Part shown: piece after piece, positions 1-64,000 of the stretch
Numbering within the stretch: the first letter of the stretch is position 1
Layout of the letters: every line of letters starts with the position of its first letter
Origin: a virus
Lineage: Duplodnaviria > Caudoviricetes
IMG/VR virus record: IMGVR_UViG_3300006127_000012
Coordinates: 1,225 to 65,224 of that record
Reading direction: 5' to 3' (one strand)
Length of the DNA stretch: 64,000 bases
Translations under genes and position numbers: made by a program
Notes under the pieces: generated by a model
The model's database searches: none
Told to the model about the DNA's origin: nothing
Seen by the model: the letters and a program-made list of their open reading frames with translations, nothing else

Positions 1-162
1 ATCAGTCGACTTGATGCCATTATAGAATTGAATTTTTGTTTTGATTTCAAGCTCAGAAACAGATACACCAGTCAGACCTTCACAAGCAAACCGACAAACT
101 TTGTGGAATTTGTTAATGTCTAGAGGCTCTTTACTACCATTACGTTTAATAACTTGGATCAT
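1..162 (-). CDS. nrdA: Ribonucleotide reductase alpha subunit, N-terminal ATP-cone (runs off the window edge)
   Basis: Manual translation from ATG at 162: MIQVIKRNGSKEPLDINKFHKVCRFACEGLTGVSVSELEIKTKIQFYNGIKSTD, a typical class Ia NrdA ATP-cone start. Not in the ORF track. Confidence 0.9.
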   Translation of the reverse strand, partial: MIQVIKRNGSKEPLDINKFHKVCRFACEGLTGVSVSELEIKTKIQFYNGIKSTD

Positions 163-202
163 TATTTCTATTCCCTATCTCGCTAATATTCAACTGATAC
201 TA

Positions 203-430
203 CTAAGTCTCTTTGTGCTTTTGAAGGTACCATGTATCGTCATCGCCCTGATGCCACTCCAGAAGAGTATCGATATCCCATCCCATCTGATTAAGCACAC
301 CATCTGGTATTACTATATATAGCTCGCCGTTTTCAGACTCTTGAACCGTCAGCCTCGTGGTGCTATCTTCAAGATTGGTCATCGAGTGCTCTAATCTTTC
401 AAAGTGTTTGTTTAGCTCTTCGTTGGTCAC
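203..430 (-). CDS. Small AbrB/MazE/SpoVT-like protein
   Basis: GELYIVIPDGVLNQMGWDIDTLLEW resembles the swapped-hairpin AbrB motif. A GGAGG RBS precedes GTG at 430, so the start is shortened from the track's 478. Confidence 0.6.
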   Translation of the reverse strand: MTNEELNKHFERLEHSMTNLEDSTTRLTVQESENGELYIVIPDGVLNQMGWDIDTLLEWHQGDDDTWYLQKHKET

Positions 431-502
431 AATACCTCCACGATAGCAGGGAATCTTTCGGTGATGATTTCCCAGCATTGTTCTGCTACAACACGATGTT
501 TC

Positions 503-531
503 ATTATATTATACCTTTCCAAAAATGTCAA
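503..531 (-). promoter_or_regulatory. Consensus sigma70-type promoter TTGACA-N17-TATAAT
   Basis: Reverse strand reads TTGACA tttttggaaaggtataa TATAAT and points to the AbrB-like gene and nrdA. Confidence 0.85.
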
Positions 532-533
532 CA

Positions 534-541
534 TATAAATA
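534..541 (+). promoter_or_regulatory. T4-type late promoter TATAAATA for the HNH gene
   Basis: Exact TATAAATA about 60 nt upstream of the HNH ATG, back-to-back with the sigma70 promoter. Confidence 0.8.
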
Positions 542-546
542 GGAGT

Positions 547-575
547 GTAGGTCACGGAGTACCAGTCCCACCTAC
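547..575 (+). promoter_or_regulatory. Hairpin in the HNH 5' leader
   Basis: GTAGGT(547-552)/ACCTAC(570-575) outer stem with an inner GGA/TCC stem, between the late promoter and the AGGAG RBS. Confidence 0.45.
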
Positions 576-601
576 TCTAACACTTTACAGGAGTATCAGC
601 C

Positions 602-1201
602 ATGTGTATTTATTGTGGAACCAATAGCTATCGCAAAATCTGGACTCGACATTTCGGTCCTATTCCTAAAGATGAGAATGGTAGATCATACGAGATTCAT
701 CATATAGACGGCAATCGTAAGAACAACGATATTTCCAACTTAGTTTGCATAACGATACAAGAACACTATAACATACATTATTCTCAAGGAGATTATGGTG
801 CGTGTTCGGCTATTTTGATAAGAATGCATAAAGACCCAATATTAGTTTCAACCTTGTTGAAAGAAATGAATAGACAAAAGGTATTAGAGGGCAAACATAA
901 CTTTCAAACTTTAGCACCAGAAAAACGAATAGAGAACGCTAAAAATGCTGTTAGAATACAAATTGAAACAGGAAAGAACGTTCTTGTTGGTCCAGATAAC
1001 AACAATAGATTAAAAGAATTGGGAATACATCCTTTAGTTGGAGGAGAAGCATCCAAAAAAGGAGTTCAATCCCAACTAAAGAACGGCGATCACGCATCTC
1101 AAAGAGTTTATTCTTGTAACTTATGTAACAAAACGATAAAAGGTGCAGCAAACTATAAAAGACACAAAACTTTCTGTGAAAAGAATCAAACAGTTTTATA
1201 G
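602..1201 (+). CDS. Free-standing HNH homing endonuclease
   Basis: YEIHHIDGNRKNNDISNLVCITIQEH HNH motif, N-terminal CIYC, C-terminal CNLC...HKTFC zinc finger. Opposite strand to its neighbours and overlaps the thyX stop. Confidence 0.9.
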   Translation: MCIYCGTNSYRKIWTRHFGPIPKDENGRSYEIHHIDGNRKNNDISNLVCITIQEHYNIHYSQGDYGACSAILIRMHKDPILVSTLLKEMNRQKVLEGKHNFQTLAPEKRIENAKNAVRIQIETGKNVLVGPDNNNRLKELGIHPLVGGEASKKGVQSQLKNGDHASQRVYSCNLCNKTIKGAANYKRHKTFCEKNQTVL

Positions 1202-1878
1202 TTGTCTGATATAACAGATTCAAGATATTCGCGCATATCTGGAAAACGTTCAACAATAATTTCAGTTATTTGTTCTGCTACTATACGGTGTTCTTTCTGC
1301 GTAGCAGGATGATTTCTTACACCAATATAGTGAACAAAACTACGAAGTGAACCTGACATAATAAGCACAGATTCCATCATACCCTCCGGCAGTACTCCTC
1401 TTGCAACTTCCTTGGCAATGCCGTGTTCAATAGCCCACTTGTATGCTTTGGTTGCAAGATTTTGAACTGATTCCTGAGCACCAAGCCATTGATTTTCTAG
1501 CTCTTCATCATCTACATCAATACTATTTTGGCGATTCTTTACGTCTTGGAGTCGGGCTTCTCGTGCAATAAATCCCAAATCTTTCGTTGGATCTGCATAT
1601 CGCTGAGAGTACTCTTGGAAAGAGAACGAGCGGTGTCTAAGAATCTGTCGAGCAATATCGCGTGTTGTTTTAATTTCCAAGGATACATGGACCATCTCCA
1701 AAGGTGACCAGTGATTGTGTGTGATCAGATACTTCAGCAACTTCGGTGCTGTCTGTGTGTTGTTCTGATTAGCAGGATTAGAAACTCGGGCACACCATCC
1801 AATAAGTTCCTGTGCGGTCTTGCAACCAGTATATTCTTCATTCGGCTGAGTAATGCCTACCAAATTAACACTGCTCAC
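1186..1878 (-). CDS. thyX: FAD-dependent thymidylate synthase
   Basis: RHRSFSFQEYSQRY (RHRx7SxR signature), HWSPLE, AR.VLP motifs. Confidence 0.97.
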   Translation of the reverse strand: MSSVNLVGITQPNEEYTGCKTAQELIGWCARVSNPANQNNTQTAPKLLKYLITHNHWSPLEMVHVSLEIKTTRDIARQILRHRSFSFQEYSQRYADPTKDLGFIAREARLQDVKNRQNSIDVDDEELENQWLGAQESVQNLATKAYKWAIEHGIAKEVARGVLPEGMMESVLIMSGSLRSFVHYIGVRNHPATQKEHRIVAEQITEIIVERFPDMREYLESVISDNYKTV

Positions 1879-2027
1879 AGAGCCTCAACCCTCTTAATCT
1901 TGGCTTCAAGTTCTCCAATATCTCGGAGAAAAATAGCCTTCATATCCTCAGCTGTGCATCCCTTATATTTGCGCCTCAGATCTTCCAAGACACGATTATG
2001 ATGCTTAATTAAATTTTCCTTACTCAA
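1875..2027 (-). CDS. Small hypothetical protein (50 aa)
   Basis: Manual translation from TTG: (L/M)SKENLIKHHNRVLEDLRRKYKGCTAEDMKAIFLRDIGELEAKIKRVEAL. It overlaps the upstream stop and its TGA overlaps the thyX GTG, filling the gap exactly. Confidence 0.65.
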   Translation of the reverse strand: MSKENLIKHHNRVLEDLRRKYKGCTAEDMKAIFLRDIGELEAKIKRVEAL

Positions 2028-2286
2028 GATTAAATTCCTTCACTGTTTGGAATTGCGCCTTACTTACATAACCAATATCACGAAGATGATCAACGCGAAT
2101 GGAAGCATCTGAATATTCAACATAGGTGCCATCGTCAAACCACCACCAGCGGTCAAGACTCAATGGCCAACGAGGTTCGCGGCGATATTCAACCAGCCAC
2201 ATCCCATTTGTTCTATGAATTCTTAGTTTTTTGATTTTAATATGGTCGAATTCTACACCATATTCGTTTGCGACAAGTTCGCTCAT
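2020..2286 (-). CDS. Hypothetical protein
   Basis: 88-aa ORF coupled to the primase stop by a 4-nt overlap. Confidence 0.7.
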   Translation of the reverse strand: MSELVANEYGVEFDHIKIKKLRIHRTNGMWLVEYRREPRWPLSLDRWWWFDDGTYVEYSDASIRVDHLRDIGYVSKAQFQTVKEFNLE

Positions 2287-3296
2287 ACCTTACTCCATGT
2301 AGACATTCTCATCTTAGCATTTAATTCATTATAACTGTTTTGATTAATTAAGTCAAGCAGTTTATTTGAATCATAGCCAGACTTGACCATGTCGTTAATA
2401 TCTTTCTGTTCAAGTTCATCTGGCCAAAAACAAACTGTAAATCCTTTGTCGATAGCCTTGTTCATACGTTTTACGATATCTTTATTTCTTGGCTCGTTAT
2501 CAAAAATGATTACCGATTTCTCTTTATTCAACCAGCTCATATCAACATCAGCGCCAGCCATCGCAAGGCTGTTAGGTAAGAACAAACTGTCAATCGGTCC
2601 CTCAACTATATAGACCGTCTTCTCTAGATCAACCTGATCAAGCCCAAAGATCTTTACGTGGTCGCCACGAACCATGATCGAATAATAGCGAACCTTGGAA
2701 TTTGGATCAAAAGATCGCCCCTGATATCCAAACATATTCCCATCTCGATCAAAGAACGGAATGACCAACCGAGGCTCATCGTCTTTCGACAAGTCAAACT
2801 TGTCAGGGATAATGCTGTTGGTCCACTCACAGAACTTTGGCACATAATAGAGACGAAAATGCTGGCTATGCGGAATCATACGCTTTTCCACATAGACCTT
2901 AGCAGGATGACCGACTCGAAGCTGGCTAATTTTCTTCAGCTTCTTGAGAGGAAGATTGGCATCTTTGGTGAGATATTTGTGCACCACAGGAGTAGGCGCA
3001 AGCGGAGACATGGCTCTGGTTTCAGAGAAAATCTCGAGGTCATACTCTTTCTTTAGCGGAGGATCAAGAATCTTCAGAAGGCTGGCCACACTGCGAGTTT
3101 CTCCGCAGTTGTGGCACTTCATCAGAATATGGTCTTTCTGCTGAAAGTAGTATGCTCTTTTCTTATAGGGATTTTTCTTAGAGTCGCCGCACAGGGGGCA
3201 GCGAGAATTAGCAACGAATGGGTTAGTCGCTTTTACTGTGTAGAGAGGAATTCTACCAGACAGCATTCCAAGGTATTTTGCATCAATCCAATACAT
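2283..3296 (-). CDS. gp61: DNA primase
   Basis: RCPLCGDS...CHNC zinc finger, TOPRIM VEGPIDSLF and DNEPRN motifs, KDINDM; T4 gp61 layout. Confidence 0.96.
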   Translation of the reverse strand: MYWIDAKYLGMLSGRIPLYTVKATNPFVANSRCPLCGDSKKNPYKKRAYYFQQKDHILMKCHNCGETRSVASLLKILDPPLKKEYDLEIFSETRAMSPLAPTPVVHKYLTKDANLPLKKLKKISQLRVGHPAKVYVEKRMIPHSQHFRLYYVPKFCEWTNSIIPDKFDLSKDDEPRLVIPFFDRDGNMFGYQGRSFDPNSKVRYYSIMVRGDHVKIFGLDQVDLEKTVYIVEGPIDSLFLPNSLAMAGADVDMSWLNKEKSVIIFDNEPRNKDIVKRMNKAIDKGFTVCFWPDELEQKDINDMVKSGYDSNKLLDLINQNSYNELNAKMRMSTWSKV

Positions 3297-3325
3297 CTTA
3301 TTCCGATCATTAAGGGGACATTCCC

Positions 3326-3354
3326 ATTCTACCTGATCTAGAAATAAAGTAAAG
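3326..3354 (-). promoter_or_regulatory. Phage early/middle-type promoter CTTTAC-N17-TAGAAT
   Basis: GCTTTACTTTATTTCTAGATCAGGTAGAAT upstream of primase; the motif recurs at several other gene starts. Confidence 0.7.
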
Positions 3355-3368
3355 CAATTACTTGAGTG

Positions 3369-3719
3369 TCACCACAAATAAAGTAGACAACTTTGCAAGA
3401 AATAACCAGCGGCTGTGGCGATGCCGACAACGATCCAGCGCCACTTATCAAGTCCACTGAGCTTGTCGTCAATCTTCTTCAGCATTTCGTTTTGTGAAGT
3501 GATTTGCTTTTCCAAATCAGTCTTCAGAGACTGAATATCTTCTTTCAGCTCTGATCTTAAATCTTCCATACGATCATAGATCTTTCCATTGCTGGAAATA
3601 TTTTCTTCCCTATGTCTGTCCATAGCAGCTGAGAGTTTGTCCAGAGAAGTATTCGCTCTTTCCATATCTTTTTCAAGCAAAGAAATTCTGACGGTGGCTG
3701 ACGATGACTTCTCAACCAT
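3369..3719 (-). CDS. Coiled-coil protein with a C-terminal transmembrane segment
   Basis: Heptad-rich body followed by WRWIVVGIATAAGYFL; TGATG coupling to the upstream gene. Confidence 0.65.
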   Translation of the reverse strand: MVEKSSSATVRISLLEKDMERANTSLDKLSAAMDRHREENISSNGKIYDRMEDLRSELKEDIQSLKTDLEKQITSQNEMLKKIDDKLSGLDKWRWIVVGIATAAGYFLQSCLLYLW

Positions 3720-4543
3720 CACTTTTCTTTCTGCTTATTCAGAAGTTGATTACCGATCTGGAGAAATCTCTTCTTTGAATCCTTAGCAAACCCAGTTGGA
3801 TTTGGGTGAGTCGATGCGTTAGCCTTGACGATTTCTTTTTGTGCAGCAACAGTGTCTTCAGCAAATTCAGTTTCTTCTTTGAAATCTTTTGGATCATACT
3901 TCTTTTTGAAATGTCCAAATCTAGAAAGAATCTCTTTGTTTGCCGCATCAGGTCTAGCCTTGTCGTTATGAATGTCAGCAATGTGACGACCATGTGGAGA
4001 GTCAAGGAAATGTTTCACCATTACGTTTGGTTGTCTGGCGTCTTGGAGATGACCGTGTGCAGTCAGAAGTCTCTTAGCTTGGCTGTGAGCAGCTGCATAC
4101 TTTTTTGAGCGATCGGCGTCATCTGAAGCATTGATTGTTCCGTGGTAACCATAGGTAAGATTCCCGGACTTTACAGCTTCCGAAACATCTTCTTTCGTCA
4201 TGAAATTTTGTGCAGGAGCAGGAGCCATATTGGCTGTATCAGTTACGCGACGAAGAGTCTTTGCTGCATCATCAACCATCTTCTTTCTAGTAATTGGTGT
4301 TGCATTACCGCCACCCGACGTAGCACCTTTGGTATCCGAATAGTGTTGATCGCCACCCATTTCGTCAATCTGAGTTTCTTCAGGCATCACTTCGCGCACG
4401 CGACCCTGTCTTGCACCAAGAGAAGCTGGAGCTTTCTTTTTGATCTGCTTCTCGATTGGGCTTTGACCGCCGGAAGTGGTTGTTGTCGCCATAGCTCCAC
4501 CAGTTGCTACGCCATCTTCGTGGAATTGTCTGAACGTCTTCAT
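3719..4543 (-). CDS. Putative internal head protein with a capsid-targeting-like N-terminus
   Basis: Starts MKTFRQFHE, like T4 internal proteins (MKTYQEFIAE, MKTFKEF); several xxE-delimited segments. Confidence 0.6.
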   Translation of the reverse strand: MKTFRQFHEDGVATGGAMATTTTSGGQSPIEKQIKKKAPASLGARQGRVREVMPEETQIDEMGGDQHYSDTKGATSGGGNATPITRKKMVDDAAKTLRRVTDTANMAPAPAQNFMTKEDVSEAVKSGNLTYGYHGTINASDDADRSKKYAAAHSQAKRLLTAHGHLQDARQPNVMVKHFLDSPHGRHIADIHNDKARPDAANKEILSRFGHFKKKYDPKDFKEETEFAEDTVAAQKEIVKANASTHPNPTGFAKDSKKRFLQIGNQLLNKQKEK

Positions 4544-4932
4544 ATTTTTTGCAACACCTTCTTTATATTATCGTCGCCAACAATGTCGACGCAGTTGATG
4601 GATCTACAATCGTAGTGAATATTCTCGACAACCTTGGGAAGATAGCCCAAGAATTCTAGAAATGGCTTCAAATACACATGATGTTCATGTAAACGGAAGA
4701 ACAACATTCTGGTCGCAGGAACAACACCGAATACATTATACAGCACGATAATATGATTAATTATCAATCGTTCTTTTAATTCGTTAGTTTCTTTATATTT
4801 ATTGAACAATCTTTTGAGGTATTTGAACCTTTTGAGATCGGACATGAATTCTTCAGTGTCAAAACATTCAGGATTATCATAATGTTTTGCCGCATATAAT
4901 ATAAAGGTAGTTTCATCAATTTTTTCAAACAT
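4540..4932 (-). CDS. Conserved T4-like phage hypothetical protein
   Basis: FILYAAKHYDNP...FMSDLKRFKYLKRLF...ERLIINHIIVLYNVFG is a recurring T4-like phage family. Start moved to ATG 4932, directly after the upstream stop. Confidence 0.75.
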   Translation of the reverse strand: MFEKIDETTFILYAAKHYDNPECFDTEEFMSDLKRFKYLKRLFNKYKETNELKERLIINHIIVLYNVFGVVPATRMLFFRLHEHHVYLKPFLEFLGYLPKVVENIHYDCRSINCVDIVGDDNIKKVLQKI

Positions 4933-4933
4933 A

Positions 4934-5401
4934 TCAATTACCGATTTTTCGGTATACTCCGCTATAAGCAACCCATGTATAAACTTCGCCCTTTGATGTC
5001 AAACTGGTGACAGTATCAACAACTCCACCCGTAGCTCGTTCAATAGTCGTTACAGAAGTATTACTGGTGGTAACAATTATGCTATATGTGCCAGGATCAA
5101 CGCATTTAACTGTAAAGACCTTATTGTTTGCGCCAGCAGGAAGAGTAACAAGAATATCACTTCCTGTTGCGCTTGCATCACACAAAAGAATATCATGAGA
5201 AAGATTTGCTGTAAACGTAGCTGTAGAAACATAATTTACAGCTCTGGTGCTGGCAATCTTGTTTGACACATAAGTGTATAATGCATTGGATTGGAGGACG
5301 TATGTATTACCATCCGCCCTCTCAATCGCAAACAGATCAGTATCAGCGACACTAGAAGTGTTTGAAGTCTTATAGATGTCGCTATACTTTTTACCAGCCA
5401 T
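4934..5401 (-). CDS. Putative virion structural protein
   Basis: T/S/V-rich beta-type sequence (ILLCDASA...LVTLPA) in the late block. Confidence 0.55.
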   Translation of the reverse strand: MAGKKYSDIYKTSNTSSVADTDLFAIERADGNTYVLQSNALYTYVSNKIASTRAVNYVSTATFTANLSHDILLCDASATGSDILVTLPAGANNKVFTVKCVDPGTYSIIVTTSNTSVTTIERATGGVVDTVTSLTSKGEVYTWVAYSGVYRKIGN

Positions 5402-5413
5402 TTTATTTACTCA

Positions 5414-6553
5414 TTAAGCCAGAGTCGAACCGCCGCCAACACCAGAGTTGTTGTTGTTTGCCATCTTGTGTACAGCAGCAAGAACTTCATACTGCTTGCG
5501 ATTCGAACGACCACCAGTTGTGGTGACGTTGATTGAACCGCCTGTCGAGGCGACAAGGTTTGCAGATGTGAAAGTTGCACCCGAACCTGTTCCGTTAGCA
5601 ACACCGTTAGCAGCATAAATCTTGACCACAACCTGTGTGTTCGAAGTTGTGTTAGCAAAGATGCCTGTGTTGCTGAAGGTGAAGGTCAGAGAACCACCAG
5701 TTGCGTTTGTCGAAACGTTGGCTGTTGCGTTGATGATCGAGTTCGAAACAACAACATAGTCTGTGTTCGAGTAGCCTGTTGCAGTACCTGTGTAGTTGAT
5801 GTTTGCAGCGTGCTTCTCACGGTTGAAGCCCGTGACAACGTGTGTGTTGGTGAAGAAGCCTGCACCACCATAGTTGATGGTTGCAGAAACAAGGTTACCA
5901 GTTGCGTTTGTTGTCAGAGTTGCTGTGCCGTTAGCCGAACCATTCGAGATGGTAAGAGTATCGCCATTCGAGAAGCCAGCACCTGCTGTGACAGTCAGAC
6001 CAGTTACTGGACCTGTGCCGCGCTTTTCGAGAATCCAACCTGGAGTCAGACCAGGTGAAGTTCCTGTATTGGTGACAATTGCCTGAATCTCGTCTGTCGA
6101 TACGCCGTAGATGCCTTCGATGACATTGTTCTGAAAAGCACCTTCAACAGTGTTGGCATACATTTCAGCACCAGAAACGCGCTGATCAAATGTTACAGCA
6201 AACCCTGTTGTAGTTGTGTTACCGGTTGCTGTACCATATGTCGTGTTAGTGATTGCAAACTGAGCATTCGAAGCACCAACACTAAAAGATCCTGGAAGAA
6301 TCTTGTATGTGCTTTGAATGTAGCCAGTTGCGTTAGTTGTTAGACCAAGAACGCCGTTGGCATAAGTTGTTCCTGGAGTTCCGACAGAAACAACCAGAAT
6401 ATCTGTGTTGTTATAGCCAGCACCACTTGGAATCGTCACCTTGGCTGCTAGGCCAAGATGCTCGTATTGTGTAGCGTAATTCTTTGGACCAGCAAGAACA
6501 CCCTTATACTGTGGTGCGTTATTTGCTTCGTCCTTGTTTCCCCATAAAGCCAT
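5414..6553 (-). CDS. Virion structural protein (fibre/decoration-like)
   Basis: MALWGNKD start; G/T/N-rich repeats (VTAGAGFSNGD, NYGGAGF) typical of T4-like virion appendage proteins. Confidence 0.65.
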   Translation of the reverse strand: MALWGNKDEANNAPQYKGVLAGPKNYATQYEHLGLAAKVTIPSGAGYNNTDILVVSVGTPGTTYANGVLGLTTNATGYIQSTYKILPGSFSVGASNAQFAITNTTYGTATGNTTTTGFAVTFDQRVSGAEMYANTVEGAFQNNVIEGIYGVSTDEIQAIVTNTGTSPGLTPGWILEKRGTGPVTGLTVTAGAGFSNGDTLTISNGSANGTATLTTNATGNLVSATINYGGAGFFTNTHVVTGFNREKHAANINYTGTATGYSNTDYVVVSNSIINATANVSTNATGGSLTFTFSNTGIFANTTSNTQVVVKIYAANGVANGTGSGATFTSANLVASTGGSINVTTTGGRSNRKQYEVLAAVHKMANNNNSGVGGGSTLA

Positions 6554-6556
6554 TTC

Positions 6557-7225
6557 TTATTCCTCCGTCTTATATTTATTGAAGTAGTCGACCACGTTCA
6601 TTTGACCTCTTTCGACATTCATCCAATCATTTCTTTGTTCGGGAGTAACAATACTCAGATTAGAAGATTCGAGGTAGATTTGACGAAGTTCAAATGTTTT
6701 CTTCATAACTTCCATTACCGCAGCCTCAACCGCAGGAACACGCTTTACAGCAGGAGTTGAGTTATAGGCTTCGCCAGTTTTGCCAGCAGAGATGTGAGTC
6801 GAAGTGCCAGTTGCAGGAGAAGGACCAGTGGTTGGCTTGCTTGACTTCTTGTAGACTTCACCAGTCTTTGACTGTGCAATCTGGTCAGCGCCACCCATCG
6901 AAGTGTCGGTCATGCAGGCATCTGTTTCTTCCTTGGTCAACTTATCAGCTGCTTTCTGTATACCTGTCATGCGCTTAACGGCTTTATTGACAAGTTTATG
7001 TCCTTCTGCTTCGCCATCAGCATTGTTTCTAGCTAAAGCCATACCGCCGCCAATTCCTTTACCAAGGACTTGAGTTGATGCCTTCTTAACATATGAACCA
7101 AGTGCTTTTTTACCTGCTGGTGTATCGCCGATTTCATGAAGATCTTCAGCGCTTTCCTTCACGCCACGCAGTCTGGCAACGACTGCTTCAGCAATTCTTT
7201 TACTGCGATTACTATATTCCGACAT
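6557..7225 (-). CDS. Hypothetical late protein (possible head-associated)
   Basis: Late-promoter-like AATAAATA at 7250-7257; LHEIGDTPAGKKALGSYVKKA module after a Glu site. Confidence 0.6.
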   Translation of the reverse strand: MSEYSNRSKRIAEAVVARLRGVKESAEDLHEIGDTPAGKKALGSYVKKASTQVLGKGIGGGMALARNNADGEAEGHKLVNKAVKRMTGIQKAADKLTKEETDACMTDTSMGGADQIAQSKTGEVYKKSSKPTTGPSPATGTSTHISAGKTGEAYNSTPAVKRVPAVEAAVMEVMKKTFELRQIYLESSNLSIVTPEQRNDWMNVERGQMNVVDYFNKYKTEE

Positions 7226-7260
7226 AATTGTCTCCCGAATTTATTTGTCTATTTATTTAT

Positions 7261-8652
7261 TTAATGGCGATACTTGACGACTTCACTACCACCACCCTGC
7301 GATGAAGGCAGAGGCTCAGACACAGCCTTTTTGAACGCTTCATGAGAGGCGCTAGCTTTTTTCTGGAAAGCAGCCTTTTCTTGAGTTGTTTTGCGAGCAG
7401 CCATATGGTCTTCGAATTTACCTACGTGAGAAGGATGCACCTCATGCTTTTCGCCATTATCAAAAGTCACAGGAGCATTGATTGACTTTGCTTTACGTAG
7501 TTGCATGCCAAGAGCTACTGGCTCTTCCTTTGGCTTACCTGCTGCGTCTGCAGCCTGACGACGATGCCAAGCAGCCGAACCTTCCTTTGGTGGACGACCG
7601 CGACCTTCTTCAAGCTCAGCTTCTTCTTTCATCTCTCCTGATAGATAATCAGAAGCAGTCTGAATATAATCCGCAGCTAGCGTAATCTTCAACTGAACCC
7701 ATTCAGGGAGATTTGTTTCTGGCTTGAGCATTGACTTCAGCTCACCAATATGATGCATCATCTGAGCGAGCTGATTCAGAGCCATGTCGCCTTCATAGTC
7801 ATACTCATGCGAGTCTTTTGATTCGCCAATTTTCTTGGCAATCTCATGAGCTTTATTGATTGTTGATTTCTTGAGAGGAGGAGTGTCGCCAGTTGACTTT
7901 TCAGCAGCAGCCATTCCTACAGCATATGGATTCTTGACGCCTTCAGCAAGTTCTACTTCTTCATGCATTGCATGAACGCTATATTTTCCGCCGACACGAT
8001 CAACCATATTGCCACGTGCAGCGTGAGCATCAGCCTTTGACTTATCGCTGAAGGTCTTTTGAGAATCGCTCCAGTTGCCATCCTTACCCTTATACTTCAC
8101 AACCCACATTTTCTCGGCTGTGCCTTCAGCAAGCTGAGTTTCTTCATTCATTTGTTTTTGCGCTTGAGTTTGGTCTTGGTTTTGTTTTTGTGCCTGTTGT
8201 GCAGTAGCAGATGCACCAGAAGTTGAAGTTTGTTTTGTCTTAGTGGTAGCAGCGGAACTTGAACTTGCCTTTCCTCCTGTTGCAGTAGTAGTTGGGCTAG
8301 CTGAAACATCACCAGCAGTTTGGTTAATGTATTTGTCAAACAATTCAACTCGCAGCTTGGCGAAGCTAATACGCTTACCAGTTTCTTCCTTGATTGGCTT
8401 CAGGTCATCATGGTGGCAAACCAGATTTGTTCCATCACGATCCATCGACACAACATACATATTGTTCTTGTCGTCGTAATGGTCAATATTGCCCTTGCCC
8501 TCGTATCCGTCTTTCTTGACTTCTACACGTGCGCCTCTCTTATACATACCATCAGTATGGAGAGCGCCATCAACTTCAGATCTTTGGTCCTGGTGATCTG
8601 CAGCAGTGCTTTCGCTGAGCAGGTTCATAATTGCTTTGCCAAGTTTAGTCAT
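7261..8652 (-). CDS. Modular Glu-delimited late protein (putative internal head polyprotein)
   Basis: Segments separated by EET/EEVELAE/EEAELEE; includes HEYDYEGDMA...LPEWVQLKIT and KNPYAVGMAAA modules and a T/S/Q-rich linker. Confidence 0.6.
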   Translation of the reverse strand: MTKLGKAIMNLLSESTAADHQDQRSEVDGALHTDGMYKRGARVEVKKDGYEGKGNIDHYDDKNNMYVVSMDRDGTNLVCHHDDLKPIKEETGKRISFAKLRVELFDKYINQTAGDVSASPTTTATGGKASSSSAATTKTKQTSTSGASATAQQAQKQNQDQTQAQKQMNEETQLAEGTAEKMWVVKYKGKDGNWSDSQKTFSDKSKADAHAARGNMVDRVGGKYSVHAMHEEVELAEGVKNPYAVGMAAAEKSTGDTPPLKKSTINKAHEIAKKIGESKDSHEYDYEGDMALNQLAQMMHHIGELKSMLKPETNLPEWVQLKITLAADYIQTASDYLSGEMKEEAELEEGRGRPPKEGSAAWHRRQAADAAGKPKEEPVALGMQLRKAKSINAPVTFDNGEKHEVHPSHVGKFEDHMAARKTTQEKAAFQKKASASHEAFKKAVSEPLPSSQGGGSEVVKYRH

Positions 8653-8663
8653 TAGGTTCTCCG

Positions 8664-9098
8664 TTATTTACCTGTAGCTCTCAACATCCAGCCATGTTTA
8701 GCATGAATATCTAGACGATCTTGTAGAAAATTCTCGATGCCACGATTATCAGCAGCGCCAGCTTCTTTAATTGCATCTTTGATTGTAGCCATGACTTTTT
8801 CGTTATCTGACAATAACGCTTTGATCATAGCTTTTGCATCAGGAATAGTTTCAATTGTATTTATTGAAGCTAGATCGCCGAATCTATTGTAGCTACCAGG
8901 AGCATATTCATCAAGAGTGCGGATATGTTCAGCAATGGCATCCACAGCTTCCCAAACTTCGTTATAAATCGTATCAAACAGAGAATGATACTGAGGGAAG
9001 TTTTCTCCCTCAACATTCCAGTGGAAGTAGTGCGTCTTCAAATAGAAGGTGAAGGAATCTGCCAGCACATTCTTCAGTTTATCGCCTAGAACACTCAT
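8664..9098 (-). CDS. dps: Dps/ferritin-like DNA protection protein
   Basis: KTHYFHWNVEG, HSLFDTIYNE, DAIAEHIRTL ferroxidase motifs; 144 aa. Confidence 0.93.
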   Translation of the reverse strand: MSVLGDKLKNVLADSFTFYLKTHYFHWNVEGENFPQYHSLFDTIYNEVWEAVDAIAEHIRTLDEYAPGSYNRFGDLASINTIETIPDAKAMIKALLSDNEKVMATIKDAIKEAGAADNRGIENFLQDRLDIHAKHGWMLRATGK

Positions 9099-11374
9099 AG
9101 TGTATCTCCCTTATCTGTTTCTTCACAGTTCCATCTACGTAGGGACATCGCCTTACGTGTTGGGCGACCCTTTTCATCCTTCATTGGTCCCCTCATGCCA
9201 CCCATACGGGCACAAAATGACTTACGGCGTTTCGCAGCTTTTCCATTAGGATCTAATTTACTTGGTGGCGTGGTTACTGCGGTCTTAATTCCGAAATGCT
9301 TAGCACCTTTACGTGTTAGACCTGCACCAGATTCAGTTGAACGCTTGTAGCCATGGCTGTCTTCACCACGTTCCATAATAGCCTTGACTTGTTCAATGAG
9401 AGAAGATTCGTCAATAGGATTGCCTCTTGTGTCATATTTCTTGACCTTGCCACCCTTAGCGAAGAACTCAGCTTCAGCATCTTTCATAGAAGTCTTAGAT
9501 CCAGGAAGGATCCCTGTTCTTTGATAACGCTGTTTAGCATAACGCTGAGTGTTTACAGCAATTGATTTGCTGCGATAATCATTATAGACTTTAGCGCCAG
9601 CACCCTTGGTTTCTCCAAGATCAACTTGTTCATTTTTTGGCTTTTTGCCAGCTTTCTTCATGGCAATCGCAATTGCTGCTTGTTGGGCAGGATTGGCAGC
9701 TTCATTCTGAGATGCTTTAAACGCAGCGTTAGTTGGAGCACCTTTGCTGCCTGGCTTGCGCATATGTTCGCCTGAGCCATGCTTAATGCGTTCTTGTTTT
9801 GCATGGATATTATCCCAGAGTCCACGCTTTTCTCCAAGCTCAATTTCTTCTTTAGGAACGCAGTTAGGGACTTCTTTCTTGCCCTTCTTCTTCATGCCTT
9901 CCATTTCATAACCCTTCCAGCAAGGATCAGAATCTTCCGAGATACCAGCATGTTTATGAGCTGATGCCTTAAAGTCCATACCAAAGTACTTAACGCGACC
10001 ATGCTTGTTAGATGCTTTCCAACCAAGTTGCTTATCGCTTCCCTTTTCAGAAAATGGCTTAACGTATGGAGTATTCTTTGACTCTTCAATCTCTGCATTT
10101 TCCTTAGCGAGATGCTTGAAATACTGAACCTGACGTTCGCGCTTTTCAGCACCAGCCTTTGTTGGATACTTGCCGAGATTGCGACCAGTCGACTTTGACT
10201 TCAGCTCAAAGCCACCCTTGACCTTAACGATGTGTTCCTTCATAGCTTTCTTTTTCTTGCAAGGCTTGCATTCACAGCCATCTTCACCCATGCAATTATT
10301 TGAGTTGCCTGATTCGCCAGAAACAGCAGCATCAGCTGCAAACATGTATTCCTTGAACGTTTTCTTTTTAGGAACTGTAGGAATTGGCGAGCTGACTGGA
10401 GCTGATGCATCAGGGCGACCATTAGCCAGACCGACTGTAGAACCAACATCATCTTCAGCAATGGTCGCCAGATATCTCTTCAGAGAACGGCGACGCATAA
10501 GGTTGGTTTTGTCTTTGTCAGTTGTTGCCTTGATGTTTCCATCTAGACCAACGTTACCCTTACCATCAGGAGCAGGAACATTAACCAAAGGAGACTTCTT
10601 GCCGAGATAATCTCTAGCGTCCTTTGTTGGAATAGATTGGACTTGTTCGGTAACTTTCTGTGGACCTGCCATACCGGAATTAATATCGTTCATAAGCTCT
10701 CTTACGTGTTCATCGGGGACATGTTTTGGTGCACCATTTGCTCTCATGGTATTATAATCACCAGCCTGCGCCGCTGCGCGACTCTTGGTGGCAGACCACC
10801 CAGAAAGACCAGTAGAATGTTCATCGCGATCTTGGCCAGCGCGAACAAAAGAAATCTTTTTGAAATTGAAAAATCCATGAGGACCAGCTTTACCATTATA
10901 GGTATTCAACAAACGCTCATATTCTGGAATGCGGTCTGATCCAGCTACCACCACAAGATGATCATGACCCTGATTATGTAAATCTGAAGCCTGACTGAGA
11001 AGATTAGGGCGATCAGGATGAGCAGTTGTGATGTTAACACCAGGGAAGAATCTTCTAGCGTGCTTTAACTTTTGCTCTGGAGTAAGCGGATTCTTTTTCT
11101 TATCCTGTGTTCTAGTAAGAACGACATGATATGGTGCATTATGAAGTTTTGATTGTTGGAGAACTGTGTCGATAATTTCTCTATGAGCAGGAGTTGGTGG
11201 ATTCATACGAGCAGGAGCAAAAACAACTGGATTGCTGGTTGATACTGATGGATCAACCGCTTCCATCTGGCTGCGATTGACGATAACTTCATTTGGAATT
11301 TTGCCAGTAAGAGTTTTATCTCTTTTTGGTTCTAATCCCAATTTTCCTCGGATTAAATCGACAAATTTACCCAT
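9095..11374 (-). CDS. Cytidylyltransferase-like (HxGH superfamily) domain fused to a long multi-module C-terminus
   Basis: ARMNPPTPAH (variant of GRxNPPTxGH), KNPL, VAGSDR, SATKSRAAA motifs, followed by about 500 aa of short basic modules. Confidence 0.8.
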   Translation of the reverse strand: MGKFVDLIRGKLGLEPKRDKTLTGKIPNEVIVNRSQMEAVDPSVSTSNPVVFAPARMNPPTPAHREIIDTVLQQSKLHNAPYHVVLTRTQDKKKNPLTPEQKLKHARRFFPGVNITTAHPDRPNLLSQASDLHNQGHDHLVVVAGSDRIPEYERLLNTYNGKAGPHGFFNFKKISFVRAGQDRDEHSTGLSGWSATKSRAAAQAGDYNTMRANGAPKHVPDEHVRELMNDINSGMAGPQKVTEQVQSIPTKDARDYLGKKSPLVNVPAPDGKGNVGLDGNIKATTDKDKTNLMRRRSLKRYLATIAEDDVGSTVGLANGRPDASAPVSSPIPTVPKKKTFKEYMFAADAAVSGESGNSNNCMGEDGCECKPCKKKKAMKEHIVKVKGGFELKSKSTGRNLGKYPTKAGAEKRERQVQYFKHLAKENAEIEESKNTPYVKPFSEKGSDKQLGWKASNKHGRVKYFGMDFKASAHKHAGISEDSDPCWKGYEMEGMKKKGKKEVPNCVPKEEIELGEKRGLWDNIHAKQERIKHGSGEHMRKPGSKGAPTNAAFKASQNEAANPAQQAAIAIAMKKAGKKPKNEQVDLGETKGAGAKVYNDYRSKSIAVNTQRYAKQRYQRTGILPGSKTSMKDAEAEFFAKGGKVKKYDTRGNPIDESSLIEQVKAIMERGEDSHGYKRSTESGAGLTRKGAKHFGIKTAVTTPPSKLDPNGKAAKRRKSFCARMGGMRGPMKDEKGRPTRKAMSLRRWNCEETDKGDTL

Positions 11375-11393
11375 TGTGCACCCTCTTTTTTTC

Positions 11394-11401
11394 TATTTAT
11401 G
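11394..11401 (-). promoter_or_regulatory. Late promoter CATAAATA
   Basis: TAAATA core 20 nt upstream of the start at 11374. Confidence 0.55.
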
Positions 11402-12626
11402 GTTTTTCAGAGGTAAACCCACCACCACGATTCTTAGCAAAATTAGCAGCACTAAATTCAGCGCGATTGACTGCCTTATCAATAGTATTTGTATTAGGGT
11501 TGACCGCGACCATCCCTTCAGGACCAGTAGGATTTTCCCCAATACTAGTGTCATATTTCTTGTTTTGAGCAGCTGCATCAACAAGAACATTTTTTGCATT
11601 CTGTAAATTTCTATGGACTTCTAGCAGTTTGCTAATATGCTCTTTATTTTTAGCAATATCGTTCATTCTTGTATTCAACAGGCTAGACTTACGTTCAATA
11701 GCTGCTGGAGATTTTACCTTTGAGATTTCATTCTGGCCACGTTGCTGAACAAAATTGGTAAATCCTTCGTGGCTCGGAGCGCCAGCCTGTCTAACTTCAT
11801 GATTGATATATGCCATCATATCAGGAAGATGACGAGAAGAAACTTCATGAGCTTCCGGAGACAGACCAGCATATGCCTTATTTGCAGCATCAAGGTGTTT
11901 TTGGAATTCAGCCTTTTGCTCGTCAGTATAATTTTCTGGATTTGGTTTTGTTTCCGTAGAAATAATATGGACATCCGGATGTTGAGCAAACGGTTTCATA
12001 TCAGGCATAAACCTTGGTCGCATTCCACCAAGAGTTCTGCTGCCATCATCTTCATAGCTAGTATGAACAGCCACGCCAAGTTTAGCTGCTGCAGCTTTTT
12101 TGCCTTCTGCAGAATTCTTTTTTAGTCTGTATGTGAGAGTGTTAGGCGTAAAGGAAAGATTCTTACCTTCGTCATTGATATCATTGTTTGTATACATGAC
12201 ATCGCCCTGATACACCCTACCTTTAGGAGAGACTTTTGGGAGATGTTCAAGAGCAGCTTTCAGTTTTTCTACCAGACCAGGAGCGTGACCGTGGTTACGC
12301 TCAATATCTTCCGGAGTGTAATTAATTTTTGGTGTCTTATTGCCCCAAGATTTTGTGGCAACAAAGAATTTACCATTTTCAGGATTTGTTCCCCAAACTA
12401 ACGAAGGAGCACCATCAAACTTTTCGCCAATCTTAACATCTGAAGGCTTACCTTGAAGAGAATCATGCATACCCAACAAAGTGTTTCTTGCATGATTATA
12501 GCCTTCGTCTCCTGCTTGAAGCAGACGATCTTCAATATGGTCAAGGTGGCCAAGTTTGCTTGGAGCAGCAACTGTTGTTGGAATTTCTTTGGCAGCTTCA
12601 GCCATGTATAGCTTTAAAGATTTCAT
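11397..12626 (-). CDS. DUF6267-like protein with a ligase-type KxDG motif
   Basis: HLDHIED, EKFDGAPSLVWG, FFVATKS, TPKINYT, YQGDVMY, FTPNTLTY, GPEGMV; capsid-targeting-like start MKSLKLYMAE. Confidence 0.7.
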   Translation of the reverse strand: MKSLKLYMAEAAKEIPTTVAAPSKLGHLDHIEDRLLQAGDEGYNHARNTLLGMHDSLQGKPSDVKIGEKFDGAPSLVWGTNPENGKFFVATKSWGNKTPKINYTPEDIERNHGHAPGLVEKLKAALEHLPKVSPKGRVYQGDVMYTNNDINDEGKNLSFTPNTLTYRLKKNSAEGKKAAAAKLGVAVHTSYEDDGSRTLGGMRPRFMPDMKPFAQHPDVHIISTETKPNPENYTDEQKAEFQKHLDAANKAYAGLSPEAHEVSSRHLPDMMAYINHEVRQAGAPSHEGFTNFVQQRGQNEISKVKSPAAIERKSSLLNTRMNDIAKNKEHISKLLEVHRNLQNAKNVLVDAAAQNKKYDTSIGENPTGPEGMVAVNPNTNTIDKAVNRAEFSAANFAKNRGGGFTSEKP

Positions 12627-13666
12627 CTTTGGTCCATTCTCAATCTGCCTTCTCTGGGAGTAGCTGGCTTACCTTTTGAGTTGATTCTAGGAATAGCGCC
12701 AATTGACAACCTAGGAAGTGGTCCTTGATATACGTTTTTCTCCATACCAGGATCTTCATAATGATAAACTTTTGCTGGTGTTTTTGGAGTCGCAGTTGTT
12801 ACAAAAAAATGAGCCGCATGACCGGAATTGACACCAAATTTGCCAATACCAGTTGCGGCTTCTTTACGAAGATGATAATTCAGAGTTGGATATTTCTGAT
12901 GAATCGCTTTGATTTGTTGGTTGCCTTGGTTAACCAAAGCTGTTTGCGCTTCAGCAGATTGCCCTTTCATTTTCTGTTGAATTTGAGCAATATTGCTTGC
13001 ATGAGACATGATTTCATCATGAATTTTATCTTTTTCTACTCCGGAAAGATGATCAAACTCGGGAGAATTGAGCATCTGATCAGCAGCATGATGGTGTAAT
13101 GCTAGATTCTCATTAGCTTGAGCAGAAGCCAGCTGAGAACCTCCTGGCTTCTTTAGAGAGATATTAATTCCGGTTCCTTCTCCAGGATGAGCAGGATCTT
13201 CAATAGCAATATCTGATTTTGAAGTTCTTGTTGCTGCGCCGTCTGCTCCGTAGCGTGACCATGTTGGAGAAACATCTCCTCTATCCGCGCCCATAACTCT
13301 AGCCATATGGCGATTGCCGATAGAGTCTCGGATTATATCATTACCATTATGAGCCATACCATGAATGGTATGTAATGCATTTTCCAACTCATTATAATAG
13401 CTATCTTGGTCTCCTACTTGGCCACCGCGATACATATGAGGCTGGGTGTTTCTATAATGTAGAGCATGAGATGGATCATTTCTTGCTTGATCTAGAAGAG
13501 AACCAAGAGCGCCAGCATTAGAATTGTGGACATTTTCGTCTCCACCAGTATGCTGGACAAGACCGTGATTAACTACATGATTCCATGCATGAGCAAGAAC
13601 TTCTTCCTCATTGGCAGTACCACCTTTTTCTTGGCGTGCTTCTCGCAATTCTGTAAAATCGAGCAT
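12623..13666 (-). CDS. Putative PD-(D/E)xK nuclease-like protein
   Basis: TSKSDI...ISLKK..GSQL resembles a restriction-endonuclease-like active site; start MLDFTELRE. Confidence 0.45.
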   Translation of the reverse strand: MLDFTELREARQEKGGTANEEEVLAHAWNHVVNHGLVQHTGGDENVHNSNAGALGSLLDQARNDPSHALHYRNTQPHMYRGGQVGDQDSYYNELENALHTIHGMAHNGNDIIRDSIGNRHMARVMGADRGDVSPTWSRYGADGAATRTSKSDIAIEDPAHPGEGTGINISLKKPGGSQLASAQANENLALHHHAADQMLNSPEFDHLSGVEKDKIHDEIMSHASNIAQIQQKMKGQSAEAQTALVNQGNQQIKAIHQKYPTLNYHLRKEAATGIGKFGVNSGHAAHFFVTTATPKTPAKVYHYEDPGMEKNVYQGPLPRLSIGAIPRINSKGKPATPREGRLRMDQR

Positions 13667-13694
13667 ATTTCCCTCATAGATTATATCATCTTTC

Positions 13695-13702
13695 TATTTA
13701 TA
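13695..13702 (-). promoter_or_regulatory. Late promoter TATAAATA heading the 13.7 to 3.4 kb block
   Basis: Exact consensus 29 nt upstream of the ATG at 13666. Confidence 0.8.
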
Positions 13703-14231
13703 AAATCCAGGAAGGAGCCTCTCGCTTTTTCCAAGAGTGCATTCTAGCTTTGCCGACTTTGTAGTAGTTCCGATAATTTGTGATAGGATCGTCGGAAACG
13801 ATAAACTGATGGTCCATACAAGAAGGCATCGGAGTCATATCATATTCTTTAAGATTATATGGTGGAGACTGGATTACATAACCCAGTTTCTGCATCGTTA
13901 GATGCGTCTTACCATAACGATAAGTATACTCACCACTGAGAGCAAAAAGATGATCCACGAGCCAATTATAGTTACTAACGGACTGACGAGCCCACACAGC
14001 AGAAGGGTGGTTAATGTGAGTTGCAGAATACAAAGTATAATCGCGACTATCATTTAATGTATAGACTTTCTTTTTTCGACCGGAGGATGTGTCGATTGAT
14101 TCAACGCCATCCATAACACGGTGTGCAGTGGAAAGAAGTTGTGCAGTCTCAAGGATCATTTTGACGACATGTTTGTCGACCATCCATTCGGCGCACTGTT
14201 TGGGGTCTTCATCAAGATAAAAGATATTCAA
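13698..14231 (-). CDS. Pyrimidine-dimer DNA glycosylase / endonuclease V-like protein
   Basis: MNIFYLD.DP..CA..MVDKHVVKMILETAQLLSTAH, HINHPSAVWAR, EYTYRYGKTH. Confidence 0.85.
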   Translation of the reverse strand: MNIFYLDEDPKQCAEWMVDKHVVKMILETAQLLSTAHRVMDGVESIDTSSGRKKKVYTLNDSRDYTLYSATHINHPSAVWARQSVSNYNWLVDHLFALSGEYTYRYGKTHLTMQKLGYVIQSPPYNLKEYDMTPMPSCMDHQFIVSDDPITNYRNYYKVGKARMHSWKKREAPSWIL

Positions 14232-14378
14232 GGGAACATATCCTCACTGTCTAGCATTTCGTCCCGTTCTTCAGGAGTTACCTTATTGGTAATTAGTTAC
14301 CTTATTGGTAATTATACCATACGCTGTATAAGAAAATATAGCAAGTATAAAAATGAATAACCAGTTATCGCTCGTCAT
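14228..14378 (-). pseudogene. Small membrane-protein gene frameshifted by a 19-bp tandem duplication
   Basis: As sequenced it gives a 31-aa product ending TNKVTNYQ. Removing one repeat copy gives 43 aa (MTSDNWLFIFILAIFSYTAYGIITNKVTPEERDEMLDSEDMFP) whose TGA overlaps the TTG start of the next gene. Confidence 0.6.
14277..14314. repeat. Perfect 19-bp tandem duplication
   Basis: gttaccttattggtaatta occurs twice (14277-14295 and 14296-14314). Confidence 0.95.
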
Positions 14379-14634
14379 AATCGACCTTATGCACATACTC
14401 CATTGCCTTTTCCGGACCCCATTCCTCAAGATATGGATGGTCCTCGAAAAACAAATTAGCAACATCATCATCAGAAACTTCACGGCAACCGATGATGTTT
14501 TCGTCAATATGGAGTTGACCAAATTCATCCACCTCATTCATAATGACGGTGTCTTTGGCATGTTCTGCATTTTCGCATTCTACTACGTAGCGAATACGGA
14601 ACATTGATACAGTTTCAACAAGATACTTTGGCAT
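14365..14634 (-). CDS. Hypothetical protein
   Basis: MPKYLVETVSMFRIRYVVE; GGAG RBS before ATG 14634. Confidence 0.75.
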   Translation of the reverse strand: MPKYLVETVSMFRIRYVVECENAEHAKDTVIMNEVDEFGQLHIDENIIGCREVSDDDVANLFFEDHPYLEEWGPEKAMEYVHKVDYDER

Positions 14635-14679
14635 AATATAATCTCCAATCACTATAATCATTCTAAATAAGGTAAAGTG

Positions 14680-14892
14680 TTATTTTGCCTTTCGAGACAA
14701 AATGATTGCGTTTTCAAGAGCCTCCTCACCAAAGTCATTGGCGTAGGAGGTACAGATTGTTTTGGCTGAATCGAATAGAATCGTCGCTAGGACGATGAGG
14801 TCAGTATAATCGTCTGACATATTGATCTCTTGATCAATGCTCGCTTTGATACGCTTGCGAATTTCTTTTTGGTTACTGGTTAGGTTGATCAT
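14680..14892 (-). CDS. Hypothetical protein
   Basis: 70-aa ORF with a GGAGG RBS. Confidence 0.7.
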   Translation of the reverse strand: MINLTSNQKEIRKRIKASIDQEINMSDDYTDLIVLATILFDSAKTICTSYANDFGEEALENAIILSRKAK

Positions 14893-14918
14893 TATACATA
14901 CCTCCTAATCTCCAGTAT

Positions 14919-15077
14919 TTAGGAATTCTTCTTTTCTTTGAGCGGAGTAAACTTTCTCTTCAGATGTATCACCCAACCTTCTTGTGGATCATAAAAGGTG
15001 ACATTGTTCTTATACCTTTCATCACTTGCTACGCGAGTGAATTCGTCATATTCCTTGAATGTCATAATATTCTTCAT
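14919..15077 (-). CDS. Small hypothetical protein (52 aa)
   Basis: Manual translation MKNIMTFKEYDEFTRVASDERYKNNVTFYDPQEGWVIHLKRKFTPLKEKKNS; ATGA coupling to the upstream ORF. Confidence 0.6.
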   Translation of the reverse strand: MKNIMTFKEYDEFTRVASDERYKNNVTFYDPQEGWVIHLKRKFTPLKEKKNS

Positions 15078-15250
15078 ACCCACCAATTCTCCGGTTCAAA
15101 ATAAATGTCAAATTCAGAATTAATTTTGTTTTTGGCGTAACGGTATGCAGCCAATGCAACAATTCCCGTTACGCCAAAAACCGCAAAGAAAGCTGCCTTC
15201 TTAGCGAGGTTCTTGACGTTAACTTCTTTAAGGTTTGAAGGCAGTTTCAT
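15074..15250 (-). CDS. Small single-pass membrane protein (58 aa)
   Basis: Manual translation MKLPSNLKEVNVKNLAKKAAFFAVFGVTGIVALAAYRYAKNKINSEFDIYFEPENWWV. Confidence 0.6.
   Translation of the reverse strand: MKLPSNLKEVNVKNLAKKAAFFAVFGVTGIVALAAYRYAKNKINSEFDIYFEPENWWV
15128..15181. repeat. Perfect 16-bp inverted repeat with a 22-nt spacer
   Basis: gtttttggcgtaacgg (15128-15143) and ccgttacgccaaaaac (15166-15181). Confidence 0.9.
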
Positions 15251-15260
15251 ATATTACCTA

Positions 15261-15902
15261 TCAGCGGAACTTGATGCCAGTTTGTTCTTCAATCACACTA
15301 ATGTCGATTGGCTTGGCTTCCTTGTTTTCCTTAACGTTGCTGGCTTCATATGCCTTGATCGAGCCATCCTTTAGATAGACGATCTTGTAAAGAATGACAG
15401 GAACAGGAACCTTGTGGGCGCCAATAGTTGGAACAAACGAAGAGTTATAGACAGCGCCAGTCACAACGTTCTTGAAAGGCATAGCACGAACGGCAGCTTC
15501 AAGATTCTTCCATGCGATGCGATTGACGTTAGGATACTGAGGAGTCATGTTGGTCATGAAAAACGTATCTGACATTTCTGTCTCATTAGCCGAGTCAGCA
15601 GCAGGAGTCATATGACCACGGTCAAACCCAGTATTGGTGTAGTCAGCTGGAGTAGGTGAGTTGGCTACAGCTGGGTCTGGCTTGAACGAGTCAACACGAG
15701 CAACCTTACCGTCCTGAACGAGTTCGGTCGAGAAGATATTGGCTTCATGCTTGGTATCGTAAACCGATGCGTAGAACGAGTGGCAGATAACCTGTGTTCC
15801 AGGAACAACGATTTCTTTACCGTTAGGAAAGAACTGGTCGCATGGAGATGCGAACGCAGCAGTAGGTAGCAGCATTGCTGCTAGAAACGTTACGGTCTTC
15901 AT
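15261..15902 (-). CDS. Secreted DNA/RNA non-specific endonuclease (NucA/EndA type)
   Basis: DRGHMTPAAD active-site motif, NMTPQ..NR..W..LE, signal peptide MKTVTFLAAMLLPTAAFA. Confidence 0.9.
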   Translation of the reverse strand: MKTVTFLAAMLLPTAAFASPCDQFFPNGKEIVVPGTQVICHSFYASVYDTKHEANIFSTELVQDGKVARVDSFKPDPAVANSPTPADYTNTGFDRGHMTPAADSANETEMSDTFFMTNMTPQYPNVNRIAWKNLEAAVRAMPFKNVVTGAVYNSSFVPTIGAHKVPVPVILYKIVYLKDGSIKAYEASNVKENKEAKPIDISVIEEQTGIKFR

Positions 15903-15940
15903 AGTATTTTTCCTTTTTTGTGGGTACAATTATTTAGGAA

Positions 15941-16195
15941 TTACCATTCCTGACCGAAAGTCTTATCGGTGCGCTCATAGATTTGAAACCAATCGCACCC
16001 ATAAGCAGGGCAGATATGAATCTGCTTAGGGAGATTATTGTCATCCTTCTCTCCACCCTCACCACAGACAAAGTAGACATTCCCCACTTTATCGGCAGCA
16101 AATGAGTGAGTAAAGATCTTCTCATATAGAGCAATCTTAGATTCAAGATCCTTAATCTTGGCACTCATAATTTCTTCAGGGTATACAATAGCCAT
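15941..16195 (-). CDS. Hypothetical protein
   Basis: 84-aa ORF with TAATG coupling to the upstream gene. Confidence 0.65.
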   Translation of the reverse strand: MAIVYPEEIMSAKIKDLESKIALYEKIFTHSFAADKVGNVYFVCGEGGEKDDNNLPKQIHICPAYGCDWFQIYERTDKTFGQEW

Positions 16196-16605
16196 TAGCC
16201 TCTCCTCATACGCGAAATTTCTTCAGCATCACTCTGACTGAAGACTGGAACCATATTGCTCTTGTGCATCGTGGCGATACCAAGAAGCTTCTCACCTGTG
16301 TAGGTGTTTTCTTTGCGAGCAAACTCTACGCCGATACCAGCCTGAGATGGATAAAGCTCGCGGTGATTCGAAACATACGGCTCGGGCATTTTGGTGCCGC
16401 GAAGCTTCGGCTTATATTTGCCCTGACGGTAGAGAATATATTCGTCCATCGTCTTGGCTTTGATGCCGTGCTTCTTGCATTGGCGCTTGTGGTCAAGCCA
16501 ATCCATAGCGTACTTGTGATATTGGCTGTTGCTAAGTTTGTCTTTGCGCTTTCGGGTATTAGTCGTGGTGAAAGCTGGTCCCATAAGGTGCATCGTCATA
16601 GTCAT
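16195..16605 (-). CDS. Conserved T4-like phage hypothetical protein
   Basis: C-terminal LLGIATMHKSNMVPVF...EISRMRR motif; AAGGAG RBS before ATG 16605. Confidence 0.75.
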   Translation of the reverse strand: MTMTMHLMGPAFTTTNTRKRKDKLSNSQYHKYAMDWLDHKRQCKKHGIKAKTMDEYILYRQGKYKPKLRGTKMPEPYVSNHRELYPSQAGIGVEFARKENTYTGEKLLGIATMHKSNMVPVFSQSDAEEISRMRRG

Positions 16606-16618
16606 CTCCTTATTATTC

Positions 16619-16648
16619 ATTCTACCCTAAATTTGAAAAAAAGGAAAG
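16619..16648 (-). promoter_or_regulatory. Promoter variant CTTTCC-N18-TAGAAT
   Basis: Same family as the 3326-3354 motif. Confidence 0.5.
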
Positions 16649-16665
16649 CACTTTTTTGAAAAAAA

Positions 16666-18051
16666 TTACTCCAATTTCAGGCTGCTGAAATCTTTTTTCG
16701 CACCAGCCTTCGTGGGCGCAGGTGGCGCTGGCTTCTGGAACCCTGACTCATGGATATCATGCTGGGTAGACTCAGCCAAATTGGAAAGCTGCATCTTCCC
16801 ACGCTCGATACCGACGACAAACCGACGATGGAAGCCGACATCGTTATAACGATTCTTCAGCTGCTTAATCATAATCTGCTTGCTATCTTCCAGCTCCTCC
16901 GTGCTGATCAGGGCGAGGATGATATCAGCCGTATGGGCGATACCCATAGACTCAGAGGTGTTGGTCAGGTCAACGTCACTCGACCCATAGCCATCGCGAT
17001 TATATTGGGTTGCCGAGACGATTGGCACATTAAACTCGACAGCCAACGCACGGAGCTCCTCAGCGATAGCCTTGATATAGCTATAGCTGTTTGTCGAGCC
17101 GCCCAGCTTGAGCCTTGAGGACGAGCAGATATTGAGGTAATCGACATACACCACATCAGGGGTAAAATTCTTCTTCAGCTTGAGTTCGTTGAGAAGATGA
17201 CGGAAGTGAGCCGAACCCGCAGAGGAAGTTGGATATTCCTTGATGATCAGCTTGCCCATCACCTTAGAATTGAGCTTCTGAACCTTCTTGAGATAGGATT
17301 CTTTCGGAAGCTGATCAAGATCATCCATAGAGATGTTCATCAGATTGCAGTCGATACGCTTCGCGGTCTCTTCCTCTGACATTTCCATGGTGATGTAGAG
17401 GACATTCTTGCCTTGAGCCATGTTTGCAGCAGCAAAGTGACACATGAACAGAGACTTGCCGACACCGGTTGCAGCCATCAAAATGTTGAAGGTCTTACGC
17501 TTCAGACCACCCTTGGTGATAGCATTCAGCATATCAAGATCAAAGGGAATCTTTGATTCGGTGCGATGATAATAGTCGTATCGATCGGCGGCATTCTCCA
17601 TAAAGTCATGGCCGATGTTCGTATCAAACGAAACAGACAATGCCTTAGTCAGAAGCTCAGGAATGGCACCGCGACCGATATCCTTCTTCTTATTGTCGAT
17701 GATCTGAATTGAATCCATGATCGCGTTATAGACGGCACGATCCTGGCAATACTTCTCAGTTTCTTCAATAAGCCAGTCAGTGTTATCCGACTTGATAGAG
17801 TCGAGTCCTTCGACTCGACCCTTCATTTCCTTATACTGATCCTCAGTCAACCCCTTGAGCTTTTCAAGGGAAATTGTCATTACCTCCTTAGAAGGCAACC
17901 TGTTGTATGTTTCGATGAATGCGTTGACAATCTTAAACAAATTCTTCTCGGTGTCAGACGAGAAGTAATCTTGATGGATAAACGGGAGTGCCTTTCTTGA
18001 GTATTCTTCGTTGCAGATCAGATTGTTTATGATTGTTTCTTCAATTTTCAT
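16666..18051 (-). CDS. gp41: Replicative DNA helicase
   Basis: AATGVGKS Walker A, YITMEMSEE, VVYVDYLNI, SATQYNR, KNRY. Confidence 0.97.
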   Translation of the reverse strand: MKIEETIINNLICNEEYSRKALPFIHQDYFSSDTEKNLFKIVNAFIETYNRLPSKEVMTISLEKLKGLTEDQYKEMKGRVEGLDSIKSDNTDWLIEETEKYCQDRAVYNAIMDSIQIIDNKKKDIGRGAIPELLTKALSVSFDTNIGHDFMENAADRYDYYHRTESKIPFDLDMLNAITKGGLKRKTFNILMAATGVGKSLFMCHFAAANMAQGKNVLYITMEMSEEETAKRIDCNLMNISMDDLDQLPKESYLKKVQKLNSKVMGKLIIKEYPTSSAGSAHFRHLLNELKLKKNFTPDVVYVDYLNICSSSRLKLGGSTNSYSYIKAIAEELRALAVEFNVPIVSATQYNRDGYGSSDVDLTNTSESMGIAHTADIILALISTEELEDSKQIMIKQLKNRYNDVGFHRRFVVGIERGKMQLSNLAESTQHDIHESGFQKPAPPAPTKAGAKKDFSSLKLE

Positions 18052-19130
18052 TCGCCATCCATGCTTTCGAGTTCAGAGTCAAGCTCAATATGAGTAGCTT
18101 CTTCGCTCATAATGCTGCTTGACCCAATGCAATACTTGTCTTCAACATACTTCTGAAACGAAGGAGACTGTAGCACTGGAAGCCAGAACGAAGAAGAATA
18201 CGTATCGTTCATACGATAGTTCTTTTCTCCAATCTCACCAGTCTCCATATCAACCTTCTGATACCAGCCATTCTTTGGCTTGATCACATGACCCGAAGCA
18301 AGGGCGATGTCCATCAGACCAGACCACTTGCTGATACCGTCATCCCAGCTAACTTCAACAGGGATCTTGGACTTTTCCTTCACATAACGCGACTTCTCGA
18401 CGTTGATGATGAAGTTATAACCGACGATCTCCGAACCTTCCTTTTCCTGCTGACGACCAATAATGAAAATATTGTCAGCCGAATAATAGATGCCTGTGCC
18501 GCCCGAGACGATAGCCTTCGGGAACATACCCTGTTCCATGTAAGTATGGTTGACCACGACCATAGGAATATCCTTGATATTCAGGTGAGGAGTGACCATA
18601 CGGAACAACGACTTCAGCTGCTTGGCGCGAGTCATATCCGCAGCAGCGTTTTGATTCAGCGCATCCTGGACTTCCTTCTTAGAAGCAAGGTTGCCGACCG
18701 AGTCAATGACGATGATCACACGATCACCACGGTCAATAGCCTCAAGCTGCTTCATAACGTCAAACTTGAGCTGCTCAATATCCGTAATTGGAGTATGAAG
18801 CACTCGGCTAGTGTCGATCTTGAACGACTCAAAGTAAGCCTGAGGAGTACCGAACTCAGAGTCATAGAACATAAGGATCGACTCAGGATACTTATCCATG
18901 TATGCCTTAGCCATCATCAGGCTGAACGAGGTCTTGAAGTGCTTAGATGGACCAGCCCAGATGGTAAGACCAGGAGTCAATCCACCATCAAGTCGACCGG
19001 AAAGCGCGATGTTGATCGCAGGAACGCTGGTCGGAATCATATCCTTCTTGTTGAAGAACTTAGAATCAGCAAGAACTGCCGAATCCTTAATCGTTGTATT
19101 CTTACGCAGCTTATCTAGTAGTGCAGACAT
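18048..19130 (-). CDS. uvsX: RecA-like recombinase
   Basis: GPSKHFKTS, FYDSEFG, IDSVGNLASKKE, VEKSRYVKEK. Confidence 0.97.
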   Translation of the reverse strand: MSALLDKLRKNTTIKDSAVLADSKFFNKKDMIPTSVPAINIALSGRLDGGLTPGLTIWAGPSKHFKTSFSLMMAKAYMDKYPESILMFYDSEFGTPQAYFESFKIDTSRVLHTPITDIEQLKFDVMKQLEAIDRGDRVIIVIDSVGNLASKKEVQDALNQNAAADMTRAKQLKSLFRMVTPHLNIKDIPMVVVNHTYMEQGMFPKAIVSGGTGIYYSADNIFIIGRQQEKEGSEIVGYNFIINVEKSRYVKEKSKIPVEVSWDDGISKWSGLMDIALASGHVIKPKNGWYQKVDMETGEIGEKNYRMNDTYSSSFWLPVLQSPSFQKYVEDKYCIGSSSIMSEEATHIELDSELESMDGE

Positions 19131-19138
19131 ATATTCTC

Positions 19139-21658
19139 CTATCCAAAAAAATCTTCCAAACTTGAAACTTCTTCAGTTTGCCAACCAATTGCGTTGCAAA
19201 CAATACTCAGTGGACGCAAGAAAGCTGCGTCGAATTGCCGATCATAGTCAATGTATTTTTCAAGCTCAAATTGCTTAGGTAATACATTTAGCACCGCGAA
19301 AACATCCTCTTGTAGAGTATTCGGGAGCTTCATGTAGCAATACTTGATTTTATCTCCATCGCTAATTAGATTATACTTCTTCTCCAATTTAAAGTCAAGC
19401 ACTAACTTGTTGAAAAGCAATGCGCCTCTTACATGAATAGGTGTCCCAGAACGATAAACGCTAGTCTTAGACTGATAGTCAGTCAGACTAGAACAACCAC
19501 GAGGAGAGGCAATAGTTTCAAAAGGAAGAGTCTTAAATTCATTACGGAAATTGTCAATAAACTGAATCAACTCAGACTGCGAACCCTGAATCATAATCCT
19601 CAGAGCTTCCTTAATCTTGTTGCGACAAATCTCAGGAGTTGAGGACTTGACCGCCTCGATGCCCATAATCTTCAGGTCAGGCTCTTTATAACGAACACCT
19701 TCGTTGTCCCAGACGTTCAGAATGTATCGCTTCTTGGCAGTCCAGATACCGCGATCAGCAATCGCCTCTCGCTTCATCTTCATATTCTGCATGTAAGCAT
19801 TAGTTTCGTCAGCCAGTCTTTGGAACGTCTCGTCAATAAGTGGCTCCAGCTTTTGCTGGCAAACCTTATCCAAGAAATTGACGGTCGTTTCCTTATCCTT
19901 TCCTGGGCAAGCCATGTTGACCAGATCACCAAGGCGCAGATAGATTGAGTCGGTGTCCGAAGCAATCACATAACGCTTACCTTTTTGATTCAGAAGTTTG
20001 TTGAGGTAATCCTCAACAGCTGTGCCGACATATTGAATGCCGTACTGACCAGAGAACGTAATAGCCTCAGCGAACTGAAGCATATACCAGCGGAAGTAAA
20101 TATTACCGACTGCGCCGAACAATGAGTTCAGAATAATCTTTTTGGCCATCTGCATATTATTGCACTTGGAAACTTCGGCGACCAGTCGCTTGATTTCTCG
20201 AGCATCGCCCGAGCCTTTGATCTTATTCAGTTCCTGCTTCGCTACACCAGTCTGCTTCTTCCACATGCTTCGGTCAGCATACATCTTCTCGACCAGCATC
20301 GGGAAGATGCCCTTCTCGGTCTTATCCCAAACTGTGCCGTTGGCGGCGATAGCCAGATTACCAACCTGAGCATTATCAAACAAATTCGGATTGATGCCTT
20401 CGTTCAACAGCTTTTCAATTGGAGGAAAGTTAGGCAGCATACCTGAATAAGTCTCGGGCGACATATTATACTGGACGATCAGGCTCGGATACAGCGAGTT
20501 GACGTCAAACGAAGCCACCCAGTCATGAACACCAGTAACTGGATCCATGACGAATGCGCCTTCAAACTGCTGGCTCTTAGAACCTCGCTTGGATGGATTG
20601 ACTACAACCTTTCGGTCAAGCATGAAGTTATGAATAATGATATCCCAAAGAAGCACTGAAGTGAAACAGTCTTCAAGGTTAATCTTAGCATCATAAGCAA
20701 TCGCGTAAGCCAGCTCAATCAGAGCCATCTTTTCGTCCAGCTTCTTGACCAGCTCAACATCTCGAACGTTGTATTCGATAAACTTCTGAGGATCTTTGAC
20801 GCTGAGCTCGTGAAGATTCTCGAACTCAGAATAATCCATCTTGCGCTCACCAAGCTCAACATAGGCAATATGATCAAGGCGATAAGATTCTTGTTTGGTG
20901 TAAGTAAACTTGGTATACAGTCGCTGATAATCGAGGGTGGCAATACCCATGATATCATAGCTCTTTTGTTCACGACCCCACATCTCGACTGACTTATCGC
21001 GAAGAACACCCCAAGGCGATAGCTTGAGAGGATACTCATCACCGAACAAACGCTTCAGTCGATTGACGATATAAGGAATGTCGAAGAACTCAATGTTCCA
21101 GCCAGTAAGAACGTCAAAGTCAAATGCCTGCCAATCCTTGACGAACTTGCGCATCATCTGAAGTTCGTCATCAAACAGCTGAGCAACGACATCTGGACGG
21201 TGAGCCTTGTAAGCTACCGTCGTATAGACATAGAACTTGTCTTGGAATTCAATTGTAATTGCATTGATCGGCTTGTCGGCGCGATCAGGATGAGGAAAGC
21301 CATCGTTCGACTCAACTTCGATATCGAAATTGCAAACACGGATAGCATCCTTATCATAGTCAACCTGACCAGGAAAGTCATCGTTCAGATAGGTATAGAC
21401 ATACTTGTCGAGACCATAGATCTCGAACCCTGAAACATCTTCATAATTTCCGCAGAATTCTTTAGCTTCCTTGATTGAATCAAAGTCAACCTTATCAACC
21501 ATCTTACCAGCGATGGTTCGATACTCAGGGTTGGGCTTCTTAGACGGAACGAAGAGATATGGCTTGTATTGTTCTTTCTTAGAAAAACGACGACCGTTCT
21601 CGAAACCACGGACGAAAATAATATTGCCGCGAACAAAAGCGGATGTGTAAAAACGCAT
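19139..21658 (-). CDS. gp43: Family B DNA polymerase
   Basis: DIEVES exonuclease, FDVNSLYPS, KIILNSLFGA, SDTDSIY, KKRY motifs. Confidence 0.98.
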   Translation of the reverse strand: MRFYTSAFVRGNIIFVRGFENGRRFSKKEQYKPYLFVPSKKPNPEYRTIAGKMVDKVDFDSIKEAKEFCGNYEDVSGFEIYGLDKYVYTYLNDDFPGQVDYDKDAIRVCNFDIEVESNDGFPHPDRADKPINAITIEFQDKFYVYTTVAYKAHRPDVVAQLFDDELQMMRKFVKDWQAFDFDVLTGWNIEFFDIPYIVNRLKRLFGDEYPLKLSPWGVLRDKSVEMWGREQKSYDIMGIATLDYQRLYTKFTYTKQESYRLDHIAYVELGERKMDYSEFENLHELSVKDPQKFIEYNVRDVELVKKLDEKMALIELAYAIAYDAKINLEDCFTSVLLWDIIIHNFMLDRKVVVNPSKRGSKSQQFEGAFVMDPVTGVHDWVASFDVNSLYPSLIVQYNMSPETYSGMLPNFPPIEKLLNEGINPNLFDNAQVGNLAIAANGTVWDKTEKGIFPMLVEKMYADRSMWKKQTGVAKQELNKIKGSGDAREIKRLVAEVSKCNNMQMAKKIILNSLFGAVGNIYFRWYMLQFAEAITFSGQYGIQYVGTAVEDYLNKLLNQKGKRYVIASDTDSIYLRLGDLVNMACPGKDKETTVNFLDKVCQQKLEPLIDETFQRLADETNAYMQNMKMKREAIADRGIWTAKKRYILNVWDNEGVRYKEPDLKIMGIEAVKSSTPEICRNKIKEALRIMIQGSQSELIQFIDNFRNEFKTLPFETIASPRGCSSLTDYQSKTSVYRSGTPIHVRGALLFNKLVLDFKLEKKYNLISDGDKIKYCYMKLPNTLQEDVFAVLNVLPKQFELEKYIDYDRQFDAAFLRPLSIVCNAIGWQTEEVSSLEDFFG

Positions 21659-21684
21659 GGGCACCTCATATCTTTCTATTATTC

Positions 21685-21714
21685 GTTATGCCTGATATCT
21701 GAAATAAAGTAAAG
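21685..21714 (-). promoter_or_regulatory. CTTTAC-type promoter upstream of gp43
   Basis: GCTTTACTTTATTTCAGATATCAGGCATAAC; back-to-back with a CTAAATA (21717-21723, +) that faces the lysis cassette. Confidence 0.55.
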
Positions 21715-21756
21715 CACTAAATATCAAAGATTCTATTTAAAATTGGGAGTAATGAT

Positions 21757-22275
21757 ATGTTTGGAATGATCCCGTTTCCAGTAAAAATCATGGCTATTCT
21801 ATTCATTGTTCTTGGAGCTTTCGGCTTCGGGTACATGAAAGGTAGTGCATACGCTGAGGCAGAACTACAAAGATTTGCAGCTAAGTCCGCAGAGAAAGTC
21901 GCTGAGTTAGAAAAGAAAAATACAGAAATTAGCGGCAAAGTAGTCACTCAGTTTGTAGACAGAACAAATACGATTAAGGAGAAAGAATATGTATATCGCG
22001 ACATCGCTCAAAAGAGTGTGCCTAGCCAGTCTGTGCTTAGCAATGGCTGGGTGTTCACACACGACGCTAGTGCCACAAATGGTGATGCCGACGCCACCAG
22101 AGCTTCTGATGCGTCCCCCTCTGGAATTAAAGACAATGAAGCCCTCCTCACCATCATCTCAAACTACAGCCGATGCATGCAAAACAGCGAACAACTTATC
22201 GGTTTGCAAAAATGGATCAACGACAATAAATCCGCAGTAGATGAAGCAAATAAGAAAAACGGAGCCAAAAAATGA
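21757..22275 (+). CDS. Inner-membrane spanin (Rz-like)
   Basis: N-terminal transmembrane segment, coiled-coil periplasmic part, and an embedded lipoprotein ORF. Confidence 0.8.
   Translation: MFGMIPFPVKIMAILFIVLGAFGFGYMKGSAYAEAELQRFAAKSAEKVAELEKKNTEISGKVVTQFVDRTNTIKEKEYVYRDIAQKSVPSQSVLSNGWVFTHDASATNGDADATRASDASPSGIKDNEALLTIISNYSRCMQNSEQLIGLQKWINDNKSAVDEANKKNGAKK
21989..22240 (+). CDS. Outer-membrane spanin lipoprotein (Rz1-like), embedded in the +1 frame
   Basis: Own AAGGAG RBS (21976-21981), lipobox-like LCLAMAGC, Pro-rich mature part PQMVMPTPPELLMRPP. Confidence 0.75.
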   Translation: MYIATSLKRVCLASLCLAMAGCSHTTLVPQMVMPTPPELLMRPPLELKTMKPSSPSSQTTADACKTANNLSVCKNGSTTINPQ

Positions 22276-22463
22276 TTAAAGATTTATTCAAAAAAATCAA
22301 AGCATTACTTGTTAGCGAAAGTCCTAGACTAATTGACGAATTTAGAGCAATCGAAGAAAAGACTGTTAAAGAAATCACTCCTGAAATTGAAAAAATTGCA
22401 GTGGAAATTAAAAACGAAGTCGTCGCTGAAGTTAAAAAGCGTGGCAGAAAGAAGAAAGTATAA
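22272..22463 (+). CDS. Hypothetical protein in the lysis cassette
   Basis: 63-aa ORF overlapping both neighbours; basic C-terminus. Confidence 0.65.
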   Translation: MIKDLFKKIKALLVSESPRLIDEFRAIEEKTVKEITPEIEKIAVEIKNEVVAEVKKRGRKKKV

Positions 22464-22915
22464 TGGGACTTCTATCATTTATCACACAAGAAGAAAAGAT
22501 TGAATCCATGCAAGACCTTGAGCTTGCTAAGGGCAGAATTCAGCTGACTATCATGAAGATGGCAGCATTCGTCCTTGGTCTGATCATGGTTGCAGTTGTA
22601 TTCATTTTCTTGATCGGTCTGTTTATGCCAAACAGCGTGATCGACAATAACGAAATCTTTAAGATTATTGGTCCAGCATTCTCGACGATCGTTGGCGCAT
22701 TTGTTGGTGCGTTTGCAACTATGATGGGAATGAAGGTTACTGACTTTGATCCAAACGTCAAGGTTCAAGAACTAGGCAAGACTGATTACGTCAAGATCGC
22801 TGAAGCTCGCACTGAAGAAGCCAAGGCTCATTCGATCGAAATCGACAATGAAGCCAAGGAACTAGATCTGATCAATAAGTATCACGATTCCGACGAAGAC
22901 CACGGACCACACTGA
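22463..22915 (+). CDS. Holin-like membrane protein
   Basis: Two hydrophobic segments; immediately upstream of the endolysin. Confidence 0.55.
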   Translation: MGLLSFITQEEKIESMQDLELAKGRIQLTIMKMAAFVLGLIMVAVVFIFLIGLFMPNSVIDNNEIFKIIGPAFSTIVGAFVGAFATMMGMKVTDFDPNVKVQELGKTDYVKIAEARTEEAKAHSIEIDNEAKELDLINKYHDSDEDHGPH

Positions 22916-22925
22916 GGATTAGGCA

Positions 22926-24101
22926 ATGACACAACTAACAGAACATTTTACTCTTGAGGAACTGATCGTTTCTCCAACCGCGAAGAAACTGGGTCTATCA
23001 AACACCCCAACTGCTCAGCATATTGAGAACATGAAGTATGTTTGCGAAAAGATCCTTGAGCCTGTTCGCGCACATTTCGGCAAGCCAGTAAAGATCAACT
23101 CTTCATATCGCTCACCTGCTGTCAATAAGGCAGTTGGTGGTTCGACAACTTCTCAGCACGTTAATGGCCAAGCTGTTGACTATGAGATTGAAGGAATTGA
23201 TAATAAGGTTGTTGCTGACTGGGTCGCTGACAATCTTGAATTCGATCAGGTCATTCTGGAGTTTTATACTGCAGGCGACAAGAATTCTGGTTGGGTTCAT
23301 ACCTCGATCAAGAAAGAAGGTGGCAATCGCAAACAACGGCTGATCGCTACGAAGTCTAAAGCTGGCGGAACTGTTTACAAGCCTGTTGCTGACTTTGATC
23401 CATCAACAACAAAGGATGCTGGTGCACCAGTCAATCCACAGATTACCGATTCGGTCACTCAGGCAGCAAAGCCAGCAGTCGCTGGACTTGGTCCGCTTCA
23501 GGCTCTTCAAGCCAAGTGCGGAGTTGCTGTGACTGGTGTTTGGGGTAAGGAAACTTATCTTGGAGCCAAGAAGCACTTCGGTCTATCAAATGCTCAGGCA
23601 GCTCATTTCTTCGGACAGTGTGCTCACGAGTCGAATAACTTCAAGGCATTCTCCGAGAACCTGAATTATTCGGACAAGGGTCTTAATGGAATCTTCAAGA
23701 AGTATTTCCCAACGATTGCTTCTACCGCTGGTTATGCTCGCAAGCCAGAGAAGATTGCTAACAAGGTTTATGCCAATCGCATGGGTAATGGACCAGAAAG
23801 CTCTGGGGACGGATATAAGTTTCGAGGTCGTGGGCCAATTCAGCTAACTGGGAAGCAAAACTACGCCGCACTTGCTCAAGCACTGGATCGTCCCGATGTG
23901 CTAACAAATCCCGACGTGGTAGCGGGAGAACTGGCATTTGAGTCGGCACTTTGGTTCTTCCGTAAGAATGGTCTGCTAGCAATTGCAGACAAAGGTGTGA
24001 CTGACGCTGTAATCACTCAAATCACCAAGAAGGTGAACGCCGGAACTATCGGTCTAGATGATCGTTTGAAAAAGACTAAGCAATTTGCTGCTTGGGGATA
24101 A
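22926..24101 (+). CDS. Endolysin: Peptidase M15 domain plus GH19 (chitinase-like) domain
   Basis: SSYRSP.VN.AVGGS..SQH..GQAVD (M15) and AHFFGQCAHES...GDGYKFRGRGPIQLTGKQNY (GH19). Confidence 0.9.
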   Translation: MTQLTEHFTLEELIVSPTAKKLGLSNTPTAQHIENMKYVCEKILEPVRAHFGKPVKINSSYRSPAVNKAVGGSTTSQHVNGQAVDYEIEGIDNKVVADWVADNLEFDQVILEFYTAGDKNSGWVHTSIKKEGGNRKQRLIATKSKAGGTVYKPVADFDPSTTKDAGAPVNPQITDSVTQAAKPAVAGLGPLQALQAKCGVAVTGVWGKETYLGAKKHFGLSNAQAAHFFGQCAHESNNFKAFSENLNYSDKGLNGIFKKYFPTIASTAGYARKPEKIANKVYANRMGNGPESSGDGYKFRGRGPIQLTGKQNYAALAQALDRPDVLTNPDVVAGELAFESALWFFRKNGLLAIADKGVTDAVITQITKKVNAGTIGLDDRLKKTKQFAAWG

Positions 24102-24105
24102 ATTT

Positions 24106-24136
24106 GAAGGGGGAGTTTAGCTCCCCCTTCTTTTTT
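24106..24136 (+). terminator. Rho-independent terminator between convergent endolysin and hsp20
   Basis: GAAGGGGGAG-tttag-CTCCCCCTTC followed by TTTTTT. Confidence 0.85.
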
Positions 24137-24608
24137 ACTTGGATGATTCGTTGATCTGAATTTTCTTTGGCTTATTAGCCTCAGGAACGATCGCTTCCAA
24201 CACAATCTTCAGAATACCGTTCAGAAGTTCGGCATTCTTAATTTCTACATTATCAGCAAGAGTAAATTGGCGAGTAAATGGTCGCAGCGCCAGTCCTTGA
24301 TATAGGAATTGTGGCCATGTCCAATTACCACCCGAGTCCTTCTCAGCAGGTTCGCCTGCATGAGTGTTGCCTTTGACGATAAGTTTGTCATCAACCATTT
24401 CGATTTCAAGATCTTGCTTACCGAAACCAGCTACTGCCAGCTCGATAGTATACTTGTTATCATCGATCTTCTTGATATTGTATGGAGGATAGTTTTGAGC
24501 AAGTTTTACAGTCTGCTCTGCGGCTTCTGATAGTCTCTTTACAAGAGGATCAAATCCAACAAAGAAACGATCGAAGTCCTTGAATGAATGATTAAAATCC
24601 CATGCCAT
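24135..24608 (-). CDS. Small heat-shock protein (Hsp20/IbpA-like)
   Basis: NYPPYNIKK, IELAVAGF, GLALRPFTRQFTLAD, LLNGILKI. Confidence 0.95.
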   Translation of the reverse strand: MAWDFNHSFKDFDRFFVGFDPLVKRLSEAAEQTVKLAQNYPPYNIKKIDDNKYTIELAVAGFGKQDLEIEMVDDKLIVKGNTHAGEPAEKDSGGNWTWPQFLYQGLALRPFTRQFTLADNVEIKNAELLNGILKIVLEAIVPEANKPKKIQINESSK

Positions 24609-24673
24609 AATTTTGCTCCTTATTAAGCGAGTTTCAGTTTTGATGTCCCATTAGGCGACATCGTTTTATTTAG
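24609..24673 (-). promoter_or_regulatory. Late promoter plus a two-hairpin, ROSE-like hsp20 leader
   Basis: CTAAATA (24667-24673); GATGTC/GACATC hairpin (24642-24662); CUC-G-CUU-AAU-AAG-GAG hairpin occluding the SD (24616-24631). Confidence 0.55.
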
Positions 24674-24864
24674 GCGAACGGATCCGCTTCCGTGTGCTTA
24701 AATTCACGATTTGTGTAATCATTAATGTAATCTTGAATTTCATTGATTCTATCTTCAACAATCCAACCGTGCGCCTGATCGTCATAGTCATGCCGAAGAA
24801 ACACAGTCTTAAGACCGTTTAAAGACTTCTGAATCTTGTCGATAGTTTCATCAGCCGATAGCAT
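24670..24864 (-). CDS. Hypothetical protein (last gene of the modification operon)
   Basis: 64-aa ORF overlapping the kinase stop. Confidence 0.65.
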   Translation of the reverse strand: MLSADETIDKIQKSLNGLKTVFLRHDYDDQAHGWIVEDRINEIQDYINDYTNREFKHTEADPFA

Positions 24865-25396
24865 TGCTGATCGCCTCCACCAATACAGCCTGTTCTTCTA
24901 GATTGTTGTTGTCGAATTCTTGAATATCAAACATCAGAATGAAGTTGCTACGGATATTGTTAATCTTGCTCTCGCGACCGCGAAGCCAAGTCTCATCCTG
25001 ATTGCTACCACGTTCCTTGTATCTTTCAGTGCGAACATCCTTATTTGTATTCAGATAGAACATGCTTGTTTCATAATTCTCAAAACAGTGCTCAAGGAAA
25101 GAAGAAGTCGAAAGGCGATCGCCCTCAAAAATGACAACAGAGTCAGGAGCAGCCTTATTCAAGTTTTCGAGAAACTTAATTGCCTGAGGCTGAACAGCCA
25201 TGGACATTCGATCAGTGCCACCAAAGACCTGACCGTCTTCATACTTACCGAGGATGAAGATATTTCCCTTCTTGTGAAAGGGAACTAGCTTAAAACTTTC
25301 GTTGATCGTCTTATCGAAGCCATACTTTTCCATCAGCTTCTTCATCAACGTGGTTTTGCCACTACCTGGCTCACCAAAAATCGCAATCACCTGCAT
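24851..25396 (-). CDS. P-loop nucleotide kinase (DNA-modification associated)
   Basis: GEPGSGKTT Walker A, FGGTDRMS, VIFEGDRL, RY..RGS.Q.E.WL.GRE. Confidence 0.75.
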   Translation of the reverse strand: MQVIAIFGEPGSGKTTLMKKLMEKYGFDKTINESFKLVPFHKKGNIFILGKYEDGQVFGGTDRMSMAVQPQAIKFLENLNKAAPDSVVIFEGDRLSTSSFLEHCFENYETSMFYLNTNKDVRTERYKERGSNQDETWLRGRESKINNIRSNFILMFDIQEFDNNNLEEQAVLVEAISNAIG

Positions 25397-26400
25397 GCAA
25401 AAAATTCCTCTAATCCAGCTTTTGAAGAAACATCATCAAACATCCAATCCATGCGACTGATTGTTTTCGTGGCGACGTATTCGCCAAACTTTTCCTTATT
25501 AATACCATACCGCGAATCTAATTTAAAGTAAAGCAGTTCTTTCCTTGATTGCCATAATACATCCCAATCAATACCGTGCCAACCATCAGAAGCAACTTGT
25601 TTAATTTCCTCAGCCTGACGATCTAGGTAATATCCCAAGTAACGAGAAGAATGCGAGCGAAAGATCTTCTTAAAAGCACAAAGTGCAGTTTCCATCGTAA
25701 ACGCATCAAAGTCATTCTTATGATCAGGAAAGCGACTGCGAAGTTCTGTCAGAATAGACTTCGACTCGCCTTCTAGCCATGCATATTCCTTTTCGGTCAG
25801 CTTCTGGTTGATCCAATCTTCCTTGCCCAAAGCATAGCACAAACCGTTACGATGGCTTTTACTTCCGCTATAGTCATTCAGCATAAGACTAGTCGGCTCA
25901 ATGATAAAATCAGCAGTATGCTTCAGGTGCTGCATGTAAAACCATGTCGTGTAGCGACCGAACTTGTGATAGTTATTATTGACTACTTTCCAGAGATTGT
26001 CAAAGTTCTGGTTCTCATTATCACCATAGTATGACTCAAGAACTTCACGCTGAGAACGCTTGCCTATAAACTTCTGATAAGAAGCAAACATCGAGGGAAG
26101 ATGGCCCTTGTTATACTTCGTGTCAGTCTGATAGCGGAGACGCTTGTAATTCTCAGTGTTCCACCATTCAATACGATCTACAGTCGCCAGCTCATAGTCA
26201 GGGAATTCGTTCTTAAGAACCCACGAAGTCGGCAGATAATAGGTGTTGCCGTAGAGCCAGCAAAGCCAGATGCGTTCTTCGTCATTATGCTCATATCGCT
26301 TATTCAGATAATTGGTGAGCCATACGGCAGGATCGCAATCTTTATATGCGACCGACCAAGCATACCACTTAATGAAAAGCTCACGGGAAGTGTTTGTCAA
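25387..26400 (-). CDS. aGPT-PPlase clade 2 / amino acid:DNA transferase-like protein
   Basis: WLYGNTY, RLRYQTDTKYNKGHL, KFGRYTTWFYMQHL, ETALCAFKK, YLGYYLDRQAEEI; HhH-glycosylase-like helical family recognised from memory. Confidence 0.7.
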   Translation of the reverse strand: MTNTSRELFIKWYAWSVAYKDCDPAVWLTNYLNKRYEHNDEERIWLCWLYGNTYYLPTSWVLKNEFPDYELATVDRIEWWNTENYKRLRYQTDTKYNKGHLPSMFASYQKFIGKRSQREVLESYYGDNENQNFDNLWKVVNNNYHKFGRYTTWFYMQHLKHTADFIIEPTSLMLNDYSGSKSHRNGLCYALGKEDWINQKLTEKEYAWLEGESKSILTELRSRFPDHKNDFDAFTMETALCAFKKIFRSHSSRYLGYYLDRQAEEIKQVASDGWHGIDWDVLWQSRKELLYFKLDSRYGINKEKFGEYVATKTISRMDWMFDDVSSKAGLEEFFACR

Positions 26401-26803
26401 GAGCCAAATCCACCATCTTAATTACTTGCTTGTGAAGCTCATTACCCTGAGCGAAATGCGGATCGGGAATCTTATGAACACCGATGATACTACCAAGACG
26501 CTTTGCTTTGTCGAAAACTTCTTTTCCGAACTTGTCTTCCAGCTTGCGCTCGTTACTATCGTCCATGTAGAAAATGACATCAGCCCAGTCAACCAACTCT
26601 TGGCTGATAGGAGTTGAGCGAAGTTCTCCGGGATATCCCATTTCAACCAACGCTTCGCGCATCTTCTTGGCAGTTCTTTCGTTGCCCTTTGTATCTTTCA
26701 GGGCAGCACTCTTAACTTCCCAGTCAGGCTTCTTCGCTTTGAGAATAATTTCTCCAGCTGCACTACGATTGATATTGCCATGACAGACAAAGAGAACCTT
26801 CAT
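26381..26803 (-). CDS. Low-molecular-weight phosphatase (LMW-PTP/ArsC fold)
   Basis: VLFVCHGNINRS (CX5R) and IPDP motifs. Confidence 0.9.
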   Translation of the reverse strand: MKVLFVCHGNINRSAAGEIILKAKKPDWEVKSAALKDTKGNERTAKKMREALVEMGYPGELRSTPISQELVDWADVIFYMDDSNERKLEDKFGKEVFDKAKRLGSIIGVHKIPDPHFAQGNELHKQVIKMVDLALDKHFP

Positions 26804-27771
26804 AGCGTCTTGATCACTTCATAGACCTGAGCAGCCGTGACATTCTTAATGTCGTCAATATCAATATGCTTTCTGATATTAGCCAGACGTTCCTTAACTT
26901 CCTTGCGGCTGTTCGTGTCGAAGTTAGTATACTGATAGACCTGCTCGGTCTTGTAGTCATAAGTCTGGAAGTCAGGGAAAGCGAAATCGTTAGCCCAATA
27001 GATATCCCGAGGACTGACATCTTCCTGATTCAAAGCAGCATCCATGAATAGCTGACACCAGCGGATAGCTGATTCCATTTCAACCATATTCAGAGTGCCA
27101 GGGAAATGACGAAACTCGATGGTGTTGGTTTCTTCAAACATCTGGCGGAGATTAATGCCAGCGCGAGGAGAGAAATACCACATGCGACCCTTCTCAGTCT
27201 TTGGCGCATGTTCTTCGTAGAATTCCTGAGTAGTGGTAGCAGCAAGCATCGCAGCAACTCGCGACTCAGGCAGCTTATACTGGTGAGACTTCTTACGACG
27301 CTTCATTCGCTTCAAAGCACCCTGATATTCATCCTCAGTCATGCTGCCTTTGGTCGGAACAGGAATTGTCTCAACAATGTCGAACGCTTCTTCTTGATAG
27401 CGATCAATGTAGCGAAGCAGCTTCTTACAGGATTCAAGATCATCCTTCAGCCCAGGAACACGAATATGAATATGAAGGTTGCTTCGATAATTCACCAGAG
27501 CAGCAGGATCAAGAGCAGCATTAATTTCGGAGATATGATCAATCTGCTCCTGGATTGTATAGGTTGGCTTCGTGTTAATTTCGCCACCGTATGCATATAG
27601 CTCACCAACAGGATCGTTTGCAATGCCTGTGCTACTTACGCAGGTATTATCCTTATCGTTCCACTGAGCGCCAGCAGGCAGAGCACCAAAACGATAACAA
27701 TTACCGTATTCAAGCTCTACGCCATAAGACCAGTCATCAATTGAAAAATTCTTCAAGGTCGCCTCCTGCAT
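26800..27771 (-). CDS. Putative amidoligase (COOH-NH2 ligase type)
   Basis: YGVELEYG, GGEINT, SNLHIHI, RAGINL, TIEFRHFPGT. Confidence 0.8.
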   Translation of the reverse strand: MQEATLKNFSIDDWSYGVELEYGNCYRFGALPAGAQWNDKDNTCVSSTGIANDPVGELYAYGGEINTKPTYTIQEQIDHISEINAALDPAALVNYRSNLHIHIRVPGLKDDLESCKKLLRYIDRYQEEAFDIVETIPVPTKGSMTEDEYQGALKRMKRRKKSHQYKLPESRVAAMLAATTTQEFYEEHAPKTEKGRMWYFSPRAGINLRQMFEETNTIEFRHFPGTLNMVEMESAIRWCQLFMDAALNQEDVSPRDIYWANDFAFPDFQTYDYKTEQVYQYTNFDTNSRKEVKERLANIRKHIDIDDIKNVTAAQVYEVIKTL

Positions 27772-28534
27772 TATTCAAAACATTATCTTCATATGCCTTC
27801 TTAAAGGCGATGCGCATCTTCAGCCCAACTTCAAGAGCCTGATTCTTAGCACCAGGAGCTTCACGCAGGGTCACATACTTAGGATGAAGATCGCGCAGAC
27901 GAATCATCGCGTTACGATTCTTTTCGGAAGTGCGAGTTGTCGAGCAACCACCAGGAGCATTGGCTTTCTTTTCAACGGAAATGAATTCACCGCTGTAGTG
28001 AAGACGCTTGCCAGTCTCAAGAACAGAAAGTGGAATATGGAAATCCTCAAACAATTCCATATCGTCAAACCGAATATTATGCCGAGCCATGTAATCACGA
28101 TTCAGAAACGGAGCAGCACTTGGCTTGCCGTAGAAATATTCTTCCGGTCGTTCAAAAGAACGGAAAGCATTAGAAAGACTGCAGAATACGTCGCCTTCCT
28201 GGAGCCACTTCTCCATAAGGTCGAGGAATTCTCCACAGTCTGCCAGCTTATGATTCTTTGTCTTGACTACAGGGTCACGCTTGAAAAACGAAAGGTCGTC
28301 GTCAAGCTGACCGACCAGAGGACTAGTCGATTGTTCGATAATCCACTGACGAGTTTTGCCAATATTACCGATGCACCATTCAGGAACATCCACACGATTT
28401 GGCCAGTCGTGCTGTTCGTCTTTCGGACAAACAAGAAATACTCGATCCTTCCAGCGATCAGGGATCGAGTTAAGCGTATACTGCTTGCCTTCGCGCTTGA
28501 GCGTAGGAATATAAACCATCAGGTTGGAGGTCAT
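27737..28534 (-). CDS. GT-A fold glycosyltransferase (TET-associated/GREB1-like)
   Basis: VYIPTLKR, IGKTRQWI, QLDDDL (DxD), FEDFH..L, GGCS motifs. Confidence 0.75.
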   Translation of the reverse strand: MTSNLMVYIPTLKREGKQYTLNSIPDRWKDRVFLVCPKDEQHDWPNRVDVPEWCIGNIGKTRQWIIEQSTSPLVGQLDDDLSFFKRDPVVKTKNHKLADCGEFLDLMEKWLQEGDVFCSLSNAFRSFERPEEYFYGKPSAAPFLNRDYMARHNIRFDDMELFEDFHIPLSVLETGKRLHYSGEFISVEKKANAPGGCSTTRTSEKNRNAMIRLRDLHPKYVTLREAPGAKNQALEVGLKMRIAFKKAYEDNVLNNAGGDLEEFFN

Positions 28535-29201
28535 TTACTGTCACTTTCTCTTCACGGATGAGATTTATTTCATCATCAATTGTATATACAACCCCAGCAA
28601 TCGCTGGTTCGATTGAAAATGGATATTGTGTTCGAACAAGAACATCCTTCGTAGAACTCAATATAACTCCGTTATGTAAATAAGTAAAGCATAAAGGTCG
28701 CTTTCCGTTGCGATAGAATTTCATCTTCTTAGAAGAATGAAGCTCAATAGCAGAAATGGATGCATCTGGCCAAGACTCAAAGGCAGACTTGTTTTCTTTG
28801 ACCGTATGGAAAAGAAGTTCGCTATCGTTTTTAGTTTCGCATTTATAGCCATAAAGCTGCTGCCACGATTCAGGCAGCTCTTGACTAATCACACCGTTAT
28901 GAACCAAGCTCATATCTTCGTCAGAAAATGGCTGGTTATATTCAAGGTCACTGGTGCTATAACGACAATGACCAACCATGTAGAAATTGCCATCCTCGTT
29001 GATCATCGAAGAAAAATCAAGAGGAGCCAAAAACTCATCGGCTGGCTTTGGTTCTTTTAGAGTATGGATTTTGCCATCCTTAAGATACGACAACCCTGTA
29101 GCATGCATTCCGCGAATACGAGACTCGCGGAACACAGCTTTAACAAGTTCTAGATCTTCAATGGATGGAGACTTTATAATTGCCCCAATCACACCACACA
29201 T
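28470..29201 (-). CDS. Class II glutamine amidotransferase (Ntn hydrolase)
   Basis: N-terminal MCGVIG, GHCRYSTS, HNG, NDSE. Confidence 0.9.
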   Translation of the reverse strand: MCGVIGAIIKSPSIEDLELVKAVFRESRIRGMHATGLSYLKDGKIHTLKEPKPADEFLAPLDFSSMINEDGNFYMVGHCRYSTSDLEYNQPFSDEDMSLVHNGVISQELPESWQQLYGYKCETKNDSELLFHTVKENKSAFESWPDASISAIELHSSKKMKFYRNGKRPLCFTYLHNGVILSSTKDVLVRTQYPFSIEPAIAGVVYTIDDEINLIREEKVTVNDLQPDGLYSYAQARRQAVYA

Positions 29202-30580
29202 CAGAAGAATGCCTCCAGAGCGGATGGTTCTTGATATGCGCTAGGATGATATTTCTTAACGACTTCCTTACCTAGCTTGGCTTCAAGGTAGTCATACCAT
29301 TCCTGTTCTTCCCACATTCCAGGAGACACACCGTTCCAAAGATTACGCTGAAGGCGATGGTCTTTATTGTGGCGGCGATCTTCTACAAACTGGCGACGAG
29401 CTTCTTCATATTCATATGAACCAAGCTCAAGCATCTTTTCGCGGAAGTAACAAACCAGCGAAATACGTTCATTGGTCGGGTCGTCAGGATTGTTTAGAAC
29501 GATAGGAGTATTGCCGTGGATAATTTCGTGGTTATTAACCAGAAGCAAATCGCCAGGACGAACGTTCACAGCTACGCGCAGCTCAGGAAATACCAGATAA
29601 CCGCCAGTGTATTCACCAGTTCCGACAACCAGAAGATTGCTAAGACCATCGTTCAAATCACCAGCATCGCGATGAGCTGCAGTCCGGAAAGACTTATTCA
29701 CAGTAATGGTAGTGAATACAGTTTCAGGAACAAGATAACGCGAATCTAGCTTATCAGCCGCAGCCTTTTGATTAGACCAGCGCCAAGGCAGAAGTTCCTT
29801 GAATCCGCGATTTAGAGACTGAAGGAAAGGATATGCCTTCTCAAACTTCTTAGGATACTTTTCGGTGTAGGCAGTTGCGCGACCGTAAGGAATACGAGGA
29901 TAGCGGTCATACCAGCCAGCAACGCCAGAGAAAACCGACTTGGCATAGTTAGTCACGCTGATCCAATTATCGTGGACATGCTTAGCAGCCTTGATCTGTT
30001 CATCTTCAGTCAGCTTTTCAACCATAGCAACCCACTTGTCGAACCAGCCATGGTACTGCGGATATACAGCCTCAACCTGACTGCGAAGCCAGACACGACC
30101 ACGAGTTTCGTCTGAAGGAGGATTGTTACCATGACGACGACGAATATCAGCCAAAGTTTCGTCATCAATAAGAGCTTCGCGAGGACGCATCAGCCAGCTG
30201 AGAACATCAGTCTCATAATCAGTCACCCAGTCACGACCCTGCCGACCTTCAGTCGACAACATATCGCCACGAGGACCAGCAGCCATGCCACGATTCTGGC
30301 TTTCGGAAGCAGCTTCCCTCAGCCCGACATAGGCTTGCTCTTGTTCTTCTTTAGTGAAGAAGTTTTTACGGAATTTGAAAGCAATTCGCTTTTCGTCTGG
30401 ACCAATATCACAATTGGAGCAGTCAATTTCACACATAGCCTTTTGAGTGATATCACAGTCGGCAGGAAGATAGCCATCGCAGTCTTCGTTGATTACAATA
30501 TCATAATGGCTTTCGTCTAGAAATTGACCCAGTAGATGTTCACAGTCATGTTTTTCTTCAGCAACAATGATCTTAACCAT
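29201..30580 (-). CDS. TET/JBP-like 2-oxoglutarate/Fe(II) dioxygenase
   Basis: FTTITVNKSFRTAAHRDAGD (HxD), GGYLVFP, HGNTPI, RISLVCYFRE. Confidence 0.88.
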   Translation of the reverse strand: MVKIIVAEEKHDCEHLLGQFLDESHYDIVINEDCDGYLPADCDITQKAMCEIDCSNCDIGPDEKRIAFKFRKNFFTKEEQEQAYVGLREAASESQNRGMAAGPRGDMLSTEGRQGRDWVTDYETDVLSWLMRPREALIDDETLADIRRRHGNNPPSDETRGRVWLRSQVEAVYPQYHGWFDKWVAMVEKLTEDEQIKAAKHVHDNWISVTNYAKSVFSGVAGWYDRYPRIPYGRATAYTEKYPKKFEKAYPFLQSLNRGFKELLPWRWSNQKAAADKLDSRYLVPETVFTTITVNKSFRTAAHRDAGDLNDGLSNLLVVGTGEYTGGYLVFPELRVAVNVRPGDLLLVNNHEIIHGNTPIVLNNPDDPTNERISLVCYFREKMLELGSYEYEEARRQFVEDRRHNKDHRLQRNLWNGVSPGMWEEQEWYDYLEAKLGKEVVKKYHPSAYQEPSALEAFF

Positions 30581-30612
30581 GCTCGTATCCTTCGCTTTGA
30601 TTCATATTATAT

Positions 30613-30641
30613 AGATAACCTGATTTGGATATTAAGTAAAG
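30613..30641 (-). promoter_or_regulatory. CTTTAC-N17-TTATCT promoter heading the modification operon
   Basis: GCTTTACTTAATATCCAAATCAGGTTATCT; shares the GCTTTACTT and TCAGG elements. Confidence 0.6.
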
Positions 30642-30647
30642 CAGTAA

Positions 30648-31055
30648 TTAGTATTTCTTGCTACCAATACTATACTTTGCTACACAATTCCATTGAGCCT
30701 TGTTCTTGAATGGAATGATTTTAATGTGGGAAACAGGAACCACAGGGTCTTTGGTCTTGTCCGATAAGATCTTAATTAGATCCCATTCTTCAAGTAGATT
30801 GGCGATAGTATTACGTCTAGCCATATCGTTTTCAGAAAAATCAGTGTTCTTCTTGCCATCAAGGAGAAAGAGTTCCTTAAAGTGCATGATGTAGTACTTG
30901 CCTTGCTTGTGCAAAATGTGACATGACTGATACAGCGTATTATCCTTCTTGGAAGCAACACCGATACGAGTCAAAGTCTCTTTAACAAGCAAAAAGTTAT
31001 CAGGATTTACTAACGAAATTTCAATCAGATCTTCAATCATACTACTATCCACCAA
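30648..31055 (-). CDS. regA: Translational repressor
   Basis: DNFLLVKETLTRIGVAS...LYQSCHILHKQGKYYIMHFKELF.LDG. Confidence 0.97.
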   Translation of the reverse strand: MVDSSMIEDLIEISLVNPDNFLLVKETLTRIGVASKKDNTLYQSCHILHKQGKYYIMHFKELFLLDGKKNTDFSENDMARRNTIANLLEEWDLIKILSDKTKDPVVPVSHIKIIPFKNKAQWNCVAKYSIGSKKY

Positions 31056-31434
31056 TTTTTATTTTTTCTTTTATGGCGGCGATTTGGTCAGCAGACAAAA
31101 CATTTAACGCTTCTTCAGCTCGACGCAGACTATACTTGAAATAAGCAGCCACCGCCTGAGCATCTTCAGAAACAACTTTCTTTGCCTGCTTTCTGAATCG
31201 CTTCCTTTTATTTATTGAATTCAAAAAGTAGTCAAATTGCATCTGAGCAGGAAGATCGTAATACTTATTCATTTCATTAGCATACAAGATACTATCCTCA
31301 AAATAGGACAGAGTCTTGTTAGTAATCCATGCGTTGTATCCCTTAATTTCTATTTCTGGGTTTGGCGAATTCCTAACGATGTCAACCTTTTCGTGGCTGA
31401 CAGCGTTAGTAAAGTCAAAGGGAGACCTGCTCAT
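31045..31434 (-). CDS. gp62: Clamp loader small subunit
   Basis: ANEMN...QMQFDYFLNSI.KRKRF; located between gp44 and regA. Confidence 0.9.
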   Translation of the reverse strand: MSRSPFDFTNAVSHEKVDIVRNSPNPEIEIKGYNAWITNKTLSYFEDSILYANEMNKYYDLPAQMQFDYFLNSINKRKRFRKQAKKVVSEDAQAVAAYFKYSLRRAEEALNVLSADQIAAIKEKIKIGG

Positions 31435-32369
31435 TTGAAAGAACAGTTCACCATGATTTCAAGGAACGCAGCTGCCATATTGATTTCTTGGTTAGCCACG
31501 AATGCTGCCTGATGCTGATATCGAGCAAGAATAAGAATCAAATCTGGAATGCTGTTCGCCTCGATAAGATCATAGGCGTAGTCATAGAGATTTTTGAAAA
31601 GAACATCAGTGTCGACATCAGAGTTTTCGCCAACCCAACGGCGAACCGCAGGAAAATCCTTGCTCTTCAGGAAGCCAACGAGAGTCTTGAACGATTCCTG
31701 AGAGAAGTTAACAAGAATACCTTCATCAATCTTGCCAGTTACCGAATAACGCTGAATTTCGTTAAGAACACGACGCCAGTCAGGATAGTATTGAGTGATA
31801 ACTGCTGCAATCACTTTCTTATCGTATTGAATACCTTCAATATCAAGAATATTACATGCACGCTTAAGGAACTGAGCCGCCAAACTAGGAAGATCAGCCT
31901 TCTTAATCTTAAAATCAATAACAGAACAACGAGAATGCAGAGGGGAGATGATTCTTTTTGCAAAATTACAGGTCATAATAAACCCACAATTTGTGGAATA
32001 TTCTTCCATGAAATTACGAAGACCTGGTTGCACATGATTCGCGTCCAGATAATCAGCCTCATCAAGAATAATATATTTTCGACCACCAGTAAAACTGACC
32101 GCAGACGCATAACTAGCCAGAGCGTTACGAAGAGTTCCTTTGTCGGCGTTCAAAGAACCATTGATTACGATATAATCACAACCAAGCTCTTCAAGCATAG
32201 CTTTAGCGATTGTAGTTTTACCGCAACCTGCTGAGCCAGAAAGCAGTAGGTTTGGGACATTCTTCTGATTCACAAACTCTTGGAATGTTTTCTTGAGTTG
32301 ATCAGGAAGGATACAAGTCTCAACGGTCTTAGGGCGATACTTCTCGACCCAAAGAAAATCTTCACTCAT
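31431..32369 (-). CDS. gp44: Clamp loader large subunit
   Basis: LWVEKYRP, GSAGCGKTT, ILDEAD, SRC. Start moved to ATG 32369 (GGAG RBS). Confidence 0.97.
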   Translation of the reverse strand: MSEDFLWVEKYRPKTVETCILPDQLKKTFQEFVNQKNVPNLLLSGSAGCGKTTIAKAMLEELGCDYIVINGSLNADKGTLRNALASYASAVSFTGGRKYIILDEADYLDANHVQPGLRNFMEEYSTNCGFIMTCNFAKRIISPLHSRCSVIDFKIKKADLPSLAAQFLKRACNILDIEGIQYDKKVIAAVITQYYPDWRRVLNEIQRYSVTGKIDEGILVNFSQESFKTLVGFLKSKDFPAVRRWVGENSDVDTDVLFKNLYDYAYDLIEANSIPDLILILARYQHQAAFVANQEINMAAAFLEIMVNCSFK

Positions 32370-32391
32370 AATATATTCTCCATAATATAAT

Positions 32392-32442
32392 AAAAAAGAC
32401 TGGTATCGCGGTCGCAAAACACCTTCACGACCGCGATACCAG
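32392..32442 (-). terminator. 15-bp stem with a U-tract between gp45 and gp44
   Basis: ctggtatcgcggtcg/cgaccgcgataccag (32400-32442), 13-nt loop, followed on the minus strand by TCTTTTTT. Confidence 0.7.
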
Positions 32443-32452
32443 CCGAATCAAA

Positions 32453-33112
32453 TCAAGCGAAAGTCGAATTGCTTTCAGTTGCAATCCAGTAGGTGCTGTT
32501 TTCGCTAGTAAAGCGCGAGATCTTCTTGCTCGACACTTCAACCTTATACTTGGTCGAAACGAGCTTCGAGAGATACTCAGGCTTGAACACGACAGTGAAC
32601 GTATGATCCGAATCACCAATGGCGATATTGAATTCATCCGACCCGACATCCTTGCTGTTCACAGCACGGACATAGAGCTTGCCGTCTTCACCAACAATCG
32701 CAATTTCAGGCAGCTGGAGAATACCAGTCGCCTTCAGTACGGTGCCAAGAGCTTCGGGTGAAAGTTCAAAGGTCACTTCAGGCTCAGGAAAGTTAAGTTC
32801 CTTAGCAGGGGCAGCAACGAAAAGATTTTCGTCACAGAACCGATAAACAACCTTCTTATCGCCACCCTTGATCACGAGATCGCTAGAACGAATCTCAATT
32901 TCAGGGGCATCAAACAGCGAAAGGATGCCAAGGAAACGCGAAAGATCATAGATCGAAAATCCGCTTTCAAAGGTATCTTCGATCGTCGCCTTGGCGAGCA
33001 GAGTCTTAAGAGGCGAGATCGTCGCCAGAGTATTTCCGGGAGTAATCTTAATACTCGGATTAATCTGAGAAAAGCTCTTAAGAACTGCAATGGTACCGTC
33101 ACTCAACTTCAT
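32453..33112 (-). CDS. gp45: Sliding clamp
   Basis: MKLSDGTIAVLKSFSQINPSI, IYDLSRFL, YWIATE. Confidence 0.95.
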   Translation of the reverse strand: MKLSDGTIAVLKSFSQINPSIKITPGNTLATISPLKTLLAKATIEDTFESGFSIYDLSRFLGILSLFDAPEIEIRSSDLVIKGGDKKVVYRFCDENLFVAAPAKELNFPEPEVTFELSPEALGTVLKATGILQLPEIAIVGEDGKLYVRAVNSKDVGSDEFNIAIGDSDHTFTVVFKPEYLSKLVSTKYKVEVSSKKISRFTSENSTYWIATESNSTFA

Positions 33113-33158
33113 AATATTCTCCATTCTTTAAGGTATCAGTCATTATTCGACTATTATC

Positions 33159-33188
33159 AGTGTACCCTGTTTTACAAAATAAGTAAAG
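33159..33188 (-). promoter_or_regulatory. CTTTAC-N18-TACACT promoter upstream of gp45
   Basis: GCTTTACTTATTTTGTAAAACAGGGTACACT. Confidence 0.55.
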
Positions 33189-33192
33189 CAAA

Positions 33193-34155
33193 TTATGCCT
33201 TCTTACCCAACTTAGATGGATCAGCCGTAGCACTGACGCCGATCGAAGCAATGTCAGCCAGCGAACCACCGAACGTATACGAACCAGTGTGAGCCAGCTT
33301 AATCCAAGGAGCCAACCAGACCTTCAGACCAATTCGACGCGACCACTGACAGAACATGTAATCTTCTGACAGGTAACGATTCGAGTATTCAAATCCGAAT
33401 GCGCTATTCTTGGTGTCGTCAACGAAAGCGATGATTTCATCAGGAGTTGCCGTAGGATTCAGGCGAAGGAACTCACGCATTTCCTTACGGATCTGGGCAT
33501 GCTTATTGTCGATCAGAGCATCGAAGTAAGCAAGGATTTCGCGCGAACCGTCGAACGCAGCAGTGCGCACGTGGTCAGGCTTGTAGTGATATTCAGGATA
33601 TGCATCGCGGAACTTTTCAAGAGCCGAACGACGAATCATCATGAAGCCAGTGCCCGACTCGAGAACTTCTTCAGGCTGATCGAGACGAATCTGACCCGAA
33701 CCGTTGGCAGGGTTAAACACATAGTCACCAACGAACTTCTCAAGAACATTAGGATCATTGTCGGCAACACCAAGGTCACAAGCAGCCTTGATCTTTTCCC
33801 AGCTGATGCACTTCTTAGGATATGGCGCACAAAGAACGTCATATTCAGAATCTTCGCTCATCAGAGCCAGCATCGCGATGACATCATTAGCATCGAACGT
33901 AATGTCCGAGTCAATGAACAGCATGTGGCTGCAATCAGAACGAAGGAACTCATCGGCGCAATAGTTGCGCGCACGAGTGATTAGCGATTCGTTGAACAGG
34001 TAATAATACCGAACATTGATTCCGTAATGAGCAGCCATGGCTGTCAAATCATTCGATGCCTTGGCGAAAGAACCGTGGCACATACCGCCATACATTGGGA
34101 CTGCGACTAGAAGCGAACGCTGACGCAGTGAATTGATGTCAACTGAAATTTCCAT
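33193..34155 (-). CDS. GT-A fold glycosyltransferase-like protein
   Basis: VAVPMYGG, ESLITRARN, FIDSDI (DxD), GTGFMMIRR, YLSEDYMFC, HTG. Confidence 0.7.
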   Translation of the reverse strand: MEISVDINSLRQRSLLVAVPMYGGMCHGSFAKASNDLTAMAAHYGINVRYYYLFNESLITRARNYCADEFLRSDCSHMLFIDSDITFDANDVIAMLALMSEDSEYDVLCAPYPKKCISWEKIKAACDLGVADNDPNVLEKFVGDYVFNPANGSGQIRLDQPEEVLESGTGFMMIRRSALEKFRDAYPEYHYKPDHVRTAAFDGSREILAYFDALIDNKHAQIRKEMREFLRLNPTATPDEIIAFVDDTKNSAFGFEYSNRYLSEDYMFCQWSRRIGLKVWLAPWIKLAHTGSYTFGGSLADIASIGVSATADPSKLGKKA

Positions 34156-34163
34156 ATTTTATA

Positions 34164-34484
34164 TTATCCTTTGTGCTTTAAATCATGAACATACATTGCG
34201 ATGATGGCGTAATGAATTACCTTCATCAAATCTTTACGCCAGTCAGCAGCATTGCCTTTCTGACCATAGCGTTGAGCATACTTGAGAATATTACCAATGG
34301 TAAAGCCTTCTCCATGGCCACCATCAATAATAAACTCTGTTGCTTGATAATTATTTTGGGAGTAGTGTTCACCGTAGGTCTTGTCGATATACTCGGTGAT
34401 TTCTCGAAGGAGCTCGCCTTCGTTATATTTATAGTCGACAAAAGACGTCGCAGTAGGAAGAGTTGTCTTCAGAGGAGATGTCAT
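34164..34484 (-). CDS. DUF3310-like (SaV-like) protein
   Basis: HYS...Q, GF..GNILKYAQRYG.K, DL.K..HY. Confidence 0.65.
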   Translation of the reverse strand: MTSPLKTTLPTATSFVDYKYNEGELLREITEYIDKTYGEHYSQNNYQATEFIIDGGHGEGFTIGNILKYAQRYGQKGNAADWRKDLMKVIHYAIIAMYVHDLKHKG

Positions 34485-34981
34485 AGCTTCACCTTTTTCA
34501 TTTTCTTTTTCAAATACATGTCACGCTTCAGTTTAGAAAGACGATCATACATCGTCTTACCTTCCATGATGTGATCATATTCGTGCTGAAATACACGAGC
34601 AGTCATACCTTCAAATCTGAAGGTCTGAGCATTACCACCGACAAGATTAAATCTCGCCCTGATCCAAATTGGACGCTTCACCTTAACTAGCTGACCAGGA
34701 AAGGAGAGGCAACCTTCTTCAAGTTCAATTGTTTCTTTGGAATATTCGAGAATTCTAGGATTGATCACTAGAATAGGAGGCTCGCTCGCGAGCGCGAAGA
34801 TTTGAAGAGGAACACCGACCTGATTCGCGGCAAGTCCAATTCCATTACTACTTAGCATTGTTTTAATCAGATCATCGGCGAATTCTCGAAGATCGATCTG
34901 AGGTGCGAGGAAATTAAACTTCTCACACGGCTGTTTCAAAATTGGATCATTACTATCAACTAGATTCATCTTTAACTCCAT
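34481..34981 (-). CDS. def: Peptide deformylase
   Basis: GIGLAANQVG, EGCLS, QHEYDH. Confidence 0.95.
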   Translation of the reverse strand: MELKMNLVDSNDPILKQPCEKFNFLAPQIDLREFADDLIKTMLSSNGIGLAANQVGVPLQIFALASEPPILVINPRILEYSKETIELEEGCLSFPGQLVKVKRPIWIRARFNLVGGNAQTFRFEGMTARVFQHEYDHIMEGKTMYDRLSKLKRDMYLKKKMKKVKL

Positions 34982-35159
34982 ATTCCTTCACGAACTCATT
35001 ATGTGCTTTAAGATTTTGTTCAGCGACCCAAGTAAGCGCATTCTTTACGCCTTCTTTATTCAATCGACCATCGATCATAGCAACCAGAATCTCAGCTTCT
35101 TGCTCTGGTAAAATAGGAAACTTCATAAACTTCTGTAGCCATTTCTCAAAGTCGTTCAT
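34956..35159 (-). CDS. Hypothetical protein
   Basis: 67-aa ORF overlapping the def start. Confidence 0.6.
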   Translation of the reverse strand: MNDFEKWLQKFMKFPILPEQEAEILVAMIDGRLNKEGVKNALTWVAEQNLKAHNEFVKEYGVKDESS

Positions 35160-35185
35160 GCTGCAATCCTACTAAAGTCTAATTT

Positions 35186-35193
35186 TATAAATA
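35186..35193 (+). promoter_or_regulatory. Late promoter TATAAATA for the GIY-YIG gene
   Basis: Exact consensus followed by AGGAG and ATG 35212. Confidence 0.8.
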
Positions 35194-35211
35194 TATCAAA
35201 GGAGTTTTTAA

Positions 35212-35739
35212 ATGACAACATATTTTACCTACTACTTATATCACGTTCCAACAAAGAAAAAATATTATGGAGCTAGATGGAAACCAAATTGTCATCCAGA
35301 CGACTTATGGCAAACGTACTTTACATCTTCATCTAAGGTGCATCAACTCATAGAAGAATACGGAAAGGATTCATTTGAGATTGAAATAAGAAAAACATTC
35401 ACAAACAAAGTTGATTGTATTTCTTGGGAACATAATGTTTTGAAGAGATTGAACGTTCGACGTAAAGAAGAATGGTTAAACATATCTATCGGCAAACCTT
35501 CTTTTCTTGGTAAAAAACATTCGGAAGAAACATTAACAAAAATGAGAAAACCCAAAGGTACATGGTCCGAAGAACGAAAAGAAGCCAAAAGACAAGACGA
35601 ATTAAATAAATTGGCAAACGGGAAAGTTATGCCTACTACATTTGGAATGAAATACAAAATCTCTAAAGTTTTGTGTAATAAATGCGGAACATATCATGCA
35701 AAAAACAAAATAAACCTACATCACAAAAAGTATCATTGA
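35212..35739 (+). CDS. GIY-YIG/Seg-like homing endonuclease with a NUMOD3-like motif
   Basis: YFTYYLY...KKYYGAR, YFTSS, WE..VL, WLN, GKKHSEETLTKM. Opposite strand and overlaps the gp46 stop. Confidence 0.85.
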   Translation: MTTYFTYYLYHVPTKKKYYGARWKPNCHPDDLWQTYFTSSSKVHQLIEEYGKDSFEIEIRKTFTNKVDCISWEHNVLKRLNVRRKEEWLNISIGKPSFLGKKHSEETLTKMRKPKGTWSEERKEAKRQDELNKLANGKVMPTTFGMKYKISKVLCNKCGTYHAKNKINLHHKKYH

Positions 35740-37445
35740 GCTATACGCGAGAAGTCCTTCACCTTCTCGAACCGAATGATATTGGTGAATTTGTCCATCA
35801 TACTTTCTTTATGGCTGATAATGAAAACATTACTGTCACCAGAGATGCTTTCAATAATTGTAGCCAGCTGTTCAATACCATTCACGTCAAGAGATGAGTC
35901 AAAGATTTCGTCCATGATCAACAGATTGGCATTAGAACTGTTGCGCATCTTAGCGATTGCTCTCCAAGTAAAGAGGATCGCGAGATCGAGCTTTTGCTTT
36001 TCGCCTTCAGAGAACGAAGCATAAGAGAACACATCTCTATAACGCGACTTGATTGTTTCGTCAAAATTCTCATCAAGCTCAAATCCGATAGGAAGTTCCA
36101 TAATCGCGAGATACTTGTTGATGAGTTTATTGATGACTGGGATATATTGCTTGATGATTTTTGATTTGATTCCGCCGTCCTTCAAAAGGAGAGCAGCAAC
36201 ATCAAGAACATTTTTATCGACCAGAAGTTCTTCGCGGAGTTTCTCTTTTTCTTTCCACTCAGCCTTGAGACGCTCAAGTTCTAGCAACTCATCAGAGTCG
36301 TCTTTGTCTTCGTTCTTAAGATTATTTAGTTCAACTTGCGCACCCTTTATATAGGTAAATCCGCTAGAAATATGACCGTTATACTCAGATATTTTTCTCT
36401 GAATTGCAGCAATATCCAATTGAACCCCACCAATAGCTATGACACGAGCATCTACTTCTGCTAGTTGAATTTCAAGCTGGGCGCGAGCATCCTGAGTTTC
36501 AGTCAGAGACTTCCTCTTGGCTTCAATCGTATCGTCCTTGAATGCATGATCAATACCCTGCTTGCAAGTAGGGCAATTATCGTTGTCATGATAAAAGGCG
36601 ATGTCATTAGTCAGCTTCTTGATTTTGTCATTAAACGACTTGACAAGAGAAACCATAGTTTCACGCTTCTTATTGACAGCCTCTTGATCTGAAATAGACT
36701 GAACGAGGGCGATTTCTTCCGCCATCTTTTCTTGAATCAGAGCCTCATAGTCATTAATCTTTTCCTGAGCGTCTTTGATTTTGTCTTCAAGATCCGATAT
36801 CTGCTTTTCGTTGCTCGTTTTGATTTTCTTAATCAGATCACGATAAACAAGGATCTTTTCTTTCAGAAGGTCAATTTGATATTTGACTTCCTGAATTTGA
36901 TTCTTATTGACGCTAACCTTTTCCTTAAGCAGCGTGTTCATTGTGGTGAAAATCTGAATATCAAGAAGATCTTCAATAATCTCTTTACGCTGCCAAGAAC
37001 CGAGCTGCATAAATGGAACGAAGGTCGAAGAGCCAAGGATGATGATCTGACAGAAGCTCTTATGATTCAGCTTCAGGATATTCTTTTCGAGAAATTCTTG
37101 ATAATCTCTAGCAGCTGCATCCTGATTTAGGGCAACGCCATCTTGAATGATTTCAAACGTGTTCGGGCGAATTCCGCGACGAACCAAATAATCTTTCGTA
37201 CCGATCGTAAACTCAACTTCAGTCACCAAGTTCTTTTGGTTGATCGAGTTGAGCAGCTGTCCTTTATTAATTTTGCGAAATGGCTTGCCAAAAAGAGCAA
37301 ACGAAAGGGCATCAAGAAACGTAGACTTTCCTGAGCCATTCTGACCAATAACCAAAGAAGTTGGATGTTGGTCTAGCAGAATTTCAGTGAACGTATTACC
37401 AGTAGATAAGATATTTTTGTAACGAAGTTTTTTAAATTGAATCAT
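35733..37445 (-). CDS. gp46: Recombination endonuclease subunit (SbcC/Rad50-like)
   Basis: GQNGSGKST, CPTC hook, FSEGEK, MDEIFD, ISH. Confidence 0.97.
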   Translation of the reverse strand: MIQFKKLRYKNILSTGNTFTEILLDQHPTSLVIGQNGSGKSTFLDALSFALFGKPFRKINKGQLLNSINQKNLVTEVEFTIGTKDYLVRRGIRPNTFEIIQDGVALNQDAAARDYQEFLEKNILKLNHKSFCQIIILGSSTFVPFMQLGSWQRKEIIEDLLDIQIFTTMNTLLKEKVSVNKNQIQEVKYQIDLLKEKILVYRDLIKKIKTSNEKQISDLEDKIKDAQEKINDYEALIQEKMAEEIALVQSISDQEAVNKKRETMVSLVKSFNDKIKKLTNDIAFYHDNDNCPTCKQGIDHAFKDDTIEAKRKSLTETQDARAQLEIQLAEVDARVIAIGGVQLDIAAIQRKISEYNGHISSGFTYIKGAQVELNNLKNEDKDDSDELLELERLKAEWKEKEKLREELLVDKNVLDVAALLLKDGGIKSKIIKQYIPVINKLINKYLAIMELPIGFELDENFDETIKSRYRDVFSYASFSEGEKQKLDLAILFTWRAIAKMRNSSNANLLIMDEIFDSSLDVNGIEQLATIIESISGDSNVFIISHKESMMDKFTNIIRFEKVKDFSRIAQ

Positions 37446-38515
37446 GCAATGTTTACCGCTTCATTATACAATGTCCTGAAAAGCGAATCAAGTTTTGTCT
37501 TATCGACATCAGTCACCATACCCTCAATGGATTTATGGAGAACAGTCAAAGTATCGTCAAGGTTTTCTAGAATATCTTCGTCTTCGACCATATCGAGATT
37601 TAGATTGTCATCAACGATCTGAACGTGAATAGGATCTGACTTCTCGACTTTATCCATGAAAAGGTCGAACCAATATGGGTTGTTCTTATTCACAACAATC
37701 ACTTTGACGTAAGTGTCTTTCAGGCTCGCAAAATCAAACTTATTGATTTCTTCTGCGTCTTTCCACTTAATATCGTTATACGTGATCTTATTAAATAAAG
37801 CAAGAGGATTATGCACGAACTCCAATTCAGTCGTTTCCGTGTCGAAAACGTGAAATCCTTTTTGGTCGTTATAATCAGACCATGTCATCTCATATTGACA
37901 GCCAAGGTAATGAATATTGCCACGACTAGACTTGTGGTGGAAGTGACCAGAACAAACAGCATCGAAACGAGAAAACGTTTCAGCTGTCATCCCGCCACTA
38001 TGAACAGCACCACGATGCATCTCAAAACCACTGAGCTCAAGGTGACCCAGAAGAACATCAGCAGATGAATTTTCAATCAAATCCATAGACCTGTCGAAGT
38101 TGTCCGAACAGATCCATGGCATAAATGCTATCTTTTTTCCGCCGAGCATAACTTCCGTAGGATCAGAATATACTGTGATGTAATCAGCATATTCATTTAG
38201 CAGAAGCTGCGGAGAGTTTACTTCGTTGGTGTTTTTATAGAACGTGTCGTGGTTTCCGACGATCAAGTCCATGTGAATATTGTATTCAACTAGTTTATCA
38301 AAAAAGAACTTCCTGCAGCGATAAAGAGAAAGGAAGTTGATATATTTACGGCGATCGAAAATATCGCCAAGATGAACGATATGTGTAATATTGTTTTCAA
38401 GTAGGTATGGGAAAAACACATCGCTATAGAATTTATCCATAAACGAACTGAGTTGTTCGCTATCGTTTCTGCCACCAAAATGGGTGTCGTTCAGAAATGC
38501 AATTTTCATAATCAA
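37442..38515 (-). CDS. gp47: Recombination endonuclease subunit (SbcD/Mre11-like)
   Basis: DTHFG, HLGDIFD, GNHD, GHLE, SGHFH. Confidence 0.97.
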   Translation of the reverse strand: MIMKIAFLNDTHFGGRNDSEQLSSFMDKFYSDVFFPYLLENNITHIVHLGDIFDRRKYINFLSLYRCRKFFFDKLVEYNIHMDLIVGNHDTFYKNTNEVNSPQLLLNEYADYITVYSDPTEVMLGGKKIAFMPWICSDNFDRSMDLIENSSADVLLGHLELSGFEMHRGAVHSGGMTAETFSRFDAVCSGHFHHKSSRGNIHYLGCQYEMTWSDYNDQKGFHVFDTETTELEFVHNPLALFNKITYNDIKWKDAEEINKFDFASLKDTYVKVIVVNKNNPYWFDLFMDKVEKSDPIHVQIVDDNLNLDMVEDEDILENLDDTLTVLHKSIEGMVTDVDKTKLDSLFRTLYNEAVNIA

Positions 38516-39063
38516 TCCTCAATGAAATTCTCAAGAGCCTTCTTTTCTTCCTTCTTCTTTTTGTTCTTTTGAATATTGTTCTCAAAAGTGGCGATGAATC
38601 TCTGAGTGTTTTCGTGGAATTCGGCAGAGATAATATGTCCGCCGTCACTATCCTGAGAGGAGAAGTTTTCGTTGTGAATCAGCATATTCTGCATGCTCTT
38701 GTATTTCACATACTGCTGCTTCTTTTCCTTTTGGATTCTATGAATAAAAGAATGCCAGACAATCTGAGTAAAGTACGAGAAGGGATTCGTTGACTTATCT
38801 GGGTTGAAGCTCTTAATATAGTGGATACAGTTCTCAATTCCGTCGCCGATCATCTCGTCCTTATACGAGTAATTCATGAAGTTAGGCTTATTCGATAACT
38901 TCGTGGCGATCTTGTAGAAACACTCTCCGATATAATTTGGGATGATTGGGATTTCTTTTTCAGCAGCTACTGCTTCACGACAAGATTCTATATACTTCTT
39001 CATCTCTTCATAGAATCGTTTATTGTCAATATAGTATACTGATGTTCTTTTCTTTGCTGCCAT
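38512..39063 (-). CDS. gp55: Late-transcription sigma factor
   Basis: YIGECFYKIA..LS.KPNF.NYSYKDEMIGDGIENC, NPFSYFTQI. Confidence 0.97.
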   Translation of the reverse strand: MAAKKRTSVYYIDNKRFYEEMKKYIESCREAVAAEKEIPIIPNYIGECFYKIATKLSNKPNFMNYSYKDEMIGDGIENCIHYIKSFNPDKSTNPFSYFTQIVWHSFIHRIQKEKKQQYVKYKSMQNMLIHNENFSSQDSDGGHIISAEFHENTQRFIATFENNIQKNKKKKEEKKALENFIED

Positions 39064-39093
39064 TCAAAACTCCTGCAATTAGGGATATATTTC

Positions 39094-39123
39094 ATTCTAC
39101 CTGATTGTTCATAATAAGTAAAG
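39094..39123 (-). promoter_or_regulatory. CTTTAC-N18-TAGAAT promoter for gp55
   Basis: GCTTTACTTATTATGAACAATCAGGTAGAAT. Confidence 0.7.
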
Positions 39124-39166
39124 CAAAAAGTGACTGCATTTATTTTGCGTGTCTATGCAGTTAGTG

Positions 39167-39195
39167 CTTTACTTTTGCCAGAAATCAGGTAGAAT
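39167..39195 (+). promoter_or_regulatory. CTTTAC-N17-TAGAAT promoter facing antisense into the uvsW operon
   Basis: GCTTTACTTTTGCCAGAAATCAGGTAGAAT followed by GGGGATGTCCCC; no credible sense gene downstream. Confidence 0.6.
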
Positions 39196-39219
39196 GGGGA
39201 TGTCCCCTTTGAAATAAAC

Positions 39220-39651
39220 TTAATGAAAGTTCTTCTTGTCGAGTGGTTGACGCTTGATCAACTCCTCGAACATGTCCTTCACCCTTTCAGGGTCAAGAAA
39301 TTCTTCTGCTATACGCAGACTTTCCTTATGTCTTTCCAGCAACTCAGCTTTCATTTCTTTATATGTGGGATAATGGTTTTGCCATATCTCTGCGTGCCGA
39401 GCTATAATCTCTGCCTTTGGCACAGTAATAGTCAACACGTGGCCATGATCAAAAATAGCCATCGGTGTGGCAGATAGAGTGTCATATGGCACGAAGCTAT
39501 TTTTGTTGCTGTATTCATGAGCCAAGATTTGCATTGGTGCATATAGCGCCACATGCTCTTCATTATAATCAAGCAAAAGTCCAACGATCCGATCGTTGTT
39601 CACTAACCTAATCAAAATCGGTTCTTTAGGATCGTCGTTAAATTTTGACAT
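39220..39651 (-). CDS. Hypothetical protein downstream of uvsW
   Basis: MSKFNDDPKEPILIRLVNNDRIVG; start overlaps the uvsW stop. Confidence 0.7.
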   Translation of the reverse strand: MSKFNDDPKEPILIRLVNNDRIVGLLLDYNEEHVALYAPMQILAHEYSNKNSFVPYDTLSATPMAIFDHGHVLTITVPKAEIIARHAEIWQNHYPTYKEMKAELLERHKESLRIAEEFLDPERVKDMFEELIKRQPLDKKNFH

Positions 39652-41092
39652 TATATACCTTGTATGAAAAATTTTCAGAGTCATAAATCTTCACTCGTTC
39701 GTCGAAATGTTTCAGAGTGTAGTTTTTATGGGACTTGATACTTAGGTCATCTACCAGATCATATAATACAGCATGCTCTTTAGATTCGTGCTGTCGAAGC
39801 ATACGACCGATAGACTGAAGGACTTTGATCTTAGATTTTGAAGGCGAGGCTGCAATCATGTGATGGAGTTTCTTAATACTTACTCCCGTCGACGTAGTTC
39901 CGAGAGAAGCGATGAGTATCGCGTTATGTTCTTCCTCAATCGCTTTACGCATATTTTCACGATCAGAACCAGAAACAGAACCGTCAATGTAAAACACATT
40001 GTCAGGACTGCTGCTAGAGATGAGATCGTTAAGAGTATTGCCATGATTAATGATACGAAAGAATACAAGTTTGTTGCCCTTCAACGATAAAGCGAGATTT
40101 TTGATAAACTCGTTTCTTGGCTCATATGTGGTAAGGAAGTCGATTTCTTCTTGGTACGTTTTGCCTTTTAGGTCTCTGGCGATTTGCTCTGGATATTTTA
40201 AAGTGATGCACTTGATTTTGATATCAGCAACATGCCCCTGATCAATCAGTGCACGAGTCGTTGTGGTTTTGTATTGGGCACCAAAGAGACCTTCAATAGT
40301 AGCTTTATTTAGCTCGATATTATCAAGCGTCCCAGTCGTGCCGAAACGATATGGTGTATTTTCCATATTCGATAGGATCTTGATAAGAGTGGTAGCCTTG
40401 GCGCCATGGCATTCGTCACCGATCACGACTTCAAATTGATCGTACCACTTTTTATTGATTTTGCTTTTACCATTATCCAGAGACTGCCAAGTGGTAATGA
40501 CAACATCAGCATCAATATCGTGATTCTTGGATAGACCGTCAGTTGATACATGGATATTGCCCTTGTATCCGTATGACTCAAAATCTTTCATCATCTGAGT
40601 CACCAGACCGATAGTCGGAACGATGATGAGAGTTTTCTTTTTATACCATTGAGTGATGAAATAAATCATCAGCGACTTGCCTGAGCCAGTCGGAGAAACC
40701 AGAGTTCTCCTGCGCGAGCGAAGGCATTTTACAGTAGCGTCCACCTGATAATCTCTAATTTCAACCCAGCTAGGAAGATTGAGAGAAGCGATCATATCCT
40801 CAACCTCTTTGATTGAGATATTATCGTGAAGCAGTTGTTCGTCGAAAGTAAATGAATATTTGCGCTGATCGCAGAATTTTTTGACTCTTTGCGATAGACC
40901 GCAGTAGACCAATCCAGTTCCGCGATTGACCAAAGAGATGTTTCCGTCCCACATGCGCGATTTGTATTTTGGGTGGAAGCGGTAGTTTTCCGCTTTCCAT
41001 GTCAGTGCATCCGCAAGTTCCGCAAGAATGCCACGGTCAGCCACGACCTGACACCAAGTATGATTTATGAACCTTAGATGCACATCACTCAT
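39638..41092 (-). CDS. uvsW: DNA helicase (SF2)
   Basis: SPTGSGKS, GDECH, TTGTL, LQSIGRMLR. Confidence 0.96.
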   Translation of the reverse strand: MSDVHLRFINHTWCQVVADRGILAELADALTWKAENYRFHPKYKSRMWDGNISLVNRGTGLVYCGLSQRVKKFCDQRKYSFTFDEQLLHDNISIKEVEDMIASLNLPSWVEIRDYQVDATVKCLRSRRRTLVSPTGSGKSLMIYFITQWYKKKTLIIVPTIGLVTQMMKDFESYGYKGNIHVSTDGLSKNHDIDADVVITTWQSLDNGKSKINKKWYDQFEVVIGDECHGAKATTLIKILSNMENTPYRFGTTGTLDNIELNKATIEGLFGAQYKTTTTRALIDQGHVADIKIKCITLKYPEQIARDLKGKTYQEEIDFLTTYEPRNEFIKNLALSLKGNKLVFFRIINHGNTLNDLISSSSPDNVFYIDGSVSGSDRENMRKAIEEEHNAILIASLGTTSTGVSIKKLHHMIAASPSKSKIKVLQSIGRMLRQHESKEHAVLYDLVDDLSIKSHKNYTLKHFDERVKIYDSENFSYKVYNVKI

Positions 41093-41529
41093 TAAAAAAC
41101 ACCATTCATCAATTTCATGTAATTAATTGCGTTGGAAATTTGGAACCCACGAGCTCCTACTGTTTTGATAATCGAGTCAAGGGTTGACACCTTTTCTCGT
41201 TGAAGACCAATCTTAAGAGACAGCTTTTGAATTTCTTCATCAGCGTCAATATGCATATTCAAATCGGCTTTCAGAATCAATCTAGGATTCGGTTGCCAAC
41301 CCTTTTCTTTGATAGTATCAAGATCAAGAGAACCAGAGAAATATTCATTCTTCAGTTTATATAGCTGTTTGTATTCAGCCTCCAAACGAATGAGTACCAT
41401 ACGTTCTACAGTATAGAGTTTAAGATACTTGCTGTGAAGCAGAGGAATCTTAAGAGCCTCGTTATCTAGATCGGTTTTGCTGATTTTAGAGTCTTCAGAC
41501 CAGTTAGCGAAAATTTCATCAAGAGTCAT
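41092..41529 (-). CDS. uvsY: Recombination mediator
   Basis: W.EDSKI...LDNEALKIPLLHSKYLK, RGFQISNAI. Confidence 0.92.
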   Translation of the reverse strand: MTLDEIFANWSEDSKISKTDLDNEALKIPLLHSKYLKLYTVERMVLIRLEAEYKQLYKLKNEYFSGSLDLDTIKEKGWQPNPRLILKADLNMHIDADEEIQKLSLKIGLQREKVSTLDSIIKTVGARGFQISNAINYMKLMNGVF

Positions 41530-41547
41530 AATATATCCTTTTCACGG

Positions 41548-42072
41548 TTACATATCGTATTCGTACTTGTAATACCTATATCTGAATTCCATAGATGCCG
41601 TGATGTAATTGATATCAGTCGCATCTGTATATAGCTCAAATCCAGATAGGGTCTCTGGTAGAACATCGTAGAAATTGATTTTGACATTTGGCTGCATATT
41701 GCTGTTTAGAATAGTGAGAGAACAGTCAGAATATACAGCATTTGCGTCATAGTTCGGCTTCTTGTATATTACCGAAGACTTTTCAAAATTGTCTGGCTTA
41801 CCTAGAGAATAAATCCAATCATACATTTCGAAATAGCCCTTGAGGTTTTCGTCAAGTTTGAATGTGATCTTTAATGGATTGTATTCAATGTGGTCGCCAG
41901 GAAGATTGTTTTTGACAAACGGATTTGGCTCAAACACATTAGGCAGGGACACCCCAGGAAAGCTAACCTTCTGAATGAAATAGTTGAAGTTGGGCGAACG
42001 TGGAATTTCAAACTTAAATCCAACTTGCTGCAGGAAGTTAATGTTTGTCGGGACTTTGTCTAACGCTGCCAT
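41548..42072 (-). CDS. gp3: Tail completion / tube terminator protein
   Basis: NFLQQVGFKF, FIQKVSFPGVSL, PGDHIEY.PL.ITF.LDENL..Y.E.YDW. Confidence 0.9.
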   Translation of the reverse strand: MAALDKVPTNINFLQQVGFKFEIPRSPNFNYFIQKVSFPGVSLPNVFEPNPFVKNNLPGDHIEYNPLKITFKLDENLKGYFEMYDWIYSLGKPDNFEKSSVIYKKPNYDANAVYSDCSLTILNSNMQPNVKINFYDVLPETLSGFELYTDATDINYITASMEFRYRYYKYEYDM

Positions 42073-42090
42073 TTCGTTCTCCGTTATTTC

Positions 42091-42120
42091 ATTCTACCTT
42101 ATTTATTGAATAAAGTAAAG
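42091..42120 (-). promoter_or_regulatory. CTTTAC-N18-TAGAAT promoter with an overlapping AATAAATA
   Basis: CTTTACTTTATTCAATAAATAAGGTAGAAT upstream of the gp3-uvsY-uvsW genes. Confidence 0.6.
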
Positions 42121-42122
42121 AC

Positions 42123-42158
42123 AAAAAATGGGGCGGAGATTTCTCCCCGCCCCAAATT
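42123..42158 (-). terminator. Terminator after the major capsid gene
   Basis: GC-rich GGGGCGG...CCGCCCC stem followed by a T-tract on the minus strand. Confidence 0.85.
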
Positions 42159-42179
42159 TCACACTCAATAATCCGAAGA

Positions 42180-43526
42180 TTAGAGGATGTTGTTTACAAG
42201 CACACGACGGTAGTAAACGTTCACGTTCTGAACGAGAGTACCATCCGAACCAGTTGCACCACGCGAGAATGGGTTCGCGACAACGCCGTAACGTGTCTTG
42301 AAGCCAATCTTAGGCTGGAAGGTGTCCTGACCGACAGCACGAACCATCTGTAGTGGAACGTATGGGCAGTAGAACAGACCAGCGTCAAATGCGCTCGAAC
42401 CCTTGTAACCGATGGTCATATAGTTACCAGCAGCATATGGATCGATATAAACACGCATACGACCGTTAAGAACACCAGCGAAGGTATTGCCTGTGTCGTC
42501 AACTTCAAGGTTGTTCGAGTTTAGAGCAGGAGCATAGTCAAGAACACCAGCCATCTGAAGGGCAGAAGCAACGTCTGACGAGCAGATGATGATATTACCC
42601 TTACCACGACGAGTAGCCTTGGCGATTTCGTTAGCTTCACGCTCAACTTGGAACATCAGACCCTTGAACTTTTCAACTGACCAACGACCGTTTGAGTCGA
42701 TGTCGAGGTCGAAAGTACCAGCAGTTGTGGTAGCAGCAGCACCAGCTGTAGCAGTCAGGTTGATAGTACGAACGATTTCGCGGTTGATTTCAGCCAGAAT
42801 TTCAGCCGACAGAATTGTCGACAGTTCTGTTTCAGCGTCAAGACCGTGAATTGCCTTGAGATCCTGAGCCAGTTCGATTGTGTATTCAGCCTTCAGGGCA
42901 CGTGTCTTTGCAGTCACGGTTACCTTGTCGATGCTGAAAGCCATCTGGTTGAAGTCAACGTTCGAAGTCGAACCCAGAGCTTCACCCTGTGCAGTGTTTG
43001 CACCAGAAGCGAAGTTATATGTGTTCGAGTCGCCTGAAACGACAGTCGCGGTGTTAACACCGTAGATGCCACCCCAGTTACCACCAGTATTACCGATAGC
43101 AGCGTTACCAACAGCAGCCTTACCATAGGTCGACTGACCAGTGTTAGCTTCGTAGTAGAATGCGTTAGCACCCGACTGCGAGTCATACTGTGGACGCAGA
43201 GCGAAGATAAGACCAGTTGGACCAGTCATTGGCTGAACACCGCAGATGTCGTAAGCGATCAGGTTTGGCATCGCACGACGAACCAGCGAGATAAGCACTG
43301 GGTCGTAGTTCTGAACACCACCAGCAAGCGAAGTTGCTAGAGAGCCTGAAGTTTCCGACAGAAGTGAAGTTTGGCCACCCTGTCCAGCTTCTTCCATAAG
43401 AGCACGCTCTGTATTTTCAAGAAGCTGAGCGATTGTTGCACGCTTGTGGCTATCTTTGATCTTTGGAAGCTCAGGGTGTTCTAGAATTGCACCCCACTTC
43501 GTTTGGACTTCTTCATTGAGATTCAT
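42180..43526 (-). CDS. gp23: Major capsid protein
   Basis: YDPVLISLVRRAMPNLIAYDICGVQPMTGPTGLIFA, KTRALKAEYT.ELAQDLKA.HGLDAE, FYCPYVPLQM. Confidence 0.99.
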   Translation of the reverse strand: MNLNEEVQTKWGAILEHPELPKIKDSHKRATIAQLLENTERALMEEAGQGGQTSLLSETSGSLATSLAGGVQNYDPVLISLVRRAMPNLIAYDICGVQPMTGPTGLIFALRPQYDSQSGANAFYYEANTGQSTYGKAAVGNAAIGNTGGNWGGIYGVNTATVVSGDSNTYNFASGANTAQGEALGSTSNVDFNQMAFSIDKVTVTAKTRALKAEYTIELAQDLKAIHGLDAETELSTILSAEILAEINREIVRTINLTATAGAAATTTAGTFDLDIDSNGRWSVEKFKGLMFQVEREANEIAKATRRGKGNIIICSSDVASALQMAGVLDYAPALNSNNLEVDDTGNTFAGVLNGRMRVYIDPYAAGNYMTIGYKGSSAFDAGLFYCPYVPLQMVRAVGQDTFQPKIGFKTRYGVVANPFSRGATGSDGTLVQNVNVYYRRVLVNNIL

Positions 43527-43564
43527 TTGTTTAACTCCCTATTTCCTTATGAGTTGTATTTTAT

Positions 43565-44659
43565 TTATTTTTTTACAGTTCTTGAAATTACGTCAGCATA
43601 TGCTTTCATATTCGAAGGAACAGAAGAAGTTGTTTCTTCTTCAATATCATAACCTTCAGTCAGAGGCTCAGCAGCAGTATTGCTTGGAGTCTTTTCTGAG
43701 AAGTAGGTTTCCTTGATCGTTTCGACCTTTGAGGCAAAGTCGTCAACATTCGTGTAACTGATGTTTTCAGCTAGAGAAAGGAACTTCTCTTTCTGAGAAA
43801 CGGTCATGCCTTCAGCCATTTCGGCGACAAGGTCGGTAATTCGAGTTTCTTCCAGTTCTTCCTCAAGAGCGAGATTCTTCTCAACTTCTTCAGTAACGCG
43901 AGCCTTCAGAGCCTCGATTTCTTCTGCCATCGAAGACAGAACGTCTTGACGATCATCAGAAACTGTGATATAATTATTTTCGAACATTTCCTTCAGACCA
44001 AGCAGCATTTCTTCTGCCATTTCAGCCTTCAGACCATTGTCTACAGCGATCTGGTTTTGTTCGACCCATTCCTTAGCGACATATGACATATACTTGTCAA
44101 CTGATTCAACCATTTCATTGTGAACCAGATCAATAGCTTCATCAAGAGCAGCAGTGAATTGCTCTTCAAGACGTGTTTCGATAATAGCAACTCTTGAGCT
44201 CACAGCAGCTTCATAAACGGTTGAAGCCTTTGCCATCAGTTCTTCAGAAAGAACGTCATCGCCGAAGATTTCAGAAACGTCTTCCTTAGCAGCAATTGCG
44301 TTAACATGTTGCTGAGCTGGCTTTGTGATTTGAAACTTAGGAGCATGCGCATCTGTTGGTGACAGGTGAACAGTTGCAGGTGTTTCGCCAGCCGACTTAT
44401 CTGCTGAACGTGAATTATCTGCGCTAGTGTGAGCGTGATAAATGTCGAACAGTTCGTCCTTACCACGAGCTTGAAGATCGTGCATAAGAGCAGCGAGAAC
44501 TTCAGCCTTAGTGGTCATTGAATATGATGTTTCGCCAGCTGACTTGTCAGCAGTGCGCGAAGCACTACCATGGATCGCTGGCTCAGGGAGAATCCCATTA
44601 CCTGATGAAGATGTGAACTCGTCGAGTTGACCGTCTTCAACAATTTCTTTTCTTGCCAT
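43565..44659 (-). CDS. gp22: Prohead core scaffold protein
   Basis: KASTVYEAAV, VDKYMSYVAKEW..QN.IAV..GLK; position upstream of gp23. Confidence 0.93.
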   Translation of the reverse strand: MARKEIVEDGQLDEFTSSSGNGILPEPAIHGSASRTADKSAGETSYSMTTKAEVLAALMHDLQARGKDELFDIYHAHTSADNSRSADKSAGETPATVHLSPTDAHAPKFQITKPAQQHVNAIAAKEDVSEIFGDDVLSEELMAKASTVYEAAVSSRVAIIETRLEEQFTAALDEAIDLVHNEMVESVDKYMSYVAKEWVEQNQIAVDNGLKAEMAEEMLLGLKEMFENNYITVSDDRQDVLSSMAEEIEALKARVTEEVEKNLALEEELEETRITDLVAEMAEGMTVSQKEKFLSLAENISYTNVDDFASKVETIKETYFSEKTPSNTAAEPLTEGYDIEEETTSSVPSNMKAYADVISRTVKK

Positions 44660-44703
44660 TGTTTACAACTCCTTGTGGAAATCTTAATACTATTTATGTT
44701 TTT

Positions 44704-45375
44704 TTATTTTCTAGACAATTTATTTAGAAATTGCTCGAAAAATGCGATACTATTTTCGTTAATGGCAGAAACAGTCATTTTGTTCATTTGCTTTTTCGCA
44801 GTTTCAACAAACTGAGCTGCTCTCCAGGATCCTTCTGCTACATCATAGACCCATTCAGTGTTTTCTAAAATACCACGAACGAATGCATTTGGGGCTGACG
44901 GATCAGCGACAATATCAGCAGCAGTTGCTAGCATGAAGTCGTCTTGGACTTCCATGATTCCGTCTTTGTTCATCTTGATAGAACCCATGCCTCTCGAAGA
45001 AACTCCAAGATTTGCACCGTCTTCAATAAGACCCTTTACAACTTCACCCATAGGAGTAGAAGTAATTTTTGCACGACCAATGAAATTCGAACCATCGCGA
45101 GTTAGCGATTCGATCATGTGCGAAACACGATCAAGATTAATCGTTGGTCCTTGTGGGTGATTTAACTCACCATAAGCACGCTTTTGGTTAATATAATTTT
45201 CAGTATAACGTCGAACTTCCTTATCAAGAGTTTCAGCACGATACATTCTGCCGTTGCGATTCTTGATATCACCCATAAGGAAAATGCCTTCGATGAAAAC
45301 GTTCTTCTTGCCGTCTTCACGAGCTTCCTTGATGATTCTCACATCTTCAATTGTTTCTGTAATTAATAGAGCCAT
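44704..45375 (-). CDS. gp21: Prohead protease
   Basis: IEGIF...KNRNGR.Y, AYGELNHP, GVSSRG.GS, ADIVADPSAP.A. Start moved to ATG 45375. Confidence 0.97.
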   Translation of the reverse strand: MALLITETIEDVRIIKEAREDGKKNVFIEGIFLMGDIKNRNGRMYRAETLDKEVRRYTENYINQKRAYGELNHPQGPTINLDRVSHMIESLTRDGSNFIGRAKITSTPMGEVVKGLIEDGANLGVSSRGMGSIKMNKDGIMEVQDDFMLATAADIVADPSAPNAFVRGILENTEWVYDVAEGSWRAAQFVETAKKQMNKMTVSAINENSIAFFEQFLNKLSRK

Positions 45376-45386
45376 TTTAGTTATCC

Positions 45387-47321
45387 TTATGACATAGCTT
45401 CCTGACCGATGATGTGACAACCAACGTTAGCACCAGATGCGGAGCCAGTAGTAACAGCAACAGTCAGAATGTCTGGAGTAGCGCCAGCAATGGTATTATA
45501 CAGCGGGAAGAAGTAAGAAAGATCGATCTGCTGCAGACCAGAACCACCAGCAGGAGAAACGAAAGCTAGAACAACTTCACCACCAGTCATGGCTGTAGCA
45601 GAAACGTCTCTTTGAGCAAACGAATAAGTCGATCCAAGACCTGACTGAACGGTACCGATATTAGCTTGAGCGATCGTACCAACATATGTGTTAGTTGAAG
45701 CTGTATTAGCTAGAGTCGCCCAAACAGCGCCAGTTAGAGTAATTGGAGAAGAAGTTGTGCTAGCGATCAGTTCAACTGTGCAAAGAGCGTCAGCTGTGAT
45801 AACTAGAGTTTGTGGAAGTAGCTGACCACGATTGATTAGACCGATTTGATATGGCGTGCCTGTCATAGTCGCTGTATTAGCAATTGCTGCTCCGGTAACA
45901 ATATCACCAAAAGTAATTACTGTAGAGTTACTTCCTGTAATACGACCAGACAGACCTTTGCTTCCTTGCGATGGGAAATAGATATGACGACCAACTAGAG
46001 CATTCGTATTTGCAGCACCAATTGCAGCACCAGTGTCAAAAGAAGTATTTGCTGTTCCAAGAACAATTGCAGTAGTATTACTTGAAGCATTTGCTGCGTT
46101 AAAGGTGGCATTACCCGAAAGCTCAATAACGCCCATTGGTCTCGATGAGATAGAAAGAATTGGGAATCTAGTATTTGACGAGGCGACGGTTCTACGAGGA
46201 GTGGTTGGCGCCATACCATATGAATAGGTAAATCCACGCTGACCGTCTTGGCCACCTTCAACAATCACCGAAACACCCCAGTGATACATGTCGTTTGTGG
46301 CAGCAGTTGCGCCAAGATTTCTTTGCTCGTAACGAACAGGAAGGTTACCAGTTCTTGCCCAAGGACCAGCCTGAGTAGGCAGACCACCAACATTTGAAGG
46401 ACCAAGGTTACCGTAACCAATATAGTTTAGAACAACCCATTCACCGTTAATAACTACGCCCCAGCGAGTCATACCAGCGCCATACCAAGTATATTCCATC
46501 CAGATCATCTGAATGCGAGTCCAGTCTAGGCTGTTAATTGTAGACTTATCGCCATTCCATTGTGGGAGTGGGATACGCGTATCTGAAGGGTTGCCAGAGT
46601 TAACACCATAATTTGTTAATCTTGACGACTGAACGTCAGAACGAACAACGCAGAACATACCCGAAGGATTTGCGCCAATCGAGAAATTATAGTTTGTGCC
46701 AGTTTGGCTAGTATATGCAGGAGAGCTAAGAGCTACAGCCGTGCTATTGATAACTTGAGTTACGGTGACGTTTGCGCTAACATCAAGACCAAAACCAGAA
46801 ACTGGTGTTCCGTAATAGAGATTTGATGTGCTCGAAAGACCAGAAAGGATATTGTTTCCTGAGGTCAGATTACCTGTTGAAGTGAAGGTAGTTGCTGTAG
46901 CGACAGGATCGCCCTGTTCAAGAAACATACCGTTACCATCATCAAAGAATCCAACACGCTGACGCTGATTAGCCTGAGCAGTGCCAAAGTTAATAGCTGT
47001 AGACATGACCATAGTCTTGCCTGGCTGGTAACGATGATATGGGCGAGTTTGGCGAATCGTTACATCAGTAGCGCCAGTAGACAGACGCATACGGCATCCG
47101 CCCTGTCCTGGCATGTGAACAATAGATGAGTTTGACCCAGGAGAAACGATATAGTTTTCCCAACGCATTGGCTGGGTGCCATATTCAAAGTCAGCTTCGT
47201 AGATGTTCTGGTGCCTAGACGTTCTCATACGTCCAAGGTTATCCATTGATCCGAACAGTGGTCCAGTAGTAAGTGATACTGGATCAATAGTAGAAGTTGG
47301 TGATGGCTTTTTGAATGACAT
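45387..47321 (-). CDS. Large putative virion structural protein inserted between gp68 and gp21
   Basis: 644 aa, T/S/G-rich, RMRTS...IYEADFEYGTQPMRWE start; own CTAAATA (47348-47354). Confidence 0.7.
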   Translation of the reverse strand: MSFKKPSPTSTIDPVSLTTGPLFGSMDNLGRMRTSRHQNIYEADFEYGTQPMRWENYIVSPGSNSSIVHMPGQGGCRMRLSTGATDVTIRQTRPYHRYQPGKTMVMSTAINFGTAQANQRQRVGFFDDGNGMFLEQGDPVATATTFTSTGNLTSGNNILSGLSSTSNLYYGTPVSGFGLDVSANVTVTQVINSTAVALSSPAYTSQTGTNYNFSIGANPSGMFCVVRSDVQSSRLTNYGVNSGNPSDTRIPLPQWNGDKSTINSLDWTRIQMIWMEYTWYGAGMTRWGVVINGEWVVLNYIGYGNLGPSNVGGLPTQAGPWARTGNLPVRYEQRNLGATAATNDMYHWGVSVIVEGGQDGQRGFTYSYGMAPTTPRRTVASSNTRFPILSISSRPMGVIELSGNATFNAANASSNTTAIVLGTANTSFDTGAAIGAANTNALVGRHIYFPSQGSKGLSGRITGSNSTVITFGDIVTGAAIANTATMTGTPYQIGLINRGQLLPQTLVITADALCTVELIASTTSSPITLTGAVWATLANTASTNTYVGTIAQANIGTVQSGLGSTYSFAQRDVSATAMTGGEVVLAFVSPAGGSGLQQIDLSYFFPLYNTIAGATPDILTVAVTTGSASGANVGCHIIGQEAMS

Positions 47322-47357
47322 ATTAAATCCCTCTGAATCTTTTTCTATATTTAGTTG

Positions 47358-48155
47358 TTATTCAAAATCACCAGACAACAGCTTATTGAAGACCAGAACC
47401 GTAGCTTCCTTCATGGTTTTCTTAGCACGAAGTGTTTTGAAATCCTGAGCGTCTAATTTACCGTTATGATTAACATCAATTTTCTTCTGGTTGCCAATTA
47501 ACTTTTCGTCGAGATCTTCAAGATCTTCATTCACTGATGGCTTCTTCTCAGCATTCTGAGTTGGTGCAGCTTGATCAGCTGTACCTGAACCATCAGGCGA
47601 TTGATCTTTCGACATCATTTCATAGAGCTTGTCAACAACTTTTGCACAATTCTGAAGTTCGCTGCTTAGAGCGTCAGGAATTGCTTTATTGTCGTCGAGC
47701 ATCTCATAAGTTTCAGCAGCCTGAAGAGCGATACCTTCAAGAAGGCTCTTAACGTCAATTCTTGACTGTTTGAAATCGTTGGTCGATACAGAATTCATGC
47801 CCAGAGATGGACTGTCCGAAGTGGATGGTGAAGAGGCAACGCCAGGATTCTCTGATTCTTGAATGCCAAATCTTCTAGCAAGAACTTTCGAAAAAACAGT
47901 TTCAGTTTCCTGAAGACCTGATCCCATATCACCAGAAGTACCACTTGACTTTTGGTCTTGCTTGCGTGAAGTATCTTTCTTGATCTTTGCGCCTTTAAAC
48001 ACATCGTCGCCGTTTCCGTCGCGATCAGCGTGAGGTGTAGTACCTTCAAGATCGTTAGTCGAATGATATGCTGTTTCGCGCTCAGCGGCAGGTCTTGCAC
48101 CCTTGCTAAGATATTCGTTAGAATCTTTGTCGATGTGTGCTTTATTACCAGCCAT
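47358..48155 (-). CDS. gp68: Prohead core protein (gp68 position), extended
   Basis: Synteny gp20-gp67-gp68; Glu-delimited segments and a DVNHNGKLDAQD motif. The assignment is mainly positional. Confidence 0.5.
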   Translation of the reverse strand: MAGNKAHIDKDSNEYLSKGARPAAERETAYHSTNDLEGTTPHADRDGNGDDVFKGAKIKKDTSRKQDQKSSGTSGDMGSGLQETETVFSKVLARRFGIQESENPGVASSPSTSDSPSLGMNSVSTNDFKQSRIDVKSLLEGIALQAAETYEMLDDNKAIPDALSSELQNCAKVVDKLYEMMSKDQSPDGSGTADQAAPTQNAEKKPSVNEDLEDLDEKLIGNQKKIDVNHNGKLDAQDFKTLRAKKTMKEATVLVFNKLLSGDFE

Positions 48156-48325
48156 TATTCGTCCTCTTCAGTTTCTCCGAAACGCTGGCCAATTTCTTGC
48201 TTTCTGGTTTCTAGAGCTTGATTAATCTTCTGTCGCATTACACCATCAAATGCTTTCTCAAGATCAGCAACATCACCCTCAATAGAGTGGTTTACTACAT
48301 CTTGAACTGTATAATTTTCCGTCAT
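48155..48325 (-). CDS. gp67: Prohead core protein (56 aa)
   Basis: Manual translation MTENYTVQDVVNHSIEGDVADLEKAFDGVMRQKINQALETRKQEIGQRFGETEEDE; after the portal gene, behind TATAAATA at 48339-48346. Confidence 0.75.
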   Translation of the reverse strand: MTENYTVQDVVNHSIEGDVADLEKAFDGVMRQKINQALETRKQEIGQRFGETEEDE

Positions 48326-48341
48326 GATCATCATCTCCTAT

Positions 48342-50081
48342 TTATAAATTAAAGTTGCTTGGCAGATTATCTTCGTTACCCTTTGCCTTCTTTGTAGGCA
48401 TTCTTCGGGTAAATGGTCCACTCTTGCCTTGCACGATTTGAGCTTTTGTTTCTTGTGGTGGTGGAGCAGACTGATCATCTGGTTGGGGCTGCTGACTTTG
48501 GTCAGGTAGACCAGCAGCACCTTGTTGTTGATCAGGCTGCTGTTGTAATGGTTGTCCATCTGGACCAAGACCCTGTGCAGCCATAGCATTAGCTTGATCA
48601 GCCATTTGCTTTTGTTGGATCTTTTGATCTTCTTCCATTTGCTTTTGAATTTCTTCGATGTCATTATCTGACTGCATAAGAACGTTTCTCTTGACCCATT
48701 CTTGCGAATAGAACATACCAAGGAACGGTTGCACTAATTGAAGAACATTAAGACGATTGGTAAGAATTTCACTATCTTTTAGTTCTGCGAAATAGTTATC
48801 GCGAGCATAATCGAAGTGAATCTTGTCTTTGATTTGATCCCAGTCGTCCTGAGCAAATACCTTCTTCAGAATCAGCTGCTTTTCCAGAGCATTGAGCAGA
48901 AGATTTGAGAAACGAAGTCTTAGGCGATCGATAAACTTCTGGAACGAAAGTTCGTCGCGAGTAATTTCGCCAGAACGACCAAGGCTGAATCCTGAAGTTT
49001 CTGGATTGATTCTTGAAATAGGAACATTAAGAGAGCGATATAGTTTCTTCTCAAAATATTCAACGTCTTCCATCTTACCAAGATTCTGGCCAGAAGGAAG
49101 TGTGGTAATTTCTGTGCCATTCTGACCTTCGCGGCGAGGAAGCCAATAGTCTTCCAGCATGGTCATAAACTTACGATCATCACGAACGTCGCCAGTTGAT
49201 GCGTCATAGATCAGACGATTCTTGTGTTTCTGCATCATATCGCGCATGTGCTGCTCTGCCTTCATCTTAGGCATCTGGCCAACGTCAATGTAGAACACGC
49301 GACGTTCGGGAGCACGAGAGATACGATAGATAACCGTAGCATCTTCAAGAATGCGCAGCTGGTTAAGTGGCTTGATTGCTTTATGGAGATATGACAGAAC
49401 GAGCTTGCCGTCCTTATCCATCAATCCAGAAGTGCAGTGTAGAATAGCATCAGTAGAAATTCTCAGCCCTTGGTTATCCATACCAGTGGAAGCTGTTGCC
49501 TTGAATCCCTTTTCGTTATAAACGTAGAACTCAGCAGTATTTCTGTTGATGTAAACTTTACCCTTGCGCTCGCGCGAGAGTAAACGAACTTTACGAATCT
49601 TTCTTGGGTCAATATAACGTAGCTCTTGGATACCACGTTCCGGATCGTTTTCGTCGATCATAATATGATAGTAAACTCTACCGTCAACATACCAGCGACG
49701 GAAAATTTCATATCCATAATTGTTGAAATTCAGCATACGAGTAATGTTGCTGAATTCTTCGTTAATGATCTTTTTGATCTTGTCGTTAATTTCTTTGATG
49801 TCGTCGAGGTTGAGGGTTACGATTTCTTCCGTACCCTCTTTAACGATCGCTTCGTTAGTAACCTCGTCGATTGCTTTTTCACATTCTGGCTGAAGAGCCA
49901 TTTCGCGATATTTTACAACCAGTTCTGCCTCGGTCTTGGCGGAACCTTCCATATCAAGATATGTACCGTAGGTCCCGCCAGCCGTGACAACCATCGCACC
50001 ATCATCAGTCTCTTTCGGAGCAAAAGAAACTAAGTCAAGCTGGTCTTTCTTTCTCGCAATTTCAAATCCAAATAGCTCCAT
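48342..50081 (-). CDS. gp20: Portal protein
   Basis: MELFGFEI, FRRWYVDGR, YRISRAPERRVFYIDVG.MPK.KAEQ, EDYWLPRREG; Q/P-rich C-terminal tail. Confidence 0.98.
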   Translation of the reverse strand: MELFGFEIARKKDQLDLVSFAPKETDDGAMVVTAGGTYGTYLDMEGSAKTEAELVVKYREMALQPECEKAIDEVTNEAIVKEGTEEIVTLNLDDIKEINDKIKKIINEEFSNITRMLNFNNYGYEIFRRWYVDGRVYYHIMIDENDPERGIQELRYIDPRKIRKVRLLSRERKGKVYINRNTAEFYVYNEKGFKATASTGMDNQGLRISTDAILHCTSGLMDKDGKLVLSYLHKAIKPLNQLRILEDATVIYRISRAPERRVFYIDVGQMPKMKAEQHMRDMMQKHKNRLIYDASTGDVRDDRKFMTMLEDYWLPRREGQNGTEITTLPSGQNLGKMEDVEYFEKKLYRSLNVPISRINPETSGFSLGRSGEITRDELSFQKFIDRLRLRFSNLLLNALEKQLILKKVFAQDDWDQIKDKIHFDYARDNYFAELKDSEILTNRLNVLQLVQPFLGMFYSQEWVKRNVLMQSDNDIEEIQKQMEEDQKIQQKQMADQANAMAAQGLGPDGQPLQQQPDQQQGAAGLPDQSQQPQPDDQSAPPPQETKAQIVQGKSGPFTRRMPTKKAKGNEDNLPSNFNL

Positions 50082-50124
50082 GAGCGGCTGTCCTTATCAA
50101 TTAATCATAATATTTAGGCTAGTC

Positions 50125-50661
50125 TTAGACTCCGCCAGCATTACCAGTATTGCCGTCTGTAACTTCCCAATAATCGTATACAAAGGTAACGTCGAATGTT
50201 TCGAACTGGTTAGTAGCACCCCAATCAAGACGGATTGGTTGGATTTCTGCAGGATATAGACCATTGAAACGATAAGTGCGAACAGTAGTGCCAGCCTTGC
50301 TCAGTTGGTTGACAGTAGCTGTTGACTTATAGTTTAGCTGTGATCTTGTATTTTGAACCTTCTTGTTGATCGCATCTGACCACTGTTCAAGAGCGTTACG
50401 AACCTTGAAGTCTTCATCGTTCATAATGCGCACTGTCCATGCGTCATAAGTGCGATCGCCAGCGAAGTGGACGATACGACCAAAGTAAGGGACAGGAATG
50501 TCCCCTAGCTTTGATTCAGGGATAGAAGTTGCACTAGCCAAAAACTGAATTGCGTTATCAGCTACGCTGTTCACTGGGTTAAAGATATTAACCGTGAACA
50601 GTGTAGGTCTTGCGCCTTCAAATTGAAAGTTAGCTCTTACTTCGTTAATACTGAATGCCAT
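50125..50661 (-). CDS. gp19: Tail tube protein
   Basis: GARPTLF.V, VPYFGR....AGDRTYDAWT, F.VTFVYDYW. Confidence 0.96.
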   Translation of the reverse strand: MAFSINEVRANFQFEGARPTLFTVNIFNPVNSVADNAIQFLASATSIPESKLGDIPVPYFGRIVHFAGDRTYDAWTVRIMNDEDFKVRNALEQWSDAINKKVQNTRSQLNYKSTATVNQLSKAGTTVRTYRFNGLYPAEIQPIRLDWGATNQFETFDVTFVYDYWEVTDGNTGNAGGV

Positions 50662-50679
50662 GTTTATTGCTCCTTAAGA

Positions 50680-52713
50680 TTAGAACTGGCCAACGATAGT
50701 GTTGAAGTCAACACCCGTACGAACAGCCACGAAGTTAAGCTGGATGAAGTTAATTGACTTCGCTGGCTTAATGTAGATATCGCCTACAAACTGGTTCGAG
50801 TCGATAATCTGAGCCGTATTGTTTGTTTCGTCGCAAACAACACGGTAGTCATAAATACCGCGACGACCCTGAACTTCTCTCAGGTAAGGATCAACAAGAT
50901 TCTTAAATTGTGCACGAGTGAAGGCATCGTTAAACTCAAACAGACTCGACTGAGCTGCTTTAGAGATAGCCTTTTCGAGAACAATAAACAGACGACGGAC
51001 ATTGATTCTATCAAACGCTGATGGCTTGCCGTACAGGGTCTTGTCTCCATAAAGAACAGTGCCCTGACCTGGGAAAGTAATCACAGGATTGACGTCGTTC
51101 TTGTACAGAAGATCGCGCTGACCTTGGTTTGGATTGAATGCCAGTTTCACAACGTTCTTGATCTGACCACGGTTAAATCCAGCAGGTGACCACCAAGCAT
51201 CACGAGCGAAATCGGTAGCAGCGCATAGACCAGCGATGTCGCCGTTCAGCGGAACCCAACGATAAAGATCGTTATACTTGTCGTATTGATACTTGTAGTT
51301 ACCATCCATAAAGGCATATGAGCTATTATAGGTGATGCCAGAAAGACCAGTAGAGTTACGGAAGTTTACAGCATACTGTGAAGGATCAGAGTTGGTCACG
51401 ATGCTCGAGTCAGGCGAAACGAACGCAACGCAATCTTTACGAGCTTCAGCGATATTGCCGATAATGTAGTTGGAAAGAAGACCAACGCCATTGGCTTTAC
51501 CTTGCATGACCAGAGAAATATCAACTGTTTCTTTGCTGCGGAACAGGTCATATGCTAGAGCGATAGAACCAAAACCGATCGAACCTTCAGCAGTACTATC
51601 AACACCAGCAGCGAAGTTGGAGCTGTATGGAGTTGTTGTCGAAGAGTTAGAAATCGCGTTAGTCAGACCAGAAGCAGCACCAGAACGATCGGCACCAGCA
51701 TAGATATACTGCGATGTCAGGTTAAGAACGTTCTTGTAGTATGCAGTCGAACCGTTTGTCTGCTTAGCGTCAGTTCCGCGAGAAAGACCAGCAAACACTT
51801 CAAGAATATTGCCAGTCGTACCCGTGAACTTACCACCATTGTCAACAACAACGACGTGGATTTCGTCCTGAGTTGTCAGACCCAGATTCTGTGCATAAAC
51901 AGAAGTACCAGGAGCTTTTGGAACAGCATTATAGTATTCCCAGTTGCGCTGGACTAAGTTAGAGTTAGCGACAGTAAACGTGCTAGAAACAGCCAGAGAG
52001 AAAGGAGTGCTAACCGAAAGCGTAACACCGTTTGAATAAACGTTGCTGCCCTGAGTTGTTTCAGCACCAACCGGACCAGTCTTTGCAGTAACTTTCAGGT
52101 ATTGATATCCGAGAGTAGAGTTACCTGCTCTGATATAATCACCAACAGTAATCTGACCTAGAATGCTAGTAGCTAAGGCATTTGCCGTTCCAGCAGCACC
52201 TGCCGAAAACGCATTGATCGTAACAGTGTTAGAACCAAGCGTAAACACAACAGCAGCGTTAGCAGCTAGGTTTGACGAATAAGCATTGGCGCTATCGCAT
52301 ACAGAAACTTTCAGAGAGTTACCGAGTGCACCAGCATATTTCGCAACATATGAAATGTTAGCGTCAAGAGTGGTTGCGTTGAAATCGTCAATATTATCTA
52401 GCTGTGGGTTGCTGCTTACAGCGCCAGTATTTGCATATGAATTCAATGCTGCGGCGTCATAGGCGCGAACGACATAAAGTGCGTTGCCATATGCTAGGAA
52501 GTTTGCGGCAGTAAAGAACGATTCAAAGGTATTAGCGTCTGGCTTACCGAATGTCTTTACTAGGGTGTTTTCAGAGTCAATAAGAACTCTTGTAAATGCT
52601 GGTCCCCAAGGAAATACGCCAGCGAAAGCGCCAACTGATGTCGCTACCGCAGGTACGACGGTAGTGTTGTCAAATTCACTGACATTAACTCCTGGGCTAA
52701 CTGAAATTGCCAT
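50680..52713 (-). CDS. gp18: Tail sheath protein
   Basis: SPGVNVSE, WWSPAG.NRG, AFDRINVRRLF, KPAKSINFI.LNF.A.RTG. Confidence 0.98.
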   Translation of the reverse strand: MAISVSPGVNVSEFDNTTVVPAVATSVGAFAGVFPWGPAFTRVLIDSENTLVKTFGKPDANTFESFFTAANFLAYGNALYVVRAYDAAALNSYANTGAVSSNPQLDNIDDFNATTLDANISYVAKYAGALGNSLKVSVCDSANAYSSNLAANAAVVFTLGSNTVTINAFSAGAAGTANALATSILGQITVGDYIRAGNSTLGYQYLKVTAKTGPVGAETTQGSNVYSNGVTLSVSTPFSLAVSSTFTVANSNLVQRNWEYYNAVPKAPGTSVYAQNLGLTTQDEIHVVVVDNGGKFTGTTGNILEVFAGLSRGTDAKQTNGSTAYYKNVLNLTSQYIYAGADRSGAASGLTNAISNSSTTTPYSSNFAAGVDSTAEGSIGFGSIALAYDLFRSKETVDISLVMQGKANGVGLLSNYIIGNIAEARKDCVAFVSPDSSIVTNSDPSQYAVNFRNSTGLSGITYNSSYAFMDGNYKYQYDKYNDLYRWVPLNGDIAGLCAATDFARDAWWSPAGFNRGQIKNVVKLAFNPNQGQRDLLYKNDVNPVITFPGQGTVLYGDKTLYGKPSAFDRINVRRLFIVLEKAISKAAQSSLFEFNDAFTRAQFKNLVDPYLREVQGRRGIYDYRVVCDETNNTAQIIDSNQFVGDIYIKPAKSINFIQLNFVAVRTGVDFNTIVGQF

Positions 52714-52756
52714 TCTCATGCTCCTTTAGATTAAGAAATCTCTATTCTCTTGTTTG

Positions 52757-52764
52757 TATTTATA
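52757..52764 (-). promoter_or_regulatory. Late promoter TATAAATA upstream of gp18
   Basis: Exact consensus. Confidence 0.8.
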
Positions 52765-52775
52765 ATAATCAACTT

Positions 52776-54832
<2,057 letters not shown>

Positions 54833-54844
54833 GATTATTATCCG

Positions 54845-55669
54845 TTATTTGTATTCAGTAAAATCTGTTAGGAATCCATAATCATCCGTAGGAGATATTA
54901 GAGAAGATGAGATTGAGGCTGCTGCATTTGTAGTTGGTTGTCCGTTAGCTAATAGCCCAGGAGTCACTGTTATGACAACCGAAGGATCAGTAATACCAAT
55001 GCCTCCGGCAGCTGTGTTGGTTGAAGGATTATATAGCGAAGCAATGGATGTTTTGATAACAGCAGATCTATTGACCGGACCATAAAGATAACCCTTCAGT
55101 GTAAAAGTCAATTCCCAAATAACCCACTCTTTGGATTCAAAGTTGTTGGCGTAAGTATCAACACAATTGACGTTATTGATGATAATGGGAATATCTACAT
55201 TCAACCCAATATCAGGAATAAGATTTAATGATTCTGTCCATTGAGGAGTGAAGTATGGAATAATCTGTTCGACGATTCTAGTAGCATCTTCGGTGTTGCG
55301 AGAAATAATTGACAGAGTTATGTCGAAATTATAAGCAACAGGATTCCATTGCGTGTTCAATGTTCCAGTTGTAGAATTTCCTGCAGAATTTCTACCGATG
55401 CTGTTGAGTTTTCTATCAGGATCATATCTGACGCCTGTTATCTCAAAAGCCATTCTAGGAAATACCATAGAAACTTCGCGAAGAAGATCAGGATTCTGTT
55501 GATAACGAGTTAGGTATCTTTCCTTTGGACCATACTGCAATGGAACCTTAATCGTCTTTTGAGTTACACCACTGGCATCGACACGGTCAATATAGATGTC
55601 ATTGAACAGCGACCCGAACAGGATCACATATTTGCGAATAAGACCGTGAGAGAAATGGTTGCCTAGCAT
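54845..55669 (-). CDS. gp15: Tail sheath stabilizer / tail terminator
   Basis: IRKYVILFG.LFNDI, IKVPLQYGPKE, QIIPYFTP, W.LTFTLKGYLYGP. Confidence 0.95.
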   Translation of the reverse strand: MLGNHFSHGLIRKYVILFGSLFNDIYIDRVDASGVTQKTIKVPLQYGPKERYLTRYQQNPDLLREVSMVFPRMAFEITGVRYDPDRKLNSIGRNSAGNSTTGTLNTQWNPVAYNFDITLSIISRNTEDATRIVEQIIPYFTPQWTESLNLIPDIGLNVDIPIIINNVNCVDTYANNFESKEWVIWELTFTLKGYLYGPVNRSAVIKTSIASLYNPSTNTAAGGIGITDPSVVITVTPGLLANGQPTTNAAASISSSLISPTDDYGFLTDFTEYK

Positions 55670-56391
55670 TAGATGATTGTTCCGAACGGATTAGTTTTTG
55701 AGAAGTCAATGAACGATCTGCCTTGAGAACTGAATAGATCATTCTGAGTAACTGTGTCGATTTTATCTGGGCTATATTGACCTTCAACAAGATCGTCTCC
55801 GCCGCCAGTAGTAATATAATTACCATCTTGATCAACGAAGCTATAGTCATCCGCTGCATTGCTAAACTTGCTGGCAATATTGTCGATTTCAGGAACTCCA
55901 GTGGCAATATTTTCGCTGCTGTAATTCACACGTTCGCATTTGATATCATAGTAAGTCAACAGACCTGTCTGATAGAAATTTGATTCGTGTTCGACAAACT
56001 TGACTTCGAACAGAGCGTGAGTCAGAGGAAAATAAATGAAATCGCCTTCAAGAGGACGAATAAGGGTTGATTGAAAATTCGTAAATTCTTCTTCCCATCT
56101 CGAACGCATCATAGAGAATGTAATTTGGTCAGCCATGCTGATGCCAAATTTCTGCATGAGGTCGCCTTCGCCCTGCCAGCCAGTGAAAGTTTTGATGTAA
56201 ACTTCAATTGGAGTTGCTTGAGTGAATTGACTTAGTGTGTCTTCAAGATAGACTTTATCAATGTTCACGTGCACGCGAGGCATGTAATATACATCGACGC
56301 CATAACGCTTGATCATGTCATTGCCAAGATCATTAAGGAGCTGCTGCTCGCCGTAGAAAGATTGATTGTCAAAGAAAGTTGAAACAGCCAT
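55669..56391 (-). CDS. gp14: Neck protein
   Basis: EQQLL, GVDVYYMPR, G.GDLMQKFG, P.EGD.IYFP, LFEVKFVE. Confidence 0.95.
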   Translation of the reverse strand: MAVSTFFDNQSFYGEQQLLNDLGNDMIKRYGVDVYYMPRVHVNIDKVYLEDTLSQFTQATPIEVYIKTFTGWQGEGDLMQKFGISMADQITFSMMRSRWEEEFTNFQSTLIRPLEGDFIYFPLTHALFEVKFVEHESNFYQTGLLTYYDIKCERVNYSSENIATGVPEIDNIASKFSNAADDYSFVDQDGNYITTGGGDDLVEGQYSPDKIDTVTQNDLFSSQGRSFIDFSKTNPFGTII

Positions 56392-56395
56392 GGGT

Positions 56396-57136
56396 TTATC
56401 CTGTCATCATTGCAACTGGAACGCTGTAGCTCTTGATCATATCAGATTCAAGTTTCATAATTTCATTTGTTGCGTCGTCGTAAATCTTTTCAGCGTTAAA
56501 CTTTGCGCCGCCAGGAAGAGCAACGTCGCTATACTTCGTAAGATTTTGTCCCCACTGCTGTTTGATCATTTGAGTCGCATATTTCTGAAGCCAGCGATCT
56601 GACCAGACTTTTGTATATACGTCAGGATCAACGACCTGAAACGCTTCAACTAGAATATAATCTCCGGAGTTAACCTTTGCCCAGTCCATGTCGATATAGA
56701 GCTTGTTGGTTCTGCGATTGAAACGCATTGGCTGCTGACCAACTAGAAGCTGTTCGAGTAGCTGGATATGTTGCATAGCCATGTAGTATGGCACCATCGT
56801 GGTTGCGGTAAGATCATAAAGATCATTCAACGCAATCTGATAACGAATATTGAATAGGTTGTTTGTTGAAAGAGAAGAACCGATTGGAAAGATATTAATC
56901 GCGCCAATGATATTGTCAGGCATAGTGATGAATTTATCTATTTTGGTTTGATCCGTAATCAAACCCTTATAAAACATTTTCTCTGTGCCGTCAAAATGGA
57001 AATCCCAATAGTACTGAAGAGCATCGTCAATACGATCTTGGATCTGATCTTCATCTACGTTAATTTGAGATACTGGAGCACCTACCCTGCGAAGGCAATA
57101 TTGCTTAAAATCTTCTCTACTACTAGGCAAAGCCAT
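56396..57136 (-). CDS. gp13: Neck protein
   Basis: YCLRRVGAPV..INV, W.Q.YATQMIK.QWG.NL.K. Confidence 0.95.
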   Translation of the reverse strand: MALPSSREDFKQYCLRRVGAPVSQINVDEDQIQDRIDDALQYYWDFHFDGTEKMFYKGLITDQTKIDKFITMPDNIIGAINIFPIGSSLSTNNLFNIRYQIALNDLYDLTATTMVPYYMAMQHIQLLEQLLVGQQPMRFNRRTNKLYIDMDWAKVNSGDYILVEAFQVVDPDVYTKVWSDRWLQKYATQMIKQQWGQNLTKYSDVALPGGAKFNAEKIYDDATNEIMKLESDMIKSYSVPVAMMTG

Positions 57137-57159
57137 TTCTAATCTCCGAATTGTTTTAT

Positions 57160-58072
57160 CTATTTATTCTCTTTTAGATTGTCAACTTCAATAGCCAGCT
57201 CATTAATTGCTTGAATAACTAGACCCATCATCTTTTCGTATCTAACAGCCAGATAACCGTCCCCTCTTTCAGCAACAACTTCAGGCAAAACCTTTTGGAC
57301 TTCTTGAGCAATAACCCCAACATCATGTTTGCGAACAAAGTAACCATCTTCACCGCCAGCACTCTTTAGGTGATCTGCGGTCCAATCAAATTCTACGCCA
57401 GATATTGTATTTAACTTGAATATTGCATTGGCAATCGGTTTAATGTTTTCTTTGAGACTAATATCAGAAGAATAATATGCAGTTATATTATTTGTGCAGA
57501 AAATACCAGATGAATTTACAGTAGTTCCTGTTGCAGTTAATGTGGTAAATGCACCAGTATTTGCAGTTGTTCCACCAATTGGTCCCGGCGAGGCCAAATT
57601 AATATTTGTTATTGCCCCCCACGTATTATTGCCATAAAGAACGGTTGTTGAGTTTGCCGTACCAGATCCAAGTCTAGCAGCATTAACTGTTCCTGATGTA
57701 ATGTTGCTGGCATTAGTTGAATATGTGACAGCGTTGCAACGCTGTAGAAGAGTTGCCAGAGATCCAAGATGTAATATTTGATAAAGTTCCCGAAGAATTA
57801 CTTAGATAACCAGACGCATTTGCGGTTAGGGTAAGAACATTAGCAGCTAGACCGGCACTCGTTTGATAAAGAGCCGCAGCATTAGCGACAGCATTTGCAT
57901 AAGCAGTCGCTGAGTTTCCTGTAATATATCCTTGAACTGTCGATAGGGATACCCCACCAAGATTATTTGCATTGTTTGCTGTTGCAGAATAAAATGTGCT
58001 ATTAACTGTAGCAGATACGCTATTATTGCCTACAGTCAGTATATTATTTACTCTGAAGTTATTAGGTGTCAT
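57160..58072 (-). pseudogene. Tail fibre/spike with a Peptidase S74 chaperone domain, split by a frameshift
   Basis: ORF 57713-58072 (GNSATAYANAV repeats) continues in another frame as NAVTYSTNASNITSG...SSDISLKENI...HDVGVIAQEV. The junction lies inside an 18-bp palindrome at 57728-57745. Confidence 0.8.
57728..57745. repeat. Perfect 18-bp palindrome at the frameshift
   Basis: acagcgttg|caacgctgt. Confidence 0.95.
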
Positions 58073-58103
58073 CTAGCTCGAATCCCGCACATTTATTATG
58101 TTC

Positions 58104-58111
58104 TATTTATA
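58104..58111 (-). promoter_or_regulatory. Late promoter TATAAATA for the split fibre gene
   Basis: Exact consensus 32 nt upstream of ATG 58072. Confidence 0.75.
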
Positions 58112-58113
58112 TT

Positions 58114-59847
58114 TTAGAAAAAGAACGAGGAGGATTCGTTTCCTATATTAACATATCCAATAAAACCGGGAGATAATCTCCAGCCGCCGTGGTCACCACC
58201 AGAAAGACCTCCCCAAGTAGAACTCAACCCACCGTACCAGAATGATGTAGTATTATTAGTATACCCCGGTACAGCATTTCCAACATATCCATCTGTTATT
58301 ATTAGTGAATTCACGCCGCTAACTATTCCATATGGTTTATACAAATACCAAGCAGTACCCGCACTATTGCTTTTTAGATAAACAAAATTGTAAGACCCCG
58401 ATATAGAGAAGTTATTAACGGTCTGTGTGCTACCTGCAGCAAATAGAATGTTGGTAGCACCAATTGAAGTAGCAGTGCATGTCATATCATTAAAGGTATT
58501 GTTACCGGTGATTGTCAAGTTTCCTACCCCACCTTGATTCAAGGTACAATTATATACAAATCCTCCACCCCAGAATACCTTCCCTGTAGCAGGAGTCAAC
58601 GATATTGTACCAGTTCCAGTACCTGCTGTTGTGGTAAACTTTCCTGTATTTTGTGTTACATAAGTTAATGCATCAAAAGACCCTAATGTAGAGTTAGAAT
58701 AAAGAAGCGCCAAAGTGCCTCCATTAAATGTAATGTTAACAGGTACAGCGGTTCCGCCACCACCAGCGTAGACTATAAACTGATATAAACAAGTAAAAGT
58801 TTTACCATTTAAATTTAGTGTTCCATTTTGCAACTGACAAGTCCTACCTGATGACATTGTGAATGCATCATTAAGAACAAGAGTTGTTGAATTGCCCGAA
58901 GCGTTCCCTATTGTCATAGCTGCCGGAAATGCTGCGCCATTGGAAGTTATGGTCTGAGTAGTGTTGCCTATAAATGCCCAAACCAATGATGTCGAAGTAA
59001 ATGTAGCACCAGCCACCAGTGTTAAATTGCCATATATGCTTATTCCAGTTGCCCCTAAGAGTGCGGTAAATCCAGTGAAGTTCAGATTATTTACAGATGA
59101 CCCTGAGGATATGTTTACCTGATAGTTCCCCGTGGATGATATATTAAAATTGAATAAGGCTGGAGATCCTCCTACAGCATTCACAGTGGTTATTGTAGCC
59201 TGCGTTGATATTACGTTAATGGTGGGGGTGCCTGTTATTGTTATTCCAGTTGAAGAACTATTCAGTGTAAATGCAGTTCCTCCCGCCGAAGGAGATACCG
59301 TTATTGCTCCCGAACTGCCAAAGTAAATATTTCGTATAATGCCGGTGTATGCATTTATAGCAAATCTACCACAGGATAATGTATTATTATTAAGGTCTAG
59401 AACTCCAGAACTGAGGGTAACAAGAATGCTCGTTGCTGTATTGAAATTGTCTAGTAATTGAATAGCTCCCGTCGCTCCGGGGTTAAATGTAATTGGGCAG
59501 TTAAATACCGTTCCATTGGTTCTGACGGTTTGCGTAACCCCGGAGCCACCTAGCGTCATGAGAAGTGTACCAGACCAAACAGTTCCGGATATAAACGACA
59601 TATTGCCGTAAATGTTCAGCGATCCTGTGGTTTCTGTAAATGTGACTGTGCCCGCTGATACGGTTATATTGTTAAATGCCAAAGCACCTGACATTGCAAC
59701 GGTATATGCTCCCGCCTGATCAAAAAACACATTATCTGTACTTGTTGGAGCACTCGCACCTGCAGAGCCACCAGAAGTAGCTGACCAGTTTGTTGTTGCT
59801 GTTGCTGTCCACGACCCAGAACCGCCTACCCAATATCTATTGGCCAT
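58114..59847 (-). CDS. Tail fibre / beta-helix-like receptor-binding protein
   Basis: MANRYWVGGSGSW...SATSGGSAGASAPTSTDNVFFD start; G/T/N-rich repeats (GTLNLNGKTFTC, GVLDLNNNTLSC). Confidence 0.7.
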   Translation of the reverse strand: MANRYWVGGSGSWTATATTNWSATSGGSAGASAPTSTDNVFFDQAGAYTVAMSGALAFNNITVSAGTVTFTETTGSLNIYGNMSFISGTVWSGTLLMTLGGSGVTQTVRTNGTVFNCPITFNPGATGAIQLLDNFNTATSILVTLSSGVLDLNNNTLSCGRFAINAYTGIIRNIYFGSSGAITVSPSAGGTAFTLNSSSTGITITGTPTINVISTQATITTVNAVGGSPALFNFNISSTGNYQVNISSGSSVNNLNFTGFTALLGATGISIYGNLTLVAGATFTSTSLVWAFIGNTTQTITSNGAAFPAAMTIGNASGNSTTLVLNDAFTMSSGRTCQLQNGTLNLNGKTFTCLYQFIVYAGGGGTAVPVNITFNGGTLALLYSNSTLGSFDALTYVTQNTGKFTTTAGTGTGTISLTPATGKVFWGGGFVYNCTLNQGGVGNLTITGNNTFNDMTCTATSIGATNILFAAGSTQTVNNFSISGSYNFVYLKSNSAGTAWYLYKPYGIVSGVNSLIITDGYVGNAVPGYTNNTTSFWYGGLSSTWGGLSGGDHGGWRLSPGFIGYVNIGNESSSFFF

Positions 59848-59850
59848 ATA

Positions 59851-60012
59851 TTAAGTCTCCTGTATAGACTCAATAATGGATAGCCAATTATTAAGTCTTT
59901 GTTGTTTCATAGCATCTATCTGTTCTGGAGTAAATGTATTATCGTCACCTAAGATAAGTGTATCTGAATATTTGCCATATTGCGTATCAAATTCAAAATC
60001 AATATTAACCAT
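59851..60012 (-). CDS. Small fibre-associated protein (53 aa)
   Basis: Manual translation MVNIDFEFDTQYGKYSDTLILGDDNTFTPEQIDAMKQQRLNNWLSIIESIQET; TAATG coupling. Confidence 0.7.
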   Translation of the reverse strand: MVNIDFEFDTQYGKYSDTLILGDDNTFTPEQIDAMKQQRLNNWLSIIESIQET

Positions 60013-62714
60013 TATAGGAATCCTCTATTCAATGACAGTAGACACCACTTGCTCAATGATGAATCGTATATGAATCCTTGGTAATCAGTATAAGGCGAAG
60101 TTGAAGAAGGCTGATATAAATCAGATGAGAAACTCCAGCCAGCAGAACCACCATAAGTTAATGTAAAAGCAGACGTTCCATGTATTTTTAATGTAACTTT
60201 TTGTCCGTTACTAGGGGTTCCGGTGAAAGCTATAGTGAGAGCGCCGGACCCGTTGCCCGATCCCGTATACACTCCGATATCTGTTATATCAGTGTTTACA
60301 GTCCATGTTGCACCAGATGATGTTGTGACAATTCTTGGCTGTATGGTTGGTGCCCAGTTTGTTGCTGTGCCGTTAGAAGTTAGAACATATCCGCTGACCC
60401 CATTAGACCCAGCACCATCTTGTATAGCAGATGACACCTTTAGAGGAACAATAACATTAAGTGGCGAAGTATTGCTATTTGTGTATGTTGCAAAAATGGG
60501 TCTAGATGATCCATCTGTTGCTGTATTATACAGAACAAAGTTGTTATCGTTTTGCAGTATAAAATAAGAAAGATTACCCGCCGCAGAACCGTTGGCAGTA
60601 AAGGTCAGTTTGGTATTGTTTACTCCAAGATTAACTTGCGAGTTAAATGATATCGTATTGGTAAAGGTATATTGAGCGGCTGTGTTGACACCAGCAGAAG
60701 CCACAGCCCAATATGGCGATCCTGTAGCTCCATTAGTTGTCAGAACATAACCAGCAGTTCCTGTAGAACCATTAACACTCACCGGAGTAGTAATTGTTAG
60801 CTGTGTGGTATTAGCAACAAAGGATGTGCCGATTGTATAAGATGCGGCATTGACAGTACCAGAAGAATATATGTTGGCTGTTGTAACATTTGCAGAAAAT
60901 GTTTGATTAGCCGTGAATGTGTTGGTGTTTGACCAGAACACAATATTGGCTGGCAGATAAGATACACCTATGGAACCGCTATTAATAGTAGATGCATTAG
61001 CAGCAAATGCAACAGCGTTTGCATAAGCAGTTGCAGAGTTGCCAGTCACCCATGAAGCAATATTTGCTATGGTTCCGGATGAGTTACCGAGATATGTGGC
61101 AGAGTTTGCAGCGAGTGTTGCAACATTTGCAGCCAATCCAGCAGTTGTCTGATACAAAGCTGCCGCATTAGAAACCGCATTGGTATAGGCAGTAGCAGAG
61201 TTGCCGGTAATCTGGCTCTGAAGTGTTGCTAGAGTTACGCTGCTAAGAGTTCCTGCATTTTGTGCATATACAGCATTGGCAGCGACGATAGTACCATTTG
61301 TGACACTATTAGCAACATAGTTGACTGCGTTGGTATAGGCTGTGCTTGAGTTACCTGTAATGGCAGAGTTTGCGGTGGATATTCTTCCGTCGGTATATGA
61401 CGTTGCGTTTGAATATGCAGTTGCAGAGTTGCCAGTGATTTGCGTTTGAATTGTTGAAAGTGTCGCCCCACCTAAATTCAAAGAATTGTTAGAGGTGCCC
61501 GAGAAAGAAGTCGCATTGACAACCACATTAACCGAAGAGTTTCCTAAGGTTAACACAGTGCTATTAGCTAACAACCCACTTGATGTGGCATTGATTGTAT
61601 TAATCAACAGTTGGTTTGTTCCGTTACCGGATGCCAGCGATACGTTAGCATTGAATGTTTCAATGCCGGAGAATATATTATTATTTGACCAGATTACAAC
61701 ATTTGCTGGAAGTTGTGCATAAGGAAGAGTTCCTGTAGTAATATTAGAGGCATTAGCAGCAAATGCAACAGCGTTTGCATAAGCAACACCAGCAACATAA
61801 GCCGCATTAACAACCGCATTAGAATAGGACGTAGCAGCATTGCCTGTGATTTGGTTTTGAAGTGTAGTCAGTGACACTCCACCCAGCAATCCGGCATTGG
61901 CTGCGTAAGTCGCGTTGGCGACAACAATAGAACCATTTGCTACACCGTTGGCTACATAGTTGACAGCATTGGTATAGGCTGTAGCAGAGTTGCCAGTCAC
62001 CCAGGAAGACACATTAGCTAGCGTTCCCGCTGTATTGCCAAGGTATGTTGCGGAATTAGCACTTAGAATATTTGAGTTCTGATTTTGCCATGTATTACTA
62101 TAAGCACTATATACCAGAACTTGTCCATTAGCCGTATTAGCTAATTGAACTTCTTGAATATCCGAAATTGATGGATAGTCTGTAATCCGAATTACAATTG
62201 AACCAGATCCGCCAGATCCTGCATTGATTACCGCAGCTATCAAGGTCTTGGGAGTTGGTGATGAAGGTTCGTTCTTTGTAAACCCACCAGTGACATTAGG
62301 ATTATAGTATAAGAAGGTCCCGTCAGTCCAAGTTTCACCCGCCGAAGATCCAGTTGTATCAAATCCCTTCAGAATACCAAAGTTCTGAATCATACCAAAG
62401 CCGTTAGTGGGAATTGATTCAGCAGCAACACCAATAATTAATGACCCATCGGTGATGCCAGTAGAAGGTGCTGCAGTAATGACGCCAGATGCGCCAACAG
62501 TACCAGTAAACATCACCAACTGCCCTAGAGTGATAGCAGAAGATGCCTTGACATAGAAATATTGGCTCTCACCAATCTCTGGAGTGTTTGCTGTAAGAGC
62601 GGCTGTATTGACAGATAGAGATGATGTATTGGGTAAAGCCACAGTGATCGTGCCATTGGCATTATTGAACAAAGTTCCAGAGTTGGTCAGTGTTGGTGTA
62701 GTCCAAGAACTCAT
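60012..62714 (-). CDS. Long tail fibre protein with internal repeats
   Basis: 900 aa; several ITGNSATAY.NAV repeats; N/T/A/S-rich. Confidence 0.75.
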   Translation of the reverse strand: MSSWTTPTLTNSGTLFNNANGTITVALPNTSSLSVNTAALTANTPEIGESQYFYVKASSAITLGQLVMFTGTVGASGVITAAPSTGITDGSLIIGVAAESIPTNGFGMIQNFGILKGFDTTGSSAGETWTDGTFLYYNPNVTGGFTKNEPSSPTPKTLIAAVINAGSGGSGSIVIRITDYPSISDIQEVQLANTANGQVLVYSAYSNTWQNQNSNILSANSATYLGNTAGTLANVSSWVTGNSATAYTNAVNYVANGVANGSIVVANATYAANAGLLGGVSLTTLQNQITGNAATSYSNAVVNAAYVAGVAYANAVAFAANASNITTGTLPYAQLPANVVIWSNNNIFSGIETFNANVSLASGNGTNQLLINTINATSSGLLANSTVLTLGNSSVNVVVNATSFSGTSNNSLNLGGATLSTIQTQITGNSATAYSNATSYTDGRISTANSAITGNSSTAYTNAVNYVANSVTNGTIVAANAVYAQNAGTLSSVTLATLQSQITGNSATAYTNAVSNAAALYQTTAGLAANVATLAANSATYLGNSSGTIANIASWVTGNSATAYANAVAFAANASTINSGSIGVSYLPANIVFWSNTNTFTANQTFSANVTTANIYSSGTVNAASYTIGTSFVANTTQLTITTPVSVNGSTGTAGYVLTTNGATGSPYWAVASAGVNTAAQYTFTNTISFNSQVNLGVNNTKLTFTANGSAAGNLSYFILQNDNNFVLYNTATDGSSRPIFATYTNSNTSPLNVIVPLKVSSAIQDGAGSNGVSGYVLTSNGTATNWAPTIQPRIVTTSSGATWTVNTDITDIGVYTGSGNGSGALTIAFTGTPSNGQKVTLKIHGTSAFTLTYGGSAGWSFSSDLYQPSSTSPYTDYQGFIYDSSLSKWCLLSLNRGFL
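60994..61785. repeat. Identical 36-nt direct repeat inside the fibre gene
   Basis: gcattagcagcaaatgcaacagcgtttgcataagca at 60994-61029 and 61750-61785. Confidence 0.85.
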
Positions 62715-63037
62715 CTTGACACACCAGCATTGATTGTGACCTGACCTTCAATGATTCTGGTGACATTACCCAGAGGATCCTTGACAAGAACATCATAGAG
62801 ATATCTTCCAGAGTCCATAGCATCGGAAGCATTAGCGGACAAAGAAAGAGAAATGATACCAGAGGAGTTGGCAGATACAGTAAAGTTGTATGCATTGGAT
62901 GAGGTGTAGGATTTTCTCATCTGAGATTCTACGGTGTAAGAATCCAGATTGACAGGATTACCAGACGAATCATTTAGATTGATCTGAGTGTTGAAGGTTG
63001 TCCCCTGATCGATGCTCATGTTTACTCTGGTAGAAAT
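62711..63037 (-). CDS. Conserved baseplate/fibre-associated protein (possible AUU start)
   Basis: IDQGTTF, SQMRKSY, GRYLYDV, RIIEG.V.I..GV. AGGAGG sits 5 nt before an in-frame ATT at 63037; the track start is ATG 63019. Confidence 0.7.
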   Translation of the reverse strand: MSTRVNMSIDQGTTFNTQINLNDSSGNPVNLDSYTVESQMRKSYTSSNAYNFTVSANSSGIISLSLSANASDAMDSGRYLYDVLVKDPLGNVTRIIEGQVTINAGVSR

Positions 63038-63095
63038 GGTAGCCTCCTGTGATTATGATTATTTATGTTTTCTGTTCATAATTGCATTTTATGGC

Positions 63096-63123
63096 TTGAC
63101 ATAACTATCAAGTATGTTATACT
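63096..63123 (+). promoter_or_regulatory. sigma70-like promoter TTGACA-N16-(TGn)TATACT facing antisense to the peptidase gene
   Basis: cTTGACAtaactatcaagtaTGtTATACT. Confidence 0.5.
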
Positions 63124-63159
63124 GTATTATGCTCTGCATGAATCTATAATGATTCGAAT

Positions 63160-63522
63160 CTAGAATAAATCTGGATTAGATTTAGCAAACTTTCTCATAA
63201 TAACACCAGCAACTGCATTAGCCTCATTCTCATGATCTGATCCATCTGATCCATCAGTATGTCCTTTAGCATGATGAACTAATTCATGAGCTAAAGTTCT
63301 CATTACATCCATAGGATGTCTGCCATCAGTATTTAGTTTGATTGAATGTCCATCATAACAGCCAAATGATTTAAGTTCTTTAGATTCTTTACCAGAAATA
63401 GTATGAACTGGTGGAAGTTGTTTGAGTTTTAGATATTCCTGAGCAAATGGTAGAAATCTATTAAGGACTTCATCCACTTGTTTATGATTAATCTGCTCAA
63501 CAAATTCTCTGAATGTTTGCAT
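63160..63522 (-). CDS. Zincin-like metallopeptidase (HExxH) with a capsid-targeting-like N-terminus
   Basis: RTLAHELVHH...ENEANAVAG; starts MQTFREFVE. Confidence 0.8.
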   Translation of the reverse strand: MQTFREFVEQINHKQVDEVLNRFLPFAQEYLKLKQLPPVHTISGKESKELKSFGCYDGHSIKLNTDGRHPMDVMRTLAHELVHHAKGHTDGSDGSDHENEANAVAGVIMRKFAKSNPDLF

Positions 63523-63538
63523 TTATAGATCCTTGTAA

Positions 63539-64000
63539 TCAGTTAAAATAGTCGGAAATGGCAACCGCTTCAACATCCTCTATTGTATTACATGAGTTAA
63601 TAAGGTCTGCAACTCTACACTCAGTAGAGAATGCATTTTGTATATATGATTTCACACTAGTATTAATTTGTTGAATATCTTCTGGAGTAAGCACAATAAA
63701 TGTACCATTTGGCATCTTCCAGTTAATTGAAAATGTATTATTGGAGTTTAGATAATACTCGTTTCTGCTCTTATCATCGGTGGCGAATATATTCCCATTA
63801 TAAAAAATTCCTTTTTGTTGGAATTCCCATCTTATATTTGCCAGAGTCTGAAGTGCATTAGTTTTGGATTGAGCCAAGATCTGTGAATATTGATCTTTTG
63901 TTAACGTTGTAATCTTCCAAGTCTGTGCCCATTGATCATCAATTAGACTTGGAGTATCTTCTGACACAATCTGATGAGAATCTGATACGACTGGTTTGTC
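63539..64000 (-). CDS. DUF4376-like tail-fibre-associated protein (5' end outside the window)
   Basis: The frame stays open to position 64000; RWE....GI......ATD..SR, WKMPNGTF..LT motifs. Confidence 0.65.
   Translation of the reverse strand, partial: DKPVVSDSHQIVSEDTPSLIDDQWAQTWKITTLTKDQYSQILAQSKTNALQTLANIRWEFQQKGIFYNGNIFATDDKSRNEYYLNSNNTFSINWKMPNGTFIVLTPEDIQQINTSVKSYIQNAFSTECRVADLINSCNTIEDVEAVAISDYFN

Follow-up and report, generated by a model that had tools for sequence, protein, structure and literature searches.

The window, by which we mean the whole stretch of 64,000 nucleotides that was analysed, belongs on its sequence to a distant T4-like myovirus. Its head module (Table 1) includes a prohead protease that aligns with T4 gp21, keeping the His of GELNHP, the Ser of GVSSRG and the N-terminal L-I-x-E, and a major capsid protein (MCP) whose predicted propeptide site aligns with FLTE65/A of T4 gp23. 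The motif TATAAATA, which a preliminary description had placed at the head of a block of late genes, is indeed found there, ahead of the gene with which the block opens. Two AATAAATA motifs lie 32-36 nt upstream of the 222-aa gene (7257/7261), and another lies 27 nt upstream of the 379-aa gene (6580). Across the window, 14 of the 22 NATAAATA sites precede a start on their own strand by 12-48 nt, and the genes so preceded include those for the MCP, scaffold and sheath.

Table 1. Features of the late block, the separate tagged gene and the head module. A slash marks the end of a tag or a cleavage site.
Feature	Coordinates	Strand	Assignment or remark
T4-type late promoter motif TATAAATA	13695..13702	-	36 nt upstream of 347-aa gene
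347-aa tagged protein	12623..13666	-	MLDFTELRE/A; probable MspI/HinP1I-like PD-(D/E)xK-type nuclease
409-aa tagged DUF6267 protein	11397..12626	-	MKSLKLYMAE/A; PF19782 4.7e-86
Late-promoter-like CATAAATA	11394..11401	-	27 nt upstream of 759-aa gene
759-aa modular protein	9095..11374	-	phrog_3041 1.6e-42; PF19846 1.3e-14
144-aa Dps/ferritin-like protein, untagged	8664..9098	-	PF00210 1.9e-27; phrog_3636
463-aa low-complexity modular protein, no canonical tag	7261..8652	-	
222-aa protein	6557..7225	-	start MSEYSNRSKRIAE/A
379-aa T/N/G-rich fibre-like virion protein	5414..6553	-	MALWGN...
143-aa DUF7207 protein	4540..4971	-	PF23837 2.5e-37
274-aa tagged protein	3719..4543	-	MKTFRQFHE/DG; tag, Gly/Ala-rich linker, basic body
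120-aa tagged protein	63160..63522	-	MQTFREFVE/Q; HELVH motif
gp21-type prohead protease	44704..45375	-	phrog_207 1.4e-78
Scaffold	43565-44659	-	phrog_237/phrog_138 (assignments for scaffold and MCP)
MCP	42180-43526	-	predicted propeptide site LLSE58/T

Three proteins of the block (347, 409 and 274 aa) and one encoded elsewhere (120 aa) carry an N-terminal peptide of 9-10 residues with a hydrophobic-x-Glu end. All four N-termini were found at minus-strand ORF starts, as had been claimed, and the starts given for the T4 internal proteins proved correct when checked against NC_000866, where ipII and ipIII begin with MKTYQEFIAE and ipI with MKTFKEF. In the T4 capsid targeting sequence (CTS), residues 4 and 7 act in targeting and residues 8 and 10 in processing (PMC9026906). 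The window tag matches it in the aromatic positions 4 and 7, the aliphatic position 8 and the Glu at 9 or 10, and the positions left free by our regular expression are likewise T4-like in a PSSM (K2, S/T3, K/R5, Q/E6). In three of the four tags the Glu is at position 9 instead of 10, a form whose validation comes only from a broader resemblance to T4 ipI and from conservation within families. Codon usage of the tag differs among the four genes, so the likeness is at the protein level. In the AF2 models of the 409-aa and 347-aa proteins, residues 1-12 and 1-14, respectively, are detached or disordered.

The preliminary description had the tag attached to apparent enzymes, and this stood to different degrees. 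The model of the 409-aa protein (pLDDT 89.6) resembles the Naegleria RNA ligase (VIA Z 9.5) and T4 Rnl2 (Z 8.2), and the family keeps K69-x-D71-G72, E370-G371-x-V373 and K384 invariant; the fold and the KxDG motif support its assignment as an RNA-ligase-like covalent nucleotidyltransferase. Nearly all of the best 120 of its 3357 homologues start with M-x-x-F-x-x-[FY]-[LI]-x-E, and in relatives DUF6267 is often followed, in one fused protein, by the NMNAT-like transferase domain that is encoded next to it here; at least 14 relatives have this fusion under a single tag. The nuclease-like assignment of the 347-aa protein is moderately backed: its model (pLDDT 78.8) matches MspI (VIA Z 6.1 over 201 aa) and HinP1I (Z 5.5), an Atlas structure search returned the MspI and HinP1I clusters (TM 0.50-0.56), and the residues S151-D152...N168-x-S170-x-K172 are invariant. 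These data point to a probable MspI/HinP1I-like nuclease, and all seven homologues are tagged (e.g., MKTFIQFLSE/ER and MLNFLNFLTE/ER). As for the metallopeptidase, beyond the HELVH motif the 120-aa protein has a Peptidase_M78 match (E 0.0038) below the curated cut-off, which weakly suggests a minimal M78/IrrE-like metallopeptidase-like domain. This domain has 1763 relatives, with the tag on N-terminal copies in 22 of the best 150, and also occurs inside multidomain proteins, e.g., with CTP_transf_like and AAA_33. Homologues of the 274-aa protein begin with MKSFKQFAE/DG or MKSFKEYQE/DA, and, like T4 gp61.1 (MKTFKEFIKE/DM), which it resembles in sequence pattern, the protein is encoded upstream of the primase gene. 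Homologues in each of the four families retain the tag.

The "polyproteins" of the block (759, 463 and 222 aa), which were said to carry the tag as well, lack a canonical one and have only degenerate or relic versions. The 759-aa protein starts with the degenerate MGKFVDLIRG and consists of an NMNAT/cytidylyltransferase-like domain (approximately residues 36-246), a run of short basic modules and, at its C-terminus, DUF6321; it has an internal relic, KKTFKEYMFA, at residue 337 (PSSM score 9.1). Its three modules match ORF154, ORF160 and ORF137 of the cyanophage S-CREM2, all three detected in virions. The start of the 463-aa protein, MTKLGKAIMNLLSE/S, echoes the LLSE site of the MCP, and the protein may be a protease substrate; its short modules reappear in other proteins, and family searches with it gave no match. 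The 222-aa protein starts with a T4-like IAE/A site, without the full tag. Among the remaining genes, the Dps/ferritin-like protein has an NCBIfam Dps match under the cut-off of that model, and the 379-aa protein shares its N-terminus with ORF95 of the cyanophage S-SCSM1, annotated "tail fiber protein (virion protein)". The DUF7207 gene is a conserved synteny marker, with homologues in the equivalent place in S-SCSM1 (ORF96), S-CREM2 (ORF159) and DLP6 (ORF077).

To quantify the tag we used the regular expression ^M..[FYWL]..[FYWLIM]([LIVMF])?.E, devised after the motif had been seen. In six frames of the window it matches 4 of 147 first methionines and 0 of 404 internal ones (Fisher p=0.005), and all four matches are the starts of real genes. 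In 80 related IMG/VR loci (872 kb), the tag is present at 130 of 1760 first and 19 of 5077 internal methionines (p=1.6e-57), an approximately 20-fold enrichment at ORF starts, on unrelated cargo. In the 169 kb of T4, the strict expression matches only ipII, ipIII and gp61.1. The loose Glu-9 expression also matches TerS, CP12 and ORF92 in S-CREM2, all of them absent from its virion proteome.

Published virion proteomes of relatives bear on where tagged proteins end up. Five of the six strictly tagged proteins of S-CREM2 are in the virion, namely ORF6 (SAM hydrolase), ORF13, ORF14 (kinase), ORF136 and ORF154 (cytidylyltransferase), compared with 47 of 213 (p=0.003); the sixth, ORF175, is absent. 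In S-SCSM1, the virion contains all products of the syntenic ORFs 89-93, among them the tagged ORF91 ("NMNAT"), and the well-tagged ORF30 (MKTFKQFMSE) is absent from the proteome. Pooling both phages, 6 of 8 tagged proteins were detected against 91 of 493 (p=0.0009). The tagged enzymes gave multiple peptides in mature CsCl-purified virions (PMC10665884, PMC9602691), and the authors caution that abundant proteins may carry over (PMC9602691, PMC10665884). The short cyanophage homologues of DUF6267 are untagged and not in the virion proteomes; packaging is therefore lineage-specific.

We consider it quite probable that the block (minus strand, 13702 to 3719) forms a "virion accessory" module transcribed late and that the tagged late proteins are loaded into the head by a T4-type CTS and injected with the DNA. 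The tag would dock the protein on the scaffolding core during prohead assembly; the gp21-type protease, presumed to be the tag-removing enzyme, would then cleave after the Glu, and the mature protein would be retained in the head and leave with the DNA upon infection. For this phage, the docking, cleavage, packaging and ejection steps are inferred, as is an anti-defence or other role of the cargo.

The tagged proteins could instead be core components that serve assembly only, like T4 gp22, gp67 and gp68: they would assist in building or sizing the head, the protease would degrade them, and they would be expelled ahead of DNA packaging, so that nothing would be injected. The T4 core proteins are cut to peptides, most of which exit the head (PMC9026906), and the low-complexity, modular 463-, 222- and 759-aa proteins, rich in x-x-Glu sites, would fit this role, as would the clearly structural fibre-like gene within the block. 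However, the tagged cargo is well folded, with invariant active-site-like residues, and tagged enzymes of S-CREM2 and S-SCSM1 are detected in mature particles, which makes this explanation unlikely. We regard as very unlikely that the common N-terminus is unrelated to the capsid and instead helps to initiate translation or stabilise the mRNA, or docks the protein to another partner (a chaperone, a membrane or a modifying enzyme, for instance), with virion detection due to contamination by abundant late proteins. The proteome authors themselves raise contamination, but it is the residues that are kept while codons differ, conservation falls on precisely the positions to which T4 targeting and processing have been mapped, the tag shares its hydrophobic-x-Glu end with the MCP propeptide site, every tag-bearing phage has a gp21-type protease, and the association of tag and virion is significant. 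Finally, chance resemblance of four N-termini to a loose pattern, for which composition predicts an estimated 0.6 or so matches among the 147 first methionines and which in its Glu-9 form picks up unrelated proteins such as TerS, is ruled out by the lack of internal matches, the enrichment at ORF starts and the conservation of the tag across thousands of homologues despite variable linkers.

The closest known counterparts are the T4 internal proteins, also products of late genes in a phage with a T4-type head module (gp21 protease, gp22 scaffold), in which a tag of about 10 residues (M-K-T-[FY]-x-x-F-[IL]-x-E) is the sole element common to otherwise unrelated cargo; one of them, IPI*, is an injected anti-restriction protein. 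T4 cargo is small and basic (8-20 kDa), whereas the window has the tag on enzymes of 40-45 kDa (one with an RNA-ligase fold, the other a probable nuclease) as well as on a small HExxH domain; in relatives it is found on kinases, HAD phosphatases, nucleotidyltransferases and a SAM hydrolase. Three of the window tags end at Glu-9. The T4 ADP-ribosyltransferase Alt is a head-packaged enzyme, trimmed by gp21 and ejected, that acts on host proteins before phage expression, but in place of a canonical CTS it carries a propeptide of 7 residues and is processed at its C-terminus, and its chemistry differs. S-SCSM1 and S-CREM2 share with the window a block of conserved gene order that runs up to DUF7207 and the primase gene, and their virion NMNAT/cytidylyltransferases are homologous to its transferase domain and have the same tag; they differ in their DUF6267 copies. 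The giant phages phiKZ and SPN3US also have many head-internal proteins, including enzymes, cleaved after Glu by a T4-related protease and ejected; their cleavage logo and head architecture are different, and they are not known to share a 10-residue N-terminal address. Polyvalent proteins (Iyer et al. 2017, PMC5512222) combine several effector domains in a row (metallopeptidase, nucleases, nucleotide enzymes) and are predicted to accompany DNA, and the 120-aa HExxH and transferase domains of the window occur fused in such multidomain proteins, e.g., P0148. Unlike them, usually delivered through MuF, portal or T4SS without a CTS-type tag, the window cargo consists mostly of separate tagged genes.

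The CTS is not mentioned in the proteome papers on S-SCSM1 (PMC9602691) and S-CREM2 (PMC10665884), and the link between virion-detected cyanophage enzymes and a T4-type CTS tag is new. Backed by these particle proteomes of related cyanophages, the tagged enzymes probably travel in the head with the DNA and enter the host, where the RNA-ligase-fold protein may work with the NMNAT-like transferase. Because the cargo consists of nucleic-acid and nucleotide enzymes, we think that it would act at the onset of infection, in repair, counter-defence or an attack on host DNA.

The window covers 64 kb of a 65.2-kb contig and belongs to a myovirus distantly related to T4. In the major capsid protein (MCP), the virus shares 68% identity with Stenotrophomonas phage DLP6 and about 60% with the Caulobacter Cr30, Pelagibacter Mosig and Methylophilales Melnitz phages and with cyanomyoviruses. 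A nucleotide-level search of a phage collection found no relative of the window, a search of genome contigs only relatives at about 30% identity, and a metagenome search with the family of one of its proteins (347 aa, see below) only two short contigs. The head module follows the T4 order (portal, gp21-type protease, scaffold, MCP) and includes a gp21-type prohead protease (phrog_207, 1.4e-78) and a gp22-type scaffold (phrog_237, 2.1e-70). The protease keeps the catalytic motifs of T4 gp21 (the histidine of GELNHP and the serine of GVSSRG), and the MCP keeps a propeptide site, LLSE58/T, that aligns with the maturation site of T4 gp23, FLTE65/A. The machinery for recognising and removing T4-type propeptides is therefore present.

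The capsid targeting sequence (CTS) of T4 reads MKTYQEFIAE in ipII and ipIII and MKTFKEF... in ipI (NC_000866). In IPIII, residues 4 and 7 serve targeting, and residues 8 (aliphatic) and 10 (Glu) serve processing (PMC9026906). The preliminary description had listed four CTS-like N-termini, hereafter tags, and the translated ORFs of the window contain all of them. Positions 4 and 7 are aromatic or hydrophobic in the four proteins (F4/F7, L4/Y7, F4/L7, F4/F7). At the processing end, the tag of the DUF6267 protein has E10, with M8 instead of Ile/Leu; the other three have Glu at position 9, not 10 (F-H-E, L-R-E, F-V-E). Homologues of the 347-aa protein have the canonical L8/E10, and the Glu-9 form finds no support in the virion proteome of S-CREM2, a cultured T4-like cyanophage. 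By analogy with T4, the tag would dock proteins onto the scaffolding core, a gp21-type protease would cut behind the Glu, and the mature cargo would remain with the DNA in the head and then be ejected. We consider this course of events likely.

Features of the window discussed in the text
Feature	Coordinates	Strand	N-terminus or motif
Tagged 274-aa protein	3719-4543	minus	MKTFRQFHE
DUF7207 protein, 143 aa	4540-4971	minus	
Fibre-like protein, 379 aa	5414-6553	minus	MALWGN
222-aa protein	6557-7225	minus	
463-aa protein	7261-8652	minus	
Dps/ferritin-like protein, 144 aa	8664-9098	minus	
759-aa protein	9095-11374	minus	MGKFVDLIRG
Tagged DUF6267 protein, 409 aa	11397-12626	minus	MKSLKLYMAE
Tagged 347-aa protein	12623-13666	minus	MLDFTELRE
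Late-promoter motifs within the block	13702, 11401, 7257/7261, 6580	minus	NATAAATA-type motif
Small ORF	14919-15086	minus	MTFKEYDEF... (from internal Met)
DNA/RNA non-specific endonuclease	15261-15929	minus	...MKTVTFLAAMLLPTAAFASPC
DNA modification operon	24851-30580	minus	
Gene with non-tag scored by the PSSM	35733-37445		HKSFCQIIIL
MCP	42180-43526	minus	
Tagged 120-aa protein	63160-63522	minus	MQTFREFVE

Published virion proteomes of cyanophages bear indirectly on this proposal. The 'NMNAT' of S-SCSM1 (ORF91), a second cultured T4-like cyanophage, was found by its authors in CsCl-purified virions and left unexplained (PMC9602691); its N-terminus is MKSFLQFLKE. In S-CREM2 (virion list from Table 3 of PMC10665884), 5 of the 6 proteins with a strict tag are in the virion, against 47 of the 213 others (p=0.003). 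When the two phages are pooled, the proportions are 6/8 and 91/493 (p=0.0009). Neither paper mentions the CTS, and our search of the open-access literature, including full text, found none linking it with cyanophages or DUF6267. There are counter-examples: S-SCSM1 ORF30 (MKTFKQFMSE) went undetected in virions, the S-CREM2 proteins matching the Glu-9 form (TerS, CP12 and ORF92) are in virions in 0/3 cases, and short cyanophage copies of DUF6267 are untagged and are not virion proteins. The reading in which tagged proteins are core components that serve assembly only seems improbable. The reading in which the tag has a non-capsid function and the virion detections are contamination seems somewhat less probable again. 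Packaging followed by ejection, as in T4, is the most likely reading.

Strict-tag proteins of cyanophage S-CREM2
ORF	Product	N-terminus	In virion proteome
ORF6	SAM hydrolase	MKDFDSFLEE	yes
ORF13	product unknown	MKDLHSFLTE	yes
ORF14	APH-like kinase, GTG start	VKRFDAFLTE	yes
ORF136	product unknown	MQTFSMFFSE	yes
ORF154	cytidylyltransferase	MKNFSSFLTE	yes
ORF175	55-aa protein	MNWLKNYLIE	no

Two further virion proteins of S-CREM2 lie at ORF12-15 (7704-13331). ORF12 has an internal tag (...RFASFMAE/A) after 14 residues, and ORF15 starts with a tag one residue short (MNFSEFNE); further cargo may thus be missed because of start-codon annotation or tag variants. The small ORF of the window acquires, from an internal Met, a tag-like start that is also one residue short and resembles that of ORF15.

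The tag regex matches 4 of the 147 first-Met positions of the window and 0 of its 404 internal Met, and the codons used for the tag differ among the four genes. Across 80 IMG/VR loci around DUF6267 (872 kb), it matches 130/1760 first-Met ORFs and 19/5077 internal Met (p=1.6e-57), and the positions that the regex leaves free are also T4-like (K2, S/T3, K/R5, Q/E6). In the whole-genome control on T4, the strict regex matches ipII, ipIII and gp61.1 only. The Glu-9 regex is unspecific, as it matches TerS and CP12. A chance resemblance of the four tags is extremely improbable. Just upstream of the T4 primase gene (61), gene 61.1 (NC_000866, 18966-19130) encodes a 54-aa hypothetical protein. This protein opens with a perfect CTS (MKTFKEFIKE); ED, a G/S-rich linker, GGNP and a lysine patch come next. 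Its sequence pattern and its location close to the primase gene recall the N-terminal module of the tagged 274-aa protein, and it is a possible fourth T4 head protein with a CTS.

Loss of the tag in homologues, which the preliminary description had named as evidence against itself, is not what we found. Among the 3357 homologues of DUF6267, nearly all of the best 120 start with M-x-x-F-x-x-[FY]-[LI]-x-E, and a linker of varying length separates the tag from the conserved KLxHLEHxED. Members of the rare 347-aa family (7 homologues) start with MKTFIQFLSE/ER, MLNFLNFLTE/ER or longer variants ending in L-x-E/ER. Full-length homologues of the 274-aa protein start with MKSFKQFAE/DG, and N-terminal copies of the 120-aa domain frequently with MKTFKQYLNE, MKSFKTFLNE and similar sequences. 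The AF2 models place residues 1-12 of DUF6267 and 1-14 of the 347-aa protein in a detached, low-confidence helix plus linker. Tagged cargo in the 80 IMG/VR loci includes cytidylyltransferase-like domains (11), P-loop kinases (AAA_33/zeta/adenylate-kinase-like), HAD/NT5C phosphatases, Pol-beta-type nucleotidyltransferases, RimK-like ATP-grasp enzymes and PAP2.

Three of the tagged genes lie in a minus-strand block. The motif NATAAATA behaves as a late promoter of this phage: 14 of its 22 sites in the window precede a start on the same strand by 12-48 nt, among them the starts of the MCP, scaffold and sheath genes. The motif TATAAATA had been placed at the head of the block, and we located it 36 nt before the first gene, which encodes the 347-aa protein; one or other motif lies 27-36 nt upstream of four block genes. 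Judged by these motifs, the block is probably expressed late, as expected of CTS-bearing head proteins. The block is syntenic with ORFs 89-93 of S-SCSM1, every one annotated as 'virion protein', which are followed by ORF95, ORF96 (DUF7207), a holin-like gene and a primase gene. ORF95 has the same start, MALWGN, as the fibre-like protein of the window, and DLP6 repeats the gene order of the S-SCSM1 block. The canonical tag is absent from the 463-aa, 222-aa, Dps-like and fibre-like proteins, and the start of the 759-aa protein is degenerate, so the tagged 'polyproteins' of the preliminary description were not recovered. In 10 of 74 window genes, residues 7-16 include a loose [LI]-x-E site, so this feature is no distinguishing mark of the 463- and 222-aa proteins. 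The untagged Dps/ferritin-like gene (PF00210, 1.9e-27) sits mid-way through this late virion-accessory block, an unusual location for a DNA-protection protein.

The predicted structure of DUF6267 (AF2, pLDDT 89.6) has a nucleotidyltransferase fold. In structure comparison with VIA, it matches the Naegleria nick-sealing RNA ligase (5cot_A, Z 9.5, 184 aa, 3.6 A) and T4 Rnl2 (1s68_A, Z 8.2, 181/233 aa), followed by REL1, Trl1 and DNA ligases (Z 6-7.4); Foldseek also puts ligases on top, but weakly (E 0.016). Residues K69-x-D71-G72, E370-G371-x-V373 and K384, invariant in 26 sequences, resemble in sequence the ligase motifs I (KxDG, which bears the catalytic lysine), IV (EGxV) and V (K). A search of PDB sequences with the family profile returned no ligase, only spurious coiled-coil matches, and hhalign found no similarity to T4 Rnl2 (probability 0.1). 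The earlier label 'ligase-like' thus holds for the fold and fails for profile similarity to known ligases, and we assign no named ligase family.

In at least 14 related IMG/VR loci (L005, L006, L008, L010-L015, L017, L020, L021, L024, L025), DUF6267 and a cytidylyltransferase/NMNAT-like domain are fused under one tag, in single proteins of 640-750 aa (residues 1-400 and about 407-613, respectively). In the window, the same transferase domain forms the N-terminus of the adjacent 759-aa protein. Given this Rosetta-stone fusion, the two most probably work together. Residues about 36-246 of the 759-aa protein match phrog_3041 'cytidyltransferase' (1.6e-42) and, by tblastn, cyanophage 'cytitidyltransferase' genes; T-P-A-H and S-A-T-K-S-R are visible, compared with the family motifs (H/T)xxH and SxTxxR. 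Pfam PF01467 does not match this protein at E 0.01 and matches 11 tagged relatives. The rest of its modules correspond to two S-CREM2 virion proteins, ORF160 and ORF137. An internal tag relic at residue 337 (KKTFKEYMFA, by PSSM) suggests that it arose by fusion of once-separate tagged genes; since the PSSM also scores a clear non-tag (HKSFCQIIIL), such relics are only suggestive.

For the 347-aa protein, VIA gives MspI (Z 6.1, 201/262 aa) and HinP1I (Z 5.5, 181/241 aa), values within the noise range of the tool. An independent Atlas structure search gives the Endonuc-MspI (TM 0.50) and R-HINP1I (TM 0.56) clusters, and Foldseek nothing significant. The catalytic motif of MspI/HinP1I-type enzymes is (S/T)D-x17/18-(N/Q)xK. 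A sequence alignment shows S151-D152 and S170-x-K172 (D-x17-SxK) invariant in 8 sequences, with Ser in place of Asn/Gln. We lean towards a nuclease. The 120-aa protein has an HExxH motif (HELVH) and scores below the cut-off of Peptidase_M78 (PF06114; E 0.0038, 17.5 bits against 22). For the 274-, 463-, 222-, 379- and 155-aa proteins, the matches in Pfam and PHROGs were all either below threshold or to families of no assigned function. NCBIfam gave nothing for the tagged or modular proteins; its sole matches were Dps models, scoring below threshold, on the 144-aa protein, which is untagged.

An operon encoding, by Pfam, Tet_JBP, GATase, a TAGT glycosyltransferase, an amidoligase, an LMW phosphatase, ADDT and Ploopntkinase3 makes hypermodification of the phage DNA at thymine probable, so a packaged nuclease would be able to spare that DNA. 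Over the whole contig, GGCC (27 sites, 105 expected), GTAC (64, 144) and AAGCTT (2, 21) are strongly depleted, which looks like restriction-site avoidance. The window also encodes a DNA/RNA non-specific endonuclease (PF01223, 1.9e-33), presumably exported given its signal-peptide-like N-terminus.

In T-even phages the CTS is a portable address, and the internal proteins form a diverse anti-defence set (PMC3012670; PMC9026906). What is new here is the tag in a distant T4 lineage and on enzyme-sized cargo, its conservation throughout the DUF6267 family and that of the cyanophage 'cytitidyltransferase', and its statistical association with published virion proteomes. DUF6267 and its NMNAT-like partner, with the kinases and phosphatases of relatives, recall the healing and sealing by T4 Pnk/Rnl and NAD+ restoration. 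We put forward, as a speculative proposal, that the CTS labels a kit of nucleic-acid enzymes packaged in advance, in the aquatic and soil branches of the T4 superfamily. Its core would be DUF6267 coupled or fused to the NMNAT-like transferase; relatives would add tagged P-loop (Pnk-like) kinases and HAD phosphatases, and the present phage a nuclease sparing its hypermodified DNA. Injected with the genome, the kit might serve tRNA/RNA repair, NAD+ restoration or host-DNA cutting ahead of phage gene expression, and the tag alone could then reveal which proteins uncultured phages inject.

If the tag acts as in T4, a 10-residue motif predicts capsid-borne proteins in uncultured T4-like phages, including abundant marine cyanophage, pelagiphage and methylophage lineages. 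This would explain the recurrent 'non-structural' enzymes (NMNAT-like, kinase, SAM hydrolase) in cyanophage particle proteomes, and would place DUF6267 and the cyanophage 'cytitidyltransferase', each a large uncharacterised family, in a functional context for the first time, that of delivery at infection. Packaged RNA-repair-like and nuclease activities would then be candidate counter-defence tools acting ahead of transcription.

Follow-up and report, generated by a model that had tools for sequence, protein, structure and literature searches.

The window, a 64,000-nt stretch of DNA from an uncultured T4-like phage, carries on its minus strand an operon (24851-30580) of seven overlapping genes, accompanied by a 64-aa ORF. 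The initial annotation had described seven overlapping enzyme genes in the vicinity of regA and clamp-loader genes; the ORFs and their overlaps of 1-65 nt are confirmed, and regA, gp62-like, gp44-like and gp45-like genes lie directly upstream. The features relevant to the argument are:

1240..1821, minus: ThyX (flavin-dependent thymidylate synthase); PF02511 1.2e-41 (G000:C1:2464-3045)
19139..21664, minus: family B DNA polymerase (gp43-like), 841 aa; PF00136 and PF03104; ends SSLEDFFG
24670..24864, minus: 64-aa ORF with a 14-nt overlap with the kinase gene; annotated as a gene where this phage appears in public assemblies
24851..25396, minus: P-loop kinase (Ploopntkinase3), predicted 5-hmdU DNA kinase, 181 aa; PF18751 1.2e-12; no tail
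25387..26400, minus: amino acid:DNA transferase (AADT, formerly aGPT-Pplase), 337 aa; PF18724 8.5e-20; PHROG 3271 5e-53; ends AGLEEFFACR
26381..26803, minus: low-molecular-weight phosphatase (LMWPc), 140 aa; PF01451 5.4e-17; no tail
26800..27771, minus: Amidoligase_2 (glutamine-synthetase-like COOH-NH2 ligase), 318-323 aa; PF12224 2.6e-8; no tail
27737..28534, minus: TET-associated glycosyltransferase (TAGT), 260-265 aa; PF20691, PHROG 842; ends GGDLEEFFN
28470..29201, minus: stand-alone class II (Ntn) glutamine amidotransferase (GATase) domain, 243 aa; PF13522 1.9e-12; no tail
29201..30580, minus: TET/JBP-family 5-methylpyrimidine dioxygenase, predicted thymine dioxygenase, 459 aa; PF12851 3.7e-26; ends SALEAFF
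30606..30635, minus: match to a sigma-70-like promoter between regA and TET, TTAATA-18-TATAAT, 10/12; a consensus match only
30648-31055, upstream of the operon: regA; PF01818 1.9e-41
31045-31434, upstream of the operon: gp62-like clamp-loader gene
31431-32417, upstream of the operon: gp44-like clamp-loader gene
32453..33124, minus: gp45-like sliding clamp, proposed docking partner; PF09116 1.3e-12; homologues in relatives
38512..39063, minus: gp55-like late sigma factor, with 52% identity to its counterpart in DLP6; ends KALENFIED

With longest-ORF starts, successive operon genes overlap by 1, 65, 35, 4, 20, 10 and 14 nt, and the overlaps persist with the starts of public gene calls (260 aa for the TAGT and 318 aa for the amidoligase). 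The claim that a single phage promoter drives the operon fared less well: the 67-nt regA-TET spacer holds the one sigma-70-like match, and the promoter-like sites of the region (14, versus 13.4 in shuffles) are not above chance. The TATAAATA late promoter was not found in the operon region. The 64-aa ORF is without a Pfam or PHROG match and is absent from the related cassettes examined.

Enzyme families and the substrate of the dioxygenase

All seven enzymes exceed the curated Pfam cut-offs of their families in an HMM search (Tet_JBP, GATase_6, TAGT, Amidoligase_2, LMWPc, ADDT and Ploopntkinase3), and the family assignments, for which HMM confirmation had been called for, are upheld throughout by Pfam and PHROG. 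The dioxygenase scores 91.7 bits against a cut-off of 34.9, and its Fe(II)-binding triad, formed by the HxD motif (H303, D305) and H355, is invariant in 25 homologues, as is the 2-oxoglutarate-binding R372. The predicted structure additionally backs the TET/JBP fold: the best Foldseek matches of the AF2 model (pLDDT 82) are NgTET1, CcTet, TET2 and CMD1, with E-values of 1.7e-9 to 4e-7. The GATase (47.8 versus 27 bits) begins with MCGV, placing the catalytic cysteine right after the initiator methionine, and MC(G/A) is kept in its homologues. The TAGT match is marginal (28.9 versus 27.5 bits), with a PHROG 842 match of 3e-30 and 43 homologues bearing PF20691 at 52-74% identity. The amidoligase (34.5 versus 22 bits) and the phosphatase (62.8 versus 23.2 bits) are clear members of their families, the latter displaying the C-x5-R-S P-loop as CHGNINRS (residues 7-14) and, close to its C-terminus, a DP motif. 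The kinase (48.2 versus 27 bits) has its Walker A motif, GEPGSGKT, at residues 8-15. The AADT scores 71.9 bits against 26.2; its predicted model is poor (pLDDT 56), and neither phmmer nor profile searches matched it to solved PDB chains, including PaMx11 gp46. Together with the kinase, it constitutes a published pair that converts 5-hmdU via 5-PmdU to an amino-acid adduct (PMC8989533).

Profile searches of the contig and of five relatives that are 92-100% complete recovered neither a C5-methyltransferase (PF00145) nor a ThyA-type hydroxymethylase (PF00303), whereas ThyX is present in all six. For the methyltransferase, this absence leans on the relatives, because the genome of the window itself is only 36% complete (CheckV). 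Judged by this gene content, the phage is predicted to synthesise dTMP rather than 5-hmdUMP, via ThyX, and the substrate of the dioxygenase is most likely thymine and not 5mC. The oxidation of 5-methylpyrimidines that had been proposed thus stands as to the TET/JBP dioxygenase, while its general substrate is narrowed to thymine. Phage TET/JBP enzymes of clades C1 and C2 are T-dioxygenases found alongside GATases, P-loop kinases and AADTs (PMC13229309), and the lack of an adjacent C5-methyltransferase that goes with these clades is seen in the contig and the five relatives as well. The published clade C1 enzymes that are linked to such machinery need a neighbouring ParB-like activator; here, a search for ParB_N (PF02195) found nothing in the contig at a threshold of E<=1 and nothing in the five relatives at E<=0.1, although a ParB might have diverged beyond the reach of the HMM. 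Also unlike those published clade C1 enzymes, the dioxygenase of this phage combines a conserved N-terminal region of ~230 residues with a polymerase-like tail.

Recurrence of the cassette and comparison with known systems

A core of TET, GATase, AADT and kinase recurs in ~80 loci of IMG/VR, framing a tailoring slot whose content varies. In most tabulated loci, the GATase gene lies directly 3' of TET, the permuted cassettes L116 and L117 being cases in which it does not, and the kinase follows the AADT either directly or with one small gene in between. L114 has the identical seven families in the identical order, with a TAGT 74% identical to that of the window, and L116 and L117 retain all seven families in permuted order. 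The amidoligase, LMWPc and a glycosyltransferase travel together in five independent cassettes (the window, L073/L078, L114, L116 and L117); in L073/L078, a GT1-like enzyme unrelated to the TAGT takes its place. Evidence for a coherent pathway comes from this recurrence of the gene set.

The core architecture of dioxygenase, GATase, AADT and kinase is already published as metavirome thymidine hypermodification, and the system is not new in kind (Lee et al., NAR 2021, PMC8989533; O'Toole et al., PNAS 2026, PMC13229309). Those clusters share with the operon the TET_JBP, 5-hmdU DNA kinase and aGPT-Pplase/AADT families, a like logic of in situ conversion of T to 5hmU followed by phosphorylation and nucleophilic substitution, and the co-association with GATase and amidoligase without a dUMP hydroxymethylase or a C5-methyltransferase; they differ from it in the tailoring module of TAGT, amidoligase and LMW phosphatase. 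The earlier reading of the operon as a hypermodification pathway of uncharacterised product accords with this literature, in which the product of the co-associated TET_JBP, 5-HMUDK, aGPT-Pplase, amidoligase and amidotransferase is unknown (PMC8989533; PMC13229309).

In the systems of Salmonella phage ViI (5-NeOmdU), Pseudomonas phage M6 (5-NedU) and PaMx11 (N-alpha-GlyT/5-NmdU), too, a 5-HMUDK-type kinase and an AADT act on DNA prior to tailoring. However, these phages rely on a dUMP hydroxymethylase to load 5-hmdU before replication, and their tailoring enzymes are of the PLP, radical-SAM or flavin type, whereas the phage of the window has ThyX and the dioxygenase for the former and GATase, amidoligase, phosphatase and glycosyltransferase for the latter. 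The trypanosomatid base J system (JBP1/2 and a glucosyltransferase) resembles the present proposal in hydroxylating thymine in DNA and then glycosylating it; it differs in being eukaryotic and regulatory, in having no kinase, AADT or amidoligase branch, and in that the JBPs locate DNA by their own J-binding domain and not by a clamp.

Polymerase-like tails and the proposed pathway

The dioxygenase, TAGT and AADT end in an L-E-x-F-F tail, which is absent from the GATase, amidoligase, phosphatase and kinase. These tails (SALEAFF, DLEEFFN and GLEEFFACR) are comparable to those of the polymerase (SSLEDFFG) and gp55 (ALENFIED) of the same phage. Among the 422 six-frame ORFs of at least 40 aa in the window, L[DE]x[FLMIVWY][FYW] occurs within the last nine residues of just four, namely the polymerase, TET, TAGT and AADT; relaxing the pattern slightly brings in gp55 together with a single short ORF that is probably spurious. 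We estimate the chance of at least three of the eight operon proteins being so tailed at ~8e-8. The tail is kept in 25/25 TET homologues, in nearly all of the 80 AADT homologues tabulated (as G/S-L-E-x-[FLI]) and clearly in 12 of the 15 close TAGT homologues read, out of the 43 with PF20691. L114, L116 and L117 show an identical split into tailed and untailed enzymes. In one relative (G001), the tails co-vary (LEDLF in the polymerase, LADLF in TET and LEDLF in the AADT), and in G002 and G003, both covered as whole genomes, the motif is almost exclusive to these three proteins. GNAT acetyltransferases in relatives likewise bear it. In the structural model, the TET tail is a short, low-confidence helix behind a coil. 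Neither the clamp-type tails nor the modular variation among relatives had figured in the initial annotation.

To our knowledge, no dioxygenase, glycosyltransferase, AADT or GNAT acetyltransferase is a known clamp client. In T4 and RB69, the epitopes of gp43, gp55 and gp33 are short hydrophobic-acidic peptides that form the very C-terminus and are set off by a variable linker, an arrangement also seen on gp43 and gp55 of the window, and those of T4, each preceded by a flexible linker, can stand in for one another as gp45 ligands (PMC2988020). Unlike in T4/RB69, such tails here sit on the dioxygenase, glycosyltransferase and AADT, making these candidate clamp clients. From the tails, we propose that the gp45 clamp probably brings the three enzymes to phage DNA that has just been replicated. 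Tail possession is not a clean marker of action on DNA, because DNA is also what the kinase works on in the pathway as published, and yet it is untailed.

Taken as a whole, the operon is likely to encode a post-replicative thymidine hypermodification pathway of a T4-like phage, the steps of which we infer as follows. The TET/JBP-type dioxygenase would convert thymine in polymerised DNA to 5-hydroxymethyluracil; the P-loop kinase would phosphorylate the new hydroxyl to give 5-phosphomethyl-dU; and the AADT would swap the phosphate for a nitrogen or oxygen nucleophile. That nucleophile may be an amino acid or, since almost all cassettes include a GATase, ammonia derived from glutamine, in which case 5-aminomethyl-dU would result. 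In the tailoring steps, whose order is likewise conjectural, the amidoligase may create an amide bond, either on the adduct itself or on a small molecule from which it is made, the LMW phosphatase may strip phosphate from unused 5-PmdU or some intermediate, and the TAGT may attach a sugar to a free hydroxyl, whether that of 5hmU or one in the side chain. The roles given to GATase, amidoligase and phosphatase are guesses. The dioxygenase, glycosyltransferase and AADT would be the enzymes that need to locate sites on DNA, docking by their polymerase-type tails on the clamp, with gp45 filling the role that a ParB-like protein has for other phage T-dioxygenases. The end product is most likely a bulky candidate base bearing a sugar and/or amide on the thymine of already-copied DNA, and the modification might conceivably protect against restriction or CRISPR.

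Rather than one joint product, the operon might make two in parallel, with the TAGT yielding a base-J-like glucosyl-5hmU, the kinase and AADT an amino or amide adduct, and the phosphatase returning 5-PmdU to 5hmU and thereby setting the balance; we regard this as an outside but serious contender. A phosphatase opposing the kinase would account for the LMWPc, phages are viable with mixed thymidine modifications (PMC8989533), and Stenotrophomonas phage DLP6 pairs a TAGT (PF20691 9.9e-10) with TET, one gene downstream of it, both FF-tailed, and is without an AADT or kinase in the 17-kb stretch examined. The movement of glycosyltransferase, amidoligase and LMWPc as a unit in the five cassettes argues instead for a joint product. 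A far poorer fit is a pathway in which the dioxygenase turns 5mC into 5hmC for glycosylation or amination, as in published phage C5-methyltransferase/TET clusters: phage clade A/B TETs do act in this way, and some T-dioxygenases oxidise 5mC in vitro (PMC8256090; PMC13229309), but this reading, which we consider very improbable, is at odds with the lack of a PF00145 match in the contig and the five near-complete relatives, with the thymidine-pathway membership of the kinase and AADT, and with the occurrence of a C5-methyltransferase in only 6% of mined 5mYOX pathways.

The tail, for its part, could dock on another hub, such as a single-strand-binding protein or helicase loader, or serve as a stability signal, with the enzymes working without gp45. 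The one earlier claim of T4 DNA glucosyltransferase-gp45 binding was not reproduced in a 2025 preprint, in which neither the alpha- nor the beta-glucosyltransferase of T4 co-purified with gp45, and the kinase works without a tail. Nevertheless, the peptide is that of the phage's own polymerase and is close to that of gp55, both classic gp45 ligands; it follows the polymerase tail across genomes; and, in two complete relatives, essentially no proteins but the polymerase and enzymes of DNA modification carry it, as is also the case in the window once gp55 is added. We therefore think it unlikely that the tail serves some partner or purpose other than the clamp.

Returning to recruitment by the clamp, we tentatively advance a wider proposal, which we rate as less likely than not: in T4-like phages, the sliding clamp would replace the ParB-like activator, with TET, AADT, TAGT and the acetyltransferase of relatives as clamp clients that follow the fork as an assembly line, activity on duplex DNA requiring the clamp and the product being an undescribed thymine derivative with a sugar and an amide-linked group. 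If this is true, clamp dependence would account for ParB-less clade C1 enzymes appearing inactive alone in E. coli.

Operon architecture and enzyme families

The source contig (65,224 bp; IMG/VR), derived from a T4-like phage, is 36% complete according to CheckV. Its eight minus-strand ORFs of interest run from 30580 down to 24670 without intergenic gaps, with consecutive genes overlapping by 1, 65, 35, 4, 20, 10, and 14 nt in order. The ORF coordinates and family matches bear out both this overlap and the regA/clamp-loader neighborhood proposed in the initial annotation.

Genes flanking the operon
32453-33124, minus strand, sliding clamp gene, upstream
31431-32417 and 31045-31434, minus strand, clamp-loader subunits, upstream
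30648-31055, minus strand, regA; the operon lies directly downstream of the clamp, clamp-loader, and regA block
24135-24608, hsp20, downstream of the operon after a 61-nt gap
22926-24101, endolysin-like gene (Peptidase_M15 and Glyco_hydro_19), convergent with hsp20

The 67-nt spacer between regA and the first operon gene contains one sigma-70-like match (TTAATA-18-TATAAT). Such matches are not commoner in the region than in shuffled sequence, leaving the promoter scan uninformative, and a single promoter for the whole operon is plausible but unproven. At the other end, a strong 11-bp GC-rich hairpin with a T-run (24106-24130, plus strand) between hsp20 and the convergent endolysin-like gene is probably a bidirectional terminator closing the operon and hsp20 transcription unit.

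An HMM check placed all seven initially assigned families above the curated Pfam cut-offs.

Pfam matches of the operon enzymes
TET/JBP dioxygenase: Tet_JBP, 91.7 bits
GATase: GATase_6, 47.8 bits
TET-associated glycosyltransferase (TAGT): TAGT, 28.9 bits, marginal; backed by PHROG 842 at 3e-30 and 43 homologues with PF20691
Amidoligase: Amidoligase_2, 34.5 bits
LMW phosphatase: LMWPc, 62.8 bits
Amino acid:DNA transferase (AADT): ADDT, 71.9 bits
P-loop kinase: Ploopntkinase3, 48.2 bits

The last ORF (64 aa) received no family assignment. The HxD...H...R signature of the dioxygenase is intact and invariant across 25 aligned homologues; the GATase has a Cys immediately after the initiator Met; the phosphatase retains both C-x5-R-S and DP; and the Walker A motif of the kinase is intact. 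A pattern-based search of IMG/VR for TAGT relatives returned none, and a large protein search recovered the 43 homologues. The AADT matched no PDB entry by sequence or by profile, and its predicted model is of low confidence.

The AlphaFold model of the dioxygenase (pLDDT 82, pTM 0.74) matches NgTET1, CcTet, human TET2, and CMD1. As Foldseek alignments to TET2/CcTet span up to 390-505 columns, the conserved N-terminal ~230 residues appear, on this model, to be part of an extended TET-like body. A fused ParB was considered for this region and rejected, there being no Pfam ParB match and no ParB among the Foldseek matches listed. The same region carries a Cys-rich insertion (30400-30470, minus strand; residues ~38-62) with four Cys and pLDDT below 50. 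Some homologues retain this insertion, whereas others lack it or have different sequence in its place. It may form a small zinc knuckle, or may correspond to the published 'variable insertion' that governs ParB dependence.

Recurrence of the cassette and its variable slot

A search of IMG/VR with the AADT yielded 92 related stretches, and the 80 best were carried forward. Where a locus is long enough to display the cassette, it usually has a common core of TET, GATase, a variable slot, AADT, in some cases a ~150-aa protein, and kinase, the smallest version being TET-GATase-AADT-kinase (locus L068). The slot accommodates GNAT acetyltransferases, radical-SAM/B12 enzymes, small 2OG-Fe(II) oxygenases, a GT1-like glycosyltransferase, amidoligases, and unannotated 430-510-aa proteins; in the window it holds the TAGT, the amidoligase, and the LMW phosphatase. 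Tailoring in this cassette is combinatorial, as foreseen in the literature.

Public assemblies of the same phage carry the identical operon on 15 contigs. Beyond these, the phage of locus L114 (TAGT identity 74%) keeps both the seven families and their order, there behind its helicase gene, and two loci of more distant phages (L116 and L117) possess all seven in the permuted order GATase-amidoligase-phosphatase-TAGT-AADT-kinase-TET. In two others (L073 and L078), an unrelated GT1-like enzyme occupies the TAGT position beside the same amidoligase and phosphatase. Since the gene set survives both rearrangement and non-orthologous replacement, these comparisons of gene content are good evidence that it would constitute one joint pathway including a sugar. 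No cultured phage gave a megablast match to the operon; the TET relatives in cultured phages DLP6, Cr30, and C48C1 show 47-52% identity and have other neighbor genes.

One sub-group of relatives has, next after the kinase, a gene (L005:9536-10651, plus strand) with a Pfam match to DruA (Druantia protein A; 1.2e-11), placing a defense-system family within a phage hypermodification cassette. Near the clamp gene of the window, a 320-aa protein (33193-34155, minus strand) without a clamp-binding-type tail shows weak GT-A-type glycosyltransferase matches (Glyco_transf_21/GT2/Anp1, E about 1e-3). Its homologues (45-57% identity) in L019, L027, and L068 occupy the interval from the cassette to the clamp gene, either immediately following the kinase or separated from it by one small ORF, and it may be a conserved clamp-neighborhood gene rather than a cassette member.

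Thymine as the predicted substrate and the proposed pathway

Neither a C5 DNA methyltransferase nor a ThyA-type synthase/hydroxymethylase is present in the contig or in five 92-100% complete relatives, all of which, like the contig, encode ThyX. This combination implies DNA made with ordinary thymine, without 5mC or pre-made 5-hmdU, and hence thymine in DNA as the sole visible substrate of the dioxygenase; a 5mC-based pathway in its place is very unlikely. The thymine reading agrees with the published identification of phage TET/JBP clades C1 and C2 as thymine dioxygenases found alongside GATases, P-loop kinases, and AADTs (PMC13229309), and with virome contigs combining TET_JBP, 5-HMUDK, and aGPT-Pplase, in which amidoligase and amidotransferase genes are of unknown role (PMC8989533).

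We propose that T would be converted to 5hmU, 5hmU to 5-PmdU, and 5-PmdU to a substituted methyl-uracil. These three steps would follow established knowledge of the families; those beyond them we infer. The GATase, found in nearly every cassette and usually immediately downstream of the dioxygenase, is suggested by this near-ubiquity and position to supply ammonia, whether for the AADT, which would then yield 5-aminomethyl-dU, or for an ATP-dependent amidation. The GNATs of sister cassettes are compatible with an amine acceptor. The amidoligase would use that amine, or the carboxylate of an attached amino acid, for amide formation, the phosphatase might remove a phospho-intermediate or unused 5-PmdU, and the TAGT would place a sugar on 5hmU or on a side-chain hydroxyl. 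Beside the joint pathway to which the recurrent gene set points stands a branched model that would yield a base-J-like product and, separately, an amino adduct, a real alternative to which we attach a low though appreciable probability.

The families, the recurrence of the gene set, and the published co-associations together support the original reading of the operon as a DNA hypermodification locus, and we regard it with good confidence as a thymidine hypermodification system. Systems of this kind are already published; the variant here is a recurrent seven-enzyme version with polymerase-type putative clamp tails on three of its enzymes.

Predicted clamp tails on the pathway enzymes

Only four of the 422 window ORFs (six-frame, at least 40 aa) end in a peptide of the L-E-x-F-F type.

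Proteins with polymerase-type tails in the window
Dioxygenase, C-terminus SALEAFF
TAGT, C-terminus GGDLEEFFN
AADT, C-terminus AGLEEFFACR
Family B DNA polymerase, 19139-21664 (PF00136/PF03104), C-terminus SSLEDFFG

A slightly looser pattern also catches a gp55-like late sigma factor (ALENFIED) and one short, probably spurious ORF. Given how often the motif occurs in the long ORFs of the window, three or more of the eight operon proteins would bear the tail by chance with a probability of ~8e-8. The tail is kept in all 25 aligned dioxygenases, nearly all of the 80 AADTs, and 12 of the 15 close TAGT homologues read, and is also present on the GNATs of related cassettes; the GATase, amidoligase, phosphatase, and kinase are without it in the window, L114, L116, and L117. 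Polymerases of relatives end in SLEDFFG, SLEGFFG, SLESFFG, SIDDFFG, or SLEDLFT, and in one relative (G001) a Phe-to-Leu variant is common to the polymerase (LEDLF), dioxygenase (LADLF), and AADT (LEDLF). In two complete genomes (G002 and G003), the motif is limited almost entirely to these three proteins. An origin of the tails as a by-product of overlapping reading frames was rejected, as they stay where the downstream gene differs (L116/L117). AlphaFold renders the dioxygenase tail as a short, low-confidence helix after coil. A 321-aa protein of G003 (97844-98809, plus strand; L095) ends in SAPLDFFLG, making it another candidate clamp client, encoded away from the cassette.

From these endings, we consider it rather likely that the clamp recruits, as its clients, those enzymes of the pathway that scan DNA. 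A eukaryotic parallel is DNMT1, which is tethered by PCNA. Our literature search found no paper on such tails in hypermodification enzymes. The nearest precedent is an old proposal that T4 alpha-glucosyltransferase binds the clamp gp45, which a 2025 preprint using C-terminally tagged enzymes did not reproduce; the predicted tails bear on this disputed claim. Published dioxygenases linked to such machinery require a ParB-like activator on duplex DNA (PMC13229309), and no ParB_N gene is detectable in the contig or the five relatives; the ParB-like function may be provided by the clamp, which is also a ring that slides on DNA.

Among cultured phages, Stenotrophomonas phage DLP6 encodes a TAGT annotated as hypothetical (L001 5057-5920) and a TET (8001-9347), with FF tails (LSSFFN, LGDFFV). 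The TET homologues of DLP6 and Caulobacter phage Cr30 (L002 8001-9329) are mis-annotated as 'SNF2 DNA repair protein'. Both phages are culturable systems for the proposed clamp-tethered thymine modification.

Phage DNA hypermodifications determine cutting by restriction enzymes, CRISPR nucleases, and other defenses, and their enzymes are a source of new tools for DNA chemistry; a recurrent, well-defined cassette could yield a new base as its product. The tails, in turn, offer a simple candidate answer to two open questions of the 2026 T-dioxygenase paper (PMC13229309), namely why modification of phage DNA by post-replicative enzymes is efficient and what substitutes for ParB where it is absent.
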